DNA from: a virus
Taxonomy: Duplodnaviria > Caudoviricetes
Direction: 5' to 3' (one strand)
Virus record (IMG/VR): IMGVR_UViG_3300031227_000043
Span: 1-59,422 of that record
DNA: 59,422 nucleotides
Below the pieces are notes generated by a model. It saw nothing but the letters and a program-made list of their open reading frames with translations, had not been told where the DNA came from and ran no database searches. The position numbers and the translations under genes are program-made. This document shows, one piece after another, positions 1 to 59,422 of this stretch. Numbering within the stretch: the stretch's first letter is position 1; every line of letters starts with the position of its first letter.

Positions 1-903
1 AAACTCATTCATCTTGGTAACACCCTCACGGGCTGCCTTCCTTATTACAGAACGCGGACCCATGGGCTCAACATTGTCCATTGGGTTATCGACGCTGAGG
101 ACCAGCTTGTATATGTCTCTGCTGTCGTCTGCTACACCAGCGTCGTCCAGCACCCTGACAACCTCATTGTTATATCGAGTGATCGCCTGTACGGTATTGG
201 TCTCCTCCTGTTGAGCTACTCTACCGCTACGTATAAAGCCCTCAAGGGCCTCAATTCGTCCGGTGAGCTTGGAGTTGATTTCATCAGGCGTATCATTGTC
301 AGGATCAATGTCCAAGGGAGTAGCTAACGGATCAGGGGCTGCATTAGGAGTCGGCTGACCTGTAGCTGTAGTAGGCTGTTGCGCAACCACCGGCTGCTGC
401 CCGGCATTGCCAAGCAGTGCATTGATGTCGCGGTCGCCTATGAGCTCTCGCAAGTCGGTGCCATCCAGTAGTGCATCCTCCAGCGCTTCGACGTCTTCAA
501 AGCCATGCTGCTGCAATATGCCAGTCATACGCTTCTCAGCCGCGCGCGCCGCTAACCACTTCGGGTCTTGATCATATGGTGCTGGTTTGGGTTCAGTAGA
601 GGTAGGGGTGCCCTCTGCGCTTGCCCCTGTGCCGGGTGGGGTGGCCGGCTGTTGCCCCGGTTGCTGACCTGGAGCACTGGCACTAGCTGCTGCCTCGGAT
701 GCTCCTGCCACTGGTACTGCTGCGCCAGGTGGGGTGCCTGCCGCGACTGCATTACCACCTTGTAAGTCTTCGGCGGAAATGAAGTCATGCCCCGCTTCGG
801 TTGTGACGGCTGGCCCATCAGGAACTACTACTGGTATAACTGGTGCCACTGCTGCTCCTGCTCCTGCTGCGCCTGCCTGTCCTGGCAACATTACGTCCGG
901 CAT
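1..903 (-). CDS. Probable capsid scaffolding protein (partial, runs off left edge)
   Basis: Not in the ORF track. ATG at 903 after RBS AGAAAGGAG, frame open to position 1. Ala/Pro/Gly-rich disordered N-half, then acidic helical region (YDQDPKWLAARAAEKR...); directly downstream of portal. Confidence 0.6.
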   Translation of the reverse strand, partial: MPDVMLPGQAGAAGAGAAVAPVIPVVVPDGPAVTTEAGHDFISAEDLQGGNAVAAGTPPGAAVPVAGASEAAASASAPGQQPGQQPATPPGTGASAEGTPTSTEPKPAPYDQDPKWLAARAAEKRMTGILQQHGFEDVEALEDALLDGTDLRELIGDRDINALLGNAGQQPVVAQQPTTATGQPTPNAAPDPLATPLDIDPDNDTPDEINSKLTGRIEALEGFIRSGRVAQQEETNTVQAITRYNNEVVRVLDDAGVADDSRDIYKLVLSVDNPMDNVEPMGPRSVIRKAAREGVTKMNEF

Positions 904-922
904 AATAGACTCCTTTCTATGT

Positions 923-973
923 GCTGCTTCAGATTGCAAGGCATATATATGTAGCCCATGGAAACTAAGCAGC
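923..973 (-). other. Imperfect long hairpin in 5' leader of scaffold gene
   Basis: GCTGCTT (923-929) and AAGCAGC (967-973) form an inverted repeat with further internal pairing, ending just before the RBS. Confidence 0.45.
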
Positions 974-994
974 TGGTTATGGTTAAGTTATTGG

Positions 995-1156
995 TTAACA
1001 TCTTGCCGCCTTCCTATTGCGGTCTCTGCGTGTTGCCTTGTGTGCTCTCAATGTCTGCCTACGAGGCCTGAGTGGTTGCCGTTTCTCTACCACGCCTCCT
1101 CTGGCATACTTGCGCTTCAATGTCGATGCTACTGCTTGTGTGTCTATGGTTGCCAT
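995..1156 (-). CDS. Small highly basic protein (53 aa)
   Basis: Manually translated: MATIDTQAVASTLKRKYARGGVVEKRQPLRPRRQTLRAHKATRRDRNRKAARC. RBS-like AGGTGA; fills the portal-scaffold gap. Confidence 0.55.
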   Translation of the reverse strand: MATIDTQAVASTLKRKYARGGVVEKRQPLRPRRQTLRAHKATRRDRNRKAARC

Positions 1157-1183
1157 ATGCCTATCACCTATTGCCTACTGCCT

Positions 1184-3433
1184 CTACCCTACCATCATAT
1201 CGCCTTCGCCACCTGCTACTTCCGGCGTATCAAAGTCTTCACCGTCTAGTCCTGTATCAGACATGCCACCAGGGCCTGCTAAGTCTTCCAGGTTCTCAGT
1301 GGGTTGGCCACCACCTGCTCCACCTGCTCCACCTGCTCCACCTTCGCCACCAGCACCCTGATCCTTACCTTTGCCCTGCAGCTCTGCCATGCGCTCTTCC
1401 ATCTCACGCTGCTTAGCTTCTAACTTGTCAGCGTGTGCCATGCGATGCGCAATCATCAACAGCTGCTGCTCCTCTGGCAACTCCTTGAACTCACGCCCAA
1501 ACAACACTCTGTCATGTGTTGCCATATGGATCTCATCAGGGTCAAGCTCGAACAGTGGATCGACATGGCCGGTGAACATCATAGCAGGCTGACCATCTTT
1601 GCCTATCATCTCCTGTCCTGTCTCTGGATTAACCACTGGCACATTGGCTACTGCAATACCCTTGACCTCCTTCTTATTGCCCTCCAACATGACGCTGTTT
1701 TCCCACTCGGCGCGCTCCTTATGTATATTGAGCTCATCCGGGAAGCCACTTAGGCCGAACCTCTTCATGAGCTCACGCTGTATCTCCGGGTGCTTAGCCG
1801 CCTCACCAAAGAACCCCAGCTCTATCAGCTTGAGTAATGCCTGTGTTCGGCCAGCATGCGTAGTGGATATGCCACTGTCCAGCTCCAGGCGCACATCATT
1901 GTTGTTGGAGAGGTCGGCGCCCAGGAATGACTTAACGTATATGGCATTGCCTTCACCCTGGACCTTGGCGTAGCGCTGCTCAGTATAGAGGCCTTGGGCC
2001 AGCACCAGGCGCTTGCGTGACATGCGTGACCAATTACGATAGAACCGCATGACGTCCGGCGTATGGGATTGTTCAGCACGCTCACTCAATATGTCAACCA
2101 TGATGCCACTGGCGCCTGAGTGCGGTGACTGACCACGTAAGATATTCTTAGGATCACCACTGGCCTCTTGCGCAGTCACTCTATGTATTGCTCTCTCTTC
2201 CAGCACCTGCGACGGATATGGTACTCCTGGCTGTATCTCCGGCTTAGCACCATGTGACAGCTGCGGGTCCCACTGCACCTGCAGTAGCTTGGACCCTGCA
2301 GACGACCTGCGCTTCAATACCAGGTCTTTAGGCGTCAACACCATGGGCCTGCCTAAGCTCTTACGGTTAGTCTGCAGGTCTTGGTCTACTTCATTGATGA
2401 TGTTCTGTGGACTAACTAAGTCATCGACACCGCCACAGGCCCAGAAGCCACCTGGCGTATAGTTGTATGGGAAGTGTGTTAGGCTATAGAACCAGGTGCC
2501 GTCATCGCCCACTGGCACTGGCATTGTCTCATTACGGGCGCATAGTTGCCCACAACATAATACGCTGTGTCTGCCCTGTGGATATGATCGGGTGGGCCTA
2601 TACTCCAGCTCCTTATAGACAACCAGGTCCTCTAGATCTTCGTCGTCGTTTAATGGCCCTGAGCTCTCTAATGCGCGGCCTTTCCATGGCGATACATTGG
2701 CTACTAACTCCATGAGTTCTCTCTGATAGACTACCTCTAATGTGTCACCAGTCTGGCCACTCGATAGCAACACCTCATGCGTATCCTGCACCCACTCTCT
2801 GGTCTTCAAGCTCTTGATACCAATGAATGACTTCTGATTAATCAGCTCACCCATGAGCGGCACCACTACGCTAAACGGTATAATATGCTCTACAATAACA
2901 TCACCTTGGTTGGCCACTATGGCGCCACTCTTCTTGCCTACGATATAGCGGCCATTGTCGGTGCCTGCCAACGTCCTGCAGAAGCCGTTGCCGGTCATGA
3001 CCATCCACATGGCCACTAACTCTTTGATATCCTCTAAGGAGTCATTGTCTGCGCTGTCCATGTCACGCAGCAGGATCTCGCCCAGTTTGGCGGCGTCCTT
3101 GTCTGATTGCTCATTGCTGTTGGGCCATACGCGAGCGGTGTAGCGCTTGTTTAAGACCAGCGCCTTCATGGTCCTGACAAAGTCCCGGATGATATTGCTG
3201 ACCGGTGTAGGCACATCAATGCTCAATGGATAACGCCGACCGAATGAGCTGGTGGACATATACCAGTCCAGCCACTGCTCACCCAGATAGTATAGGATAT
3301 TCCGATACCATGTGAGCTCTAACATGACCCTGGTGCTGTTGGGGACGTCATTGAATACGCGAGACATGTCGTCTCTGGCGGCGTTGTCGTCCCATATAGG
3401 CGCTGCTACTGCTTTGGTATTGGTGTCTGCCAT
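1184..3433 (-). CDS. Portal protein
   Basis: 749 aa, downstream of terL. Features typical of P22-like long portals (YYLGEQW, N-I-I, D-D-L-x-S-P-Q-x-x-I-N, SG-x-x-V). Gly-rich acidic tail. Confidence 0.85.
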   Translation of the reverse strand: MADTNTKAVAAPIWDDNAARDDMSRVFNDVPNSTRVMLELTWYRNILYYLGEQWLDWYMSTSSFGRRYPLSIDVPTPVSNIIRDFVRTMKALVLNKRYTARVWPNSNEQSDKDAAKLGEILLRDMDSADNDSLEDIKELVAMWMVMTGNGFCRTLAGTDNGRYIVGKKSGAIVANQGDVIVEHIIPFSVVVPLMGELINQKSFIGIKSLKTREWVQDTHEVLLSSGQTGDTLEVVYQRELMELVANVSPWKGRALESSGPLNDDEDLEDLVVYKELEYRPTRSYPQGRHSVLCCGQLCARNETMPVPVGDDGTWFYSLTHFPYNYTPGGFWACGGVDDLVSPQNIINEVDQDLQTNRKSLGRPMVLTPKDLVLKRRSSAGSKLLQVQWDPQLSHGAKPEIQPGVPYPSQVLEERAIHRVTAQEASGDPKNILRGQSPHSGASGIMVDILSERAEQSHTPDVMRFYRNWSRMSRKRLVLAQGLYTEQRYAKVQGEGNAIYVKSFLGADLSNNNDVRLELDSGISTTHAGRTQALLKLIELGFFGEAAKHPEIQRELMKRFGLSGFPDELNIHKERAEWENSVMLEGNKKEVKGIAVANVPVVNPETGQEMIGKDGQPAMMFTGHVDPLFELDPDEIHMATHDRVLFGREFKELPEEQQLLMIAHRMAHADKLEAKQREMEERMAELQGKGKDQGAGGEGGAGGAGGAGGGQPTENLEDLAGPGGMSDTGLDGEDFDTPEVAGGEGDMMVG

Positions 3434-3448
3434 TGCTGCTCCTTATCA

Positions 3449-3760
3449 TTACCCTACAGCCATATGTGGTCCTGTCTTGTCTGCTGCCTTATCAACCAGG
3501 GACTGCTCCATCTTACCTGCCGCTATGGCCAGCTCATTCTCTACCCTGGTGCGCTTCAGGTCCAGCTTATGGTCCCTGGTCAGCTCATGGTACTCATGAG
3601 CATTCTTGGCTATGAGCGCTGCACTGAGCTGCTTGACCACGCGGTCATGCCTGAGCCTGTCGAGGTAGCCCGCCACACCCTGATAGATCACGACCACTAC
3701 CAGTATGATGAGTGGCACTACCTTATAGATGTTGTCCATTGTTGATGTGTCCATTGCCAT
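3449..3760 (-). CDS. Hypothetical protein with N-terminal TM helix
   Basis: RBS GGGAGG; hydrophobic stretch VVPLIILVVVVIY; in-operon. Confidence 0.7.
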   Translation of the reverse strand: MAMDTSTMDNIYKVVPLIILVVVVIYQGVAGYLDRLRHDRVVKQLSAALIAKNAHEYHELTRDHKLDLKRTRVENELAIAAGKMEQSLVDKAADKTGPHMAVG

Positions 3761-3797
3761 TACCTCCCGGTCACTGCTTAGTGTTAATGCCTAGGCC

Positions 3798-4016
3798 CTA
3801 GTCATCCTTCATTGCATCACGCATTGCCATACGCCTGCGCTGACTGGTCTTGATATAGCCGGTCGCTGCAGACTTACTGCGCTTATTAGCAGCCGCCTGC
3901 TGCCTATCCTTACGCTCGGTAGCCTCACGCTGCTTGGCCTTTGCCTCATCCTTGGCCTTCTTGCTCGCATTGCGCCGTCTCATCACACCTTTCCAGAACT
4001 TGATAGTGTCGCCCAT
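3798..4016 (-). CDS. Small Lys/Arg-rich protein
   Basis: RBS AAGGAGA overlapping the terL stop; in-operon. Confidence 0.65.
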   Translation of the reverse strand: MGDTIKFWKGVMRRRNASKKAKDEAKAKQREATERKDRQQAAANKRSKSAATGYIKTSQRRRMAMRDAMKDD

Positions 4017-4027
4017 GGTTATCTCCT

Positions 4028-5692
4028 TTAATTCATTAGATCATCTGTGTCTTCCAGGTGCTGCAGCATCCATTCGCCTATGTCCATCTCGCTCATGCCA
4101 TCTATGTCACTGGCTGACTTGAGTGCCAGCATCATGGCAGTGTGTTCATCCATGGCCATACGTGACGCTGTATCCAGCTTGGACCTATGCGCCTTGGCCT
4201 TGGCTGCTGAAGCTGCTGCGTCCAGTGTATCTTCAGTGACGCCCACTGGCCGGGCCATGCATATGTGACAGGATTCATCAAACGGGTGCAGCTCTTGGCC
4301 AGGCTCCAGGTACTCGGCAGTCAGCTCATCTACACATAGGTCAGGTATGATACGAATGAATTGGCGACAGGTCTTATAGACTACCAGCATAGGCAGCTCA
4401 TTGAGGTCTTCAGGTACATCCAGCCTAGTGCGGAACTGCCTTATCTTGAGTGTCTGGCTAGGATCTCCTCTGTACATTTCGAGGCTGGCATGCTTGCCAT
4501 AGCGCTGCCTGACATCTTCTCTATCAGTGTATGTAGTGAACTCCTCAGCAGTGCTTGGTCCCTGGCCGCCACCTTTATAGTCTGGCTTCTTGCTCCAGCA
4601 GTCAGGTCCTGCATATCTGAGTACGCTACCACTGTCTAAGCCCATGGCCTTCTCACGCTCTAGTATGCCCTCAGCTAATTGCGGATCAGTGAGGCGTAGG
4701 CCTACGTTAGGCGTGACCTTGTTCCAGCCGTACCATTCGGCAAACCTATATACACGGTTATCGCCATCCACCCACCACCAGCCTATGCTGAATGGCGCAC
4801 CATAGCCCCAGTCAAATGTCATGTATACTGGCGCATGATCAGGTATGGGCCATATGGGCTCTATGATGTGGCGGCTGGTGAACTTGAATGCCTGGCCCAC
4901 GAACACATTCCAGAGCCCCATCAACCATGCTGCACGTAGGTTGGGGTCCTTAATAGACTCCAGGCGCTTACGATATCCTGGGTCCATCTGCTCTAGAATC
5001 TGGTTGTCGGCTAAGGTAGATCGTATAAATGTACGGGTGCTGCCATCCGGTAGCGTGTGGACTTCACTCTCAGCTACAGGTGACTCACCACCATCAACCA
5101 TTGGGATATACATGACCTTGATCTGAGAGGAGCCAGCACCACCAGGGTTGCCGGTTAAGAACATATGGCAGGGGACGCCATGAGGTGAGCGGAGGCAACC
5201 TTTAAGCAGATCGACTAGTGGCCCTATGAATGGTATTGCGGGTGCTTCATCTATAGTGATCTCAGTGAACTGCTGGCCTTGGTAATCTTCAGCCTGCTTG
5301 AGCATATGGATGGCGGCTAACACCAGTACAGCGCCATTCTCCCAGCGCACGTAATTGACCTGGTTCTCGCCACCTATACGTTCGGCAGCCATGCCACTGG
5401 ATATCATCTCATCTATGCGGCGCCTAACCTCGGCCAGGTCCTTATATTTGCGGCGTATCAATAGGCCATTCCAGCATGAGCCATAGCGCTCGGCACCTGC
5501 AACATGCCTACCTAATGCAGCATCAGTCTTGCCGCCGCCTCGTGTGCCACCGAAGAATGTCTCATCACATGGACATATAGCAGCGGCAACTTGAGGCCCT
5601 TCTTGAGGTAGCCAGACCACTGCTGAAGTATATGGTTGCTCCAGCGATGTCACTGCTGTATTGGCGCCACCATTAGATGGTTGGAAAGTCAT
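4028..5692 (-). CDS. terL: Terminase large subunit
   Basis: Walker A GGTRGGGKT, Walker B ITIDEA, TGNPGG coupling motif, RNase-H-like FDWGY and D-E-S-C. Start set at ATG 5692 after RBS GGAGGAGG. Confidence 0.95.
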   Translation of the reverse strand: MTFQPSNGGANTAVTSLEQPYTSAVVWLPQEGPQVAAAICPCDETFFGGTRGGGKTDAALGRHVAGAERYGSCWNGLLIRRKYKDLAEVRRRIDEMISSGMAAERIGGENQVNYVRWENGAVLVLAAIHMLKQAEDYQGQQFTEITIDEAPAIPFIGPLVDLLKGCLRSPHGVPCHMFLTGNPGGAGSSQIKVMYIPMVDGGESPVAESEVHTLPDGSTRTFIRSTLADNQILEQMDPGYRKRLESIKDPNLRAAWLMGLWNVFVGQAFKFTSRHIIEPIWPIPDHAPVYMTFDWGYGAPFSIGWWWVDGDNRVYRFAEWYGWNKVTPNVGLRLTDPQLAEGILEREKAMGLDSGSVLRYAGPDCWSKKPDYKGGGQGPSTAEEFTTYTDREDVRQRYGKHASLEMYRGDPSQTLKIRQFRTRLDVPEDLNELPMLVVYKTCRQFIRIIPDLCVDELTAEYLEPGQELHPFDESCHICMARPVGVTEDTLDAAASAAKAKAHRSKLDTASRMAMDEHTAMMLALKSASDIDGMSEMDIGEWMLQHLEDTDDLMN

Positions 5693-6233
5693 CAGTGCCG
5701 TCCTCCTCCAGCTCCAACAGTCGGACATTGTCTAACATAGCGGCCTTGGCCTGTTCAGGATTGCTAACTACCTCAGCCTGTTGCACCCTGCGTCTCTCTT
5801 TGGCCTCCTTAACTTGCGCTTCCCACTCAGCTACAGTGTCTGGCATCTTAGGATATGCAACACCCAAACCTAAGCTGCCGTATAGGTCAACGCCTACAGG
5901 CTGCCCAGCAACACCGCCTACATTAACAGTGGACTCTCTGCCATAACCTCTGGCCTTGCCTTGGCGCTCCAGATAGAACTTGATGTCGGGTGAGCTGCCA
6001 CCATTTATATTGTCCTGTAGGCGGCATTCAGCGTTATCCAATCGCGCCTCATGCAGCCAGTTAACTTTGGTATGGAATTCGTTGTCAGCCTTGAGCCATT
6101 TATAATACCACTGACGACATACGCCAATGGTATTACATGCTTCAGATATGTGGCCACCGTTGGAGCCCAGTACCAGCAAAAACAGCTCTTTGCGCTCGGC
6201 AGCAGACAGCTCTATTTGGTGTGCGTTGGGCAT
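5673..6233 (-). CDS. terS: Terminase small subunit
   Basis: N-terminal HTH (GHISEACNTIGVCRQWYYKW) and IKFYLERQGKARGY motif; immediately upstream of terL. Confidence 0.8.
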   Translation of the reverse strand: MPNAHQIELSAAERKELFLLVLGSNGGHISEACNTIGVCRQWYYKWLKADNEFHTKVNWLHEARLDNAECRLQDNINGGSSPDIKFYLERQGKARGYGRESTVNVGGVAGQPVGVDLYGSLGLGVAYPKMPDTVAEWEAQVKEAKERRRVQQAEVVSNPEQAKAAMLDNVRLLELEEDGTDDFPTI

Positions 6234-6287
6234 GTGATATAGGAATCTCCTATAGCTGATATTGGTAAATCCGATAGTATGTTGATC

Positions 6288-6317
6288 AATGTAAACTACC
6301 ACACATGGGGTTGTCAA
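6288..6317 (-). promoter_or_regulatory. sigma70-type promoter for the packaging/head operon
   Basis: TTGACA-18 bp-TACATT on the minus strand. Confidence 0.6.
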
Positions 6318-6490
6318 GAGGTAAATGTAAATGAGGAGCTACAGTGCGTTGGTAGGATGACATGGTAATAGTGAATAGTGGCACAATATCAGTAGGTTGC
6401 AGCTATCGGAAATTACGATATCAGGTATCGGATTAGCCTATATGTTAGCTATAGTGGGTAGGATTATGGCATAGTATGGTAAGATAGCCA

Positions 6491-6530
6491 GAGACAGGGA
6501 GACAGGGAGACACAGAGACAGGGAGACAGG
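6491..6530 (+). repeat. Five tandem 8-bp units GAGACA(GG/CA)
   Basis: GAGACAGG GAGACAGG GAGACACA GAGACAGG GAGACAGG in non-coding DNA. Confidence 0.9.
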
Positions 6531-6624
6531 ATATATGAGGAGGTGATAAGTGGTAGGAGGCCGTGGGTAAATGGTTAGTGGTAGCAGTGAGTTACAAACT
6601 AAATGACGTGACCGATAATAATGG

Positions 6625-6654
6625 TTGACAAGGCAATATCAGAGATGATAGCAT
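6625..6654 (+). promoter_or_regulatory. sigma70-type early promoter
   Basis: TTGACA-18 bp-TAGCAT with extended -10 TG. Confidence 0.65.
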
Positions 6655-6717
6655 CGCGGTGGCAGTTCGGCAGGCAGGCTGCAGACGGCAGTCACAGCAA
6701 ACAAGGAGGGCAGCGAG

Positions 6718-6981
6718 ATGCAATTAATTGAAGAGACAGTCAAGACACGAATCAAGGTGGTACTGGCAAAGACAGAGCGCCTCAACCACCATGCATTGAA
6801 GGAGGTCCTGGAGCAGGTTGCATGGGTAGAGACAGTAGAGCCCTGGGCATACTGCATAGTGCTGACCTGTCCGGCCATAGTGTACTCAGGGCAATGGGTA
6901 GAGGACAAGAAGCTGGACCTGGCTGCAAAGATAGAGGCTATTCTGGTGTCAGGGCAGCCTCCGGTAAAGAGGGAGCGCTGA
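6718..6981 (+). CDS. Early hypothetical protein
   Basis: RBS AAGGAGG; first ORF after the promoter. Confidence 0.75.
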   Translation: MQLIEETVKTRIKVVLAKTERLNHHALKEVLEQVAWVETVEPWAYCIVLTCPAIVYSGQWVEDKKLDLAAKIEAILVSGQPPVKRER

Positions 6982-7097
6982 CACGGCCTGCAGATACGAA
7001 GAAGAGACATACGAGCGGACTGGCCAGGTGACTGAATGTGGTTGCCCGACCTGTCCCTATAAGAACCTGGAGGATTGCAAGGAGGAGGAGATAGCTA

Positions 7098-7322
7098 ATG
7101 GCTAATCAGCAAATGGTAGTGAGAGACCTCATGAAGCGCGACTGGAAGTTTGCCAGCAGGTTCGAGGGGCGAGATGACACAGGCGACATGGAGGTGTGTG
7201 AGGTGCTGACCAAGAAGCCGACCAAATACACGACGCATATGGTAGAGGTGGATGGCAAAGGTAGATGCAATGGCATGGGTTATGAGGCATTCATTGAGAC
7301 AGGATTTGGAGAGGAGGCATAG
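7098..7322 (+). CDS. Early hypothetical protein
   Basis: RBS GGAGGAG; tightly packed. Confidence 0.75.
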   Translation: MANQQMVVRDLMKRDWKFASRFEGRDDTGDMEVCEVLTKKPTKYTTHMVEVDGKGRCNGMGYEAFIETGFGEEA

Positions 7323-7325
7323 GCT

Positions 7326-7550
7326 ATGGCAGGCGCAGCAAAAACAGAGCGGCAGGATGAGATCAGGCAGCAGATAAAGGATGGCTGCAGGGAGAGAGCC
7401 AGAGTCATGGCAAGTGGCGAGCTGGAGCAGCTGCGAGAGCGCATAGACCACCCGGAGGATATAGTTGCGCATGCTATAGCGTTTATAGCGGTCAACTCCA
7501 GGCTGACTGACGCAGAGATAAATGGAGAGGATGGGTTACTGGATTTCTAA
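7326..7550 (+). CDS. Early hypothetical protein
   Basis: RBS GAGGAGG. Confidence 0.75.
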   Translation: MAGAAKTERQDEIRQQIKDGCRERARVMASGELEQLRERIDHPEDIVAHAIAFIAVNSRLTDAEINGEDGLLDF

Positions 7551-7570
7551 GAGGTAGGGGGCAATAGGTA

Positions 7571-7783
7571 ATGGCAATGATATTTAAAAAGGGTGACTAT
7601 GTTTATTATCATTCAGTGAAATATGGAACCATACCAGCAGTAGTTCGAGCGGTGGGAAAAGATGACAGTAAAAACCGTGACAGCATTTGGATAAAGGGCG
7701 AGTCCCCCACAAACTCAGGATTCATAAACGCATGGGTGGGTGAGACCAGCGTTGAGCTTCAAGAGGAAGGAGGCAATAGGTAA
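7571..7783 (+). CDS. Early protein, SH3/KOW-like
   Basis: FKKGDYVYY N-terminus and beta-rich pattern. Confidence 0.65.
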   Translation: MAMIFKKGDYVYYHSVKYGTIPAVVRAVGKDDSKNRDSIWIKGESPTNSGFINAWVGETSVELQEEGGNR

Positions 7784-8010
7784 TGCAATACCAGTATATA
7801 TCAGCGAAGACAGGCGAGAGCTACACCATAAAGATCAGCAGAGGTGGGCACTATACCGCACTGCAGATATATAATTTCGGAGAGGGTCAGGCGCCGGTGT
7901 ATGAGAATAGGTATTTGCCGGTGCTGCCGACTCAGATAGCGGCAGAGGACAATGCAGCAAGGGTGGCGGCAGCAGTAATAGAGGGAATAGGAGAGGGGTA
8001 TAGGGTATGA
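7783..8010 (+). CDS. Early hypothetical protein
   Basis: TAATG coupling; RBS AGGAGG. Confidence 0.7.
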   Translation: MQYQYISAKTGESYTIKISRGGHYTALQIYNFGEGQAPVYENRYLPVLPTQIAAEDNAARVAAAVIEGIGEGYRV

Positions 8011-8183
8011 CATTAGACAGATTCATAGAGCTGAACAGGAGCACGTTGGATGCTGCTATTGCGCGGGCAGTGAGCATGGACAGCAATCCATATCCGACTG
8101 ATGAGGAGCGCAGGTTGTGGGTGCTGAACGACCAGGCACTGTATAATTGGGCAATGGCAGAAGGCGTTGACTTATTTGAATAG
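8007..8183 (+). CDS. Small early protein (58 aa)
   Basis: Manual translation MTLDRFIELNR...EERRLWVLNDQALYNWAMAEGVDLFE; ATGA overlap; below the ORF-track cutoff. Confidence 0.7.
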   Translation: MTLDRFIELNRSTLDAAIARAVSMDSNPYPTDEERRLWVLNDQALYNWAMAEGVDLFE

Positions 8184-8207
8184 GCAGCAGGAATAGGAAG
8201 GAGGTAA

Positions 8208-8720
8208 ATGGTGATGGCAGAGAACACAGATGAGGACAAGACTTTGACACAGATGATCAAGGGCATGGTAGGGCGGGCCATGGGGGCCAGGACGCTGTCA
8301 ATAGTGGCATTGGCAGCACAGGCTGGACATGACGCTGGTGAGTTTGCGGGGCGCAAGGCTGGCATAGTAGCAGGACGCAACATGGTAGAGGAAGCACGGC
8401 CAGGGCTGAAGGCGGCGGCGGTGAGGGCTGGTCAATTTGCTGGTGAGGTAGCAGGACACGATGCTGGACTCAAGGCTGGATATGAGGCAGGACACCAGGC
8501 AGCTATGACAGAGATAACAGGCCTTAACCCGGATAAGGAGCCTGGGCCGCCTGCACGGAGATGTGTAGCATGGGAGCCGTGGGAGAAAGAGCAGCTGATC
8601 AGGGAGTTAAACCATGCCATGGCTGGTATAGCACTGGCGCACGAGCGAACGATGGATGCCATATGGGCACAGGCAGTGACAGTGACGCATAGAGAGGAGG
8701 TAGACCGATGGCGGGCATAG
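8208..8720 (+). CDS. Protein with AGxx repeats and C-terminal Myb/HTH-like motif
   Basis: RBS AAGGAGG; AGHDAGEFAGRKAGIVAG repeats; W-x3-E...IA-x2-H-x-RT-x2-AI motif. Confidence 0.7.
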   Translation: MVMAENTDEDKTLTQMIKGMVGRAMGARTLSIVALAAQAGHDAGEFAGRKAGIVAGRNMVEEARPGLKAAAVRAGQFAGEVAGHDAGLKAGYEAGHQAAMTEITGLNPDKEPGPPARRCVAWEPWEKEQLIRELNHAMAGIALAHERTMDAIWAQAVTVTHREEVDRWRA

Positions 8721-8887
8721 ACGTAGGCAAGATCATTGAGTATGAGGGTGGCGAGATGGATGACGCTGAAGCAGTGGCCATGTTCCAGGAGATGATCAAT
8801 GACGGTACAGTGTGGCAGCTGCAGGGGAGTTATGGCCGGACAGCTCAGGCATTGATTGCTGGTGGGATATGTAAGGAGGCGACATAA
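8708..8887 (+). CDS. Small early protein (59 aa)
   Basis: Manual translation MAGIDVGKIIEYEGGEM...FQEMINDGTVWQLQGSYGRTAQALIAGG; RBS GAGGAGG. Confidence 0.75.
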   Translation: MAGIDVGKIIEYEGGEMDDAEAVAMFQEMINDGTVWQLQGSYGRTAQALIAGGICKEAT

Positions 8888-8888
8888 C

Positions 8889-9200
8889 ATGGCAATGGAT
8901 AAACAGAGGATGCAATTAGTAGAGTGGCATTACCAAAAGGCTGCTGACTTGGCCCTGGAGCAGGTTGAGATAGAGGCCAAGAAGATCCTGAAGCGGCACC
9001 CACATCTAGGAGAGTATATAATGGCTATGGGGTCTTGGTTCTTTACAGACAAGGCTGGAGAGATCGCAATAGACAACTCTTCTGACTTTAAGTATCTGGA
9101 GCCACTGCAGCAGTTAATGGCCGACTGGGACAGAACCTTTGGGCTAACTGGTAGTCCAATGAGGTTTACAGCAACAGGTGAGAAGGTAACCGACTGGTAG
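8889..9200 (+). CDS. Early hypothetical protein
   Basis: RBS AAGGAGG; start ATG 8889. Confidence 0.7.
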   Translation: MAMDKQRMQLVEWHYQKAADLALEQVEIEAKKILKRHPHLGEYIMAMGSWFFTDKAGEIAIDNSSDFKYLEPLQQLMADWDRTFGLTGSPMRFTATGEKVTDW

Positions 9201-9221
9201 CAGATAAGGAGGATACAGGAC

Positions 9222-9431
9222 ATGAGAAAGCCGTTTAGTTTTGATGATCGCAGTGATAGAGAGTGTCGCGCAACAGGATGCCGCAACCATATCAAGAAGA
9301 ATGTGCTGGCCAGGAACCCGGATGCCGTATTGTGTTTTCCGTGTCAGGTGGCTGAGGACAGGAAGATCAATGGTGGCAGGCATAACGCATGGGTGAGGCA
9401 TAGGGCAGTAGGTGACAGGCAGGATAGCTAA
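9222..9431 (+). CDS. Small putative Zn-binding protein
   Basis: C-x4-C and C-x2-C; RBS AAGGAGG. Confidence 0.65.
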   Translation: MRKPFSFDDRSDRECRATGCRNHIKKNVLARNPDAVLCFPCQVAEDRKINGGRHNAWVRHRAVGDRQDS

Positions 9432-9483
9432 TAGCCAGCAGGGATGACAGATAGCCAGAGATGACAGGAGGAGGATAACTAAT

Positions 9484-9879
9484 ATGCTAACAAAAGAAGA
9501 AATAGCTGAATTGGAGGAGTTTACCACTGAGGCACAGAAGAGGGCTGAGCTGGTAGAGGGTGGTGGCAAGTCCGGGCCTACTGAGCTGGAGCGCTCCAAG
9601 TGTTTGGTGGCAATAAACACCATACTGCTCAGAGACGACCTGTTTGCCGGGATGATTGTGCCGTCAGTGGATCTGTATGCTGAGGCGTGCAGTACTGGTG
9701 ATCGCTATGTGGTGTCCAGTATATGTGCGCTGTGGACGATGCAGCTGCGTACATTGAGGGAGGCGGCAGTGAGTCCGCAGGTGCTGGGCCAGATAGTTAG
9801 AGCCATACAGGCAGCAGAGGCAGAGGGTGCAATGAGAGCGCAGGGCAGTGGCAGTGGCGACAAGGAGGTAGAGAGCTAA
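9484..9879 (+). CDS. Early hypothetical protein
   Basis: RBS GGAGGAGG. Confidence 0.75.
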   Translation: MLTKEEIAELEEFTTEAQKRAELVEGGGKSGPTELERSKCLVAINTILLRDDLFAGMIVPSVDLYAEACSTGDRYVVSSICALWTMQLRTLREAAVSPQVLGQIVRAIQAAEAEGAMRAQGSGSGDKEVES

Positions 9880-9921
9880 TGACTATACTAAAGAGGCAGC
9901 AAACTAAAGGAGGCAAATAAC

Positions 9922-10494
9922 ATGACTGAGAAATGTGTGAGACGCAAAACCAATAGCGCGACAGAGTTGATGAAGATTATAGCGGCAGAGGTGGTGAGTG
10001 GGAAGACTGCAGGTATAATGACGGCAGCCAGGGTGCATGCCAGAGCAGCAGCAGAAGACTATGTGAGCCAGCACCTGGATGCTGGAGCGATGGATATTGT
10101 TCGCGAAGAGGCCGGAAGGGTTGGCAGAAAGGCTGCCCAGGAGGAAGTATGCAACCCTAGACACTGGGAATCGGTCGAAGGCATAGCACGTAGGACAGCC
10201 ACGAATGAGATACGCCATAACATAGAGGTATATGCCCGGTCAGCTGCGGAAGAGAGGACCAATGAGATATTGGCAAAGGGCAAGTCATGCCAGGAGCTGA
10301 TGGGACTCACCAGGGCTGGCAAAAGTTGGCCTGAGATAGAGGATAGGGTGCTGGAAGCTGAGCTCAAGAAGGCCATCAGGATAATATCCGATAACCACGG
10401 TCGCACTGAAGGCGCCATTATATCCAGGATATCCCAGAGCAATAAATGCCGGGAAGTGTTGGGTCTGGCAGGCTCAGCGAAAGAGAGGTGGTAG
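9922..10494 (+). CDS. Helical protein with C-terminal Myb/HTH-like motif, paralog of 8208-8720
   Basis: RAGKSWPEIEDRVL...ISDNHGRTEGAIISRI; RBS AAGGAGG. Confidence 0.7.
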   Translation: MTEKCVRRKTNSATELMKIIAAEVVSGKTAGIMTAARVHARAAAEDYVSQHLDAGAMDIVREEAGRVGRKAAQEEVCNPRHWESVEGIARRTATNEIRHNIEVYARSAAEERTNEILAKGKSCQELMGLTRAGKSWPEIEDRVLEAELKKAIRIISDNHGRTEGAIISRISQSNKCREVLGLAGSAKERW

Positions 10495-10497
10495 GCT

Positions 10498-10893
10498 ATG
10501 GGACATTTCCTAGCTACAATAGAGGGCAATAGAGGTGAGGCGAGCAGGATAGGCACCAAGGGCAGTGGCATAGCCGCTACGGTTAACGGCTGGGACTGTG
10601 GGATATCGGTGTCGGGGATATGTAATGGCGATACCGGCCAGGATGAGTTTGAGGTTACATTAACCAGTGGCAGTGGATATGGCAGGAGTAGGCATATTGG
10701 GACATTTATCAAGGAGGACATAGAGAAGCTGGAGGAGGCAGGAGCCAATAGGATTGACAGGACGCAAATTGAGCCAAGAGAACTCCTGGATGATGAGCAG
10801 CCAGAGGGATACATGGAGAGCGATAATGACTTTGTTCTGCACAACATTGGAGTGTGCGTGGAGTTTCTGGAAGGTAATAAAGGAGGCAATTAG
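10498..10893 (+). CDS. Early hypothetical protein
   Basis: Gly-rich beta-type N-terminal domain; in-operon. Confidence 0.75.
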   Translation: MGHFLATIEGNRGEASRIGTKGSGIAATVNGWDCGISVSGICNGDTGQDEFEVTLTSGSGYGRSRHIGTFIKEDIEKLEEAGANRIDRTQIEPRELLDDEQPEGYMESDNDFVLHNIGVCVEFLEGNKGGN

Positions 10894-10896
10894 ACA

Positions 10897-11790
10897 ATGC
10901 CATATATCAGATACATATACAAGAAGTTCAGCGCTAAGTCATTGCGCAAGATCGACCAGGCAGAGGCAATCATACAGGAATATGCTGCAGATGGTTATGA
11001 TTTGACATTGCGTCAGCTATATTATCAATTTGTAGCCAGGGACCTGATACCTAATAAGCAGACCGAATACAAGAATCTGGGATCTGTGATCAGTGACGGT
11101 AGATTAGCGGGCCTGATCGACTGGGACAGTATAGTGGACCGCACCAGGGAGCTGAAGGCGTTAGGCCACTGGAATAGCCCTGCAGATGTGCTGGACAGTG
11201 CAGCCTACAGCTATAGGACGGATCTATGGCAGAGTCAGCCATATAGGCTGGAGGTCTGGATTGAGAAGGAGGCGCTGGCTGGTGTCATTGAGGGAGTATG
11301 TAAGCAATGGGATGTACCATACTTCAGCTGCAAGGGTTATAATAGCCAGAGTGAGATGTGGAGGGCTGGACAGCGGCTGCTGGAGTTAGCAGAGAGCGGC
11401 TACATGGTACGTGTGCTGCATTTAGGTGACCACGACCCTAGTGGCATAGACATGACACGGGACATCAGAGATAGGCTGAATATGTTTGCTGAGCCCAATG
11501 ACATAGTAGTTAAGCGGATAGCGCTCAATATGGATCAGGTAGAGGAGCTGAAGCCGCCGCCTAACTTTGCCAAACTCAGTGATGCTAGATCAGCTGACTA
11601 TATTGCAGAGTATGGTGATGAGAGCTGGGAATTGGATGCGCTGAGCCCGGCATATATCAATGATCTGATACAGGAGGAGGTTGCTGAGGTATTGGACCAG
11701 GATGCATGGCAGTCGGCTAAGGCAGAGGATGAGGCAGACAGGCAGAAGCTGGGAGCAGTAGCTGATGAATTCAGGAGTGGTGACAGATAA
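10897..11790 (+). CDS. Topoisomerase VI-A/Spo11-like winged-helix + TOPRIM protein
   Basis: TLRQLYY (catalytic-Tyr-type motif), EVWIEKEA and GDHDPSG TOPRIM motifs, RIAL, WELDAL. Confidence 0.75.
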   Translation: MPYIRYIYKKFSAKSLRKIDQAEAIIQEYAADGYDLTLRQLYYQFVARDLIPNKQTEYKNLGSVISDGRLAGLIDWDSIVDRTRELKALGHWNSPADVLDSAAYSYRTDLWQSQPYRLEVWIEKEALAGVIEGVCKQWDVPYFSCKGYNSQSEMWRAGQRLLELAESGYMVRVLHLGDHDPSGIDMTRDIRDRLNMFAEPNDIVVKRIALNMDQVEELKPPPNFAKLSDARSADYIAEYGDESWELDALSPAYINDLIQEEVAEVLDQDAWQSAKAEDEADRQKLGAVADEFRSGDR

Positions 11791-11818
11791 TAGGTAGCAG
11801 AGAGGAGGCAAATAGACA

Positions 11819-12640
11819 ATGACATTAATATCAGGGACGAAGACAGCACGAGTAGAGGAGGCGGCGGTATTGAGTGTGCCGGAGCCCAAATGGACTGACA
11901 CATGGCACCCTGTAGGGCACCGGACAGTAATCAGGGCGCTGGAGATCGCGGTCAAGAAGACTGGGCTCGATACAGTGAGTAGGCAGTATAGCATGAACAC
12001 CGGTGGCAAGACTCCGGGCAGTAAGATGTTCGGCGTCTGGATGCTTGATCAGCGCACCAATGGCAACAGCTGGAGCATAGGGTTCAGGCAGTCTATAGAT
12101 AGGAGTATGGCGTTGGGCATATGTGCTGGTGTGACCGTGATGGTGTGCGATAACATGGTCATGAGTGGTGAGTTTATCGAATTCAGGAAGCATACCAGTG
12201 GGCTCAATGCTGATGCGGTGTTTAAATTAGCAGCAGTGGCAGTGGATCAGGTCATAATCAAGATCATGGAGTTAGATGCGTGGCATCAATCACTGAAGCA
12301 GATAGCAATAGATGATGGCGCATATAAGAGTTTGGTATATGACGGTATGGTTAACGGTATCATACAGCCCAGGAGGTTTAATGAGTTCCAGGAGGCCCAT
12401 GCCAGGGAGATGGAATTGAGTAGCAGTGATATAGACCAGCAGGGGGCCATGACGCTGTATACGTATCATGGAGCTGCTACTAGGTTGATGCGGAGTGAGG
12501 CACTGTTTAGGGTTAGTAGTAGGAATGCGGCACTGGAGCAGTTGATGAATGGCAGAATAGAGGCGGTGGCAATAGGGCAGGATAGGGCAGTAGCAGACCC
12601 GGAAGACCCATTGATTGCTGCTGTTGTTCCTTATAATTAA
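11819..12640 (+). CDS. DUF932/DUF945-like protein
   Basis: T-W-H-P-V-G-H, GFRQS-x-D, G-x3-MVCDN and RKHT motifs. Confidence 0.7.
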   Translation: MTLISGTKTARVEEAAVLSVPEPKWTDTWHPVGHRTVIRALEIAVKKTGLDTVSRQYSMNTGGKTPGSKMFGVWMLDQRTNGNSWSIGFRQSIDRSMALGICAGVTVMVCDNMVMSGEFIEFRKHTSGLNADAVFKLAAVAVDQVIIKIMELDAWHQSLKQIAIDDGAYKSLVYDGMVNGIIQPRRFNEFQEAHAREMELSSSDIDQQGAMTLYTYHGAATRLMRSEALFRVSSRNAALEQLMNGRIEAVAIGQDRAVADPEDPLIAAVVPYN

Positions 12641-12667
12641 ACGTGGAATAGGAGGAGGTAATTGGCA

Positions 12668-12895
12668 ATGACTCATAGAGTATGGCATATCGAGAAGAGT
12701 GGTATCTACATCCAGGGCATTTATGGCGTATTCTCAACTAAGGATAAGGCCATAGCAGCAGCCAAAAGAGCTAAAACTGGAGAGAAAGATGATTACCATA
12801 GCTTCTGGGTGATTGGCAGTGAATTGGATGCCGAGGGTTATGGACACTTAGAGGAGGTGCCGGTGTTTAAGGGCACCCATGGAGGCAATAGGTAA
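12668..12895 (+). CDS. Small early protein
   Basis: IYGVFSTKDKAIAA motif common in small phage proteins; RBS GGAGGAGG. Confidence 0.65.
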   Translation: MTHRVWHIEKSGIYIQGIYGVFSTKDKAIAAAKRAKTGEKDDYHSFWVIGSELDAEGYGHLEEVPVFKGTHGGNR

Positions 12896-13254
12896 TGACT
12901 GAACTGAACGAGCTAAGTGGTGGCCGCACACACATAGGCACCATAGATACTGTAATGGGGCATCCCATGAGCGGTATGTGGACACTGACATTCACAGATG
13001 GTCCGGTGGTGCATATAAGCAGTGGGCGTGGTGTTAGGCAATTAGCAGCAGCGTTTGGCGCTACGGAGGGTGCTGGCGACCTGATACCCAAGATCAAGGG
13101 GCAAAAGATAGTGTATGCCGCCGATATGTTTGATGTGTTGGCAGGCTTTACGCCTATTGATGCTTGGCAAGGTCCAGAGATCCCTGCTGAAGGCATTGAC
13201 AATGATGAGCTGAATGAACTGCTGGGGAAGCTGATAGAGGAAGGAGGCAAATAG
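12895..13254 (+). CDS. Early hypothetical protein
   Basis: TAATG coupling; RBS GGAGG. Confidence 0.75.
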   Translation: MTELNELSGGRTHIGTIDTVMGHPMSGMWTLTFTDGPVVHISSGRGVRQLAAAFGATEGAGDLIPKIKGQKIVYAADMFDVLAGFTPIDAWQGPEIPAEGIDNDELNELLGKLIEEGGK

Positions 13255-13255
13255 C

Positions 13256-13438
13256 ATGTATGGTATACGAGAAATAGTAGCCATGAACACAGATGAAGGA
13301 CTGCGGCACCTGGCTGGTATAGCGGTAGTGCATGTTAGTAGGCAGCGACCGAGAGAGAAGAAGCTGCAGGAAGTGGTAATGGAGATTGCCATACCATTGA
13401 GCAAGGGCAATAGCAAGACAAAGCCAGAGGAGGTATAG
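13256..13438 (+). CDS. Small early protein
   Basis: RBS AAGGAGG. Confidence 0.6.
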   Translation: MYGIREIVAMNTDEGLRHLAGIAVVHVSRQRPREKKLQEVVMEIAIPLSKGNSKTKPEEV

Positions 13439-13443
13439 AGGAT

Positions 13444-14238
13444 ATGTACAACATCGACACTATGAATAGGTTGAATGCGGAAGCAGTGCAGAAGCATATA
13501 GATGAGGTATTGCATGCTGTAGAAGATCAGCAGTGTGCAGCCTGTATGGGTAGTGGTAGCATTGAGGCCCAAGATACCAGTCTGATAATGAACTGCCTCG
13601 ACTGCGAGGGTGAGGGTATTGTAAAAGTGGTAGCCGAGGATGCAACCAAATGCGACTACTGTGATGAGGTTGCGGTAGTGGCAATACCAATATATAATCC
13701 GGCAGATGCAGTGAGGGAGCCGCCTGTGGAAGGCGCGTATGGCATGATCAATATGTGTGATAAGCACCAGGGCGAGGGTTATGAAATGGAGGAGGCGTTC
13801 TATTGTGAGGGCTGCGGCAAGCTGTTTATTACACATCATAGCTGGGATAGTCTGGTGGTGGTTATAGATGATGAACAGTATTGCCAGGAGTGCGCACTGG
13901 AACACGTAGAGCTGCGGCCAGTAGCTGATGTAGTAGCTGAGTTGCAGGCTGCCGAAGTGTCGAATTGGTATCGGATAAGCAAGGCGCCCGGATATGATGA
14001 GATATGGTCTGGGGAATACTGCGAGTCTCCTGACTTTCCTGGATATACGAGCCTGGATCGTGTAGCTGACGATATTGAGAAGGCATGTGAGGAGGCACAT
14101 GTTACGGAGGTGCTGACGTTCGTGACGCAGAATTACCAATTCAGTGTGGTGCTAGGCGTATTTGCTAAGACAGCAGAGGTGGCAGCAGTGGCAGAGGTGG
14201 CAGCGGAAGGAGGCAGCGATGTTGTTGGGGATAAGTAG
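13444..14238 (+). CDS. Acidic multi-zinc-finger protein
   Basis: CxxCxGxG pair (DnaJ-type Zn finger) plus CDYC, CDKH, CEGC and CQEC. Confidence 0.75.
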   Translation: MYNIDTMNRLNAEAVQKHIDEVLHAVEDQQCAACMGSGSIEAQDTSLIMNCLDCEGEGIVKVVAEDATKCDYCDEVAVVAIPIYNPADAVREPPVEGAYGMINMCDKHQGEGYEMEEAFYCEGCGKLFITHHSWDSLVVVIDDEQYCQECALEHVELRPVADVVAELQAAEVSNWYRISKAPGYDEIWSGEYCESPDFPGYTSLDRVADDIEKACEEAHVTEVLTFVTQNYQFSVVLGVFAKTAEVAAVAEVAAEGGSDVVGDK

Positions 14239-14518
14239 TGGCAAGGAGCGAGACCAGGGACAGCAGCCTCCACCTATAACCTATGTGTCATGTCCACCAG
14301 GGCGCAGGTTCAAGGCTGGCAGCAGAGTGCCTGTACAGGTATGTAGAGCGCATAGTGAAGATCCAGAACATGAATGCTACGGCTGCAATATATGGAAGAT
14401 GTTCTGCAGAGGTGTTAGGTTGGTGCCGCCGCCTAAACAAGGTGTGAGGCTGATACCGCCTAAGCCTGTAGGTGTGCGATTGGTGCCGCCGTCTGGAGGT
14501 GATGCCAATGTCAGCTGA
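14219..14518 (+). CDS. Small Cys-containing protein with 3x GVRL(V/I)PP repeat
   Basis: RBS AAGGAGG; tandem repeat visible in DNA at ~14411-14491. Confidence 0.6.
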   Translation: MLLGISSGKERDQGQQPPPITYVSCPPGRRFKAGSRVPVQVCRAHSEDPEHECYGCNIWKMFCRGVRLVPPPKQGVRLIPPKPVGVRLVPPSGGDANVS

Positions 14519-14951
14519 TGGCCTATTTGTGTGGTGCAGGCCCGCTAGTGCTAAGCTAACCAGTAGGGCATGTGGTTGCAGACGACGCAAGGCCCATGGT
14601 GCTCTCATGGATATAGCAGCAGGGATCAAGCTGGCCAGTGTGTCCGACATAGAGCTAAGCTGCCTCATGGACTGCAGCGTGTGTGAGTATACGCAGCACT
14701 GGGGCAGCCTATGGGGGGTATTTCAGAAGGCGATCAGATCAGAACTTATAGCATTGGTAGATCAGTTGGACAGCATAGACTGGGATAAGTATGACCCGGA
14801 GGTGCAGCAGGCTACCAAGCGTGCCAGGTACAAGAGGCAGTGGCAGAATAGGAAGAGGAGGAGGATGGAGGTCATGGTGGCCAAGAAGCAGCAGGCAGAG
14901 GCAGAGCTGCAGGATATGATGGATACGGAGGCATTAGACAATGGGCATTAG
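14502..14951 (+). CDS. Hypothetical protein, Cys-containing, basic C-terminus
   Basis: RBS GGAGGTG; in-operon. Confidence 0.65.
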   Translation: MPMSADGLFVWCRPASAKLTSRACGCRRRKAHGALMDIAAGIKLASVSDIELSCLMDCSVCEYTQHWGSLWGVFQKAIRSELIALVDQLDSIDWDKYDPEVQQATKRARYKRQWQNRKRRRMEVMVAKKQQAEAELQDMMDTEALDNGH

Positions 14952-15327
14952 CATAGATAGAGTTCGTATAGAGGTAGAGTCCCGTATATTTATTCCCTTT
15001 GACTGGCTAGACCCGACGCCTGGAGGCAGTAACCTCGGTCGCGCTGAATTCCAGGTGTGCTGTAAATTCAATGGCGGTAGCAGGCGCAAGAGTTTTGAGC
15101 TTTGGGTCGATCCTGTCCAGACGCGCTTAACAGAGTGGTGGCATTACCCAAAGGGTGACCGCACGTTTACTATTCAGGCATATGAGGGCTTAGACAAACC
15201 TGATGTATGGATGGTGGGTTGGTGCCCGGAGCACAAGACTAATTTCATGCGCATATATACACCTACGGACACCAAGTATTTGCTCATTGACCAATTCGGC
15301 TTAAAATTCACTAAAACCGTTTGGTAA
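14941..15327 (+). CDS. Hypothetical protein
   Basis: RBS GGAGG. Confidence 0.7.
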   Translation: MGISIDRVRIEVESRIFIPFDWLDPTPGGSNLGRAEFQVCCKFNGGSRRKSFELWVDPVQTRLTEWWHYPKGDRTFTIQAYEGLDKPDVWMVGWCPEHKTNFMRIYTPTDTKYLLIDQFGLKFTKTVW

Positions 15328-15346
15328 TAGAGAGGAGGTGAGGAGG

Positions 15347-15532
15347 ATGAAACTTTGGGCTGAGATGGCGTGCGAGGAATTAGACGCTGGCTTCTTCTCT
15401 GGTGACACATTTGACAGCGAAGAGGACCTCAAGGAAGTGGCAGACTATGTACAGCGATGGGGCAAATCAATCACAGAAAGACTACACGATATCAATATTG
15501 CAAAGGAGGAATTGCACAATGGCAAAGAATAG
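15347..15532 (+). CDS. Small hypothetical protein
   Basis: RBS GGAGG; in-operon. Confidence 0.6.
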   Translation: MKLWAEMACEELDAGFFSGDTFDSEEDLKEVADYVQRWGKSITERLHDINIAKEELHNGKE

Positions 15533-15917
15533 CATATGGAGTGACGAGACCCAGTTAAAGATGGATGCGGCAGGTGGGATCACGGACACAATCAGGGTAG
15601 GACTTCAGCAGGCCATATTGAAGAGGCACAAGGCCAAGGATATGGCTGACGAGGCCAAGGCGTTGAATAAGGAGGCTAACGGTGTGCTGCAGCCCTTGCT
15701 TGAGGCTACCGACATTGACAAGATCGAGATGTTGGGCGTAGGAGCGGTTAGTATTGAGACGTCACAGCGGAAGGCGGCAGTGGATCTGGAGGAGTTTGAG
15801 AGGAGGTTATTGGAGAAAGGTATTGAGGCGGCCATTATCAAAGAGGCACACGAGTACGCTACTGGTAAGCTGCCTAAGTCATCAGTCAAGGTGGTGTTTA
15901 GGGCAGCTAAGGTATAA
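15519..15917 (+). CDS. Coiled-coil protein (Gam/Gp157-like architecture)
   Basis: RBS AAGGAGG; helical coiled coil followed by short beta strands. Confidence 0.55.
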   Translation: MAKNSIWSDETQLKMDAAGGITDTIRVGLQQAILKRHKAKDMADEAKALNKEANGVLQPLLEATDIDKIEMLGVGAVSIETSQRKAAVDLEEFERRLLEKGIEAAIIKEAHEYATGKLPKSSVKVVFRAAKV

Positions 15918-15925
15918 GGGGGTAC

Positions 15926-16180
15926 ATGATTATGAGTGGAAGCGTATTAGGTAGTGGCAGGAAAGAGGATGATCAGGGCCTGGTAGAGCTGCGGCCATGG
16001 ACTAGGTCAACTGCATTTATAGAGACGGTTGATGGCAATTTGCCATATAGAGAGTGGATTGACAAAGAGGCAGTGCGTATTGGCAAGGCGCCTGGCAGGA
16101 CAGTAATGGTCAAGACCAGGCCGTTGTTTAATGGCGGTGAAGAGGTCTCGCTTTGGGTGAATGATGTAGGTGAGAGCTGA
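15926..16180 (+). CDS. Hypothetical protein
   Basis: In-operon ORF. Confidence 0.65.
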   Translation: MIMSGSVLGSGRKEDDQGLVELRPWTRSTAFIETVDGNLPYREWIDKEAVRIGKAPGRTVMVKTRPLFNGGEEVSLWVNDVGES

Positions 16181-16222
16181 TAGGCAATAGGCAGTAGGCA
16201 ATATGAAAGGAGGATTTATATT

Positions 16223-16486
16223 ATGCGTATGCGAAAGATACTAATGACATTAATACTGATGATTGCAATAGTCATAGGCTTGGCAGGCTGCGGCTATGAC
16301 CCGGAAGGGTGCTACGACACTGTAGCTAAGGCCTACCCGGATGCTATTGTCATGATTATACCGGGCGAAGACTACAGGTTCATAGTTATTGGTGGCCATG
16401 GCGAAGTCCGGTACATTGAGACAATGAATCCATTAGACAGACTCATCTCACAGGACTTTGAAGTTAGGCAGAGGCAGCAGCAGTAG
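16223..16486 (+). CDS. Predicted lipoprotein
   Basis: Basic N-terminus, hydrophobic core, lipobox LAGC. Confidence 0.75.
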   Translation: MRMRKILMTLILMIAIVIGLAGCGYDPEGCYDTVAKAYPDAIVMIIPGEDYRFIVIGGHGEVRYIETMNPLDRLISQDFEVRQRQQQ

Positions 16487-16495
16487 GCAATAGGT

Positions 16496-16546
16496 GAGCC
16501 CCAGCAGGCAGGCAGCAGGAAGATGCCAGACCTCTGGGGCTCTTTT
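16496..16546 (+). terminator. Intrinsic terminator of the early operon
   Basis: GAGCCCCAG...CTGGGGCTC stem followed by TTTT, at the convergence of + and - operons. Confidence 0.7.
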
Positions 16547-16560
16547 GTGTCTGGGCTATC

Positions 16561-17154
16561 CTACTTATAGCGGAAGCGGTCAGTTTCAGAATCACCAGGC
16601 ATACGACCCATAGGGTAGAGGCAATAGTGGATGCCAGGATCATGCCCATAGTCCAGCACAACCTCAGCCTCTGCATTCGTGACATACCTTTCAAGATCGT
16701 TTCTCCAACCATAACCCTTCCTTGACCGCTTTCTTACTACCTTCCAGCCATAATATGACAGTCTTGCGGTTAGGCCCTTCCTCCAGAAGCCCAACTCTTT
16801 TTCCATTTGCCGCAGAGAGCGCAATCGGCTAAAGGACTCCAACAGCACCTCCTCTGTTATATCCTTTCTCCACTTTGAGTGCTGCTCCTTTCGATTCTTT
16901 GGAGAATTTAGGTACTTAACGAGATGACTGTGCAGGTTTGTGTGGCTCAGGCCATCTATTAATTCTAAATTCTCTATCCTATTGTCCGACCTATTCATAT
17001 TAATGTGGTGGACAGTCTCTGCAGGCTTTAACGGTCTGCCCAGGTGCAGTGCCATTATCAGTCTGTGCTCATATCCTGTAAGTAGCACATAACCGTCCTT
17101 GTTTTGCCCTCCTCGCATAGCCGATAGTATTATTTCCACGTCTTTCTTTGTCAT
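16561..17154 (-). CDS. HNH homing endonuclease
   Basis: EHRLIM...LGRPL...VHHIN-x-NRSDNRIENLEL...H motif and C-terminal HTH; adjacent to the polymerase gene. Confidence 0.85.
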   Translation of the reverse strand: MTKKDVEIILSAMRGGQNKDGYVLLTGYEHRLIMALHLGRPLKPAETVHHINMNRSDNRIENLELIDGLSHTNLHSHLVKYLNSPKNRKEQHSKWRKDITEEVLLESFSRLRSLRQMEKELGFWRKGLTARLSYYGWKVVRKRSRKGYGWRNDLERYVTNAEAEVVLDYGHDPGIHYCLYPMGRMPGDSETDRFRYK

Positions 17155-17182
17155 GGTGGTCTCCTTTTAATAGGTTTCCACG

Positions 17183-17211
17183 GTAATATCCCACCTACCC
17201 ATCAAAGTCAA
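17183..17211 (-). promoter_or_regulatory. Possible promoter for HNH gene
   Basis: TTGACT-17 bp-TATTAC. Confidence 0.4.
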
Positions 17212-17229
17212 GCTAAAACTCCATCAAAT

Positions 17230-19992
17230 CTATCCTCCTGTATTGGTTAATGTTGTTGATAGCTGCAGCTCATATAGCTCATCTAGGCGGTCATCAGTAT
17301 ATTTGCCCAATGCGCCCCAGTTCAAGCCAATCTCCGGGTCCACTGGTATAGGCACACTGAGCTTGACTACATGCTCCATGGTGGCGGCCACTATTGGTAT
17401 GAATATAGGTATCAGTGGGATCTCTACTTCGCTTAATATGTCGTCGTGTATTTGCAGCAACGGCCAACAGTGCCAACCCTCATTGCGGAACTGCTTATAG
17501 ACCGAGTTGAGCTTGCCCATAGCCTTCTTGATGACACCTTGCGCCCCTGACTGGATCGGCATGTTGCCAGCTTCTCTAAGCGTCTTCTCTACTATGTATT
17601 TGTCAGCTGCCCGGACGCCGGGAGTGAGCCGAATGCGTCCCCACATGTCAGTGACATAGCCATAGCGGCGCGCCTGCTGCTGGACACGGGCCATGAATGC
17701 TTTAACACCAGGATATAGCGCAAACCACTCAGCTATAAACTCCTTGCAGCGGGCCACAGTCCATGTCTTGGCATCGGCGCCGTCAGCCATTAGGGTTTCA
17801 TGCAGGCCCATTTCAGTGCCGCCATATGGTATCAGGAAGTTAACGGTCTTGGCCGGACGCCGGTGATCGTATTTGCTCAGTTGGTCCATGGGTATGCCAA
17901 ATATCTCAGAAGCAGTCCGGCTGTGGATGTCTTGGCCCTTGTGGAAGACCTCCAACATAGTCGGGTCCTGGGATTCATGCGCCATCATGCGGAGTTCAAT
18001 CTGCGAATAGTCACTGCTGACTAAGACGCAACCTGGCGACGCTACAAACCCGGATCTGATCTTGCGGCCCTCTTCAGAGCGCACTGGCTGTGCCATTAAA
18101 TTTGGATCGAAAGTTGACAGCCTTCCAGTGGCGGTATTGGTGAGGCGAATATTGGGATGCACTCGGCTATCAGGCTGTATAAAGTGGATTACCGGTTTGC
18201 TATAGGTCGATATCAATTTCTCATAACCGCGCCAGTCTCGGTTCTTCTGGATAAGAGCGCCATGTGTAGGATTTTTGGTATAGACTGGGAGGACGTCCTC
18301 AGATGTTGATGCCAGTCCAGTAGCAGTGCGCTTGATTGGTGGTAGCTTCAGGATCTTATAGAGCAACTTACGCATGTCAGGATGCGACCCAGGATTGAAC
18401 CAGGTGTCAGCAGGCCATGAGGTAGTAATTGTTTCATCAGTAGCCAGACCCTGTACAGCTATATTTATTTCGTCGTCCAATTTGGCCCGTTTGCCTTCAA
18501 ATAGCTCAGTCAGCTCCTCAAAACGGCCACGGTTGACTCTCATACCGGCCTTTTGCATGTCTGACGCCATTGGGATTACCCCTATATCGTCTCTGTAGGC
18601 GCCCATGAGGCCATTATAAGCCTCCAACCGGTGCCGTAGGATGGGATATAGCATAAAAGTGGCGTCAGCGTCCGCACAGGCGTAATTCAGGGCTTCCGGG
18701 AATGGTATCTGGCCTAAATTGCCCATGAGCATGCGGCCCAGGACCATTTCGACGTTGGCGCGGCCCAGATGTGGTTGTATCTTGAGCCAGCGCTCTCTGG
18801 GGTTGGCTCCCTTGAAATGGTCATCCATGAGGATGCGCTCTATGCGTTTGGCCACTGACCATGGCTTTTTGACTTTGGGTTTGCCCTTGACATATTCCAG
18901 GATCTCAGGGACGTCGGGCCAGTCATGGTCCAGGGCGGCAGCTAGATAGCTCATGGCATTGAGGCGTATGGCAGGGGCTACTACAGCTGTATAGGTGCGC
19001 ATGAGCATGTAGCAGTAGCGAGCGGCTAACTGCTTGAGGCCTAGGGGTTCACACTGTAGGAGGTAAGACATGATTATGGTGTCATGGAGGGTGCCGCCAG
19101 GATATATGTCCATTTGCTCTAATATAGGCAGATCGAATAAGGCACTGTGCATGATAGTGGTGGTGGTAGGTAGAGATACGTGGGCATTCAAATGCTGCAG
19201 CAGTTCGGTAGAAGTGGCTCTGATCAGGCCAGCTGCATGTGGCCGGGTGCTGTAGGTGAGGCACCACGGTATGGATTTGACAAAGCTGACACCAGGGGTT
19301 GCCACCTCCATGGTCTCAGTGTCGATGGCTATGGTGGTGGTGGAGGCAAGATCATTGGCGAGCTGCTTGGTCGTGGTGACTTCATAATAGTCTACAGGCT
19401 CAGGTGGCAGTGTACCGGGCGCTGGCTCCGGTTCGATGTTGCCTAATACAGCTTGGGCCAGTATCTTGAAGTCTGCCTGGACATTATGCATCACAGCCGG
19501 ATTATGGAGACCTGCTGCCGGATGATATACGGGGACTACGACACAGGGCATGTCAGCGTATGTAGTGTCAAATACTCGGCCATGGACCACGGGCATGATG
19601 CTGCCAGGTAGGAATTCCCTGGTGGCTATGGCACCTACCGTGGCAATGATGCGAGGCCGTAGTTGCGCGATCTCCTGTTGCAGCCAGCGACTACATGCAG
19701 CCAACTCAGCAGGTTCAGGGTCACGGTTTTCAGGGCAGCGGCACTTGATGACATTGGTGATATACATAGAGTCAGGAGGCAGACCTACACGAGCACATAC
19801 TAAGTCCAGTTCACGACCTGACTTGCCAATGAATGGGCGGCCAGTGTTGTCCTCTTGTTTGCCGGGACCTTCACCTATGAGCATTACCGGGATGGGTATA
19901 GTGTTGGTATTGCCTAGACCCCATACTATATGGTGGCGCGTGAGGTGTAATAGGCAGCGAGTGCAGGTGTTGGCGAGTTTTAGCTGGGGCAT
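17230..19992 (-). CDS. DNA polymerase family A with N-terminal family-4 uracil-DNA glycosylase domain and 3'-5' exonuclease
   Basis: UDG4: CTRC, GEGPG, GRPFIGKSG, TNVIKC, YHPAA. Exo: DTET, FD, YACAD. Pol: TGRLS, DYSQIELR, RRPAKTVNFLIPYG, QIHDD. Confidence 0.95.
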   Translation of the reverse strand: MPQLKLANTCTRCLLHLTRHHIVWGLGNTNTIPIPVMLIGEGPGKQEDNTGRPFIGKSGRELDLVCARVGLPPDSMYITNVIKCRCPENRDPEPAELAACSRWLQQEIAQLRPRIIATVGAIATREFLPGSIMPVVHGRVFDTTYADMPCVVVPVYHPAAGLHNPAVMHNVQADFKILAQAVLGNIEPEPAPGTLPPEPVDYYEVTTTKQLANDLASTTTIAIDTETMEVATPGVSFVKSIPWCLTYSTRPHAAGLIRATSTELLQHLNAHVSLPTTTTIMHSALFDLPILEQMDIYPGGTLHDTIIMSYLLQCEPLGLKQLAARYCYMLMRTYTAVVAPAIRLNAMSYLAAALDHDWPDVPEILEYVKGKPKVKKPWSVAKRIERILMDDHFKGANPRERWLKIQPHLGRANVEMVLGRMLMGNLGQIPFPEALNYACADADATFMLYPILRHRLEAYNGLMGAYRDDIGVIPMASDMQKAGMRVNRGRFEELTELFEGKRAKLDDEINIAVQGLATDETITTSWPADTWFNPGSHPDMRKLLYKILKLPPIKRTATGLASTSEDVLPVYTKNPTHGALIQKNRDWRGYEKLISTYSKPVIHFIQPDSRVHPNIRLTNTATGRLSTFDPNLMAQPVRSEEGRKIRSGFVASPGCVLVSSDYSQIELRMMAHESQDPTMLEVFHKGQDIHSRTASEIFGIPMDQLSKYDHRRPAKTVNFLIPYGGTEMGLHETLMADGADAKTWTVARCKEFIAEWFALYPGVKAFMARVQQQARRYGYVTDMWGRIRLTPGVRAADKYIVEKTLREAGNMPIQSGAQGVIKKAMGKLNSVYKQFRNEGWHCWPLLQIHDDILSEVEIPLIPIFIPIVAATMEHVVKLSVPIPVDPEIGLNWGALGKYTDDRLDELYELQLSTTLTNTGG

Positions 19993-20237
19993 TAGGCAGC
20001 GTCTCCCTTGACTACAGCCTGCAACAGCAGATACTCTACTTCATCTCTCAAAGACTTCAAAGGCTGGTGCTTCGGATCATAGATATTATTCAAGGCATAG
20101 ACGATATCCTTGACATTGACTGGCCACTGCTTAATGACCTGGCCACCGCCCCATGCTTTAGGCCCACAGACTCTTATGTCGCCTATTTGGATGTGCAGGC
20201 CTTCGACGCCTGACACGTATCTAATTGTTGTTTTCAT
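19992..20237 (-). CDS. Hypothetical protein
   Basis: RBS GGGAGG; coupled to polymerase. Confidence 0.7.
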   Translation of the reverse strand: MKTTIRYVSGVEGLHIQIGDIRVCGPKAWGGGQVIKQWPVNVKDIVYALNNIYDPKHQPLKSLRDEVEYLLLQAVVKGDAA

Positions 20238-20935
20238 AGTGTTGTCGCCTCCCGCATCATATCCTCTGTGTTAGCTATAATAGCAATCAGCTCAAGTGGT
20301 ATGCCAAAGCGCTTCTGGTTAATCCCTATTGACGTGGCAAAGTTGCCATCATCATGGCGCTTGGTAGCAGCATACCAGTCGCAGACCATCTCTATTAGAT
20401 CGACCAGGTTCATGTCAAGGATACCATGCTTATAGAATTCGGCATGGTGCCTGTTGTGCTCATAGTGGTGTTGAAGTGCATCACCCAGCTCTCGGCAGCC
20501 ACTCTTATACTCCTCACTGCCGTAGGTGAGGCTGTGCAGTTTAGGCGTCACAGTAGCAAGTGGCGTCCGCTCAGGCTCCAGTAGCTTGGAGTCGTCATGG
20601 TGCAATGACCTATTAAGCAGCTTCATAGCTATGGTCATCAGCAGATCAGCTACTAACGCTATATGCTGCCTGGTTTCAGCCTGGAATGTTGCATAGTCAA
20701 TGTCAGTGTTGATAGCGGTGCGGTTGTCTACATCAGTGCCAACGTCATCTACATCCACACATCTGACAGCACCCTCTTTATGGGCATATTCTTTGGTATA
20801 GTCACTCTCGTCATCTACACCAAAGTCGTCGTCACCCCATTTCGATGACTGTATCCAAAGCCCACAGCGTTCACAGCACTTTCTACGACTTCCATAGGGC
20901 TGATTTCTTTGTGTTACAAGATGCATAATTTTCAT
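20234..20935 (-). CDS. DUF5662-like His/Asp-rich (HD-like) protein with Cys-containing N-terminal extension
   Basis: HHDDSKL, HHYEHNRHHAE, DLIEMVCDWYAA motifs. Confidence 0.7.
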   Translation of the reverse strand: MKIMHLVTQRNQPYGSRRKCCERCGLWIQSSKWGDDDFGVDDESDYTKEYAHKEGAVRCVDVDDVGTDVDNRTAINTDIDYATFQAETRQHIALVADLLMTIAMKLLNRSLHHDDSKLLEPERTPLATVTPKLHSLTYGSEEYKSGCRELGDALQHHYEHNRHHAEFYKHGILDMNLVDLIEMVCDWYAATKRHDDGNFATSIGINQKRFGIPLELIAIIANTEDMMREATTL

Positions 20936-21348
20936 CGCATTCTCCTTATCTTGCATTATAACGCTATCTTCTTATTTGAGGTGACATTGCGACCCTTTTC
21001 AAGGGCCTCGATGAAGGCACTTAAAGTTTTCCCACACGCCTCTAACGGGGTCTCCCCCATTGCGATATATGTTTGGTATAGCCCTTGGGCTGATGGTATT
21101 TGTGGGATATAGGCCGAAAAATCTCCGACCCAACCAAGCTGAAGGTGGTCGTGTTCGCCTGTTCGATAATTGTACCACGATACGATGGGGGTTGATTTTA
21201 ATACATCATGGCCCAATGTCCCATCAGGCAAAACTTCTTTTAATGTAACGTCATCAAGATACACCTTTTCCGTGGGGTTGTCACCACAACCACTGAGCAA
21301 TAAACAGATTGTTCCTATCATCAAAAGTTTCATCACATTCTCCTTATC
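20930..21348. repeat. 21-bp direct repeat pair flanking lipoprotein gene
   Basis: TTTCATCGCATTCTCCTTATC (20930-20950) vs TTTCATCACATTCTCCTTATC (21328-21348), 20/21 identical. Confidence 0.85.
20956..21333 (-). CDS. Predicted lipoprotein
   Basis: MKLLMIGTICLLLSGC lipobox; RBS AAGGAG. Confidence 0.75.
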   Translation of the reverse strand: MKLLMIGTICLLLSGCGDNPTEKVYLDDVTLKEVLPDGTLGHDVLKSTPIVSWYNYRTGEHDHLQLGWVGDFSAYIPQIPSAQGLYQTYIAMGETPLEACGKTLSAFIEALEKGRNVTSNKKIAL

Positions 21349-21610
21349 CTTGGTAGTAGTCTACCTTACAGATAAATCTGTAAGCAGTTTTGCCAATGCG
21401 CTTGAGCGTCCTGGTGCTAGGCCCAAGGCACACATATATGTAATGCGGCACAATATAGTGCCTGAATCCAACCTGGAAATTAGGTATGCATATGCCATTA
21501 AACCTGATAGTCCAGGTATGGAAGCCTATAAACAGAGAGCCCTTGCAGATATCGAATGCATGCAGTAGGCCCATTGGGAAACTCCATTGCCAATATTTAG
21601 CCGTGTCCAT
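21344..21610 (-). CDS. Hypothetical protein
   Basis: RBS AGGTGA; in-operon. Confidence 0.55.
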   Translation of the reverse strand: MDTAKYWQWSFPMGLLHAFDICKGSLFIGFHTWTIRFNGICIPNFQVGFRHYIVPHYIYVCLGPSTRTLKRIGKTAYRFICKVDYYQG

Positions 21611-21615
21611 ATCAC

Positions 21616-22032
21616 CTACACCAGTCCTTTCTCGACAGCTAGCCACTCAGGCACTAATATCACATTATCAGTGCCGCCGTCGCCTTGGTCGAATTTGCAA
21701 TTAGATTTAGGAAACCAATACATACGACGGCTGATTCTAACGCACCATGCCGCATCAGTGTCGTAGGTTGCCATACGAGTGTCGTAGTCTATGGGTATGA
21801 GCTCACTGCCGTGGCGCTCCTGAGTATGGTCACTATATTGCTCCCGTATCTGTGCCGGAGTTTGCCAGGATCGTAGGCATATGCCAGGCTTGCTGCCGCG
21901 ATCACCAGTTGGTGGCGAATACCCACAGCTCCTGCAATATGGTTGGCCACTGTGCAGCTTGCCGGTCATGGAGCTGTGGCACCTTGGACATGTGGATATA
22001 GCAGCAGTAGTTGTTTTAGCACTCATGGTCAT
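21616..22032 (-). CDS. Zn-ribbon protein with C-terminal beta domain
   Basis: CPRC...CRSCGY; WFPKS and VPEWLA-x-EKGL motifs. Confidence 0.7.
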   Translation of the reverse strand: MTMSAKTTTAAISTCPRCHSSMTGKLHSGQPYCRSCGYSPPTGDRGSKPGICLRSWQTPAQIREQYSDHTQERHGSELIPIDYDTRMATYDTDAAWCVRISRRMYWFPKSNCKFDQGDGGTDNVILVPEWLAVEKGLV

Positions 22033-22071
22033 TTGCCTCCTTATTTTACGACCTAAATCCTCTGGTATTGT

Positions 22072-22266
22072 TCAGGCGGCTTCTATCTCATTTCTTAAAA
22101 AGTTTTTCACGGAATCCCGTGGCTCAGTCCTTATTAAGATGGTTTCACTTCCGTCCAATTCATGGCAGTGGTATTCGACATACCCTTCAAACTCTTTTAT
22201 GCCCTGTTGATGAAGACCAGAATAGTCGATTGTTATTTTACGTTTCACGCTTTCCTTACCATTCAT
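22072..22266 (-). CDS. Small hypothetical protein
   Basis: RBS GGGAGG. Confidence 0.55.
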   Translation of the reverse strand: MNGKESVKRKITIDYSGLHQQGIKEFEGYVEYHCHELDGSETILIRTEPRDSVKNFLRNEIEAA

Positions 22267-22286
22267 TTTCACCCCTCCCTTTAAAA

Positions 22287-22553
22287 TCATACGTTATTAT
22301 CATAAAGTGCCCACTCGATCCCCGCACAAAATTCAGTCGCTTCTTGCCACCACTCAATACTGCGTGGCATAGGTATCACTTTACTTGACACCACCCGTAG
22401 ATCAACCGTTCTGCATGTACTCACACAGGCCGATGGTTTATTGTGTGGAGTTAGTATCCGTACATCGGCGGTTGGAAAACTAGGGCTTAACTCTATCAAC
22501 TCAATATGCCCAACATCGCCACTGGTGGTTATAACTCTGTCGCCTATTTCCAT
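22287..22553 (-). CDS. KOW/SH3-like small protein
   Basis: MEIGDRV...G-x2-GHI pattern. Confidence 0.6.
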   Translation of the reverse strand: MEIGDRVITTSGDVGHIELIELSPSFPTADVRILTPHNKPSACVSTCRTVDLRVVSSKVIPMPRSIEWWQEATEFCAGIEWALYDNNV

Positions 22554-22595
22554 TACCCCATCCTCCATTTAACACCTTGAGGTACTGTCTCTGTA

Positions 22596-23366
22596 TCATT
22601 TGCCATCCATTTGCTTAGTTATCTTAGCCGCCAACACCTTACCGATACCAGGCACATTGCGCAAGTCGGCGTCTGTAGCAGCCAGCACAAACTCTAATAG
22701 TGAATCATTATATCTGTCGGCCACCAGCTTACTCTTCTCCCAGCCTATGCCCTCGAATTCCTTCAGCACACGACGCAATAGGCTAGGCCTCTTCAGCAAT
22801 ACGCCTTGAGTAGGTGGCAGATCAATATGGAATTGCTGGTGTGACTTATGATCAGACCACTTCTTGCTCCACCAGCTGTGGGTGTTAGTTAGCCATTGCC
22901 CACTGGCTGCTAATGTAGAGGTCTGCCATATATGGATGCCACACATCATTGCCAGACTATTGAGGTAGTTGTCTACTTCGCTGGTCATATAGCGGCGTCG
23001 GCTATTGCCTAATGCGACATCTTGCCATTGGCCACGTCTGAAATGCTGTAGTATGCCAGAGCTGCTGGCGCGCCATATGCCTTCCAGTAGCAAATAGTTA
23101 TAGTCGTAGGTATTGGTCATGCCTAGGAGTTGGTGACCTGATAAGCGCCCGGAGTCGATGCTGCTCAATAGGTCAGTGAGGGTTTTACGTTCGACACCGA
23201 CAGTGCAGGGGCCGTCTGGGCCATTGCCTATCCAGTAGGCGTCGCCATAGGCTAGACGTGTGAGCTCAGTGGCCTTGGCAGCGTTGGGTATGACACCCAT
23301 TAGCTCTTTGGAGCCTACGCGATTGTCAACATATATGGTTCGGGTACAGGCAAGTTTATTGGTCAT
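22596..23366 (-). CDS. ERCC4/XPF-type structure-specific nuclease with HhH motif (probable resolvase)
   Basis: VD-x-R, GD, VGVERKT-x2-D (GDxnERK) and C-terminal VPGIGKVLA HhH. Confidence 0.85.
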   Translation of the reverse strand: MTNKLACTRTIYVDNRVGSKELMGVIPNAAKATELTRLAYGDAYWIGNGPDGPCTVGVERKTLTDLLSSIDSGRLSGHQLLGMTNTYDYNYLLLEGIWRASSSGILQHFRRGQWQDVALGNSRRRYMTSEVDNYLNSLAMMCGIHIWQTSTLAASGQWLTNTHSWWSKKWSDHKSHQQFHIDLPPTQGVLLKRPSLLRRVLKEFEGIGWEKSKLVADRYNDSLLEFVLAATDADLRNVPGIGKVLAAKITKQMDGK

Positions 23367-23899
23367 GAGCCCTCACTTTCAGAGTAGTTAAGAGCCTCTG
23401 CCAAGTCTGCAGCTTCCATATCTGCATACTCATCCATCCAGATATGGGTAGGAGCCCTCCTTGCCAACCTCTCACTTTCTATCTCAGTAATCAGTCCTAT
23501 TAGGATATCTCGTTGTAGCGGCGTTAGGGTCCTATTACCACATAGTGCTTGCCTCCAGCCTCTATCGTAGCCAGCCCTGTAGCCTGTCCGACGTCCGATA
23601 CTATCAGCATTTACCATAGCCATCTGCAGCCATCTATCGCGCTGGTCTGTTATGAAGAACCTGGGCACCTTGATAAAGCGATAGAGTTTGCGCAATACAG
23701 CTACTATGACATTGATGCCTAATGGATAGCAGATTGCACAGTCATATGCACTCTGCCAATAGGCAATGCCATAGCCTCTGGGAATAAGGCAGCCCTCTTT
23801 AAGTACATGGCCCGACATACTGAAGCGCCACCACGGCCTACTGAGTACCCTGACTTTGCCATCTGCTTCTTTGTATAGTTCCAAGTATGGTATTGTCAT
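23363..23899 (-). CDS. Hypothetical protein
   Basis: ATGA overlaps at both ends. Confidence 0.65.
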   Translation of the reverse strand: MTIPYLELYKEADGKVRVLSRPWWRFSMSGHVLKEGCLIPRGYGIAYWQSAYDCAICYPLGINVIVAVLRKLYRFIKVPRFFITDQRDRWLQMAMVNADSIGRRTGYRAGYDRGWRQALCGNRTLTPLQRDILIGLITEIESERLARRAPTHIWMDEYADMEAADLAEALNYSESEGS

Positions 23900-24123
23900 A
23901 TGCCATCCACCTCCTCACGCCATTGTCCCATGACCCGTATAGCATCGCCTGTTGGCAGCTCTACCTTTACCATCTCATACATTACATCGCCATGGTTGCA
24001 ATACGGTGGCAGTGCCATCTCAGTGGTCAGTGGGAAGGTGCGGGTATGCCCACATATTGGACATGCAAATAGTGTAAAGTCACGTTTGCGCTTTGGTACT
24101 GATATTGTTATCGCCTTTGCCAT
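23896..24123 (-). CDS. Small Zn-ribbon protein
   Basis: CPICG...C-x-H; starts within a cassette repeat. Confidence 0.65.
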   Translation of the reverse strand: MAKAITISVPKRKRDFTLFACPICGHTRTFPLTTEMALPPYCNHGDVMYEMVKVELPTGDAIRVMGQWREEVDGI

Positions 24124-24127
24124 ATGC

Positions 24128-24424
24128 TTAATCCTCCTCACCACCATTTACGAACCATGCCAGGATCTCGCCATGACATGGACTAGGTTTACACCAACAG
24201 CCCAGGATCTTGCCGCTCAATTCTCTCTTGGCCTCCTCCAGACTAGGTTGCTGTCTTCCATCTGGTGCAGCTATCCTGCCACATAGCCAGTCTTCGTATA
24301 GCTGTACCACTTCCAGTCTGGTGCCGTGTTTGCCTATACTGAATGGATTGCCCCACTTGCTGGGCCTACCTATATAGACGTCATATGAGTCATATCTGCA
24401 ATTGACCACTGTGGTTTTAGGCAT
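24128..24424 (-). CDS. DUF4326 family protein
   Basis: YDVYIGRPSKWGNPF...LSGKILGCWCKP-x2-CHG motif. Confidence 0.9.
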   Translation of the reverse strand: MPKTTVVNCRYDSYDVYIGRPSKWGNPFSIGKHGTRLEVVQLYEDWLCGRIAAPDGRQQPSLEEAKRELSGKILGCWCKPSPCHGEILAWFVNGGEED

Positions 24425-24428
24425 ATGC

Positions 24429-24620
24429 TTAACCCTCCTTCTTCTGTTTAGTATACGCCTTCTCAGCCAGACTTATTAGATTGCCTGTCAAGCTGCAGGC
24501 TGAATCAATAGCCTCGAAGAGCATCTTGGAGCTCAGGCTCAGCATGATTACAGAGCCTGCCACTGCCGGTCCTCGGCCATTCTCATCTGCTATCGTTACT
24601 GATATAATTACCTCTTTCAT
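24429..24620 (-). CDS. Small hypothetical protein
   Basis: Between cassette repeats; starts MKEVIISV. Confidence 0.6.
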   Translation of the reverse strand: MKEVIISVTIADENGRGPAVAGSVIMLSLSSKMLFEAIDSACSLTGNLISLAEKAYTKQKKEG

Positions 24621-24624
24621 ATGT

Positions 24625-24846
24625 TTAACCCTCCTTATCCAGATCAATCTCTTTGAACGAGTAGCCCTCAAATATTGAGATACACCCTGCTGTGTACATT
24701 CCAATGTCAATATCTCCCAGGATAGCATGGGAGTAAGTAAATGCACAGGAGGAGTGCCAGGGCGAAGACCGTTCATGAGTAATACTGACTAGTTTGGATA
24801 TATCGTCACCGTCTTCATCAAAGAATGCCAGTTGTTTCGTGTCCAC
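24625..24846 (-). CDS. Small hypothetical protein
   Basis: GTG start within the cassette repeat. Confidence 0.55.
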   Translation of the reverse strand: MDTKQLAFFDEDGDDISKLVSITHERSSPWHSSCAFTYSHAILGDIDIGMYTAGCISIFEGYSFKEIDLDKEG

Positions 24847-24850
24847 ATGC

Positions 24851-25264
24851 TTAACCCTCCTTACCATTGCCTTTGCCACTGCCATGTACGCTATCCACAA
24901 ACCTCAGCCTATCTAGCTCACCATCGCCACTGAACATCTTCTCAATGGTATCCCACATAGCTTCCTTAACCTTGAGTAGCTCAGACTCATAGGTATGCAG
25001 AAAGCTAAGTGTCGGATCTCGCAATGCCGCCTGCTTATCGACGTCGCGCATTACCAATCGAGCATATATGTAGCGTGGGGCTAATTCAGGATGCGCATAT
25101 ACGTCAGGTGCAGTGGAGCCTGTTGAGTGCTCGGGTAGTGGCTCTAGTTCGACGTAGGCGTAATGTGTCTGCTCGTAGTCGGCGACAGTATTAGGCACAG
25201 ATAGCCAGGCAGCGCCTTCATTCTGCAATATACGAGTGCCTTTGAATAGTTCGTCCTTGGTCAT
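24851..25264 (-). CDS. Hypothetical protein
   Basis: RBS AAGGAGG; ATGA overlap. Confidence 0.7.
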   Translation of the reverse strand: MTKDELFKGTRILQNEGAAWLSVPNTVADYEQTHYAYVELEPLPEHSTGSTAPDVYAHPELAPRYIYARLVMRDVDKQAALRDPTLSFLHTYESELLKVKEAMWDTIEKMFSGDGELDRLRFVDSVHGSGKGNGKEG

Positions 25265-25554
25265 TTGCCTGCTACCTCCTTCCGATGTTTGTAATACTCT
25301 TTGGATCGCGCGTTGTAGTCATCCCAATCGCACAATACACTCTCCAGGGAGCGGAGAGCCATGAGTAGGTTGGTGGTCTCTTCCGGCAACATAGAGGCGT
25401 CACTACTCATATTCGTGATAGTGGCGATTGCTCCACGTAGCCGTAGCTTATTCCAGTTACGCTCACGAGCCCACTGCTGACTGATTGTGGGTCCTGGCCG
25501 TGGAGGCTGCCCCTGTACTGCTTGCCAATGCCTTTTGATATTATCCTCTGCCAT
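25261..25554 (-). CDS. Hypothetical protein
   Basis: RBS AAGGAGG. Confidence 0.7.
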   Translation of the reverse strand: MAEDNIKRHWQAVQGQPPRPGPTISQQWARERNWNKLRLRGAIATITNMSSDASMLPEETTNLLMALRSLESVLCDWDDYNARSKEYYKHRKEVAGK

Positions 25555-25557
25555 AAT

Positions 25558-25848
25558 CTAGTCCTCCTTTCTATTGCTATTGCCGTCACCCACTACCAGC
25601 TCTCTCTCCTCAATTACCTTTTGCGCCTCCATCTCCCACGTTCGGGCATCGCCTAGTATGTAGATGGTGGTTCGGCCTTCAACCTTGAAGGTAGTGTACT
25701 GAGGTCACTTGGTAAAGCTGTCAGTGTAGGTGGCAGCCACATCAGCAACATCGTTGGGCGGTGTCAGCATAGTAGCAACCCATGCCACACCCAGTATTAC
25801 AATTATAACACACGCAATAAACGCTAAGGCTTTTAATGTGCTGCCCAT
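25558..25848 (-). CDS. Membrane-anchored protein with in-frame UGA at codon 48 (readthrough/Sec candidate, or pseudogene)
   Basis: MGSTLKALAFIACVIIVILGVAWVATMLTPPNDVADVAATYTDSFTK*PQYTTFKVEGRTTIYILGDARTWEMEAQKVIEERELVVGDGNSNRKED. TGA at 25705-25707; final TAG abuts the next gene's RBS. Confidence 0.6.
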
Positions 25849-25852
25849 GTCA

Positions 25853-26026
25853 TTACTCCTTCTGTAGCTGTATATCTATGCGCACCATTTCGGCTACCCG
25901 GTAAGCCTTGACGATATGCATATCAGTTTCCACTACCACTTTGCGATTGCCGCTCAATACACTATTCAGCGCTTCTGCAACAGTCTCATCTAATACAACA
26001 CTGTATGTTAGTTTTGCGTCTGCCAT
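25853..26026 (-). CDS. Small hypothetical protein
   Basis: RBS GGGAGG; starts MADAKL. Confidence 0.65.
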   Translation of the reverse strand: MADAKLTYSVVLDETVAEALNSVLSGNRKVVVETDMHIVKAYRVAEMVRIDIQLQKE

Positions 26027-26059
26027 GACTAATACCTCCCTATCTAATGTATAATGTAT

Positions 26060-26148
26060 ACTTGCCCCCAAGAGCATTTAATGACCTTACATAGCACCCT
26101 CTACTCGTGAGACCCTCCGGCTTTAGTTTATTTACCCTTGGAGCAAGT
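26060..26148 (-). ncRNA. Candidate structured intergenic RNA
   Basis: ~17-bp closing stem ACUUGCUC-CAAGGGUA/UGCUCUUGGGGGCAAGU, with G-U pairs on the minus strand, enclosing ~55 nt. Confidence 0.35.
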
Positions 26149-26159
26149 TATTGTCATAG

Positions 26160-26903
26160 TTATGCTGCAGTATCTATATCCCAGGAGCCTGTATGATACC
26201 ACCCCTCCCGACTTTGATCACCTCTGACCCTGAATCGTTTGTTGGCGGCTTGTAAAGCAGTAGCTATGTCACCATCACCACCACCCTCTACACTATAGTT
26301 CTCCAGCAGGCCTACCGCAAATTGCGCTGCCTCTATTTCCATGTCAGTATGCTTCAGGCTATTGGATAGCTCTCGCACTCGTTGGTCCAGTATGCCACCC
26401 AGGATATCAGTGCCTGCTGCTTTGCTGCCACTGCCCTTGCCGCTATTGTTCTTATATTTGATTCTCTTCTTCAGGGTTTTATAGTGCTGCAGCGACCTGG
26501 CAGTTTCAATCTTCTGCCTGCCCAAATTCTCAATGCGCTGCTCAAGGCCCTCTGCCAACTCATCAAATATGTCGTCCAGCTGATCAAGGCTGGCAGGATC
26601 AGACACCAGTTGCGCAAACGAGATTCCTAACACTGAATACGCTAACTGCTCCACTCGATACGCATAACTAGTAGAGTCTTGGTAATTGACATTGCCTGTG
26701 CGGTCGTATTCGTCGCGCGCCATGGGATTAGACAGCAGCACATAGGCTTGATGTATGACATGGAAGGCGTCGGCAGAACCACCTTTGTCGGGATGAGTAG
26801 ACCGAGCCATTTTGCGATAGGCGTCTTTGATGACATCGTCAGTAGCGTCAGGGTCAATGCCTAGTGTGTCGTAGGGGCTGGTGTTGGGTGTGGCTGCGGT
26901 CAT
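26160..26903 (-). CDS. J-domain (DnaJ-like) protein
   Basis: PYDTLGI...AYRK...HPDKGG...AY-x-LLS-x-P-x2-R-x-EYD, then coiled coil. Confidence 0.9.
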   Translation of the reverse strand: MTAATPNTSPYDTLGIDPDATDDVIKDAYRKMARSTHPDKGGSADAFHVIHQAYVLLSNPMARDEYDRTGNVNYQDSTSYAYRVEQLAYSVLGISFAQLVSDPASLDQLDDIFDELAEGLEQRIENLGRQKIETARSLQHYKTLKKRIKYKNNSGKGSGSKAAGTDILGGILDQRVRELSNSLKHTDMEIEAAQFAVGLLENYSVEGGGDGDIATALQAANKRFRVRGDQSREGWYHTGSWDIDTAA

Positions 26904-26914
26904 GTGGCTGTCTC

Positions 26915-27181
26915 CTATTGCTGTTCTACTGTTACGTACATGTCTCCGGTAATTACCGGATTACAGCAGCTGGGGCCGTAGACTGCCCATTGCGTATCTG
27001 GATTCTTTGCGCGCTCCTTGAGGTATTGCTGCACTCTGCCTGGATCATAGCATTTACATTTACCGTCGATTACTCCAGATCCTACGCAGTTGTTTCTTAT
27101 AGCTGGGCAATACTCCCGCATAAATTCTACCTGTAGCCTCTCTAGCTCTACTTTTGCATCTCTTCCGCTAAACCATGCCAT
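26915..27181 (-). CDS. Cys-rich hypothetical protein
   Basis: RBS AGGAGG; six Cys. Confidence 0.65.
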   Translation of the reverse strand: MAWFSGRDAKVELERLQVEFMREYCPAIRNNCVGSGVIDGKCKCYDPGRVQQYLKERAKNPDTQWAVYGPSCCNPVITGDMYVTVEQQ

Positions 27182-27202
27182 TGTCTTTACCTCCTATGTA
27201 TT

Positions 27203-27451
27203 CTATATGTTGACTATACAAAACTCCTTACAGTCTGGTTTATAAGCCTCGCCATCGCATGAGTCTTTATAGTGGATGCAGTGGTTGCAGTCTACCGGCG
27301 CCTCCCATAGTGCTCGTAATGGCCCACCCTCTTCATATATCTCTACGCAGGCGTCACATGGATCATCATATGGCGACATCTCCCAGTAGCGGCAGTCAAT
27401 GCAGTATTGGCCAGGCTCATGCTCGTCATTATAGTCGCTATCTATGGCCAT
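27203..27451 (-). CDS. Acidic Cys-rich (CxxC repeat) protein
   Basis: CIDC, CDAC and CNHC. Confidence 0.65.
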   Translation of the reverse strand: MAIDSDYNDEHEPGQYCIDCRYWEMSPYDDPCDACVEIYEEGGPLRALWEAPVDCNHCIHYKDSCDGEAYKPDCKEFCIVNI

Positions 27452-27457
27452 TACCCA

Positions 27458-27976
27458 CTACCCCCTGCCTCTGACAAGCTGCTTCTCAACTATTGCTATT
27501 GTACAGTGCTGCGCTCCACCATGGGCCAGCACACACATCTTAATAAGGTCAAAGCCCCGTATCTTGCCCATGAATGTTGAGTGATAGCCAAAAGAAATAA
27601 CTCTTGCATAGGGATGCAGTATCCTGGGCAGCTCATCCGCTACCCTCTTAAACCTGCTATTCCTGTGGCCATTATACATTTCCATTGATTTACGGTAGCT
27701 GTACGGCGGATCTAATATTACAGTTGTAAATTTATGTCCTGACCAGTTCATTACAAAGTCAAGTGAGTCCTCGTGGTACTCAGCTACCATTGTGAGCTCA
27801 AGGTCGTTGCGGACCTCATCTATGTTCAGCACAACCTTTCCGGCAAACAGATTAAGTGTAGGGCCAAAGCTATTATCCTCGACCCATTGTTTGATCTTAG
27901 GACACTCAAAGGTATAGCGTCGCAGGTTTGTTTTGATTAGCTCCATCTCTACTTTATTGCTCATCGCCATAGTCAT
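27458..27976 (-). CDS. Small DNA adenine (N6/N4) methyltransferase
   Basis: LNLFAG SAM-binding motif and ILDPPYS catalytic motif. Confidence 0.75.
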   Translation of the reverse strand: MTMAMSNKVEMELIKTNLRRYTFECPKIKQWVEDNSFGPTLNLFAGKVVLNIDEVRNDLELTMVAEYHEDSLDFVMNWSGHKFTTVILDPPYSYRKSMEMYNGHRNSRFKRVADELPRILHPYARVISFGYHSTFMGKIRGFDLIKMCVLAHGGAQHCTIAIVEKQLVRGRG

Positions 27977-27986
27977 AGCTATACAC

Positions 27987-28769
27987 CTATTCCCAGTCTT
28001 CAAACGATGTCTCAGGCAACACATACTGCGCCAGAAACGGGAATTCCAATTCAGGGCCTTCCAGCGTCTTACCGGCTAAGTCAGGATTCTGGCGGCAATC
28101 GGTAATATACAGCTTGAATTCGCCAGGTGTCACTGTCTCTTTGCCATCCTCATCAGTCTCTGTGTCAGCCTCTTCACGATATGCATGGAGGTTAACCTGG
28201 ACCCTGGCACCGGTATCACGGAAGCCGTCACGCTCCATATCCTTGGTCCGCTTATCGTTAATATATATGGGCCGCATCTTATGAATCAGTATCAGGTTCT
28301 TGTCGCTGCTGTAGCCCATGTCCATCATGCCTTTGAATTCAGCATTGACCGGAGCATATTGAAACGGCATGATCTGGGCCAGTTGACCAAATCTGGCTAA
28401 CCTGAGCAGTGCCCATAGCTGAGTAGCGGTGTCAATGATAATAGTCCGTATGCCAGGTGTGCGCAACGCTGACTCATAGGCCTTCATGAACTTGGTCCAG
28501 GCCTCCTTGGCTACTTCAGGTGTCATGTAGTTGAGCAGGTTATAGATGATCACGCGCTTATCATCTACGAATTTGCCCACGACGCCTTCTAGGCCCACGT
28601 CGAGATTGAATAGTGCGATGTCGCCAGGTGCTGTCAGTGCAAAGTGGGTCTTGCCCTGTTTCTCAATGCCGATCACCGACACTACGAGTCTAGGCTTTAC
28701 CGTATCGTCAGCTTCTACAAATCCAGCAGCCTCCAATGTCTTCAGTTCCAGTGCTGTTAAGTCTGCCAT
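27987..28769 (-). CDS. AAA/RecA-like ATPase (Sak4-like recombinase)
   Basis: GIEKQGKT Walker A, IIIDT Walker B, LILIH; next to exonuclease and SSB. Confidence 0.8.
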   Translation of the reverse strand: MADLTALELKTLEAAGFVEADDTVKPRLVVSVIGIEKQGKTHFALTAPGDIALFNLDVGLEGVVGKFVDDKRVIIYNLLNYMTPEVAKEAWTKFMKAYESALRTPGIRTIIIDTATQLWALLRLARFGQLAQIMPFQYAPVNAEFKGMMDMGYSSDKNLILIHKMRPIYINDKRTKDMERDGFRDTGARVQVNLHAYREEADTETDEDGKETVTPGEFKLYITDCRQNPDLAGKTLEGPELEFPFLAQYVLPETSFEDWE

Positions 28770-28799
28770 GTGCTACCTCCTATATGCTATATGTTATAT

Positions 28800-29405
28800 C
28801 TATTTCACTACTATATTAAAGTGTTCAGCTATCATACGGTCACGATGCGATATTATCATGGCCCAGTTCTCTGCCAATTCCTCATCAGTGTATTCAATTC
28901 GCACTGTTACATATTGCGGTCCACTGCCTTTATAGTCGCCCATCAGATATAGTATCCGCATTACGACCACATTGACTGACAGCATATAGCAATACGATTT
29001 GGTCTGCACATGCCAATTCCAGTGGCGTTTGTCGGTGACGTCTTTGCGAGATGACTTCCAGGTGCATTTGTACTCTTCCAGGGCCATGGTGCCACTATCT
29101 ACTGACGGTAATGGGTCATCGCCTATACCGTCTGGGCTACCTACTATACCATCTAGTTCGATTTCGTCGAGCCTGACCGCCATGCGATTGGCAAATGCAG
29201 CAGTCAGGGCATCTTCCCATATGAACCCTACTTCCATGGTCACCCACATGTCAGCTTTCCAGTTGCCGCTATATGACCAGCCCATGGTATGCTCTATATA
29301 CTTGATAACATCGGTGAGGTGATATTTGCCAGTAACGTTGGCATCGGATCGTACTAGGCCACTGCCTTTTGCCGGGAACTTCTCATTTAGATATTGGACA
29401 TCCAT
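28800..29405 (-). CDS. Cas4-like/PD-(D/E)xK exonuclease
   Basis: G-x2-WE, GSPDG, EEYKCT and Q-x3-Y motifs. Confidence 0.8.
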   Translation of the reverse strand: MDVQYLNEKFPAKGSGLVRSDANVTGKYHLTDVIKYIEHTMGWSYSGNWKADMWVTMEVGFIWEDALTAAFANRMAVRLDEIELDGIVGSPDGIGDDPLPSVDSGTMALEEYKCTWKSSRKDVTDKRHWNWHVQTKSYCYMLSVNVVVMRILYLMGDYKGSGPQYVTVRIEYTDEELAENWAMIISHRDRMIAEHFNIVVK

Positions 29406-29406
29406 G

Positions 29407-29703
29407 TTAGTCGGCCTCCTCTTTGGACTTGGAAGGTTTCAGCAGCAGATAGTCATAGTTGCCGGGCATTCCCTGATGCTGAGACTTAAATATCTTAGTC
29501 AGCGATTTGCCGTAGGCCTGCTTCAGCATTTCGCTGTATATATCCCTGGTAGCGGCATCAAATACCGCCACTGTGGGTACTGTAGCCGTGTCTACTGCAG
29601 CAGGCACAGGTGGCAGCATTGCCAATAGCTCCTTGGGTGCAGCTACAGCAGCAGTGGTGCCTATGCCCAGTATTCTAAGGAATGTTCTACGTGTTATGGC
29701 CAT
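29407..29703 (-). CDS. Small protein with twin-arginine (Tat) signal
   Basis: MAITRRTFLRILGIGTTAAVAA matches (S/T)RRxFL. Confidence 0.65.
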   Translation of the reverse strand: MAITRRTFLRILGIGTTAAVAAPKELLAMLPPVPAAVDTATVPTVAVFDAATRDIYSEMLKQAYGKSLTKIFKSQHQGMPGNYDYLLLKPSKSKEEAD

Positions 29704-29705
29704 GG

Positions 29706-29879
29706 TTATTTCTTACCTTCCTCAGACATCATATCGCCAACCATTAGGCTGACTTCCAACTTAACAGCGTATAATGCCCTCAATAATGTTAGCAATTTTG
29801 GTTCTGCCAGTAATCTCACCTTTGCCTCTTCTCTTATTGCGTCCGCTATATATTTGTAATCGAACCCACTATTTATCAT
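29706..29879 (-). CDS. Small hypothetical protein (57 aa)
   Basis: Manual translation MINSGFDYKYIADAIREEAK...EEGKK; RBS AGAGGT. Confidence 0.55.
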   Translation of the reverse strand: MINSGFDYKYIADAIREEAKVRLLAEPKLLTLLRALYAVKLEVSLMVGDMMSEEGKK

Positions 29880-29899
29880 TCGACCTCTTTGTGTTCTCT

Positions 29900-30265
29900 T
29901 TATATTATTATCAAGCCGTCGTCTTCCATATTAGGCTGCACACCCTCTACCTGTTTGCGCAATGCCTCTCTCACAGCCTCCTCCGGTGACACTATCAGCT
30001 TATCGCGTGTGGCTATGGTATCTGATTTGGCAACACCTGCAGCAGGACCAGTGGCAGCATTTGGATCGCCAGCATCCAGCTCACCTACAAACTCAGCAGT
30101 GAATCTCAGCTTGCCTACGTTGCGGTAGGTGATCTCAAATAGCTTGTTGCCTAAGCCTAGTCGAGTATGCAGTGGCGGCAGTATAGCCTCCTTCATATGA
30201 GTAGGTAATTCAAACTTGCTGATTGTAGGTTCAGACTTGGTCTTGGTGTCATTGGTCTCAGGCAT
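29900..30265 (-). CDS. Hypothetical protein
   Basis: In-operon ORF. Confidence 0.65.
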   Translation of the reverse strand: MPETNDTKTKSEPTISKFELPTHMKEAILPPLHTRLGLGNKLFEITYRNVGKLRFTAEFVGELDAGDPNAATGPAAGVAKSDTIATRDKLIVSPEEAVREALRKQVEGVQPNMEDDGLIII

Positions 30266-30554
30266 TGGGAATACCCCCTACAGCTATCATGTAGTGCCGA
30301 AGGCAATCGAGGGCGAAATCAAAATATAGTCCACTTGAAAGCCCTCCCATTCGATATTCTTGCTCAACTTCAACAGCTATTAGCTGAAACAACTGCTCAT
30401 TTGGCTGTTGAGACCCTGTTGCATTCTTGATGATCTTTTCCCGTTCAAGCTGTGCAGCTTCCGCCGTAGCCTGCTGCAATGCCTGCAATAGACTACGGCT
30501 ATTTGGCATTCCCACTTGTTCCATTAATTGTTTGTAGCGGTTATCTGATAGCAT
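30258..30554 (-). CDS. Hypothetical protein
   Basis: RBS GGAGGTG; starts MLSDNRYK. Confidence 0.65.
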   Translation of the reverse strand: MLSDNRYKQLMEQVGMPNSRSLLQALQQATAEAAQLEREKIIKNATGSQQPNEQLFQLIAVEVEQEYRMGGLSSGLYFDFALDCLRHYMIAVGGIPNA

Positions 30555-30555
30555 A

Positions 30556-30825
30556 TCAGCACCTCCCTCTACCTGCCCATTTCCAGTTAAGTTTAACAAG
30601 TCCCCAAGCTGCAATAATACACGCCAGCATCATCGCTATTATCCCTATACACATTATAATCTGGAGTGAACCGCAGCCCCACAAGTTTTGCGGAAACTCC
30701 ATGTAAGCTATGTACCTCGGAAACAGTGTGGTTGTTGCCCATCCCACTGCCCATGGTACTGCAATAAGGATAGCTACCTCTACCAGCTTAAACCCTATAA
30801 ATTTGGCTATTCTTTTTAGATCCAT
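30556..30825 (-). CDS. Membrane protein (2 TM)
   Basis: Two hydrophobic segments; RBS AGGAGG. Confidence 0.65.
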   Translation of the reverse strand: MDLKRIAKFIGFKLVEVAILIAVPWAVGWATTTLFPRYIAYMEFPQNLWGCGSLQIIMCIGIIAMMLACIIAAWGLVKLNWKWAGRGRC

Positions 30826-30848
30826 TATCTATCCTCCTGATTGGTTAA

Positions 30849-30887
30849 AGTGCCAGGTAGGCTACGATTAGCCACCCACCTGGCACT
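30849..30887 (-). terminator. Hairpin after SSB-like gene (terminator or processing site)
   Basis: AGTGCCAGGT/ACCTGGCACT 10-bp stem with inner GCTA/TAGC, followed by a short U-run on the minus strand. Confidence 0.55.
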
Positions 30888-30937
30888 GCAGTACTACGCA
30901 TTACTGCTACTAACTACTAACTACCACTTGTTATCTG

Positions 30938-31756
30938 CTATTCCATGAACACCACGCCGTCTTCCATGCTCCACGGCCCATCACCCAGGAACTCATCCTT
31001 GTGAATGCGCTGGACCACAGCAGACTTCCGGTCGTCGCCGTCCATGGCAGCAAATGCCAGCTTGGTAAGCGCCTTTTTGGGCACCCGGCCATCTTCAGCC
31101 TGTTCGATGGCCTCAAGCACAATGCCCGTGCAGACGTCGTCGATGTCAGAGGCATCACCACCTGCAGCTGCTGCATCAGGCTCAGCTTTGGCCTTGGCCT
31201 TGGCTTTGGGTTTGGCTTTAGCCTTAGCCTTGGGCGCCCCTGCCGCTGCCTTCTTCTCCCACGGTAGCCTCTTGATCTCGTCCACGACCAGCACCGTTTT
31301 GGCAAACTCCTTGCCGTCTTCAGCAGCGGGCTTATTGCTCTCCATGTTGTTCCAGCCTTTGGGCGCCGGAACCCGGATCATGTGCGCCACCATGCCATTG
31401 AATATGGTAGCGTCATTCTCAATCTTCTCCTCCGGGAAGCCACTATTGATGATGCTAGTCAGGAGCATGACCAATTTGGTACTGTTCTTCAACTCTGTGG
31501 CATTGCCGACAGGTATCAGCTCCTTGCCGTCAGCACTGGGCTGCCAATCCTGGGCTCTACCCACAGACCAGTAGTCGGATACGTCCTCGCCGGTATCGAC
31601 GTCTTTGCCAGCCATATTGAAGCATGGTGCCGGTGTAGCCTTGCCTTGATAATCGAACATGACAAACTTGCAGTCAACACACTCCATGGTGAAGTCGTCC
31701 AGCAATCCACCTGCTACTGCATCACTTGGTTTCAAACTTACGCCTTGTTCTGCCAT
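30938..31756 (-). CDS. Probable single-stranded DNA-binding protein
   Basis: Beta-rich N-domain, AKAKAKPKAK linker, acidic C-domain; located in the exo/ATPase cluster. Confidence 0.5.
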   Translation of the reverse strand: MAEQGVSLKPSDAVAGGLLDDFTMECVDCKFVMFDYQGKATPAPCFNMAGKDVDTGEDVSDYWSVGRAQDWQPSADGKELIPVGNATELKNSTKLVMLLTSIINSGFPEEKIENDATIFNGMVAHMIRVPAPKGWNNMESNKPAAEDGKEFAKTVLVVDEIKRLPWEKKAAAGAPKAKAKAKPKAKAKAKAEPDAAAAGGDASDIDDVCTGIVLEAIEQAEDGRVPKKALTKLAFAAMDGDDRKSAVVQRIHKDEFLGDGPWSMEDGVVFME

Positions 31757-31776
31757 ATGTACTACCTCCTGTTAAG

Positions 31777-32112
31777 CTATTGCTGATTGGGTTTGGGTCC
31801 CAGTGTTACTGACCATCCACACAATGTGGCTTTCGGGAATGTTGCGGTCTTAGACAGGCCGTCAGACACTGCTCCATATTTAAATATGAGCATCGTCTCG
31901 TTGTCACAGACTACCCCCACGTTTCTGAACGTAAAGGTGTGGCCAGTGGGCGTGAAAATACATAGGATGTCGTATCTTGGCTCTGGCGATGTTGCTGGTG
32001 CTAACTCTTTGTCACGCATTGACCTTTCCTTTTCTGCGTTCCAGCCAGCTGGCCCCTCTCCACTTCCACCTACTACTGTTTGACTATCATCTGGTACTCC
32101 TGGTTTTGGCAT
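31777..32112 (-). CDS. Hypothetical protein
   Basis: RBS AAGGAGGTG. Confidence 0.65.
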   Translation of the reverse strand: MPKPGVPDDSQTVVGGSGEGPAGWNAEKERSMRDKELAPATSPEPRYDILCIFTPTGHTFTFRNVGVVCDNETMLIFKYGAVSDGLSKTATFPKATLCGWSVTLGPKPNQQ

Positions 32113-32129
32113 TCTCTCTTCACCTCCTT

Positions 32130-32384
32130 TCATGGATCTATCTCTATTATATTTTCATTATGGTCTATCCACGCTCGTATAGGCAGAGGTGTCGAGCATA
32201 GGATCTTCATGTACGCTGCACCCCTGGTTGTTGTGCTGTGATAGCCCTTGCCTTGGTGGTATTCAATTAATCCAGCTACTGACAACTCAGCATAGGCACT
32301 CCTTACTGCAGGAGCATGCATTCGTGGATGAGGCGCTCCAGAAACGTGGCAATGAATTAATATTTCAATATCGTTTGGTGTCAT
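32130..32384 (-). CDS. Small winged-helix-like protein
   Basis: L-x3-GLI...TT-x-RG pattern; RBS AAGGAGG. Confidence 0.6.
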   Translation of the reverse strand: MTPNDIEILIHCHVSGAPHPRMHAPAVRSAYAELSVAGLIEYHQGKGYHSTTTRGAAYMKILCSTPLPIRAWIDHNENIIEIDP

Positions 32385-32410
32385 GATTTAGTCCTCCTTT
32401 CTATGATTGG

Positions 32411-32487
32411 TGCTGACAGGTGGATTTTATAAACCATTTACATCACCCAGCTAAGTGAAATCGGTTAACCATTAAAACCTGTCAGCA
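32411..32487 (-). other. Long nested hairpin in intergenic DNA
   Basis: TGCTGACAGGT/ACCTGTCAGCA 11-bp perfect stem enclosing AACC-ATTT/AAATGGTT and TCACTT/GGGTGA stems. Confidence 0.6.
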
Positions 32488-32493
32488 TTAACT

Positions 32494-34119
32494 CTATCCC
32501 TTGCCCATAGCCACAGGTGGCCTCGGTATAGTCACAGCCTTTTGATACGCCTGCATAAACCACGCTGGCGCAAACTCCCTGTGCCTGCCCATGAACCATG
32601 TAATGTTATCGTCTATTATAAATGTCTCGCAATGATCATCAGATGCTCTAACACCTCTGCCTGCTGCCTGCACAAGCTCCTGCATTGCTATATAGGCGCC
32701 GTAGTCTTTGTCAGCTTTCATGCGGGCCTTAGTAATCTTATTGCGGCCATCTGGATAACTGAGCTTGCCAATGATCTGGTACTCGCATGTAGCATATGGG
32801 AAGTCATAGCCAGTCGTGATACTTGGACTGATCAGCACTTTAGGCGCCTTACTCCGCTTAAACGCCTCCACTTTATCAAAGGTGTCGCGTTTGGCATGAC
32901 TCATCATGGCATCTCTATAGCGGCTATTGGCCATTAGGAAGTCCCGGCGCTTATAACTGGTGGTATGGACTATGCCTTTGCGATCTAGGCGCTGCCCTAT
33001 TATTTGATCAATGCGGCTAACCCATAAGCGTAGGCCAGCGTTATCAGTGCGCCAGTTCATTCTGACAGTAGGTATATGAGTTACTCTGCGATTTGCCAGT
33101 GGAAAGCTATGTGGGTACTCCAGCAGCTTATAGTCAGCATAGGTCACACCCAACATCTCGGCTGTCTTGGCACATATAAACGCACTGGTCAATATAACCT
33201 TAGACACACCGCAAAACAAATACGACTCACAGTAGCGGGCTGCCCATAGCGGACTGAATGTCAGCCGTTCCAGATCAGTGCTAATATCGACCACCCAGGT
33301 ATCGTCTATGCGGGACAGTGCGGCAACATCACGCTGCATATTCTGGTACTGCCTATACTTGCGCTGTAGCTTACGGTTGCCGGACTCTACCTTTAGTGCA
33401 GACTTCAACTCATCTATGTCGAAGTCCAGGCGATCTAATGTGGTGGTGGCCCACAACCCCCATGCCTTATTGGACATACTCAATAGGCCTTCTATAGGCA
33501 GTAGCTCTTGGGCTAACTTTGACCGCTTCTTATCAAACTCTATACTGATAAACGCCTCTACTGCACGGGTGGCGTTATGGGCCTCATCGCAGACTATGGT
33601 ATCAAAGTGGCCAAGACCCTCTTCTGTGTATTTATTGAGTGACATCCAGCATGCATAGTTGGTAACCACTATATCAGCGGCTCTGGCTTCCTCCAGGCGA
33701 TTGTAGTAATCGCATTCACCCATGTCCTTCAACATACAGTGGAGGCCAGCCTTACATGGGCCATCTTCAGCAGTGACCCATGGCGAATCCATGAAGTTGC
33801 AGTTGTAAGCATTGCGGCCTCTGATGTCTACTATGTGTTCGCTGAAGTCATTCAGGAGCTGGGACTGTAGCGCCTTGGTACTCGTTAATATTACAGTGCG
33901 GCCACCTTGCAGTAGTGCAGTGGCCATGTACATTAATGATTTGCCAAAGCCGGTAGGACATACTTGAGCGGTGACGCGATATGGGCTGTCGATTGCATCC
34001 TCTACAGCTTTGCTTTGATATTGGCGCCAGGTGTTGTATGGCAGGCCGAATATGTCAGGCGGTGGTAATTGGTCATTGGCGACATTGGCTATAGTATTGG
34101 CGCTGGTGTTCCCGGTCAT
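32494..34119 (-). CDS. DinG/XPD-family SF2 helicase (Fe-S cluster)
   Basis: WRQYQ Q-motif, PTGFGKS, GRNAY-x-C with 4 Cys, VVTNY, DEAH, TSA, QAAGRGVR. Confidence 0.9.
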   Translation of the reverse strand: MTGNTSANTIANVANDQLPPPDIFGLPYNTWRQYQSKAVEDAIDSPYRVTAQVCPTGFGKSLMYMATALLQGGRTVILTSTKALQSQLLNDFSEHIVDIRGRNAYNCNFMDSPWVTAEDGPCKAGLHCMLKDMGECDYYNRLEEARAADIVVTNYACWMSLNKYTEEGLGHFDTIVCDEAHNATRAVEAFISIEFDKKRSKLAQELLPIEGLLSMSNKAWGLWATTTLDRLDFDIDELKSALKVESGNRKLQRKYRQYQNMQRDVAALSRIDDTWVVDISTDLERLTFSPLWAARYCESYLFCGVSKVILTSAFICAKTAEMLGVTYADYKLLEYPHSFPLANRRVTHIPTVRMNWRTDNAGLRLWVSRIDQIIGQRLDRKGIVHTTSYKRRDFLMANSRYRDAMMSHAKRDTFDKVEAFKRSKAPKVLISPSITTGYDFPYATCEYQIIGKLSYPDGRNKITKARMKADKDYGAYIAMQELVQAAGRGVRASDDHCETFIIDDNITWFMGRHREFAPAWFMQAYQKAVTIPRPPVAMGKG

Positions 34120-34148
34120 GCGGTTTGTGCCTCCTGCTAATCAATTAA

Positions 34149-34412
34149 TTATGCGGTTACCTTCGATTTGAAATCACAAAGTGGAGCGAGGCAGCCTACA
34201 ATATGACCGCATTTAGGACAGGCCAATTCGGCTGCATCCTCTTCAACAGCTGGCTGAGAGGTGCCCCAAGCTCTAATTAAAGCGTCTGTTTGTGTTTCAA
34301 TTTCTGCGTAATGTGCTTCGCCTGTCATGGATAATTCACCCTCTTCCAGATTTCTAAACCACTCGGCTTCATCAATAAGGGCTTTAATCTGGTCTAACTT
34401 TTCGTAGTTCAT
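34149..34412 (-). CDS. Hypothetical protein with C-terminal Zn ribbon
   Basis: CPKCG...C-x4-C; RBS AGGAGG. Confidence 0.65.
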   Translation of the reverse strand: MNYEKLDQIKALIDEAEWFRNLEEGELSMTGEAHYAEIETQTDALIRAWGTSQPAVEEDAAELACPKCGHIVGCLAPLCDFKSKVTA

Positions 34413-34421
34413 AGTGGCCTC

Positions 34422-34991
34422 CTACTTACTGTAACTGCTTCTTTGTTCGTCATCTGTCAATACCTCCTCAATATCTCTCACGCATTGCAGCATATTTATC
34501 AGCTCCTTCTCCTCTGCTGCAGCCTTGCCACACTTAATACCCATTACCGCATATCTCGGTGTCGGCTTATATACTCTGGAGTGCAGCACATGCCATCTCG
34601 CATATAGATAGCTCCACTCCCGCCTGGTATAACCACCTTTGTCCATCAGCTGCTCCAGGATCATTAGTTCTCGCTCAGGGTGGTCGTCATAGGCACCGCG
34701 CTCTCGCTCTGTACGGTAGCCTAACAGGAATGCATTGGATGTGGTCTTGTAGCCAGCCTGCTTATGGCCATGGTTCGTAGTGCGATGGCCACAGCTGGTT
34801 AGCTTGCCGGACAGTAGCTTATCGCTAGTAGCCATTATGACAACGCCACAGCCACACAGACACCTATATAGGTCACGGCCCTTGGTATCATGACCAGCAT
34901 GCCTGAGCACGGTCAGTTCGCCAAACACCATATGGCGCTGTATATTGGTAGTGGTCTGGGTATTGGTATTGCGACTGGTCATTGCCATCAT
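34422..34991 (-). CDS. Protein with homing-endonuclease-type N-terminal DNA-binding repeat
   Basis: FGELTV...YRCLCGCG...L-x-SG-x2-TSCG motif. Confidence 0.6.
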   Translation of the reverse strand: MMAMTSRNTNTQTTTNIQRHMVFGELTVLRHAGHDTKGRDLYRCLCGCGVVIMATSDKLLSGKLTSCGHRTTNHGHKQAGYKTTSNAFLLGYRTERERGAYDDHPERELMILEQLMDKGGYTRREWSYLYARWHVLHSRVYKPTPRYAVMGIKCGKAAAEEKELINMLQCVRDIEEVLTDDEQRSSYSK

Positions 34992-35551
34992 GCACCTTGT
35001 TTAAAATGTTTCAAACTGGCCTTGGGCGACTCTGTCAGTAGGTAGCCGTAGCTGCTGGCCAACTCCTCTTTATATGTGTCCTTCCAGTAGCCGTCCGGCA
35101 TGGCATCCATATGCTTCTGTACCACCAACAGCAACCGACGTGCTTGCCCAGTGCTGCCATGCGACATATGAGCAGATATGCGGGCGCCAATGCGCTCAAA
35201 TAATGCACTGAACTCCGACGCAAACTGCTCATCTCGCAACACCTCTATGATTGCATCCACCTGGGCCAATACACTGGGCACTGGCGCCAACGCATCCAGA
35301 AAATGCATATGTCGCAGGATAGCGTGCCGCAATAGATCACCTTGTGACCTATATGGAAACTTCCTGCTGCTGACTACCCTATCTATCATCTGGGCATGTC
35401 CCGGTTGGAGCCTGAACCATAGTTTGGTGTTGTGGCCTTTGGTGTCGCTGGCTGGAACTTGGAAGACTGTGTGGTCCAACGAATTCAAATTGATAACATT
35501 GGTATTGGTATTGCCGCCTTCAGATCCACCACTACTGTTGTTGTCTGTCAT
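34988..35551 (-). CDS. Hypothetical DNA-binding (RHH-like) protein
   Basis: FRLQP...YRSQGDLLRHAI pattern; RBS GAGGAG; second gene of the replication operon. Confidence 0.55.
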   Translation of the reverse strand: MTDNNSSGGSEGGNTNTNVINLNSLDHTVFQVPASDTKGHNTKLWFRLQPGHAQMIDRVVSSRKFPYRSQGDLLRHAILRHMHFLDALAPVPSVLAQVDAIIEVLRDEQFASEFSALFERIGARISAHMSHGSTGQARRLLLVVQKHMDAMPDGYWKDTYKEELASSYGYLLTESPKASLKHFKQGA

Positions 35552-35723
35552 CAAGTAACTCCTCGCGTATTGATGTGGAGAACTCCCGACAGGCAATAGC
35601 AAGGTCTGCCATTCGGTCATGGCGCGTTGCCAGCAATATGGAGCCGACAACGATGGCCAGGGCATTCTGCATACGTTCGGGAGTGTCTTCTAGGATATTG
35701 GTCAGGTCTTTGTGGTCCGGCAT
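35532..35723 (-). CDS. Small hypothetical protein
   Basis: RBS AGGAG; first gene after the promoter. Confidence 0.65.
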   Translation of the reverse strand: MPDHKDLTNILEDTPERMQNALAIVVGSILLATRHDRMADLAIACREFSTSIREELLDDRQQQ

Positions 35724-35759
35724 GTTGCTTTCTCCTGTGTGTTATTGGAAACGGATCGC

Positions 35760-35789
35760 AGGGTATAGGGCGTGGTATTGTGCTGTCAA
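35760..35789 (-). promoter_or_regulatory. sigma70-type promoter of the replication operon
   Basis: TTGACA-18 bp-TACCCT (or 16 bp-TATACC). Confidence 0.55.
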
Positions 35790-35992
35790 GGGTTAAATTT
35801 GAATAGCGGTGGAGGGCTTAGGCAGCTGAATATGGATGCGGATATCGGCATATAGGCTACATATAGCTGCAGCACTTCGATTACCTAATATAGCCTATAT
35901 TCTGCTGCAGCGCTTCGGTAAGCTATATATGCTCATATATCACCTCATATCAGCCTCATTGTCTTTATACAGTCTTGCTTTCCAGGTAGTTA

Positions 35993-36032
35993 GAGACACG
36001 GAGACAGAGAGACACGGAGACACGGAGACTAT
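35993..36032 (+). repeat. Five tandem 8-bp units GAGAC(ACG)
   Basis: GAGACACG GAGACAGA GAGACACG GAGACACG GAGACTAT in non-coding DNA. Confidence 0.9.
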
Positions 36033-36099
36033 AGGCTTACAGAAGAGCCACAGCTATTAGGCTACTCAGCAACTCACTATACCAGCTACACCACTTCGA

Positions 36100-36543
36100 T
36101 TATAAACCAGCCACTTCCTCATAGGACGCCATAACATGCAGCTTGTGAAAATAGCCCCACGCCATACGGACTACTCTACATTTAATATGCCTTCTATGCC
36201 ACCGGTCAGCCCTAAACCTCAATTTATTTAGCTTTTGTAGCCAGGTCTTGGTAGGCATACGATCTCTATATTCCATGTCTCTCCGTTCCATGACTTCAAG
36301 ATAGGCATCAGCCGCTACCTTCTTTGTGACAACCGGGTCAGAATCGACTCTACAAAGATAACCATGAACATATCCACCTCTGATTGATGTTGCTCTAATT
36401 ATTGGCACACTTTCTCTGTCACAGACAAATCCAGTTGGGATAGCGATTGCTCGTTTTAGCAGTTTGATATATATGACAAATGGCTCAAAGAACTGGACAT
36501 ATTTGTAATCTATTTCGATGACTTTGGGATTTATGCTTTTCAT
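36100..36543 (-). CDS. DUF1353-like protein
   Basis: IPTGFVCD-x-ESVP...VHGYL...AD-x2-YLE motif; RBS AAGGAG. Confidence 0.7.
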   Translation of the reverse strand: MKSINPKVIEIDYKYVQFFEPFVIYIKLLKRAIAIPTGFVCDRESVPIIRATSIRGGYVHGYLCRVDSDPVVTKKVAADAYLEVMERRDMEYRDRMPTKTWLQKLNKLRFRADRWHRRHIKCRVVRMAWGYFHKLHVMASYEEVAGL

Positions 36544-36564
36544 TAGAGCTCTCCTTCTTTTTCC

Positions 36565-36593
36565 TTGACAGGTTATCCCACAGCTGGTACAAT
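36565..36593 (+). promoter_or_regulatory. Near-consensus sigma70 promoter for HNH-AP2 gene
   Basis: TTGACA-17 bp-TACAAT with extended -10 TG. Confidence 0.8.
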
Positions 36594-36621
36594 CCACAAA
36601 AACATTAAGGAGGCCAGCCAT

Positions 36622-37104
36622 ATGTTAACTCAGAAACTGATAAAAGAACTTTTTGTTTATAAAGAGGGCCTTTTGTGTTGGAGGACCACGGGTCAAGAGG
36701 CCTGCCCTCGTTCATTTGTTAAAGGCTATAAGACTGTTAAAATCAAAGGCAGGAACTATAAACAACATAGAGTTATATTTCTGTATCACCATGGATACTT
36801 GCCCAAAGCTCTCGACCATAGAGATAGAGTGAAGACCAACAATAAAATTGATAATCTACGGCCTGCCACCAAAAACGGTAATAACCATAATGTGGGCCTA
36901 TCGAAACATAACACCTCCGGGTATAAGGGGGTCTATTTTCATAAGCCAAGAAACAAATGGCGCGCCATGATAAAGATAAACAAAAAGCAAATAACACTGG
37001 GAGGATTCAATACTAAAGAAGAGGCAGCAGAAGCATATAACAAAGCTGCCACCCTTTATCACGGCAAATTTGCATACATAAATAAGATACCTTCTGCCAG
37101 TTGA
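36622..37104 (+). CDS. HNH-AP2 homing endonuclease (inverted insertion)
   Basis: HRVIF...DH-x-D-x3-NN-x-I-x-NLR HNH and NTSGYKGV...W-x-A...LG-x-F-x-T-x-EEAA-x-AY AP2; AT-rich; RBS AAGGAGG. Confidence 0.9.
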   Translation: MLTQKLIKELFVYKEGLLCWRTTGQEACPRSFVKGYKTVKIKGRNYKQHRVIFLYHHGYLPKALDHRDRVKTNNKIDNLRPATKNGNNHNVGLSKHNTSGYKGVYFHKPRNKWRAMIKINKKQITLGGFNTKEEAAEAYNKAATLYHGKFAYINKIPSAS

Positions 37105-37133
37105 TATAGGTAGCCTTCGCGATATTTCATTGC

Positions 37134-37514
37134 CTAGTACCTCCCGCTATACTGAAAGTGAATCCACTCCACAATATTACCCCACTCATTGACATATCGC
37201 TTATAGTAGCCGTAATATTCATGTCCTAATGCAGCCTGCATCTTGGCAAGAATAACCTTTCGTTTAACTGTTGGAGGCAGGTGTCTGGTGCGTAGATCAA
37301 AGGCACAGCATACCAGGTGTTTGCTATTGGGTTTGCCACCTTCGCATTCTTCTGCACCACGAGTAATCCATACAGGAAAACCTGCAGGAAAGAACACACA
37401 GGCTATTTGCAATATCAGCCCCACAGGAGGAAAGATATAATGCTGAGGCCTGAATAACACTCCCGCCTTTGTATAGATATCAAACTCATTGCAGGACACT
37501 GGTTGATCAGACAT
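37134..37514 (-). CDS. Peptidase M15-like endolysin candidate
   Basis: S-x-H-x4-AFD and C-terminal IH Zn-ligand pattern of the Hedgehog/DD-peptidase fold. Confidence 0.65.
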   Translation of the reverse strand: MSDQPVSCNEFDIYTKAGVLFRPQHYIFPPVGLILQIACVFFPAGFPVWITRGAEECEGGKPNSKHLVCCAFDLRTRHLPPTVKRKVILAKMQAALGHEYYGYYKRYVNEWGNIVEWIHFQYSGRY

Positions 37515-37912
37515 TATTTCCTCATCGCCTCCTTAACTACTGCAATCATTTCCTCTTTTGTTAGCTGTCCCTTTTTGATGTCTCCAACACTTTCCTTTAT
37601 CTCGGCTATCTCTTTTACCAGGGTCTTAATCTGCACTTGGATAACTTTGTTGTCAGCTTTACACTCGGCAACCTTCTCCTTCTCCTCCGAGAATGCATCC
37701 ATACCGCGATGAACAGAAGGGACGATGCATAATACAAGTCCAATCATAATGCTGCCAAGAGTAGTATAGAATTTGACGTTGCTAACCTTGGCTTTCACAC
37801 AGCCCGGAAGTTTACTTAATCCAGATAGGTTATCTTCACCGTATAGCGTAGTTTCATGAGCATTGAGTTTATCCAATATCCGCTTTTCACAGTCTTTGTC
37901 GGAACAGGTCAT
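37514..37912 (-). CDS. Single-TM coiled-coil protein (holin-like)
   Basis: One TM segment followed by coiled coil; immediately upstream of the endolysin candidate. Confidence 0.5.
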   Translation of the reverse strand: MTCSDKDCEKRILDKLNAHETTLYGEDNLSGLSKLPGCVKAKVSNVKFYTTLGSIMIGLVLCIVPSVHRGMDAFSEEKEKVAECKADNKVIQVQIKTLVKEIAEIKESVGDIKKGQLTKEEMIAVVKEAMRK

Positions 37913-37914
37913 GA

Positions 37915-38229
37915 TTATATCTCCTCATCAGGATCGGCCATCTCAGGCCACTCTCTACGGATTTGACGTTGAAGTTCATAGCCAACTATCTCTAATGCTT
38001 TGCTATCAAGTTTGAGTGTATATTCTCCATCGGACTTTTTAAAGACTCGTAGCCACATTGTAGGACCATATAAGTGTGAGCCACCTAATCGCTTAGGATC
38101 ATGCCCTTCAAGCTGTGCATGGTTTTCTCCACATAAGACTATCCGAAGATGCTCAAAGTCAATGTGCTTGACGTAGCCCTCTGGCAAGCGTTTAGGCCAT
38201 GTGGTAAACCAATTACTTAACCAGGACAT
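37915..38229 (-). CDS. Hypothetical protein
   Basis: Starts MSWLSNWF; in-operon. Confidence 0.6.
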   Translation of the reverse strand: MSWLSNWFTTWPKRLPEGYVKHIDFEHLRIVLCGENHAQLEGHDPKRLGGSHLYGPTMWLRVFKKSDGEYTLKLDSKALEIVGYELQRQIRREWPEMADPDEEI

Positions 38230-38686
38230 TCTCTTTCTCCACCACGATATCTTCAGCCGCCTTGTATCCATTCTTCCGTAGCCATTCAGCCCCACCTAAA
38301 TGGCCGGTATCAACAATATCACCAACCCCTATCGGCTTAATCTCACACTTAATCCGCTTAGGGTCAGCTATGTATGCAATCGTATAGTCAACGCCAGCCT
38401 TGGACCATACAGGCCCCTTGCGGTCAATAACTTGGCTGTATTTGCCGGTCATGGTTCCCTTGACAGAGGCTTGAATAGAAGTAAAATTATCCTTGTAGGC
38501 ATTATATACAGCTTCTATAAGAACTTCCTCCTCAGTCATTTTGCGGTCAGTCACCACCGCCGTCTTAGCATCAACCACCTTGAGGTCGATTACCGGCTTG
38601 GCTGGAACCTCGGGCCAGATCAAAAGCGTTCCAGGAAAGGCAGGGGTTGACCATAATAGGATTGCCAGTATAATTAAATATCTCAT
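38213..38686 (-). CDS. Secreted-type protein (signal peptide)
   Basis: MRYLIILAILLWSTPAFP. Confidence 0.65.
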   Translation of the reverse strand: MRYLIILAILLWSTPAFPGTLLIWPEVPAKPVIDLKVVDAKTAVVTDRKMTEEEVLIEAVYNAYKDNFTSIQASVKGTMTGKYSQVIDRKGPVWSKAGVDYTIAYIADPKRIKCEIKPIGVGDIVDTGHLGGAEWLRKNGYKAAEDIVVEKENVLVK

Positions 38687-40227
38687 CTTCCCATTATCTC
38701 CTTTATCGTATCTGAGTTGTAAATGTTCATCTGCTCTGCCGCCGTAAGGTATCGAGCGAATAAGCCACTGGCGGCTACATCACCGGCAAGAAATAAGCCT
38801 GTCCCCTTATTGTAGCTCCCCATTTCAAACCTTGCACAAGTGTCAAAAAGCGCAGCAGGAATGCCTCCAGTTGGGGTAGATGCGACTGCTGAACCGTTGA
38901 CGTAGAAGGTGAAAGATGTTGAGGTCTTATAGCTCCACCCCACTAAATACCACCCTGTCTGATTATTTGGAAAAGGAGCAGCATCAGAATCAATAAGAAT
39001 ATTTGTCGTACCATCTGCTGATAATGCACCTCGCAGCTTTCCGGATGTTAAAACCTCTATGGCGTAACTATAAGTCCCCGCTGCTTCCCACTTACTCATT
39101 AACATATAAGTGGTAGCTGGTATGCCATCATCCAGTCGCAAAACCGCAAACCCGCTCAAGTCCCCTGTCACGGAGTAGGCTGCCTTGCGGATCTCAATGC
39201 CTGTAATCGCATTGACATTGAACAATGCTTCCTCTGTGCCCCAGGTGCAATGGACTCCGTTGGAATCGCAGTCTGTACGCTCTTTAATACTAATATTATC
39301 CCAATATGTTACGTCGCCAATAGCATAGGCACTTGAATAAGAATAGAGATAGAGTTTAAAACTATCATCTATCACTACGTTCATTCCTTGCTCGACCCAA
39401 GCATCCTGTGTTGTCTGCCCTGTGGCATCTGCAATATAATCGGCACCACTATTATAATACGCCCTGAGACGTATAGCATTACCGCTATTTGTACCAAGAT
39501 CATAATGCTGCGTACTGATTAAATATGATTTGCCTGCATCTAATGTTGATAAATTCGAGTCTTCCAGGGCATAGGCAAACCAACCGTCACCTGAATGCGC
39601 CTGGATCAGTTTCATCGAGTTTGAAGAACTGTCGTACCCTCTATCCGCACTTTGGGCAGCAGTACATCTGACAGCATTATCTTCTGCGTCCAGGCTTGCC
39701 ATTGCAGTTTCATTGTCGCCATTGACAACCTTCTCAGTAAAAGCCTCCCCACCCCCCACCGTAGCGCTCAACACCCCTTTCTTTCGCTTTCCGGTTGCGT
39801 CGGTCAGGATCACCTCATAGTCTGCGCTATTGTAGGCGGAGAAGTCCAAGGCATCCCAAGCAAGCCATGAGGCAGTAGCGTGAAACGAGCATCGGATGTC
39901 TGCGCTGGTCAGGCCGGTCCATGAAGCGATAACTTCCTGTTGTGCAAAATCATCAGTACCGTCAGCATGTAAATACGTAGCATTCTCTATGAACTCCTTA
40001 GCTCCTATCCCCTGCTCAAGATGATTGCCCCCACCTGAGCCATCTGTCATAAAGGAGCCGTCCCCGTACATTCTGGCATCGCCCTGGTTAAAATAGAAAA
40101 AGCAATCTGCATAAGTGTCCGGTTCCAGGCCGGGGAAGGTCTTGCTGTCAAAGGCTCCTCCTGCAAAGGCAAAAGGGGGATATGACAAGAGGCCGATCAG
40201 GATTGCTATTACTAATTTCTTAAACAT
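38683..40227 (-). CDS. LamG/ConA-like lectin-domain protein with CBM-like insert and signal peptide
   Basis: MFKKLVIAILIGLLSYPPFAFA; NGDNE...WDNISIKE CBM-like insert; W-x-LVG...FYVNG...G-DV...LTAAEQ-x2-IY LamG. Confidence 0.75.
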   Translation of the reverse strand: MFKKLVIAILIGLLSYPPFAFAGGAFDSKTFPGLEPDTYADCFFYFNQGDARMYGDGSFMTDGSGGGNHLEQGIGAKEFIENATYLHADGTDDFAQQEVIASWTGLTSADIRCSFHATASWLAWDALDFSAYNSADYEVILTDATGKRKKGVLSATVGGGEAFTEKVVNGDNETAMASLDAEDNAVRCTAAQSADRGYDSSSNSMKLIQAHSGDGWFAYALEDSNLSTLDAGKSYLISTQHYDLGTNSGNAIRLRAYYNSGADYIADATGQTTQDAWVEQGMNVVIDDSFKLYLYSYSSAYAIGDVTYWDNISIKERTDCDSNGVHCTWGTEEALFNVNAITGIEIRKAAYSVTGDLSGFAVLRLDDGIPATTYMLMSKWEAAGTYSYAIEVLTSGKLRGALSADGTTNILIDSDAAPFPNNQTGWYLVGWSYKTSTSFTFYVNGSAVASTPTGGIPAALFDTCARFEMGSYNKGTGLFLAGDVAASGLFARYLTAAEQMNIYNSDTIKEIMGR

Positions 40228-40238
40228 ATCAGCCTCCT

Positions 40239-41039
40239 TTACTGGTATTCTACAATTATATAAATAGAAGATGATGCTGTAAATGCTGCCAACGCCTCAA
40301 GTTTGACATGAATCTCATTAGTACCGTCAGCATCATAAAGCTGTATCACTTCCTTAAATTCCCATACCTTAACAATCCCTGTATCATCAGCGTGATCTTG
40401 TCCGGCCTCAGTAAACGTAAGTCCTGTAGCTGTTGGAGTAGCAGTTAACCGTTGATTCTCTACTGTAGCACCTAAGAATCTAATAAGATCATACTTAACA
40501 AGTCCAGCTGAGGTGTCGACTGTATCAGTTGTATCTGTAGCAGTCACCCCACCGTTGGTTTCAGTGTAGGATAAATTAAAGCTATGATCCCATATTAAAA
40601 GGTCTTCTGTATAAGCATCAGTTTCATAGAAAGATATACGAAAACTGACATCAGTATCAGCTGTAGGATCTGTACTTATATATACTTTAAGATTACGCAC
40701 AACAGGATTATTACCATTAATACTTGTCATATTTCCTGTCTGCGTAAGATTGCCAGCATGGAAGCCGGTTAAAATAGATATACCAAGATTAGCTGCACCA
40801 AGATTGAGGTCAGTAAAACTACCTGCTGCAGGGGTAGTGAGTCCGATGGTAGAGCTATTTATGACACCACCGTCAAAGGTTGACCCATCAATATCAGCAG
40901 TATCAATGTCGTAGTTTTCTAACCAACCACCTTCTGTAATTGGTACACCGTCATTGGTTTCGCTGTCAGCATAGGCTGGACAGGCACACAGTAGTACCGC
41001 CAGCAACACTGCCACAACTGTACTGTATAGTGTTTTCAT
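40239..41039 (-). CDS. Tail-fibre-like protein with signal peptide
   Basis: MKTLYSTVVAVLLAVLLCACPAYA; IDG-x3-DG-x-I...IG-x-TTPAAGSFT fibre repeat; Thr-rich. Confidence 0.65.
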   Translation of the reverse strand: MKTLYSTVVAVLLAVLLCACPAYADSETNDGVPITEGGWLENYDIDTADIDGSTFDGGVINSSTIGLTTPAAGSFTDLNLGAANLGISILTGFHAGNLTQTGNMTSINGNNPVVRNLKVYISTDPTADTDVSFRISFYETDAYTEDLLIWDHSFNLSYTETNGGVTATDTTDTVDTSAGLVKYDLIRFLGATVENQRLTATPTATGLTFTEAGQDHADDTGIVKVWEFKEVIQLYDADGTNEIHVKLEALAAFTASSSIYIIVEYQ

Positions 41040-41626
41040 TATGCTAACCTCCTTGCAATAAGTTTGATGCCCCAGGTACGGCTATTGGCATTGGCCCAGG
41101 TCACCACCATCAGGTCATTTGCATTACACTCCAGCTTTGGGTCCCAGCGCATGTCTTTGTCTTTCTCAGTGTTCATGGCGCGATCCCAAGGCTTGTAGTC
41201 GAACTGGCTGCCACTGGCTGCATCCTTATTAACTTCCAGGTCCTCTACTGTGGCACAGGCGGTGTTCAAATGTATCTCTATGCTTTCAGTCAGGTAGCGC
41301 TCATCCATTGTAATTGCTACACGCGCTACCTCGGTGCCCGCAGGTGTGCCTGCTACAAATTGGCCGGGCCTGACCCTGACATCGAATGTATTGGTAGCCA
41401 CTGCATAGATCATCTTGAGACCATTCAGATACTTGAGTGGCGCAATAAACCCTGACAGGTATATAAGGCTGCCTGCCAGGTAGCCATGACCGGTACATTC
41501 TAATTGTACTGTATCGAAGTCATTGCCTGTTGAAATTACAGCAGCAGCTGCAGTAGCTATGATGGTGTTGCTGAGCACTGCTGCCCCTTTGAACTCGAAT
41601 ACGTCTGCTGGTTGTCTTGGATTCAT
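41039..41626 (-). CDS. Virion/tail protein with FCCH-like beta domain
   Basis: GHGY-x2-G-x2-I-x-LSG...LNG...NTF motif. Confidence 0.6.
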   Translation of the reverse strand: MNPRQPADVFEFKGAAVLSNTIIATAAAAVISTGNDFDTVQLECTGHGYLAGSLIYLSGFIAPLKYLNGLKMIYAVATNTFDVRVRPGQFVAGTPAGTEVARVAITMDERYLTESIEIHLNTACATVEDLEVNKDAASGSQFDYKPWDRAMNTEKDKDMRWDPKLECNANDLMVVTWANANSRTWGIKLIARRLA

Positions 41627-41645
41627 TTGGTCACCTCAATTTGGG

Positions 41646-44600
41646 TTATTGGTTATTGTCATTGCTGCTGCTGCCTTGCTGCTGTACTAGCCTCTTTAGA
41701 TCACGTAATGTACGAGTAGGGAATGATAGCTGGGACGTCTGAGTAGGTGCAGTGTTGGCTGCAGGTTTAACTGTTGCCTTAGCTGACCCTGCTCCACTCT
41801 TATCCTTAATACCCTTCACCTTGGTCATATACCGCTTGTTAAAGTCAGTCATGTACTTGTCCATGCGGATCTTAACCTTTTCTATTTGCACATTACGCTC
41901 ACTGGTTGATAAACGCTTACTGCCTTCTATTTGCTTTACAGTAGACCGCTCGAATTTAAGCTGCTTCTGTATGTATTGGGCATATGGGACTAGAGCCAAC
42001 TGAGCCTGTTTGGACTTGTTGATTTGCTTAATCATATCAGAGTCATTGGCAGTGGTCCAGTAGTCTCGTTGCTTTATGGCATACTTGATATCAGCTAAGT
42101 TGTCATGGTAAGCAGACCTAGTATAAAATTCAGACTTGCCACTATAGAGGCGACGTGCGAATGGTATCTCCTTGGCCTGAATGGGCTGTGAGGTGATGGC
42201 TTTGGCAGGCACACTAATGGTATTGGACATGAATTTGCCCAGGCCACCTGTTGCGGTGTCTACTAACATGTCTACTAACTCAGGCGATATATCTACTACG
42301 AAATCACCACGCGGGTCTATGCCAGCAGGATCGCCGCCTGTGAGCTCAAATAGCTTCTTGGTGACCCACTTGGACGGCTCCCGGCAACTGGACCAGTATA
42401 GCTGATAATTGGGCTTGGCCACATCAAATGGTGGCTGGTCAGGTCGCAGTGGGTTACCTGCAAAGTTCTTGTTTTCATTCCATTGGATAACTGGATCACT
42501 GATAGTAGGCGACAGGAATTGCCCTAATGAGACGTCGCCGCCTATCGGATTAAAGCTGGATATGGTAGAGCTTGCCATACGGCCTAGCATATGGCCCATG
42601 TCTAGAGGTTTACCGCGTGGGTCTATTGCTTCGCCTATGAGCTGGCCTAATGTGTGGAATACGTTAAAGCCCCACGGTAGCGGGATCTTGAAGTAGTCGC
42701 CGTCGCCCCATGGCCGCATCAGTACTAAGTTGTGATCCTTGACATAGTCCGGGATCTTGTCATAGCGGTCTTCACCATCGTCATCCTGGCCACCTAAGCT
42801 GCGATTGAGGGCGTCTAATGCAGCGGCTAATGCAATAGTGCCATAGACCATATTGCGAGTGGTGCTGCTGGTTGCAATGGACCTGATTACATTGACGTTG
42901 CCCTGCATGGAGGCGTTGTAAAACAGATACATGGCATTGGCATAGACGCCTAAGTCGCCTTTGCGAGTAAAGTTGACTGTGAGGTTCTTGGCTAACGATA
43001 TCGCCTTGGTCTTGCTCATGCCCAAGTCATTGACGGCGTGGTAGTAGGCTGAGAGCCGGACGCCATTTTCAACTATGGTATTGTAATCGGTTATCAAATC
43101 TAATGCGCCACGTATGATACGGCGGGCGCCACCTTTGACACCAGGCTTTAGTGTTCTGAGATGAGCTTTTAACTTTGCCTCGCGCTTCTCAATATTCTTG
43201 TGGTGGTCTATCCAGCCGGTGACGCCACCGAGTCGTTCATAGTCGGCAGCTGCCTGGCCCCAGGCATCGTCTGCTTTGACATTGCCCTTGAGCATGCGAC
43301 GGATGCCGCCCATGGCATGACCATTGAGTACGCTGCCCAAGACTGCGGCCTTAGTGTGTTTGAGTTTGGTAGCGCCTAATGTATAGCCAGCCATTTGAAA
43401 GTCCCGGAAGAAGTTGCTGATAATGAATTCAGGATTAAAGCTGGTATTGATCATAGCTAGATAACGATTAACAGTGGACATTATATTGACGAAGGCGCCT
43501 GTAGAGCGGCCACCTAAGTTCTTCATGGTATGGACTATGCGAGCAGCGTGGTAGTTGGCGTCGTTAAATGTTATGGTATGTTCCTCACCGTTAATGGGGA
43601 CCACTAAGACGTTGTCCGTGAACTTATAGAATATGTCACGGCCAAATACCACTTCACTCAATGCCTTGGGTAGCCCAGTGAATAAGCTGAGTTGGCGCCC
43701 ATCACCTTTGCGCTGCTTGAGCATAGGTTTGAGCTCCTCAGCGTCCACAGTCCATAATGAGGGTGCATTGACACTCTTGGCGAAATTATACAGCGCACGG
43801 CCTACCACAGCCTTCTCAGCGCGTATCAGGGTGGCTTCATGCTGTGCTATGATATTAGAGAATATGTTGGTAGCGCGTGAGCCTGCAGCACCAGTGAGGC
43901 GACGCTTAACGCCTTTGCTGGATAAGCTGAAGCCTTGACCAATGACAGGTAGTGATTTGCCTTTGCCTTCACGCTTGAGAGGTATGTAGTGGGCATAGGC
44001 ACTGCGCATTGCCTGGACTGCAGTGGCGTCCATGAGGCCTTCAGATTCTAATATGGTCAAGGTGGATTCTGTAATTGCATGGATGCGATTGGCAATATCA
44101 GGCATATATTGGTCACCCTTGAAATGATCTAATATATAGCCGGACTCCTCATTGGTCATGCCTGACAGTGCTTCGTTATGCTCAGTGCCAGGATTGATCT
44201 TGCGCAGTTGGGCGTTGGCTTCCGGCGCATGCAAGGCGTAGTTGTAGAGCTCGCAGTCTTCTAATGAGTGGCCGGACTTGGATATCAGCTGCTCCAGTGG
44301 TTCTACGTGGTCGTGAGTGAATAGGGTAATGCGTGCCGACGCCTTAGATGTATAGACCTCTTCAGCCTGGTATGCGTTATGGGCGTCATCTAATGGTGTG
44401 GCGGTCTCTAGCTCAACGCCTTGCTGAATACGCTTCAGTGAGTTAAGGCGGTCCTGCAGCTTGAACTGCATCAGGTCAAATACATAGCGGCCAGGGCCAT
44501 CAGTAGGCATATTGAAGCCTTCCGGTGATGCCGGGTTATGCACTTGGGCATAGGCTCTGGCAGCGTTGCGTGCCGAGTCTTCGTCAGTGGGTAGTGGTGC

Positions 44601-47600
44601 GCCAGGATTGATAGTGCGGTATTCAGCAAGTTTGCGCGATACCCAGTCGGCTTCTGGCTTGGTACGGGTAGCGAACATGGTTTGACCTTTATACAATACA
44701 GAGTCACGCATCTGTGAGGTGACTGCAACTGAATGCACAGGCTCCATTTTAGCACGGAAGTCTGTAATTGATATGCCTGATTCTATATCGGCTGTGGGCA
44801 CCTTGACATCCTCCACTTTGCTGCCCCACTGCTTAACATACTTGGCAGCGAACCCCATTAGCTTCTCGTCATAGAATGCCTTCATGCCGAAGCCACCTAT
44901 AGATAGGTCGTCGCCTGTTATGGTGCCATTAGTAGAGGAGCTGGCTATGATTTGCTGTGCCATCTTCTTGCCTATGATATCGACTAATGAGACTTCGCGG
45001 CCACCTATAGTAGTGGTGCCGATGAGTGGTATCATATGGTCGAATTGGGCCGTGCCTGATTTGCTGGCTACTATATGGACCATAGCCTCTGCTGCAGCAT
45101 GAGGTACAGCCATCCGCTGAGCAGCAATTAGCTGATCAAGCTCCGTGCGTTGGCCTGGAGTTAAGTCTTCCATGGGTAGCCTACGCAACTGCTGGTAGCG
45201 CTCGTAGCTATCGCGACCGGTTATAGCTTTGGGTATTGTCGGCGTTTGTTTACGCTTAGTCCAGGCTATCTCATCCACTTGCTGACGTAGTGCATCACTA
45301 TACCGTGCGATCTGCTGTATGCCAGTGGTCCAGCCTATACGGTCATAGCCGCCTTCAGCTGCCATACGCAGCATACGTTTGAATACGTACTCATGCCAGT
45401 TGTTGAGTAGCGGCGCAGGTGCTGCTGCATCGTTTAATGCCTTCCACTTGTCTCTGGCTGCCCCCTCTATATCTATTAGCCTATCATACTCTATACGCTC
45501 TTCTGACGTGAACGATGGCGAGCGCTCAACTGTGGAGCCCTTATTGTCATAGACTGCAGCTCTATATGCATTCGTATTAGCTATGGCCTTATCTAACACT
45601 TTACGGGCAGCAGCAGTAGCAACATCGTCCCGCATACCCTTCTCCTTAGCTTCCTGCAGCCAATCACTCTGTATCTCCTCTATGAACAATACCCTATCGC
45701 CGTTGTCTGCTATACGAGTATTGAATCTGACATGCGCTATAGGATCTATGCTGCCATAGTGCTGGTATGTAGGGCGCCATGTACCTTTGGACTCCATGTC
45801 ACCAGGCCATGTGAATAGCAGCTCGCGGTAGTCGGTGCCGCCAGAGCCGCTGCCTAATTGATAGGTGGGGTACTTATATGAAGGCACTTGTCCAGGTGGT
45901 AATGCAGCGGGCTCAGGCAGTATACCAGCACCTACAGCAGCCACATCGGGTTGGCCCTGCCCAAAGTCAAATGCTAATTGGTTCTCAGGCGTAGGCAAGT
46001 AGCCTTCTTGGCGATCCTCTGCTGCCTGTTCCTGTAGCTCCCGCTGCTCCTGTAGGTCATTGTAGTAGTCGTGGGCTGCCTCCACAGCAGCATCATAGCT
46101 GTCATAGTCGCCCTCAATGTCGCCAGGGCCATTCATATATACACCTGAATCATACCCCCTGGCAAATATGTTAAAGCCATGGTTAGAATCGTGGTATACT
46201 TCCTCGGCGTCTTCCCAGGCCCTCTCACTGGCCATATTCAAAGCACTGTCCATGGCACGGTCACGTAGATCCTGCATGTCATCTTCCGGTATACTGTCGC
46301 GGTCAGTTATGGTATCGGCGTCTTCTTCATCTACCTCGTTGGCTAAGTAGTCATCTACTAATTCGGTGAGCTCATCTTCAAAGTAGAACTCCTCTGCCTG
46401 TTCCTGTGTATATTCTGGATCAGGTTCAATAGTGGTGCCATTATCGAATTGAGGCGGCTCAAATTGGTCACCGGTTACATCCTCTGGATAGGCGCCACGG
46501 TCAGCAGTAGGTGGCTGCTCTATGATCACCAACTCCTGCGACTTAATATACTGCCTGAATGCTTCCCTATCGAATGTGCCCTGCTTGTCGGTGTTGGCTG
46601 CTAGCCATTCGGTAACGCCATACCATTTGAGCTCATCAGGCTTGACTCTGCCACGGCGCTCCAGCCATGTAGGTAGTGATTGAGCTTTGGCTGGCATGTC
46701 AGGTGCGGCAATAGATGTTAGTAGTGCTGAGTGCTGCCATGGTGCTATGGTGGGCGCAGTGGCCAGAGAGATGTTGCCTGTGGTAGGCGAGAAGGTGCCA
46801 CGGTTGAAGATGGACTTGATCTGGTTGGGATTGAGCGTAACCCATACATCGTGTTCCGCTTCTGTATAGACGTTTTCATCTGCGAAAGCCTGGTCTTTAG
46901 GTATGTATACCCCATCACGCCCTAATCGCTTGGCTTTTTCAATAAGCCTTTTTGGGCCTAGCTGAGTGTTCTCCCTATGAGTTGACACCATCGGATTTTT
47001 AATGCTCAAATACACTTGACTAACATTATCGCCGTATTCAACTGCCTCTTGATCACTTTCTATAAACCATGCGCCTCCACTTCGTTGGCCCATTATATAG
47101 TTATTTTCAGTGTCAGATCCATGATATACCACCAATGGCTTACCATCAGCACCTACCACCTTGCTATTGCCAAACCACTTCTTAAACGCCTTAGTATCAG
47201 TCATTGCCTTAGCAGCAGTAGCTAACTTAGCCCATGCTGACTTGGCATATTGCCGCTCAGGCCCTGACACCAATGACCCTGACATAATATCAGCATCACT
47301 AATTGGCGCTGGCTTATTCTGCTCACTGACATAATTCAGCAGACGTTGTTTAGCAGCTACTGTCATGGGCTTGCTATAGTATCCGGTAAACATCTTAGCG
47401 AAGTAGTCCTCTGGCCTGCTGAAACCCTTACCGCGCAACGCCTTACCCATGCGCTGCAGAAATGCTCTGATCTTCAGAAACATCTTGCGTATCCAGTTTG
47501 GATGCTGCGTAAACTTATTAGGCTTCTCCATGAATGTGACAAAAGCATCCATGGCTGATTCCTCATTGCCATTGAAGTGTTTGAGTAGGCTAGCCTTTTG

Positions 47601-50600
47601 TTTGGCAGTCATGCCTAAGTCTAATATCACATGGCCTGCTTCTTCCCAGGTAGCGCGTCTAATCTCACTGGCAGTGGCCTCATATGACAGCTCTACTAGG
47701 TAGCGTATCTGGGCCTCTATATTGCGCAAGTAGGGTGTGGTAGCGCCTAATATGCGGTCTAGTTGGCCACCATGCTCAGTATACGACTTACTGAAGTCTT
47801 TGCCCGACAGTGATATGTATTGTTTGAATTCCAGGTCTACGTGAGCCAATAGAGCATCAGACATTCCTGCCTCACGCATCCAGGATTTGATATTGCCTAC
47901 CAGTGTCTTGTTGCGGCCATACTGCTTAGGCGTAATGCGAGGCGCTACTCCCTCATATGCTAATGCGGGATCTTGTGAGGCAAACTTGGACATTCCCTCA
48001 TAGAGAGCTTTGGCTTTCATCTTTTGGGTTATGGGGAGCATCCAGACTTCGGTGGGAGTCGCTGACCCTGCATATTTTATTACATAGTCTACATTGCCAG
48101 ACTGTTCGGATAAGTACTGATCTGCCTCCACTTTCGTTGCAAAGTTTTCAACTATTTCATCAAGTTCTATATCATAAACACCATACGGAAAATCCTCTGG
48201 TTGCTCATAGTTTTGCGCTCCAATTTCAGTCGTTCCAACCTTCGCCTTGCCCCATGCAGGCTTATTGAAGAATTTATTTATAGCGGCAGGTAGGATCTTA
48301 TCATAAAACCCTTTCATACCTTCGCCACCTACTTTGAGGTCGAGGCCCTGTAACTTTCCACTGTCTTTGCCTGAATTAACTATCTTTTCAGCTACATCCT
48401 TGCCAATTAGTTCTTCAATACCATTTGAGTCAAGGCCTCTTCTCTCTATCTGGTCGCCTGTATGAGGATAGGCAAATATGGTATATTTTCCATCGGACTC
48501 TTTTTGGTATGTGACTTGGGATACTTGCTTACTCAGATCGTATCTATCAGCCTGCACCTCTCCGGGAGTCCATGCGATCTGATCAAACCCATTCTCTGCT
48601 GCATACCTCACCACTCTCTTGATTGTCAGTAGGGGCCATGTCTTTTTGAAGGGAGCATTGGGCACTGCTTGGACATTTAGGGGGGTAGATGTGGCAACTC
48701 CAGCCTCATTTCTCCCTATGACTCTATCTAACGTAAAGTTGTCTTGGTGCAGCCACATAGTTCCCAGGTTAAACTCTAATTTACCATCTTGGGACTCTCT
48801 GACCCCTTTAACTGATCCCCACCCTCGGATATCATCCCCAACAACAAGGTCACTATGGTTTTCTGGGATATTAGGCAGGTCGGGTCTATCCCCACGGTAC
48901 CCCTTCTTGCGCCCCGCCTGGTGCCAATCGCTCTGTATCTCCTCTATAAAAAGAATCCGCTCACCGTTCGGGCCTGTTCTGGTGTTGAATCGAATGTGGG
49001 CTAAGACGTTGGGCTCGTCCCAATGGGCGGAGGTGTAGGCCGTTTTTTCATAAGTCCTTAATCCTTGTGCCACATATTGCTTTTCCCAACTAAGGGGCTG
49101 CCCTGGCTTTACTGTATCGGGTCCAGAAAGGATGTAGTTTCCGCCAGGGTCTTTGATTGCGACTTGGCCTTCAACCGTTGGATGTGGGACTACTGTGTAG
49201 CCGCTCTTTCCCGGCAGAGTCAGCAATAACTCCTTGTAGTTCTCGCCTCCGGGAAGTTGGTAGCTGGCAAATTTGGTATGGATTGCGTCTTGGCCTTGAT
49301 CGAAATACACATCCGTGCCACTCAAAGACCGAATGGCATCCTCAAGCGACCCGTAGGAACGAATGTGGTACCCAAGATCCTCTTGACAATCAATCCCACC
49401 TTCTTCATTTGGGACCAGTTTCGCCCCACTGTCAAACTCGTACTCACCATTTTTCTCAATCTCATCGGTTACTTCTGCCACATATGAGTTGAAATCGGGG
49501 CCTTCCCCACCCTTCTCCACCTCCTCAATCTCAACATTATTTGCCCGGACAAAATCAAGGATCTCCTGTTTGGTGACTTTGCCCCTCTGCTCTTTCAGCC
49601 ACCCCTCAAGGCCCACCCACTCTACTTCCTCCTGCTTTACATGTAGATTATTGATCATTCCCATCCATTGATTAGCAGGAGCCTTTTCTTGCTTCAGGCT
49701 TTTTATGCCTCTTTCTAACATGGACATGAATGGTTTGGCAGTGGGCGTGGTTCTGACCTTGACAGCTGCTGCAGCCTTGGTAGGCCCACTGATAGCAACT
49801 GCTGACTGAGCCTTATCATATATCTTAATGAGTTGGGCCTTATCCTTACGGTAGACTCTTGACGGTATAACAGGCTGCGGATGATAGCCGTATTCTAACC
49901 AGGAATCACCACTTGTAAAAATGTCCCTGGCCGTTACTGTTTTACTTACTATCTTATATTCACCCTTTAATGTTCCTTCCCCGTGCTCTTTTGCATAAGG
50001 TCTTACAGTTGTGACCCAGTCCCCTGGTAGTATTTTTTGTGGATCACCTTTTTCAACTGCTCTATATATCCTGACAGCTTTATTAGGCAGACCCTCAGAG
50101 TCGCTAATAATGCTGTAGGCTTTTCTATCTAAAGCATCTTCGCCAGTGCCATAGTATCTTAACCCCTCAAGAGAATAAACATCTTCTGGATATGTACCAT
50201 TTTCCATAAGGTCGTATAAAGGTGAGCCTGATTCTGGGTCAGAAGGAGAATGAACGCTATCACCTCTATCAAAGCTGCTGTCAACTTGTTTATATCCGAC
50301 TTCCTTTTTCCATTGTTTGATTGCACTACGCTTCTCCTCACGAGTCTTTATGGGGACACTGTCTACAAATTCCTGTGTTGTATTATACTTCTTGGCCTTG
50401 GCAGTGAGGCCCAGATCAGAGGTTTCTACGAGGAGATAAGATCCTGGAGAGGTTTTGGCAGTTGGCGTAGTTCTGATCTTATCTCCTGTAGCCAACTTAG
50501 TAGGGCCAGCAAAGAATCTAAACTCAGGGTGTTCCTCTAAAGCCTTATCGTAAAAATCATGAACACTTTTTAATCCAAAGTCAGACCATATTTTGTTGAC

Positions 50601-53576
50601 GCCCACCCCTGTTTTATCCATTGCTTTTCGGTGGGCACTGTAAAGTGGATTGTTTTGGTTAAATCTTGCATCAACAAATTCATCTTTTGAAAGGTTATGT
50701 CTCTTGATAAAGCCAACAAGTGGAGTTAGCTGTTTTGGTAGCCTACCCTGCTCCAAGGCTTGTTTTGATTCAATCTCGGTGGCAAGAATACCATCAAGAG
50801 TCTTTGATAGCTTATTAAAATCACCCTCACCAGAAGCAACAGTTCTACCATCAGATCGTGTTAAATCAAAAACAATAGTCTTTCCTGTGGATAACTCCTC
50901 AACCAAAGCAAGTTGCTTTTTTGTAGGTCTGCCTTGGCTTATCGGGATGTCAACATTGAGCTCATTCGTAGCGTTGATAACTCGGATGTTCCCGGTTTTA
51001 TCCATGAAGTTTCTCATGGCTTCAGTTCCACTACCTGCAAAATCGCCACTCAAAGCATGGGATGCTATTTCTCTGTGGTCAATGTTTCGCCCCTGGCTCG
51101 CAGATCCTAAGCTAATGCCACTACTATCAATTCCAATTCCTCCTCTTGTAATGTAGCCTATGCTTTCGGGTGCAGTTGTTTTGCCGTATTTTCTGATAGC
51201 CTTGGCATTCAGGGCTTTGGTGGTAGTCGGGGTCTTCTTGCCTGTAGTAGCTAACTTAGTGGGTCCAGTAATGCCCTTTACTGCTTTGGGTGCCTCAACC
51301 GGTGTAAGGCTCTCATGGGCACGCTCAGCAATTAATGTACCACTCTCGCCACCAGACTTATATAAGTAAAGAGGCCTGTCATTGCGCTTGTCCCATGAGC
51401 GAGCTACTATGGTGTATATCCGATTGGTCTGTTTGGAGTGGACTTTGCTGCCGACATCAAATTTCCAGTTGGTATACTCAGCAGCTTTGGCCTGCATACT
51501 GGCAACACCTGCAGCTACTTCATCGTGCATCTTCTTAGAAAACTTGCCCAGGCGCTTATCCTCCATGGAGATGGCTAACTTAGTGGGACCAGTAATTGCT
51601 GCGGGTGCCGACACGTCTGCCTTGGGATCAATGACAAATACAGAATTAGGCTCATTGCCACCCTCATCTATCCAGATTGCATTATAGCCTTGAGCCTCGG
51701 CAGCTGCTATGGCACCATCAATCTCTTCAGGCTTTGTTGCCTTGGGCAGTATATCTGACCTGTATATGGCACCAGTTGGGACATCTACCTCCTTTATCTC
51801 CTTATCCTGGCCAGACTGTGTAAACTGCCTAGCCCACTCCTTATCAGGAGAGTAGTAGTTGTCGCCTTCATTGTATTGGCTGACTCCTCTATAGAGTGTG
51901 GTCGTGGTAGCAGCAACAGTGGGAGATGCAGCACCCTGAGAGCCAGGAGGTCTATCAGGTTTAACCCTCGGTTTTGGCTTACCCTCGACCGGGAGAGGTT
52001 CGCCAGTGGGTGCTGCACCTTCCACTGCTGCTGCTGCATCGGCTACTGCTGCTGTAGGCATATCTAACTCAGGCACTAGCTCCTGTGTACTAGTAGCCGA
52101 TTGGTTAACCTCATATCCTGCAGCCTCTAATGTCTCACGCAGAAACTGACTGCGAAACGCTATCTGGAGTGAGCTATCTATGTCGTCTGCTGCATAGGCT
52201 CTAACACCTGCAGTTAATGAGTCAGACAGTTGAGACCTGACTTCTATAAGCTGATCAGGCGTGGCTGCTTTGCCATAGGCCATGGCGTCTTCTGTGGATT
52301 CAAAGTCAAGGCGGCCATCGAGGCCAACTGTGGCTAATTGCGTAGGGCCTTGGATAGTACCACCATCACCTATACCTTCTTGCTGCATCACACCCTGTAC
52401 CTTGACCATGCGCTTAGCTATGATCTTGTCCAGCTGCGGCAATATCCCAGTGGTATCTGTACTCAGCTTGGTCCTCAGCTCTTGTACCTGGCCCAGCGTA
52501 ACCTTGCCACTATCCAGATCATCCCTGATACCATTCAGATACTTAGTCCGGGTGCCACCCTGCACAGCCACACCGGCAGTATGGAACATCACGCCCATGC
52601 CTGCGCCCAGACTAGCAGCTTTCCAATACTTAGCCTTGAGGTCAGCATAGTCAATGGCAGCATGCCACTCGGCAAATGTCTGCTCACTGGGTTTGGCCGC
52701 CCATGATGCTGTCAACTCCGCAATTACTTCCTGCAGCCCTTCTGTGGCACCCTCACTAAGCCCAGCAGCCATACCACCTAAGAAGAAGCCAGTGAGCTTA
52801 CTAGCTATCTTCTTGGCTATTGGTCCCCGCATCATCTCTATACCGACCATATCAAAGAAGCTATTGACTGCGCCGCCTGCCATGGCTGCTAATTGTGCAT
52901 GCTCAGGATCTGCACCCTTCTGAATAGCCAAGTCATATATCTCATCCTTGTTCATTTTATAGAAGTAGGAGGTGGCCAGTGCTAATCCCACCTGCGGCAC
53001 ATATCGTAAGGCAAAACCAGAAGCAGTGGGACCAATACTGGACAATAGCTGTGTAAAGTAGCTTTCGGTGTTGGCCTGTACACCACGCGAGAACTCCTGC
53101 ACTGCGGGGTCATCGTCGTAGGCTTTGCTGGCCCAGTTCTTAATGGCTATTTCGGCATTGCGGAATGGATTGCCATAGTCAGTGTATTTGTCCATGGCAG
53201 CACCGGCTGCACCAATTACAGAGGCGTCAAAGCCACGCTCAGCTGGGAGGCCTACCATGCCACCTGCTCCATGTAGAGTCTGCTGTATGGCAGTTTTGGC
53301 GGCACCCTGCCAGTTGTATGTAGTGGGCTGATCAGGTTCAGGTGTAGGTGATGCTGTAGGTGTCTGCTGCATGATCCCTGTATCCTGTTCAGCTCTCTCC
53401 AGGTCTGCTAACAAGTCGCCAGTCGGGCTCCCTGTACCGGGCACTGCGCCTGCTCCATCTGCTGCGTCACCTATATCAGACGTGCCAGCGCCAGGTCCAG
53501 GTCCGGGATGTCCCGGCTGACCAGGCTCTATGCCTAATGCTTGCTCTGACTCCAGTATCTGCTCAAGTAATCCCAT
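41646..53576 (-). CDS. Giant polyvalent ejection-type protein (3976 aa): several ART-like modules, duplicated EEIQSDW domain, C-terminal LPD38-like region
   Basis: ART-PolyVal-like FKKWFG-x-SKVV...PLVVYHG...VYLSIKNP...PNQIKS; two HxRFNTR...FIEEIQSDW domains; C-terminal NP-x-F-x3-N-x2-RD, TVNF-x-RKG, KIPLPWG, NKNFAG-x-P. Confidence 0.85.
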   Translation of the reverse strand: MGLLEQILESEQALGIEPGQPGHPGPGPGAGTSDIGDAADGAGAVPGTGSPTGDLLADLERAEQDTGIMQQTPTASPTPEPDQPTTYNWQGAAKTAIQQTLHGAGGMVGLPAERGFDASVIGAAGAAMDKYTDYGNPFRNAEIAIKNWASKAYDDDPAVQEFSRGVQANTESYFTQLLSSIGPTASGFALRYVPQVGLALATSYFYKMNKDEIYDLAIQKGADPEHAQLAAMAGGAVNSFFDMVGIEMMRGPIAKKIASKLTGFFLGGMAAGLSEGATEGLQEVIAELTASWAAKPSEQTFAEWHAAIDYADLKAKYWKAASLGAGMGVMFHTAGVAVQGGTRTKYLNGIRDDLDSGKVTLGQVQELRTKLSTDTTGILPQLDKIIAKRMVKVQGVMQQEGIGDGGTIQGPTQLATVGLDGRLDFESTEDAMAYGKAATPDQLIEVRSQLSDSLTAGVRAYAADDIDSSLQIAFRSQFLRETLEAAGYEVNQSATSTQELVPELDMPTAAVADAAAAVEGAAPTGEPLPVEGKPKPRVKPDRPPGSQGAASPTVAATTTTLYRGVSQYNEGDNYYSPDKEWARQFTQSGQDKEIKEVDVPTGAIYRSDILPKATKPEEIDGAIAAAEAQGYNAIWIDEGGNEPNSVFVIDPKADVSAPAAITGPTKLAISMEDKRLGKFSKKMHDEVAAGVASMQAKAAEYTNWKFDVGSKVHSKQTNRIYTIVARSWDKRNDRPLYLYKSGGESGTLIAERAHESLTPVEAPKAVKGITGPTKLATTGKKTPTTTKALNAKAIRKYGKTTAPESIGYITRGGIGIDSSGISLGSASQGRNIDHREIASHALSGDFAGSGTEAMRNFMDKTGNIRVINATNELNVDIPISQGRPTKKQLALVEELSTGKTIVFDLTRSDGRTVASGEGDFNKLSKTLDGILATEIESKQALEQGRLPKQLTPLVGFIKRHNLSKDEFVDARFNQNNPLYSAHRKAMDKTGVGVNKIWSDFGLKSVHDFYDKALEEHPEFRFFAGPTKLATGDKIRTTPTAKTSPGSYLLVETSDLGLTAKAKKYNTTQEFVDSVPIKTREEKRSAIKQWKKEVGYKQVDSSFDRGDSVHSPSDPESGSPLYDLMENGTYPEDVYSLEGLRYYGTGEDALDRKAYSIISDSEGLPNKAVRIYRAVEKGDPQKILPGDWVTTVRPYAKEHGEGTLKGEYKIVSKTVTARDIFTSGDSWLEYGYHPQPVIPSRVYRKDKAQLIKIYDKAQSAVAISGPTKAAAAVKVRTTPTAKPFMSMLERGIKSLKQEKAPANQWMGMINNLHVKQEEVEWVGLEGWLKEQRGKVTKQEILDFVRANNVEIEEVEKGGEGPDFNSYVAEVTDEIEKNGEYEFDSGAKLVPNEEGGIDCQEDLGYHIRSYGSLEDAIRSLSGTDVYFDQGQDAIHTKFASYQLPGGENYKELLLTLPGKSGYTVVPHPTVEGQVAIKDPGGNYILSGPDTVKPGQPLSWEKQYVAQGLRTYEKTAYTSAHWDEPNVLAHIRFNTRTGPNGERILFIEEIQSDWHQAGRKKGYRGDRPDLPNIPENHSDLVVGDDIRGWGSVKGVRESQDGKLEFNLGTMWLHQDNFTLDRVIGRNEAGVATSTPLNVQAVPNAPFKKTWPLLTIKRVVRYAAENGFDQIAWTPGEVQADRYDLSKQVSQVTYQKESDGKYTIFAYPHTGDQIERRGLDSNGIEELIGKDVAEKIVNSGKDSGKLQGLDLKVGGEGMKGFYDKILPAAINKFFNKPAWGKAKVGTTEIGAQNYEQPEDFPYGVYDIELDEIVENFATKVEADQYLSEQSGNVDYVIKYAGSATPTEVWMLPITQKMKAKALYEGMSKFASQDPALAYEGVAPRITPKQYGRNKTLVGNIKSWMREAGMSDALLAHVDLEFKQYISLSGKDFSKSYTEHGGQLDRILGATTPYLRNIEAQIRYLVELSYEATASEIRRATWEEAGHVILDLGMTAKQKASLLKHFNGNEESAMDAFVTFMEKPNKFTQHPNWIRKMFLKIRAFLQRMGKALRGKGFSRPEDYFAKMFTGYYSKPMTVAAKQRLLNYVSEQNKPAPISDADIMSGSLVSGPERQYAKSAWAKLATAAKAMTDTKAFKKWFGNSKVVGADGKPLVVYHGSDTENNYIMGQRSGGAWFIESDQEAVEYGDNVSQVYLSIKNPMVSTHRENTQLGPKRLIEKAKRLGRDGVYIPKDQAFADENVYTEAEHDVWVTLNPNQIKSIFNRGTFSPTTGNISLATAPTIAPWQHSALLTSIAAPDMPAKAQSLPTWLERRGRVKPDELKWYGVTEWLAANTDKQGTFDREAFRQYIKSQELVIIEQPPTADRGAYPEDVTGDQFEPPQFDNGTTIEPDPEYTQEQAEEFYFEDELTELVDDYLANEVDEEDADTITDRDSIPEDDMQDLRDRAMDSALNMASERAWEDAEEVYHDSNHGFNIFARGYDSGVYMNGPGDIEGDYDSYDAAVEAAHDYYNDLQEQRELQEQAAEDRQEGYLPTPENQLAFDFGQGQPDVAAVGAGILPEPAALPPGQVPSYKYPTYQLGSGSGGTDYRELLFTWPGDMESKGTWRPTYQHYGSIDPIAHVRFNTRIADNGDRVLFIEEIQSDWLQEAKEKGMRDDVATAAARKVLDKAIANTNAYRAAVYDNKGSTVERSPSFTSEERIEYDRLIDIEGAARDKWKALNDAAAPAPLLNNWHEYVFKRMLRMAAEGGYDRIGWTTGIQQIARYSDALRQQVDEIAWTKRKQTPTIPKAITGRDSYERYQQLRRLPMEDLTPGQRTELDQLIAAQRMAVPHAAAEAMVHIVASKSGTAQFDHMIPLIGTTTIGGREVSLVDIIGKKMAQQIIASSSTNGTITGDDLSIGGFGMKAFYDEKLMGFAAKYVKQWGSKVEDVKVPTADIESGISITDFRAKMEPVHSVAVTSQMRDSVLYKGQTMFATRTKPEADWVSRKLAEYRTINPGAPLPTDEDSARNAARAYAQVHNPASPEGFNMPTDGPGRYVFDLMQFKLQDRLNSLKRIQQGVELETATPLDDAHNAYQAEEVYTSKASARITLFTHDHVEPLEQLISKSGHSLEDCELYNYALHAPEANAQLRKINPGTEHNEALSGMTNEESGYILDHFKGDQYMPDIANRIHAITESTLTILESEGLMDATAVQAMRSAYAHYIPLKREGKGKSLPVIGQGFSLSSKGVKRRLTGAAGSRATNIFSNIIAQHEATLIRAEKAVVGRALYNFAKSVNAPSLWTVDAEELKPMLKQRKGDGRQLSLFTGLPKALSEVVFGRDIFYKFTDNVLVVPINGEEHTITFNDANYHAARIVHTMKNLGGRSTGAFVNIMSTVNRYLAMINTSFNPEFIISNFFRDFQMAGYTLGATKLKHTKAAVLGSVLNGHAMGGIRRMLKGNVKADDAWGQAAADYERLGGVTGWIDHHKNIEKREAKLKAHLRTLKPGVKGGARRIIRGALDLITDYNTIVENGVRLSAYYHAVNDLGMSKTKAISLAKNLTVNFTRKGDLGVYANAMYLFYNASMQGNVNVIRSIATSSTTRNMVYGTIALAAALDALNRSLGGQDDDGEDRYDKIPDYVKDHNLVLMRPWGDGDYFKIPLPWGFNVFHTLGQLIGEAIDPRGKPLDMGHMLGRMASSTISSFNPIGGDVSLGQFLSPTISDPVIQWNENKNFAGNPLRPDQPPFDVAKPNYQLYWSSCREPSKWVTKKLFELTGGDPAGIDPRGDFVVDISPELVDMLVDTATGGLGKFMSNTISVPAKAITSQPIQAKEIPFARRLYSGKSEFYTRSAYHDNLADIKYAIKQRDYWTTANDSDMIKQINKSKQAQLALVPYAQYIQKQLKFERSTVKQIEGSKRLSTSERNVQIEKVKIRMDKYMTDFNKRYMTKVKGIKDKSGAGSAKATVKPAANTAPTQTSQLSFPTRTLRDLKRLVQQQGSSSNDNNQ
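49734..52349 (-). repeat. Interspersed GPT(K/Q)LA(T) linker repeats inside the giant gene
   Basis: Copies at 52329-52349, 51574-51596, 51250-51272, 50490-50510 and 49773-49796 (51574 and 51250 copies 22/23 identical); KxRTTPTAK 27-nt repeat at ~50454-50480 and 49734-49760. Confidence 0.9.
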
Positions 53577-53581
53577 TATGA

Positions 53582-53605
53582 CTCCTGTGCTCCTGTGCTC
53601 CTGTG
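53582..53605 (-). repeat. Triplicated 8-mer CACAGGAG containing the RBS of the giant gene
   Basis: CTCCTGTG x3 on the + strand. Confidence 0.8.
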
Positions 53606-53612
53606 CTACTAT

Positions 53613-55022
53613 TTATAACTCAACGTCAGCATATTTGGCTACGTCTTCAAGGTCGCGCATGGCATCTGCATACTCAGGGCCGCTATACTTTGCCTTTAGT
53701 GCTGCCACTAGCTTAGGCACATCAGGGCTCTTGCGTTTGGCCAGCTCTCGTATGCGGTCTATGGCATCTGAGCCGTCAGGTAGCAGGAGGCGTTTGCCTT
53801 TGGGCGGGCTCATAGCACTGGCACTGGCGCCGGTGCTAATGCTGCTGTCTCCACCTTCACCCATGCGGTCTCTGCCTTCAATTATGGCTCCTAACTTAGT
53901 AGGGTCGTCGCTGGCATACATCTGGCCTGATTGAGGATCTTGCCATGAGTAGGCATTGCCATATTGTTTGACACCAGGAGGCAACTGTGTAGGCTCAGCT
54001 GCAGCTGGACCCTTGCCCTTACCCTTAGTCTTAGCATCTGCATCTCCAGGCTTTGGCTGCTCCCCAGTACCAGGCCCAGCAGGCCCACCACCTGTTGCTG
54101 CAGCTCCTGCACCACTACCACCACCTTTGGCTCCTACTCCTGCCGCATTCTCACCTCTCACCTCTCTCTCCCTGTTGCTCATGTCATAGTACGTATCCAG
54201 GTGATAGTATATTTCCCTATTCTCCTTGCGGGCTCTGTCATATGCTTCCTTATTAGGCGCTGGCTGTGAGCTATTGCCTACTCGCAGCATACGGTCGCCA
54301 CCCGGATCACCTGGATCGTAGTTATTGATCAGGTCATTGTTGCGCTCGGCTTTCTTACGGAGCCTGCCTGATTCCAGCTTGTCGGATTCAGTCAGCTCAA
54401 TGGCTCTGCCCATGGCCTCTTCCATACGTTTGCGTCTACCTGCTACAACCTTATCCATGTGTGTGCGGAACTTGTCGAGCCTAGTCTGCTCTTTGGCGCG
54501 TCTGGCACCGGCCTGCTGCTGTTTATATTTGCCCATTTGCCACATGAACATGGTCTTACGGATGCTATCAGACTTCTCCTTCTCCAGGGTCTTGCGCAGA
54601 CTACCACTTAGATGTCTGGCAGCTTTATTGAATCTAGCCTGCTCGGACTTGGTCATGCGATTGCGCCTGTTCCACGATACCTGGCCACCTGACATAGCAT
54701 TGAGCAGCCTGGGCAATTCGGCAGCCTCTATCTCACGTAGCTTGGCGTCTACATCCATCTCAAAGGGGTTGCCGCCTGTCTTGGACCAGAACTGCTGCAT
54801 GAATCGGTCAAGGCCGCTGTCTGAATACGGATCGTTGTCGTCGTCAGCAGCGACACCACCGCCTACATCTCTGGGGTAGCCTGCTGGCCTACTCATTGCC
54901 ATATTGCCAGGTTGCTGCACAGGCTGTGGCTGCACTGGCTGCTGCCCTTCTAGCTCTCGCCCAGCTGCGTGATCCATGGGTTGGCCACTTTCATCAACAT
55001 ATAACTTAGTAGGTTGTGGCAT
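53613..55022 (-). CDS. Probable internal virion/ejection protein
   Basis: Helical, Gly/Ala/Gln-rich; immediately upstream of the giant protein. Confidence 0.6.
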   Translation of the reverse strand: MPQPTKLYVDESGQPMDHAAGRELEGQQPVQPQPVQQPGNMAMSRPAGYPRDVGGGVAADDDNDPYSDSGLDRFMQQFWSKTGGNPFEMDVDAKLREIEAAELPRLLNAMSGGQVSWNRRNRMTKSEQARFNKAARHLSGSLRKTLEKEKSDSIRKTMFMWQMGKYKQQQAGARRAKEQTRLDKFRTHMDKVVAGRRKRMEEAMGRAIELTESDKLESGRLRKKAERNNDLINNYDPGDPGGDRMLRVGNSSQPAPNKEAYDRARKENREIYYHLDTYYDMSNREREVRGENAAGVGAKGGGSGAGAAATGGGPAGPGTGEQPKPGDADAKTKGKGKGPAAAEPTQLPPGVKQYGNAYSWQDPQSGQMYASDDPTKLGAIIEGRDRMGEGGDSSISTGASASAMSPPKGKRLLLPDGSDAIDRIRELAKRKSPDVPKLVAALKAKYSGPEYADAMRDLEDVAKYADVEL

Positions 55023-55053
55023 AACTTATTCTCCTTCTATCGTTGCATAGGTG

Positions 55054-56100
55054 TTATCTAAATGGCAAAGTACCTTGTGGGGTCGTGGAACCACCAACAG
55101 CTGGCACCTTCTGGGAGCTTACGTTAATACCAAAGCCACTGCTACTCTCACCTTGACTGGTAGCCAGATCAAAGGCAGTTTGGGAATTGCCATCATCCCT
55201 GTTGCCAAAGCTGACACCTGCTCCACCGCCGCCACTCTCACCACCAGCATATACATTCCGCGTCACAGTAGCAGTAGTTGCGGTACTCATATACTCATTC
55301 CATAGGGCCTGGTACTCCTGCTGCCATGCCGACACCTGGTCGTTGTGCTCCATTAGGGCACGAGTCTGCTCTAGTTGGAACTCAGAGCGCTCAGCCGACT
55401 CTGCTGCTCCTTCTGCCTTCTCACGTATACTGCCCATGGCCACACCAGCCTTTTGCAATGCCCTACTCAGCACATAACTGGCAGCTAATGGATTCCTATA
55501 TGTTTGGCCAGCGGCTTGCTGCAATGCCTGCTTAATAGCTAGTGTGTCGCTGCCGGATATCTTCTGGGCTCTGGCTCTAACACCACGGTCTTGTTCAGCA
55601 CCCCATGCTGGTAATGACAGTGCTGGTCGATCGCCCATGCTAGGCATTTTGCCTGAGTAAGCAGTAGTGGAGGTAGTGGTTTTGCCAATAGGCTGCTTAT
55701 ATCGTGTAGGCTGGCTGACACCTGCTCCACTCTCACCACCTCCACCATCATCACCATATATGCTACCATATTGGCTGCCATAGTCAGCTCCACTGGTGAT
55801 AGGGACCTGGGCATTGTTAGGAGTAACGGGGGTAGGCTGCTTAGTGCCATCACTACTACCACTACTGGCCCCCTGGCTATAGAATGGGCTAAACTGATCA
55901 TCTAGATCATAGTCATACTTTTTGTCATAGCCCATAGCAGTCCTTAAAGAGGCAGTGTCCTGGCCGGTTATTGGCCTGCTGCTGCCACCACTGCCCTCAC
56001 CCAATACAGTAGTGCCAGCATCTTGCTCCTCGCCAGGGTCCCAACCGCTAAAGTTACCAAAGTTATTCTTGGCCTTAGTGTCTCTCAATGTCATTCCCAT
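55054..56100 (-). CDS. Probable internal virion/ejection protein
   Basis: Gly/Ser-rich ends with a central Ala/Gln helix. Confidence 0.6.
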   Translation of the reverse strand: MGMTLRDTKAKNNFGNFSGWDPGEEQDAGTTVLGEGSGGSSRPITGQDTASLRTAMGYDKKYDYDLDDQFSPFYSQGASSGSSDGTKQPTPVTPNNAQVPITSGADYGSQYGSIYGDDGGGGESGAGVSQPTRYKQPIGKTTTSTTAYSGKMPSMGDRPALSLPAWGAEQDRGVRARAQKISGSDTLAIKQALQQAAGQTYRNPLAASYVLSRALQKAGVAMGSIREKAEGAAESAERSEFQLEQTRALMEHNDQVSAWQQEYQALWNEYMSTATTATVTRNVYAGGESGGGGAGVSFGNRDDGNSQTAFDLATSQGESSSGFGINVSSQKVPAVGGSTTPQGTLPFR

Positions 56101-56124
56101 AGCATATTACTCCTTTGCGCTATC

Positions 56125-56574
56125 TTATGCTGCTGCACTATCACTGTCATTATCATCTGCTGCTGTCTTAACTGCTACACTTGTAGCCTTTTCCCACTCC
56201 TTGTCAGGTGGCAGTGGGCTATACTCTGCCCATTCGCATTCTGGCTTAGGACATATCCATTGAGATTGCCAGCTGCCACCTACCATGCAGCTTGGGCAGC
56301 TATTTACGGTGTAGCAGTACATAGGCGTGTTGCAGTGTGGACACGGTTTAGCTAATTTGGCGTATGCTGCCTGTGCTGCTGCTATCTCCTGATCGTGTTG
56401 TCTGACCTGAAGATTGAGGCCAGTCATATACTCCAAGAACTCTTCCATGCCAGCGCCAATCTCACGACCATTATTCTTGAAATTGAGTATAAGATTACGA
56501 AATCCCTGAAGAACCTTGCCGGTTTCACCTGCCGTAAGTTGTTCCATTGTTTTAGGCATTATAGACATTCCCAC
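56125..56574 (-). CDS. Zn-binding hypothetical protein
   Basis: CPHC, CPSC and CPKPEC. Confidence 0.65.
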   Translation of the reverse strand: MGMSIMPKTMEQLTAGETGKVLQGFRNLILNFKNNGREIGAGMEEFLEYMTGLNLQVRQHDQEIAAAQAAYAKLAKPCPHCNTPMYCYTVNSCPSCMVGGSWQSQWICPKPECEWAEYSPLPPDKEWEKATSVAVKTAADDNDSDSAAA

Positions 56575-57965
56575 TCGAAATATTTAAGATCATTCATACA
56601 ACATCTACTAATGTAACAGTTCGATGAATTGGTCCACCATCTATAACAACCGAAAGTATGTTCACCGTCTATACAGTTATCTGTTCCATAAGGTCTGTCA
56701 TAGCATGGATCATCTGCGCACCATGTTGCCTGATATTCTTCACAATTATCAGGCTGACCAAGAAAGTAACTGGCACAATAAGTTTCTTGATATTGTTTCT
56801 TGCCTCCTACGATTAATTCATAATACGCATAAGGCGAACTATAGTTATAATTAGCAACGGAGCCGCTTAAACCGCATGTGCTACTCTTTTCTACCCAATC
56901 CCCATCAGTCGTATTTCTAATAGTTGCCGTAACTACTGTCCCGCATGCATCCGTTATCGTTATCGAGGCCACCGGCCCGAAATCTTCGGCACTACCTCAT
57001 GTGCCGTCCGCACAATCAAGTTGCTCATTTCGATTGCTGGATGTTACAGTATTTGTTCCGGTACTATGCCAAGTATATCCTGTTCCGCTGGCATCATACT
57101 TAAAATCTCCGCAGCCACCTAAGACATAGACATCTATTGAAGCATTCTTAACTATCGTATCCGGTGTATTAGGATCGTCAAAGGTAAACACGCCTTCTGG
57201 CGGCTCATCTTCTTCGCAACACGTCTTACAGCAGCCATAGTCACTAATATCTACACACTGCTTGCATACTCCACGGATATTATAGCACAGTGTAGTAGCG
57301 AGATAGCCATTCTCAGCTTCACATGCCTTATCAATATCCCAATTAAAACTTATCGTATGAGACAGATACTGCACAGAATATTGCAGAAACGGGTTAGTCT
57401 TTATCCCTGGTGGTGTTATCTTTATGTTTGTTATGAGCTCCGTTCCAACACCCTCAAAGCTCCAGAAGTGTGAACCGGCACTATATGGATATTTAGCCCA
57501 CGGAAACTTCGACCCGGATATGATCGCGTCTTCAGGGCCAAGCTCATCAAACTTATCCATTTGCGAACACGTCTGTTGCCGCATCTCAAAGCCACAAGGG
57601 TTTCTTTCTCCGGGCTCTGGCAAATCGCCTGGTACGCCTCTACCACCGAATTCGCCATCAGCATCGCTGACTCTTGATGTTGTAACGCCACGGAAAGGCG
57701 GAAATGGCCACCATGGAGTTGGAAACGTCGGAGGATACCAGTGCTCCATAGCAGGATAATCACTGCTTGAATACGGCTTCTTCATCTCACTGTGGCGCTC
57801 TTCGCTCTGATTGAACATGGCTTTGTCAGTGACCGCATGCATACGTTCAGTATAGCTCATCTCGTCAGCCGGGTTATCAGGATCTGACACAGCTACTTGG
57901 TATGGCTGCCTACCATACTCCTTGCGACTAGCTTTGTTGTGTATGTCTTCGGTTAGCCAGTTCAT
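56559..57965 (-). CDS. Cys-rich virion-region protein with one in-frame UGA (codon 323); Sec/readthrough candidate
   Basis: ORFs 56997-57965 and 56559-56972 share a frame, joined by TGA plus 8 sense codons: ...QLDCADGT*GSAEDFGPVASITITDACGT.... The downstream part has no RBS. Confidence 0.7.
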
Positions 57966-58189
57966 CTGCGTTTGCTATCCTTTGCATACTTTGGCTTATT
58001 AAATCTGTCGTGGTCAGGCTTAGGCCAGAAGCCAGCAGCATTGAGAGGCTGTGTGGTTAGTGGGTTGCCGTTGTCATCTAATATTGGCCCCACCTTATGA
58101 AACTGCCCCATCCATGAATTAGCCACCGGTCTACTACCACCACCACCTCTATTGCTACTGCCTCTGCCACCCTTTACCTGTTGGTCCAT
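57962..58189 (-). CDS. Small hypothetical protein
   Basis: Overlap-coupled at both ends. Confidence 0.6.
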   Translation of the reverse strand: MDQQVKGGRGSSNRGGGGSRPVANSWMGQFHKVGPILDDNGNPLTTQPLNAAGFWPKPDHDRFNKPKYAKDSKRR

Positions 58190-59421
58190 GCTGATATCGC
58201 TGCTCCTATGTCTTCCAAATACATTTCAATATCCTTAGTCGGTTGATCAATCTTGAGCGCTATATGCTGGCCGACTAATCCCAGCCGCCTACGATGTCTC
58301 CTTATAGTCTGGCTTGTGTTCTCAGCTATCATGCTCAGTGTCATTGTGCCCTGCGATACTGCATTCTCGTATAGCGTTACCGTGATGTCGCCTGCAGCCT
58401 GTGTCTTGCACCTAAGCAGCAGCACTTCCATATCTACATACTCGCCTCTGGCCGGAAACTCCATAGTAGCATAGCTGTCTATGGCAGTGGCGACATCAGC
58501 TGTACCGTAGTTAAGCTGGTATACTGTGCCGTCTGCTGTACCGCCACCTACCTGAATCACCGGCACATTACCACTTTGCGCGCCTACCTCAGTCATGCAG
58601 GACAGCGCTTGCCCCAGCTTATCAAAGCTCCAGGTCTTGCTCTGCAGGTCAAACACTGGAAATATGTTAGGCACTGTGGCGCTGCTACCACTCACTATGC
58701 CTAACCGCAGCACATTACGCTTACTATCATATGCTAGCCAGTGCTCAGCCTCATAGCCCAGACGCACACACTCAGACTCGCCAGGATCAAAGTAGTTCTG
58801 GATGTCGTCGCTGATTATACTCACTACGCGCCCATCACTGGCCCAGACGCCATATCTGCTAATGCCAAACACCAGCGTCTTGATCTGCTCATTGGTAGCT
58901 GTAGATGTCAATACGCCGTCAACCACCTCCATGCATTTGCTGTTCATGATACCTATGCGAGTAGACAATATTAGCTTACCAAACGTGGTAGGCGAATACC
59001 CTTCAAATAGCGTAATGCAGCCACCCTCCTTGCCCTTCTCTTCCTGTGCTACCACTACCTCATTATGAAATGCCCTCATAGCCTTTACTGCATTGGCGCG
59101 ACCATCGCCAGCTACCAATATGCCATACTGACTCCCATTAAGCACTAGTGGCCGCCCAGGTGCACTCACATATATATATTCACTATACTGGTCAAACGTG
59201 TACAGCATCATCTCTTTCCAGGCGCAGTTACAGTTGCTCTGGCCAGCTTCATCTATATCAAAGTAGGGCCTGACCTGGACTTGCACAACCATGTCGGCGG
59301 CTAGCTTAGCATCTAATATCAGCTCATAAGCATAGGCGTAGTATGAGCTAGTTTCAAACTGCCTAGGCTGCGCTGCTGACTGCCTCGGAAATGACATCCA
59401 ACCGGTGTTGCTGAGACCGTC
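58174..59421 (-). CDS. Tail tubular/nozzle (P22 gp10-like stabilisation) protein, partial
   Basis: Beta-propeller-like segments (GV-x-ASDG...ISDDIQ-x-YF...VFDL-x3-TWS); frame open to the right edge; upstream of ejection genes. Confidence 0.65.
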   Translation of the reverse strand, partial: DGLSNTGWMSFPRQSAAQPRQFETSSYYAYAYELILDAKLAADMVVQVQVRPYFDIDEAGQSNCNCAWKEMMLYTFDQYSEYIYVSAPGRPLVLNGSQYGILVAGDGRANAVKAMRAFHNEVVVAQEEKGKEGGCITLFEGYSPTTFGKLILSTRIGIMNSKCMEVVDGVLTSTATNEQIKTLVFGISRYGVWASDGRVVSIISDDIQNYFDPGESECVRLGYEAEHWLAYDSKRNVLRLGIVSGSSATVPNIFPVFDLQSKTWSFDKLGQALSCMTEVGAQSGNVPVIQVGGGTADGTVYQLNYGTADVATAIDSYATMEFPARGEYVDMEVLLLRCKTQAAGDITVTLYENAVSQGTMTLSMIAENTSQTIRRHRRRLGLVGQHIALKIDQPTKDIEMYLEDIGAAISAWTNR

Positions 59422-59422
59422 C

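Follow-up and report, generated by a model that had tools for sequence, protein, structure and literature searches.

The locus described here raises the question of why a single, very long phage protein repeats one short peptide between modules that are unrelated to each other, and whether this peptide is a relic, a plain connector, a site of recombination or a signal that is read by another component. The DNA comes from an uncultured salt-lake phage, and the window, by which we mean the whole analysed stretch of 59,422 nucleotides, represents about 70% of the genome according to the estimate in the record. The giant protein is translated from one uninterrupted ORF, and the gene and its main parts are as follows.

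41646..53576, minus strand: giant ORF for a polyvalent, putative virion-cargo protein of 3976 aa (translation, Pfam and PHROG).
50523..51218, minus strand: core of module C, aa 787-1018, shuffled among polyvalent proteins, stand-alone as proteins of ~240 aa, low GC3.
49803..50408, minus strand: core of module D, aa 1057-1258, with a PHROG "ParB C-terminal domain" match at aa 1107-1237.
47229..47972, minus strand: module G, aa 1869-2116, homologous to a domain of P0006, possibly a degenerate zincin.
46779..47225, minus strand: segment with the ART-PolyVal module, aa 2118-2266, 447 nt, missing in one contig of run X1 (Pfam and contig).
41832..44468, minus strand: conserved C-terminal region, aa 3037-3915, including LPD38 at aa 3602-3806 (Pfam, PHROG, tblastn and BLASTP).

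Polyvalent proteins are regarded as the weapons that a phage injects first, and the giant protein belongs to this class by its signature domains, LPD38 (134.9 bits; cut-off 27) and ART-PolyVal (47.8 bits; cut-off 31.2). It also combines several unrelated effector-type domains in one chain. The preliminary description had seen a cassette array in the sequence, and modules C, D, ART and part of A, that is at least four modules, do have independent homologs in many large proteins, where they occur in other orders, and in stand-alone proteins. The C-terminal region is common to the giant virion proteins of 933W, Vibrio K249, Ralstonia RPZH3 and Bcep22, a match that is backed by BLASTP against these four proteins. 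A tblastn search with the C-terminal 891 aa matched 339 phage records, and in 331 of these the match extended over 80% or more of the query, with identities of 24-31% over 77-100% of its length. The overall layout is best explained as a lineage-specific N-terminal part, then some ten modules that can be exchanged, and finally a C-terminal part of about 900 aa that is conserved and of the 933W/Bcep22 type.

The likeness to the giant proteins of 933W/Bcep22-like podoviruses (phi24B gp47, JC1 gp69, Bcep22 gp75) thus consists of the C-terminal ~900 aa, which are 24-31% identical, and of the position of the gene within the late gene block, whereas the part N-terminal to about aa 3000 is entirely unrelated. 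Mass spectrometry is reported to have detected two of these homologs, JC1 gp69 and phi24B gp47, in virions; by analogy with these two, the protein studied here is putatively packaged as well. Neither the junction motif described below nor any other clear repeated joint was found in the four cultured relatives 933W, K249, RPZH3 and Bcep22, where an RYS-type motif was also sought and not found.

An embedded zincin-like MPTase is a common (~36% of the class) and optional component of polyvalent proteins, as described in the study by Iyer, Burroughs, Anand, de Souza and Aravind (2017; PMC5512222). A motif search of the giant protein revealed no HExxH and Pfam gave no MPTase match, while HExxH was present in 26 of 53 large carriers of related modules. 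Module G displays EEAGH at the place where the homologous P0006 domain has HEWYH, and a comparison of the two sequences suggests that it is possibly a degenerate zincin. Searches with this module returned unnamed clusters only in the protein atlas, plus an LPD23 lead (20% of the members of the cluster ranked 30th), nothing meaningful among PDB sequences and one distant match, at 25%, in a metagenome scan. Foldseek with its AlphaFold model, which is of low confidence (mean pLDDT 58), gave no match at E <= 0.001, and no stand-alone version of the module was found.

The repeated peptide and its weaker relatives occupy ten sites in the protein.

52329..52349, minus strand: junction GPTQLAT, aa 410-416, end of the N-terminal region (IQGPTQLAT; motif search).
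51570..51590, minus strand: junction GPTKLAI, aa 663-669, between modules A and B (ITGPTKLAI; motif search, DNA repeat).
51246..51266, minus strand: junction GPTKLAT, aa 771-777, between modules B and C (ITGPTKLAT; 22/23 nt shared with the copy at aa 663).
50454..50507, minus strand: junction GPTKLAT with spacer GDKIRTTPTAK, aa 1024-1041, between modules C and D (AGPTKLAT; motif search, DNA repeat).
49734..49787, minus strand: junction GPTKAAA with spacer AVKVRTTPTAK, aa 1264-1281, between modules D and E (ISGPTKAAA; 55-nt copy of the junction at aa 1024).
49263..49274, minus strand: KFAS, aa 1435-1438, inside unit E+F (counterparts TKFSQ and TKYSE in other carriers).
47976..47987, minus strand: KFAS, aa 1864-1867, end of the large domain F (context LYEGMSKFAS).
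47217..47228, minus strand: KLAT, aa 2117-2120, before the ART module and at the left breakpoint of a natural variant (motif and contig).
46758..46769, minus strand: SLAT, aa 2270-2273, tail after the ART domain (comparison with other carriers).
44667..44678, minus strand: MFAT, aa 2967-2970, last junction, ~30-70 aa before the conserved C-terminal region (motif search).

The five copies of GPT(K/Q)(L/A)A claimed previously were recovered by translation at aa 410, 663, 771, 1024 and 1264, as was the duplication of KxRTTPTAK, with RTTPTAK at aa 1035 and 1275. The reported match of two copies at 22 of 23 nt lies at positions 51250-51272 and 51574-51596 (96% identical over 23 nt), and a second DNA repeat links 49734-49788 with 50454-50508 (75% identical over 55 nt). 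The hexamer GPTKLA occurs three times, and the protein contains 11 repeated hexamers, compared with a mean of 0.43 and a maximum of 3 in 200 shuffles. Likewise, the pattern G-x-[TSP]-x-[LFYM]-[AS]-[ST] was observed 5 times against an expectation of 0.27. The spacers that follow the motifs are rich in T, P and K.

The related motifs that had been pointed out in later modules hold up in part. Five sites with the sequence (K/S/M)(L/F)A(T/S) are present, at module borders except for one, but the tripeptide [LFYM]A[ST] on its own shows no enrichment in the giant protein (13 observed, 8.3 expected), and the weaker motifs therefore count solely by their location. None of the 79 other ORFs in the window contains GPT[KQ], and three of the 79 match [KMLS][LF]A[TS], none of these near the N-terminus. 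The window thus provides no internal control for the motif, such as a site in a capsid or scaffold protein.

It is the placement of the sites that ties the peptide to the modules. All but one of the ten fall where homology to other proteins ends; KFAS at aa 1435 is located in unit E+F, which is crossed by three homologous alignments. In a set of 170 alignments from 149 carriers, and with crossing defined as at least 15 aa on both sides, the ten sites were crossed by 0, 0, 2, 3, 10, 3, 0, 1, 0 and 0 alignments in order, compared with a mean of 36.6 and a median of 16 for arbitrary positions between aa 760 and 1300. Stand-alone module-C proteins stop 6-8 aa short of the motif at aa 1024, and the Pfam model for ART ends approximately 7 aa ahead of the motif in this protein, in P0020 and in P0040. 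The segments between successive GPT motifs, and hence the modules, measure 246, 101, 246 and 233 aa. Some modules had been described as AT-rich, and the third-position GC contents agree with this (GC3 of 0.37 for C, 0.35 for D, 0.41 for A and 0.44 for ART, against 0.50-0.55 at the gene ends); the mean for 37 other genes is 0.52 +/- 0.07.

Other carriers have motifs of their own at corresponding places. The context LYEGMSKFAS at aa 1864 has counterparts in LREGMPAYSS, found twice in P0004, and LKEGMFRFAT in P0081, and SLAT at aa 2270 is the positional homolog of the tails IRYSV, ILFQE and IRMSS. Such local dialects may be repeated within a protein, as for [IL]LFQ[ET] in P0040 (five copies) and [IP]R[YM]SS in P0135 (four copies), neither of which was matched in any of 300 shuffles. 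Further examples are [IV]RYS[IV] in P0020 (three copies), GFQIA in P0044 (three copies), DERGAIG in P0013 (two copies) and EGMPAYSS in P0004 (two copies). A repeat of the tail motif beyond chance was absent in 5 of 10 ART-tail carriers.

Comparable peptides are also found at the start of stand-alone proteins. In the record of a jumbo phage (G001; 224 kb), 20 ORFs start with MI-x-[KR]-[YF]-S, and only 3 of the 190 pairs are similar beyond this leader. Eleven of the 20 form one array with overlapping stop and start codons, located directly upstream of the genes for the head maturation protease, an acidic scaffold-like protein and the major head protein. Homology to the ART module or module C was found for four of the 20, and in one of these the leader is within one residue of the AKLAT position relative to the ART core. 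Furthermore, the G001 protein P0032 is a fusion of two modules with the identical leader at its start and at the internal joint. In the T4-like Vibrio phage VH7D, the stand-alone homolog of module D (gp301) starts with MKTYTEFLSE, and ipII and ipIII of T4 start with MKTYQEFIAE. An N-terminus of the T4 type was observed in 17 of 57 small stand-alone homologs, compared with 5 of 57 at a control position.

Searches for close relatives failed. A giant-length search with aa 1-1400 recovered the query alone, a search for shorter proteins with aa 90-780 had no matches, and neither did IMG/VR scans with the N-terminal domain, the pattern ITGPTKLAT, module G and P0058, or a megablast of the gene against phage records. 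The junction motif is unseen in any relative because the collections searched hold no close one, and orthologs could for the same reason be compared solely through contigs from public runs. One contig of run X1, from the same lake, represents a natural variant that lacks the ART module in frame. It joins 46778 to 47226, with 12 other nt, encoding LSAT, in place of the 447 nt, and reads ...SAWAK-LSAT-GNISLATAPT.... The breakpoints are thus located at AKLAT and (GN)ISLAT, as was expected if modules come and go at the motifs. The variant rests on this single contig at a likeness threshold of 85%, and has a depth of 5.6, compared with 10.6-13 for the reference form. Three further contig joints (48257>48924, 48342>48901 and 48666>48901) were attributed to other organisms, since their sides span just 23-26 letters and fall in conserved islands of domain F, and their depth exceeds that of the phage; the loose contig ends shown cluster in the same islands and mark no junctions.

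We favor the hypothesis, to which we assign about even chances, that the junction motif is an internalised signal for packaging or processing of the leader type, and that modules are gained and lost at the motif. The peptide I-x-G-P-T-K-L-A-T, or its weaker form K/S/M-L/F-A-T/S, together with the spacer rich in Thr, Lys and Pro would be the internal counterpart of the leaders of stand-alone cargo proteins. A lineage-specific reader would recognise it as a signal; we infer that this reader is most likely a protease, by which the chain would be divided into its modules, and possibly the packaging machinery. With the same signal at the start of every module, insertions, deletions and duplications at the joints would remain in frame and yield working proteins, which would explain why gain and loss are seen there. 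The preliminary description had suggested protease sites that release effectors after injection. The comparative evidence points instead to a signal for capsid targeting or head-protease processing, and thereby to assembly and not specifically to a step after injection.

The alternative that survives best, although we consider it rather unlikely, is that tandem genes for leader-bearing cargo proteins became fused, and that the junctions are former N-terminal leaders that have no function today. The arrays in G001 with their overlapping stop and start codons, and the one fusion of two modules that keeps an internal leader, speak for such a history. A Met is present just ahead of the motif at two junctions (MSKFAS and MFAT); an internal start before MSKFAS was considered, but GAGG is too near the ATG to argue for one. 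The resemblance of EEAGH to a decayed HExxH site would also suit a relic, as would the failure to find the reader in the window. No protease was recognised in the 79 other ORFs with Pfam and PHROGs, including matches with E up to 1 for 18 ORFs in the structural region, the G001 protease, scaffold and capsid proteins had no homologs in the window by BLAST and phmmer, and no Pfam match to the Prp family was obtained there. With about 70% of the genome in the window, a protease may be encoded in the remainder; the major capsid protein of the related phage phi24B is reported to be unprocessed, so that phages of this group may have no head protease. Against a mere relic, modules C and D have a foreign GC3 and yet are flanked by the resident dialect, while their closest homologs have other linkers. 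A peptide of nine residues has moreover been kept at five joints with unconserved flanks, which suggests constraint. The codons of identical residues differ between copies at 2 of 8 up to 6 of 7 positions, so that the motif is conserved at the peptide level. This synonymous divergence does not prove selection at present, as it may date back to separate genes with leaders that were fused later.

It is also conceivable, and in our view improbable, that the motif with its basic Thr/Pro/Lys spacer is an uncleaved structural or docking element, a flexible connector that may bind a common partner such as the capsid interior, the portal or DNA. The whole chain would then be packed and threaded out like beads on a string. 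The composition of the spacers would fit, phi24B gp47 has been proposed to be a large ejection protein, and the stand-alone ART proteins of G001 end with ...NPDIRY, so that the tail cannot be a cut site there. A structure model of aa 655-1040 places the motifs in coil just past the last confident helix of module C, but this model is weak (an alignment of 6 sequences, mean pLDDT 56) and its low confidence at the motifs tells little. A plain linker, however, does not need nine conserved residues, and a similar peptide heads 20 unrelated stand-alone proteins near a head protease gene.

The conserved pre-toxin motifs of polymorphic toxins are points of cassette exchange, and the repeats had been taken for recombination anchors in a similar sense. 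That they mainly serve homologous recombination, by which modules are swapped, deleted or duplicated in frame, has little probability: although the two pairs of linkers with the highest similarity (22/23 nt and 42/60 nt) flank module B and module D, respectively, and the indel of the ART module breaks at motifs, most copies differ at the majority of synonymous sites, runs of identity do not exceed 23 nt, and the motifs around ART are encoded differently, with no useful DNA identity, and are both retained in the variant, where recombination between repeats would have left one. Carriers of modules that are 50-72% identical (65-72% for module D) lack the linker, which accordingly does not travel with the cassettes, and since the same modules have different linkers elsewhere, the repeat cannot guide exchange between lineages. 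Recombinational variability of cassettes has been raised for some polyvalent loci (Iyer et al., 2017; PMC5512222).

The hypothesis of an internalised signal can be extended to a general one, which we put forward tentatively and hold to be less probable than its application to this protein. The junction peptides would then be a lineage-specific code for "pack and cut here", with the leader of the stand-alone internal proteins, as exemplified by the 20 genes of the jumbo phage and by the capsid targeting sequence of T4, placed at every joint of a polyvalent protein. Polyvalent proteins would be arrays of leader-bearing cargo genes that became fused and whose product is cut up as viral polyproteins are. 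Under this condition, sequence alone would suffice to tell which proteins an uncultured phage injects and where exactly they are cut. A conserved peptide shared by the joints and the leaders of stand-alone cargo offers exact, mutable sites for testing processing and packaging. It also helps to recognise cargo genes when a phage is uncultured, and it marks natural break points at which payload modules could be swapped. The variant that lacks ART indicates that module swapping occurs within the population of one lake.

Several known systems invite comparison. In RNA-virus polyproteins, conserved short sequences at the domain joints are cut sites, and the likeness to these and to polymorphic toxins lies in such joint sequences, whereas the proteins and enzymes are unrelated. 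The analogy with RNA-virus polyproteins is also drawn by Iyer et al. (2017; PMC5512222), who propose both that embedded peptidases release the domains and that there is cassette-like variability. The protein resembles their polyvalent class in its very large size, its many unrelated effector-type domains, ART-PolyVal and the phage-only LPD38, and differs from the members with a peptidase in having no canonical HExxH peptidase. The passages of that study that were searched name no junction or linker motif, with "linker" and "boundaries" at 0 occurrences each. For phi24B, the authors describe as an open question how a chain of ~4000 residues is packed and converted into working enzymes.

The cysteine protease Prp cuts between F and A in an N-terminal motif that is common to the non-homologous ribosomal protein L27 and the capsid and scaffold proteins of phage 80alpha (PMC5744158). 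The sequences KF-AS and MF-AT resemble this site over 3-4 residues only, and the window has no Prp-family match. A further parallel is provided by the internal proteins of T4, in which a leader of 10 residues, common to unrelated cargo, is a signal for both capsid targeting and processing by gp21 (PMC9026906). The homolog of module D in the T4-like phage VH7D carries a leader of this type. The T4 system is characterised by an N-terminal 10-residue leader with hydrophobic-x-Glu and a head protease of the gp21 family. No such protease was found in the window, and the signal studied here is different in sequence, internal and repeated within one chain. The giant protein may nevertheless work like the CTS/gp21 system of T4 without being a member of it.

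The giant protein belongs to the polyvalent proteins and has a junction code resembling that of polyproteins. Its 59,422-bp record is estimated to be ~70% complete, the sequence was found in salt-lake metagenomes (coded public runs), and contigs covered the giant gene in all four salt-lake runs compared. Pfam placed LPD38 at aa 3602-3806 and ART-PolyVal at aa 2143-2258, which are described as signature domains of "polyvalent proteins" (Iyer et al., 2017; PMC5512222). The C-terminal ~890 aa matched 339 phage records at 24-31% identity in tblastn, including Stx phages such as 933W, Vibrio phages, Ralstonia phages and Bcep22. In BLASTP against four giant proteins among these phages, the common region was restricted to aa ~3000-3920, and the middle parts of these relatives contained different domains. 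Two homologs are reported from virions, namely JC1 gp69, with 51 unique peptides, and phi24B gp47, which is described as abundant but invisible in cryo-EM (phi24B preprint). This makes "ejection or cargo protein" a sensible label, its basis being homologs only.

The minus strand just upstream of the giant ORF ATG (window 53577-53606) consists of three tandem copies of GCACAGGA, all with a Shine-Dalgarno-like AGGAG. Elsewhere, 17230-19992 (-) encodes a family A DNA polymerase whose N-terminal domain belongs to the uracil-DNA-glycosylase superfamily (Pfam UDG, aa 34-165). Two genes downstream of the giant gene, a 266-aa ORF (40239-41039, -) has the lowest GC3 in the window (0.27) and no family match.

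The preliminary description had depicted a cassette array punctuated by a GPTKLAT linker proposed to serve as recombination anchor and/or protease site, and all of its motifs were located in the giant protein where it had put them:

41646..53576, (-): giant ORF, 3976 aa by translation
aa 410: GPTQLAT
aa 663: GPTKLAI
aa 771 and aa 1024: GPTKLAT
aa 1264: GPTKAAA
aa 1035 and aa 1275: RTTPTAK
aa 1435 and aa 1864: KFAS
aa 2117: KLAT
aa 2270: SLAT
aa 2967: MFAT

The DNA repeats that it claimed were likewise recovered, two copies agreeing at 22/23 nt, along with a further 55-nt pair at 75% identity. The recurrence of the GPTKLA-type motif is far above chance: GPTKLA occurs three times, and 11 hexamers are repeated versus 0.43 in shuffles. 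The GPT(K/Q) motif is absent from every other ORF of the window. The tripeptide [LFYM]A[ST] alone is not enriched (13 versus 8.3 expected), and thus the weaker sites count through placement only. An 87-nt direct repeat of 70% identity (window 45653-45739 and 48917-49003) marks two paralogous ~430-aa domains (aa ~1439-1864 and ~2541-2967) with the common motif (L/V)FIEEIQSDW, each ending in a junction motif (KFAS and MFAT).

With aa 395-1300 as the query, exhaustive HMMER searching produced 2913 matches. Modules C (core aa 787-1018) and D (core aa ~1057-1258) were identified at varying positions in many large proteins and also as stand-alone proteins of 160-250 aa. In carriers, that is, other proteins with homologs of the modules, that have module D at 65-72% identity, similarity begins ~27 aa past GPTKLAT-1024 and ends 4-6 aa ahead of ISGPTKAAA-1264, and stand-alone module-C proteins end 6-8 aa ahead of the aa-1024 motif. 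Each motif site is crossed by 0-10 of 170 alignments, while arbitrary positions in aa 760-1300 are crossed by 36.6 on average. The exception to this border rule is KFAS-1435, which lies inside a unit (E+F) crossed by three alignments and has the counterparts TKFSQ and TKYSE in other proteins. Since the GPTK motif was found in 0 of 149 carriers, the linker is a property of the giant protein and not of the cassettes. Across the module C and D cores, GC3 drops to 0.28-0.35; it is higher again at the C/D joint and reaches 0.50-0.55 at the gene ends, a pattern that fits separately acquired cassettes.

Several carriers have repeated junction peptides of their own: [IL]LFQ[ET] five times in P0040 and [IP]R[YM]SS four times in P0135 (0/300 shuffles each), two copies each in P0053 and P0031, and three in P0020; in five of the ten carriers examined, nothing exceeded chance. 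Furthermore, module C is flanked on both sides by DERGAIG in P0013 and by [IV]RY[AS]V in P0009, GFQIA occurs three times in P0044, and EGMPAYSS follows two different modules in P0004. The ART-domain ends (13 from 11 proteins) have a tail I-x-hydrophobic-x-x past a conserved Q-I-K-S-A...G-x-F segment, and ISLAT of the giant protein occupies the position of IRYSV, ILFQE or IRMSS in other ART carriers. The large F-type domain of several carriers (P0004, P0081) ends in L-x-E/K-G-M/Q-x-x-F/Y-A/S-S/T; in the giant-protein copy (window 47985-47999, aa 1860-1864), the E-G-M codons (GAG GGA ATG) look like a former ribosome-binding site and start codon.

Stand-alone cargo proteins of some other phages have leaders. 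In G001, a 224-kb IMG/VR jumbo-phage record, 20 ORFs begin with MI-x-[KR]-[YF]-S (-x-L), and similarity extends beyond the leader in only 3/190 pairs. Eleven of the 20 form one tandem array with overlapping stop/start codons (within G001 122789-143469), directly upstream of genes assigned by PHROGs to a head maturation protease (E 1.4e-9) and the major head protein, between which lies an acidic scaffold-like ORF with PATKFST and QKKFAAL near its own N-terminus. In this jumbo myovirus record, MI-x-K/R-Y/F-S-x-L has the look of a capsid-targeting leader whose sequence is of a new type. Among the 20, four are homologous to the ART module or module C; for one ART homolog, the extrapolated alignment brings the leader within one residue of AKLAT in the giant protein, and P0032, also from G001, has the leader at its start and at one internal joint. 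Likewise, the 145-aa module-D homolog of the T4-like Vibrio phage VH7D begins with MKTYTEFLSE, resembling MKTYQEFIAE of the T4 internal proteins ipII and ipIII, whose 10-residue leader is reported to target the capsid and to be removed by the gp21 protease (PMC9026906). T4-type N-termini were found in 17/57 small stand-alone homologs versus 5/57 at a control position. The VH7D protein, gp301 (L006:1459-1896), is annotated 'ParB C-terminal domain'; with its near-copy of the ipII/ipIII leader, it is likely to be an internal (injected) protein that has gone unrecognised. The carrier dialects, the G001 leader genes and the VH7D/T4 leader are three comparisons that agree in direction.

Module presence and absence with breaks at or near the junctions, as the preliminary description had anticipated, was found in one salt-lake contig. 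When contigs of the four runs were compared with the giant gene at an 85% likeness threshold, a single contig from run X1 (at depth 5.6, compared with 10.6-13 for the reference form) joined 46778 to 47226 with 12 different letters between. Its translation, ...SAWAK-LSAT-GNISLATAPT..., lacks the 149-residue ART module with the frame kept, the left breakpoint being AKLAT and the right one two residues ahead of ISLAT. Run X1 may be the sample from which the record was derived. The variant, one contig at the 85% likeness threshold, is best taken to represent a related strain.

Most simply, the junction peptide would be an internal form of a cargo leader. It would be recognised by a reader specific to the lineage, with cutting as the probable purpose and packaging as a possible one, and polyvalent proteins and leader-bearing gene arrays would be fused and split versions of one thing. 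Such internal leaders would also explain the tolerance of in-frame indels at joints. The chief gap in this interpretation is the reader itself: the other window ORFs yielded no protease, and the giant protein has no HExxH motif, although 26/53 large carriers have HExxH versus 1.5 expected. The phi24B capsid protein is described as unprocessed in the preprint. One module is homologous to a domain with an HExxH motif:

47229-47972, (-): module G, aa 1869-2116

Module G matches a domain of P0006, the only homolog available (26% identity, E 2e-25), has EEAGH where P0006 has HEWYH, and retains a conserved E-E-S..D segment ~23 residues downstream. Possibly, module G is a zincin-like peptidase in degenerate form; fold-based placement gave no assignment.

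Because no reader protease was found, three rivals remain live. The junction peptides could be relics of gene fusion, or they could be uncleaved docking linkers. Thirdly, the repeats could be DNA recombination anchors: the most similar linker pairs bracket modules B (23/27 nt) and D (42/60 nt), which looks like linker duplication upon insertion, but codons at identical residues differ between copies (from 2/8 up to 6/7), the motifs on either side of the ART indel are encoded by different DNA, and the variant retains two motifs, not one, so that DNA homology is a weak mechanism for indels at joints. The preliminary observation is confirmed and its interpretation supported in part: it held for the shuffled modules and the homology breaks at motifs, but not in its original form for the anchors.

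In Iyer et al. (2017; PMC5512222), peptidase-mediated domain release and cassette-like variability are proposed for polyvalent proteins. To this we add a natural module indel at joints and the positional equivalence of junction peptides and N-terminal leaders of stand-alone cargo proteins. A junction motif of this kind is not described in the searched passages of the phi24B preprint. The giant protein has LPD38 and ART-PolyVal in common with the polyvalent proteins; its junction motif has no counterpart named in the searched text of Iyer et al. ('linker' and 'boundaries' occurring 0 times each).

What the first reader, a model, noticed from the sequence alone, without database searches (positions are those of the whole stretch)
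56559..57965. Cys-rich virion gene with a single in-frame UGA and downstream hairpin: candidate phage selenoprotein or programmed readthrough
Seen: two ORF-track ORFs are in one frame, separated only by TGA (56997-56999) plus 8 sense codons. The downstream half has no SD and overlaps the next gene, as real genes here do. The UGA is followed by Gly in a protein with repeated Cys-Gly pairs (GGCG, DACG, STCG; D-C-A-D-G-T-*-G), suggesting a Cys position. The mRNA can fold as (U)GAGGU..CCGAA-GAU-UUCGG..GCCUC(G) over 56964-56999, with G first in the loop. Known: bacterial Sec insertion uses a hairpin immediately 3' of UGA, and Q-beta A1 is made by UGA readthrough. Inference: a Sec-containing or short/long isoform tail protein, possibly dependent on host SelB and selenium. 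Caveat: the loop is only ~12 nt from UGA, closer than in E. coli fdhF.
Basis: partly seen in the sequence, partly recalled or inferred. Interest (0 to 1): 0.85.

Follow-up and report, generated by a model that had tools for sequence, protein, structure and literature searches.

The report
Phage structural gene encoding selenocysteine
A phage gene for a cysteine-rich, probably virion-surface protein carries one in-frame UGA that is kept in many distant relatives, is replaced only by cysteine in others and is followed by a covarying hairpin, so it is most likely a phage-encoded selenoprotein made with the host's selenocysteine machinery.

Summary
On the minus strand, 57965..56559 is one 468-codon frame broken only by TGA at 56997-56999. 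Contigs of four runs show no difference there.

The same position is TGA in 17 other distinct phage and metagenome loci. It is TGT or TGC in 13 distinct loci, and never TAA, TAG or another residue. Of 160 related proteins, 29 end exactly there.

TGA ends about 18 other ORFs in the window, so the code is not reassigned. In 7 of 16 loci the downstream part has no start codon within 49 codons. It evolves as coding sequence. It completes a confidently predicted beta-sandwich whose strands lie on both sides of the TGA.

A smaller one is (window 56966-56978): 5-6 bp, a 3-4 nt loop with G, and 17 or 23 nt between UGA and the loop. It shows compensatory changes and meets the structural criteria of the published bacterial SECIS model in 16 of 16 loci.

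Best reading: a selenoprotein dependent on host SelABCD. The host, the selenium incorporation and the role of Sec are not shown. I found no phage selenoprotein in print.

The parts
56559..57965 (-). Whole gene: 468 sense positions (322 + Sec + 145) plus TAA stop at 56559-56561. A Shine-Dalgarno-like AAGGA lies upstream of the ATG at 57965-57963.
   Evidence: The frame continues through the TGA. Homologs with Cys at that place are single uninterrupted proteins (P0010, 454 aa; loci L008-L010).
56997..56999 (-). In-frame UGA (residue 323), the proposed selenocysteine codon, in the context C-A-D-G-T-U-G.
   Evidence: Invariant T-G-A columns in alignment A3 of 16 loci. TGT/TGC in 13 distinct homologous loci and no TAA/TAG. 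No other letter in contigs of four runs.
56966..56978 (-). Conserved SECIS-like hairpin GGGCC-GGU-GGCCU over codons G-P-V-A-S. There are 23 nt between UGA and the loop (17 nt in most relatives).
   Evidence: RNAalifold finds this helix alone. Covariation score is 0.496 against 0.155 in shuffles, and 0 of 500 shuffles reach it. The middle pair is GC 6, CG 4, UA 4, AU 1, UG 1, never unpaired. Structural criteria i-iii of the bSECIS model are met in 16 of 16 loci. The window and L003 use a register shifted by one base.
56970..56972 (-). GTG (the Val codon in the hairpin loop) that makes ORF finders call a separate 137-aa ORF. Not a real start.
   Evidence: The same Val codon is GUU or GUC (not a start) in most relatives. 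Seven of 16 loci have no start codon within 49 codons after the TGA.
56880..57203 (-). Ig-like beta-sandwich domain (about residues 255-362) that contains the Sec. It starts with the motif FDDxNTPDTI and ends with ITITDxCGTVVTAxIRN.
   Evidence: AlphaFold2 on a 148-sequence alignment gives pLDDT 93-98 for residues 261-360, with strands 276-282, 288-293, 297-299, 306-309 and 313-318 before residue 323 and strands 332-338, 344-351 and 355-361 after it. Fold matches are generic Ig, cadherin, BIG2 and BACON-like domains.
56562..56879 (-). Cysteine-rich C-terminal domain ending in Y-x-W-x-C. It is reached only if the UGA is decoded.
   Evidence: Homologous to the C-termini of the uninterrupted Cys forms. 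In the 17 codons from the ITITD motif (inside the Ig-like domain, just upstream of this part), variation lies mostly at third codon positions: entropy 8.5, 8.6 and 22.2. The model is partly low in confidence here.
57204..57965 (-). N-terminal region (residues 1-254) with the conserved motif KPY..DDY.EMEH and a Cys-rich linker (CKQCVDISDYGCCKTCC).
   Evidence: Alignments A1 and A4. pLDDT is mostly 40-80. No Pfam or PHROG family matched.
56964..56999 (-). Not supported as a conserved element.
   Evidence: Not in the MFE fold, z = -0.25. The inner stem is absent from relatives.

Best explanation
The gene 57965..56559 (minus strand) encodes one 468-residue, cysteine-rich phage protein. Residue 323 is selenocysteine, encoded by UGA.

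Proposed mechanism:
1. During infection of a selenocysteine-competent bacterium, the small hairpin 18 nt after the UGA (12 nt in most relatives) is bound by the host's SelB.GTP.Sec-tRNA(Sec).
2. SelB delivers Sec to the ribosome in competition with release factor 2, as at bacterial SECIS elements.
3. The ribosome then completes the Ig-like beta-sandwich domain and the C-terminal Cys-rich domain.
4. Ribosomes that terminate instead release a 322-residue product with a half-built domain, which is probably useless.

The phage brings no Sec machinery of its own. Production of the full protein would therefore depend on host selA, selB, selC and selD and on selenium.

What is shown: conservation of the UGA, exclusive exchange with Cys, the covarying hairpin at the right distance, in-frame coding selection downstream, and a fold that runs across the UGA.

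What is inferred: that SelB reads the hairpin, that selenium is incorporated, and that the protein is on the virion. That Sec323 replaces a structural or redox cysteine (for example in a selenylsulfide link) is also inferred.
For: 1. The UGA is conserved and exchanges only with Cys.
- Of 39 fetched loci, 18 have TGA at the aligned place (17 distinct sequences, plus the window). Sixteen have TGT/TGC (13 distinct). Five lack the loop. None has TAA, TAG or another residue.
- Among 160 family proteins, 29 end exactly at this position (the window's own P0002 included) and 116 aligned domains have Cys.
- The library search found 298 relatives at E <= 1e-3.

2. The code is not reassigned. TGA ends 19 of 74 crude ORFs in the window, and no other real gene runs on after it. 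It also ends 12 of 61 and 13 of 51 ORFs in two complete relatives.

3. These are not two genes. Seven of 16 loci have no ATG/GTG/TTG within 49 codons after the TGA. Third-position variation dominates downstream, with entropy 8.5, 8.6 and 22.2. One domain with pLDDT 93-98 has 5 strands before and 3 after residue 323.

4. The hairpin is real.
- RNAalifold predicts only this helix.
- 92.7% of cells pair, against 30-64% when the partner is slid by 1-3 columns.
- Four of 6 pairs show changes on both sides, and 0 of 500 shuffles reach the covariation score.
- The pair formed by two synonymous third positions shows all four Watson-Crick types.
- A full 5-bp stem is present in 14 of 14 distinct Sec loci against 3 of 10 Cys loci (Fisher p = 3.5e-4, not corrected for phylogeny).
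- The peptide over the hairpin is (A/P)-V-A in 14 of the 16 Sec loci of alignment A3 (A-A-A in L027, A-T-A in L031) but varies in Cys forms.

5. It fits the published bSECIS model (passages of PMC13188914). The loop is 3-4 nt, the stem 5-6 bp, there is a G in the first two loop positions, and the spacing is 17 or 23 nt, in 16 of 16 loci.

6. The TGA is reproduced in contigs of four runs.

7. The phage has no suppressor tRNA. No tRNA was found in the window or in two complete relatives. No tRNA-Sec was found in five related records.
Against: - The host is unknown, so the presence of selA, selB, selC and selD could not be checked. No relative was found in 185,579 species genomes, and cultured phages are at most 33% identical in TerL and PolA.
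- There is no protein, selenium or RNA evidence.
- The hairpin is short. Taken alone it reaches the model's -7.5 kcal/mol in only 8 of 16 loci (-5.7 to -9.3). It is part of the unconstrained MFE fold in only about half of them.
- Four of its five core pairs are largely fixed by the peptide G/D-A-V-A-S, so most of the independent RNA signal rests on one or two pairs.
- Three of 10 Cys-form loci also have a 5-bp stem there (Ala-rich peptides).
- The window and L003 need a shifted register (C:C mismatch in the common one).
- No Rfam family matches.
- The tree of the 100-residue core is poorly resolved. The number of independent Sec/Cys switches is therefore unknown: parsimony gives 5, but well-supported branches force only 1.
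- Known bacterial selenoproteins are mostly redox enzymes. An Ig-like structural domain is an unusual home for Sec.
Confidence: 0.8

Rival explanations
1. Programmed UGA readthrough without selenium. A near-cognate tRNA (Trp, Cys or Arg) occasionally decodes a leaky UGA, giving a short 322-residue and a long 468-residue isoform in a set ratio, as for the Q-beta A1 protein. The hairpin would act as a stimulator.
For: Only TGA, the leakiest stop (established knowledge), is used at this place. A structure follows the stop. The host's Sec machinery is unproven. No suppressor tRNA is needed for this reading.
Against: In homologs that read through, the residue is Cys in all 13 distinct loci and in 116 aligned domains. 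The other single-step neighbours of TGA (Trp, Arg, Gly, Ser, Leu) do not appear, apart from a few alignment shifts with Cys 1-3 residues away. The identity of the residue is therefore selected, which readthrough does not explain. The short form would end inside a beta-sandwich, with 5 of 8 strands, so two functional isoforms are unlikely. The hairpin's distance and G-containing small loop are those of SelB-type elements.
Confidence: 0.1
2. A true stop. Either the 322-aa protein is the product and the downstream part is a separate gene, or the gene is a decaying pseudogene.
For: Gene callers split it. In the window a GTG lies 9 codons after the TGA. Twenty-nine database proteins end at this place.
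Against: There is no conserved start: 7 of 16 loci have none within 49 codons, and elsewhere its place varies (codon 9, 12, 19, 33 or 45). The downstream part is under strong in-frame purifying selection. The frame and the TGA are kept in loci that differ widely at synonymous sites, from phages of 40-51% G+C. The domain is continuous across the stop. A pseudogene would not keep one stop at one place in 18 distinct loci.
Confidence: 0.03
3. Genome-wide or late-gene reassignment of TGA in the host or phage (as in code 4 or code 25 hosts, or stop-codon-recoded phages).
For: Recoded phages exist (recalled, not from a call).
Against: This is the only in-frame TGA in a real gene of the 59-kb window. 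TGA ends about 18 other ORFs and is followed by early stops. The one other same-frame pair (7835-8890, minus strand) reads as a low-complexity antisense frame. TGA is an ordinary stop in two complete relatives. The homologs have Cys there, not Trp or Gly.
Confidence: 0.02

Closest known systems
Bacterial selenoprotein genes with an in-ORF SECIS (type case: E. coli fdhF; consensus bSECIS model of Zhang and Gladyshev as summarised in PMC13188914)
   Same: An in-frame UGA with Cys-containing homologs. A stem-loop lies just 3' of the UGA inside the coding sequence. The loop is 3-4 nt with G in its first two positions (GGUC, GGUU, AGUU, GGCU, GACG, GGU), and 17 or 23 nt separate UGA from the loop. 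From recall, the fdhF loop is GGUC at +22 to +25, against +21 to +24 here in L004 and L006.
   Different: The gene sits in a phage genome, with no Sec genes or tRNA in the phage. The protein is an Ig-like, Cys-rich, probably structural protein and not a recognisable redox enzyme. The stem is only 5-6 bp, and no Rfam model matches.
Poxvirus glutathione peroxidases (molluscum contagiosum virus, fowlpox virus), the viral selenoproteins listed in the review PMC8310308
   Same: A virus-encoded protein whose Sec is inserted by the host's machinery. In fowlpox the SECIS lies in the coding region (passages read).
   Different: Those are eukaryotic viruses with captured cellular GPx genes and eukaryotic-type SECIS elements. 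Here it is a bacteriophage, a bacterial-type hairpin, and a phage-specific protein family with no cellular homolog found.
Q-beta A1 readthrough protein
   Same: A phage structural gene with a UGA that must be read through to make the longer protein.
   Different: In Q-beta the inserted residue does not matter and both products are used (established knowledge). Here the position is Cys in every uninterrupted homolog, and the short product would be an incomplete domain.
Ig-like (BIG2, BACON, cadherin-like) domains on phage virions, for example the N4 capsid decoration protein (PDB 9e99 chain K)
   Same: A beta-sandwich fold, with Foldseek matches at E about 1e-4 to 1e-3. Some family members carry tandem copies (L011, L012).
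   Different: No sequence family match was found. The domain here carries three to four conserved Cys/Sec positions and is followed by a Cys-rich C-terminal domain. TM-scores for the whole chain are low (0.12-0.23).

Membership tests
Bacterial-type selenoprotein gene (Sec-UGA plus bSECIS) | In-frame UGA conserved among orthologs from independent genomes | tested here: met
   TGA at the aligned codon in 18 distinct loci including the window. The columns T-G-A are invariant in A3.
Bacterial-type selenoprotein gene (Sec-UGA plus bSECIS) | Homologs with Cys aligned to the UGA (Sec/Cys pair) | tested here: met
   TGT/TGC in 13 distinct loci. Cys in 116 aligned domains of 160 proteins. No other residue, apart from a few alignment shifts.
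Bacterial-type selenoprotein gene (Sec-UGA plus bSECIS) | Stem-loop 3' of the UGA: loop 3-9 nt, upper stem 4-16 bp, G in the first two loop positions, 16-37 nt from UGA to loop (model quoted in PMC13188914) | tested here: met
   In 16 of 16 loci: loop 3-4 nt, stem 5-6 bp, G present, spacing 17 or 23 nt. Compensatory changes were found. The bSECISearch program itself was not available.
Bacterial-type selenoprotein gene (Sec-UGA plus bSECIS) | Free energy of the element at or below -7.5 kcal/mol | tested here: inconclusive
   The hairpin alone gives -5.7 to -9.3 and reaches -7.5 in 8 of 16 loci. With flanks (41-63 nt, hairpin enforced) it gives -9.5 to -18.0 in 16 of 16. How the model delimits the element is not stated in the passages read.
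Bacterial-type selenoprotein gene (Sec-UGA plus bSECIS) | Expressed in a cell with selA, selB, selC (tRNA-Sec) and selD | not testable with these tools
   The host is unknown. The phages carry no tRNA-Sec or any other tRNA.
Bacterial-type selenoprotein gene (Sec-UGA plus bSECIS) | Selenium shown in the protein | not testable with these tools
   Needs 75Se labelling or mass spectrometry.
Programmed stop-codon readthrough (Q-beta A1 type) | Identity of the inserted residue is unimportant, and both the short and the long product are functional | tested here: not met
   Only Cys replaces the UGA. The short product would end after 5 of the 8 strands of one domain.
Stop-codon reassignment (TGA as sense throughout) | Many in-frame TGAs, and TGA not used as a stop | tested here: not met
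   There is one in-frame TGA. TGA ends 19 of 74 crude ORFs in the window, and 12 of 61 and 13 of 51 in two complete relatives.
Phage virion (tail or decoration) protein | Homology to a known virion protein, or detection in particles | tested here: inconclusive
   No PHROG or Pfam family matched. Only generic Ig-like fold matches, including an N4 capsid protein. The gene lies in one minus-strand block with a 3976-aa polyvalent protein and a ConA-like lectin-domain protein. For the upstream neighbour there are only weak Atlas leads, to Phage_stabilise and the crAss muzzle protein.

The most novel reading that the evidence does not exclude
This is the first family of bacteriophage-encoded selenoproteins, and the Sec sits in a structural, extracellular Ig-like domain of the particle and not in an enzyme. 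Sec323 would replace a universally conserved cysteine to form a selenylsulfide cross-link, or a reactive selenol, that works where disulfides are unstable (for example reducing, sulfidic brines). Assembly of infectious particles would then depend on the host's SelABCD system and on selenium supply. That would be a new kind of host-range and trace-element dependence for viruses. The Sec/Cys switches among relatives would track hosts with and without the Sec trait.
Probability: 0.4. Interest if true: 0.9.

Novelty: new variant of a known kind. Interest (0 to 1): 0.86.

Why it matters
In the passages of the one review I read on this point (PMC8310308), the viral selenoproteins named are two poxvirus glutathione peroxidases captured from animal hosts. 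A 2026 review of prokaryotic selenoproteomes and the BSepDB paper (111 families) do not contain the words phage, virus or viral.

A phage family that keeps a Sec codon and a SelB-type hairpin over deep divergence would show three things:
- Phages exploit the host's recoding machinery.
- Sec has uses outside redox enzymes.
- Gene callers systematically split such genes: 29 of 160 family proteins in the databases are truncated at this codon.

It also gives a directly testable link between selenium availability, the host's Sec trait and phage infectivity. The hairpin is a compact natural SECIS of 13-16 nt that could be tested in reporters.

Tried and rejected
- Rfam: no family matched within 56800-57100 at E <= 10.
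- Pfam and PHROGs: nothing on the protein, and nothing on five neighbours beyond one weak match (E = 0.0011) of the 149-aa downstream protein to PHROG 36904, of unknown function.
- tblastn against 50,697 phage records: no match.
- Single-protein scan of viral contigs: no match. The alignment-based scans worked.
- Genome-contig scan: 3 pattern matches, none a relative. So there is no prophage copy and no host clue.
- Host inference from PolA and TerL: best cultured-phage hits are 25-33% identical and spread over many bacterial hosts. Not informative.
- tRNA-Sec or a suppressor tRNA in the phages: none found.
- A second same-frame TGA-joined ORF pair (7835-8890, minus strand): the readthrough translation is a low-complexity, proline- and alanine-rich frame opposite plus-strand ORFs. 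I dropped it as an antisense artefact without a homology search.
- Tree of the 100-residue core (25 rows; duplicates, truncated loci and loop-less loci left out): no branch reached 95% support. It cannot say how often Sec and Cys were exchanged.
- Fold searches gave only generic Ig-like matches with low whole-chain TM-scores, so no specific function follows. The tools return no model coordinates, so I could not tell which cysteine lies next to residue 323.
- RNA evidence: no RNA holder is listed among the 15 runs found.
- Supplementary files of papers were not consulted. Lists of selenoprotein families in the supplements of PMC13326102 or PMC13188914 could name a family I did not see.
Full report
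**What is in the window.** The gene is on the minus strand. An ATG at 57965 opens a 322-codon ORF that ends in TGA at 56997-56999. The same frame stays open for 145 further codons to a TAA at 56559-56561. Eight codons after the TGA lies a GTG (56972-56970), which is why ORF finders report a second ORF of 137 aa. The readthrough translation has many cysteines, often followed by glycine, and the TGA stands in the context C-A-D-G-T-UGA-G.

The window is a phage. It encodes a portal, a large terminase, a family A DNA polymerase fused to a UDG-type domain, a helicase, a topoisomerase and a 3976-residue polyvalent protein. The record is a linear viral contig estimated 70% complete.

**The TGA is real.** Contigs assembled from four sequencing runs of four studies cover 56982-57028 without a single differing letter. 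Two of the runs may be the source of the record, and two are not marked so.

**TGA is an ordinary stop here.** In a crude non-overlapping ORF set, 19 of 74 ORFs end in TGA. After the other TGAs the frame closes quickly. The one exception is a pair at 7835-8890 on the minus strand. Its readthrough translation is a low-complexity frame opposite plus-strand ORFs, and I set it aside as an artefact. Two complete relatives with terminal repeats (61.7 kb at 51% G+C, and 45.6 kb at 40% G+C) also use TGA as a stop, in 12 of 61 and 13 of 51 ORFs. Genome-wide reassignment is therefore excluded.

**Relatives.** The protein matches no Pfam or PHROG family and no deposited phage genome. It belongs to a large uncharacterised family: 20 hits in the word-indexed search and 298 cluster representatives at E <= 1e-3 in the exhaustive search.

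In the first alignment, nine homologs of 288-316 aa ended exactly at ...LDCA(D/A)GT, the residue before the TGA. P0010 (454 aa) ran on with Cys at that position and had the C-terminal domain.

I then fetched DNA: 14 loci from viral contigs and 25 from metagenome contigs. Reading each in frame gave the following.

| Codon at the aligned position | Loci | Distinct |
|---|---|---|
| TGA | 18 | 17 (L005 repeats L003), plus the window |
| TGT or TGC | 16 | 13 |
| Loop absent | 5 | 5 |
| TAA, TAG or any other residue | 0 | 0 |

After each TGA the frame continues into a conserved sequence (...DYGAVASITITDxCGTVVTAxIRN...).

Across the 160 family proteins in hand:
- 29 end exactly at this codon (the window's own piece included).
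- 116 aligned domains have Cys there.
- The few G, A, P or L cases are mostly one- to three-residue alignment shifts next to a Cys.

The stop codon of the truncated database proteins is known only where I hold DNA.

**Not two genes.** In 7 of 16 loci with 150 nt downstream, no ATG, GTG or TTG occurs in frame within 49 codons of the TGA. Where one occurs, its place varies (codon 9, 12, 19, 33 or 45). The window's GTG is simply the valine codon, which is GUU or GUC elsewhere.

Over 17 ungapped codons downstream in 15 distinct TGA loci, summed column entropy is 8.5, 8.6 and 22.2 for codon positions 1, 2 and 3. This is the mark of a translated sequence under purifying selection in this frame.

An AlphaFold2 model built on 148 family sequences is moderate overall (mean pLDDT 70) but very confident for residues 261-360 (pLDDT 93-98). 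That stretch is one beta-sandwich with five strands before residue 323 and three after it. Termination at the UGA would leave an incomplete domain.

**The hairpin.** The region folds no better than shuffled sequence (z = -0.25), and its inner stem is missing in relatives.

A smaller hairpin is conserved. In an alignment of 16 TGA loci (A3), RNAalifold predicts a single helix, columns 30-35 with 40-45. Pair counts are as follows:
- 92.7% of cells pair, against 30-64% when partners are slid by 1-3 columns.
- Four of six pairs show changes on both sides.
- No shuffle out of 500 reaches the covariation score (0.496 against 0.155).
- The central pair joins the third position of the first codon to the third position of the second alanine codon. 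It reads GC in 6 sequences, CG in 4, UA in 4, AU in 1 and UG in 1, and is never unpaired. Protein conservation cannot explain that.

The window and L003, which have proline for the first alanine, form the stem in a register shifted by one base (GGGCC-GGU-GGCCU, 56978-56966).

A full 5-bp stem is present in 14 of 14 distinct TGA loci and in 3 of 10 Cys loci. Those three encode alanine-rich peptides that pair almost automatically (Fisher p = 3.5e-4, not corrected for shared ancestry). The peptide over the hairpin is nearly fixed in TGA forms and free in Cys forms, as expected if the RNA is constrained only when a UGA has to be recoded.

**Comparison with the bacterial SECIS model.** A 2026 review quotes the consensus model (passages of PMC13188914): an apical loop of 3-9 nt, an upper stem of 4-16 bp, a G in the first two loop positions, 16-37 nt between UGA and the loop, and MFE at or below -7.5 kcal/mol.
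- All 16 loci meet the first three criteria. The loops are GGUC, GGUU, AGUU, GGCU, GACG or GGU, the stems are 5-6 bp, and the spacing is 17 or 23 nt.
- The energy criterion is met by the hairpin alone in 8 of 16 loci.
- With flanking pairs it is met in all 16, but I do not know how the model delimits the element.
- No Rfam family matches.
- From recall, the E. coli fdhF element has the loop GGUC at +22 to +25. L004 and L006 have GGUC at +21 to +24.

**What supplies selenocysteine.** The window has no tRNA gene. Two complete relatives have none. Five related records have no tRNA-Sec. The machinery must therefore be the host's.

The host is unknown. No copy of the gene was found in 185,579 species genomes. 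The nearest cultured phages are only 25-33% identical in polymerase and terminase, and they infect many different bacteria. This is the main gap in the case.

**What the protein is.** Fold searches return only generic Ig-like, cadherin-like, BIG2 and BACON domains, S-layer and adhesin repeats, and an N4 capsid protein, all with low whole-chain TM-scores. Some relatives carry tandem copies of the domain.

The gene lies in one minus-strand block that also holds the polyvalent protein and a ConA-like lectin-domain protein. Its upstream neighbour has only weak Atlas leads to virion proteins. A virion-surface role is therefore a reasonable inference but not a finding.

The cysteine that Sec replaces is the most constant one of the domain, while Cys285, Cys318 and Cys340 each drop out in some members. 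No coordinates were available to decide its partner. A selenylsulfide cross-link or a reactive selenol is my guess.

**Evolution.** TGA and Cys forms are interspersed on a tree of the 100-residue core. The tree is poorly supported (no branch at 95%). Parsimony needs 5 changes, but one origin is not ruled out. The TGA forms come from phages of 40-51% G+C and differ at most synonymous sites, so the codon has been held for a long time.

**Literature.**
- Three full-text searches found no report of a phage-encoded selenoprotein.
- In a 2021 review of viral recoding, the passages I read name only the two poxvirus glutathione peroxidases (PMC8310308).
- The 2026 selenoproteome review and the BSepDB paper contain no occurrence of phage, virus or viral.
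- The library lacks most subscription journals, and I could not read supplements, so absence from print is not proven.

**Verdict.** By the criteria used to define new prokaryotic selenoprotein families, this is a selenoprotein gene. Those criteria are a conserved in-frame TGA in at least two sequences, Cys homologs and a SECIS-like structure (passages of PMC1088965). It is carried by a phage. I put 0.8 on Sec insertion through host SelB, 0.1 on selenium-independent readthrough, and the rest on a true stop or reassignment. Selenium incorporation, the host and the role of the residue remain to be shown.

Noticed in passing
window 41646-53576 (-): A 3976-residue polyvalent protein with an ART-PolyVal (ADP-ribosyltransferase) domain at residues 2143-2258 and LPD38 at residues 3602-3806. 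It sits four genes downstream of the Sec gene in the same strand block and is probably an injected virion protein.
   Followed up: partly
window 17230-19992 (-): A family A DNA polymerase with a uracil-DNA-glycosylase-superfamily domain fused at its N-terminus (residues 34-165) and a 3'-5' exonuclease domain.
   Followed up: no
window 7835-8890 (-): Two ORFs in one frame joined by a TGA plus 16 codons, with no Shine-Dalgarno sequence before the second. The translation is low-complexity (PASYPALSPASCPATSPAN...) and lies opposite plus-strand ORFs, so it is probably an antisense artefact and not a second recoding site.
   Followed up: partly
L003 and L005 (whole loci): Identical 6.9-kb stretches from two different viral records. 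The same phage was recovered in two data sets.
   Followed up: no
L011:2100-3560, L012:3001-3660, L004:3001-3300: Some family members carry two or more tandem copies of the Ig-like domain. In L004 an upstream copy lacks the TGA while the last copy has it.
   Followed up: no
window 58174-59397 (-) and L003, L007 upstream of the match: The 407-aa gene upstream of the Sec gene is conserved next to it in distant relatives (motif VFPVFDL.DKVWSFD). It has no family, only weak Atlas leads to Phage_stabilise and the crAss muzzle protein.
   Followed up: partly
window 38683-40227 (-): A 514-aa protein with a C-terminal Laminin_G_3 (ConA-like lectin) domain. It is a candidate receptor-binding protein of this phage.
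   Followed up: no
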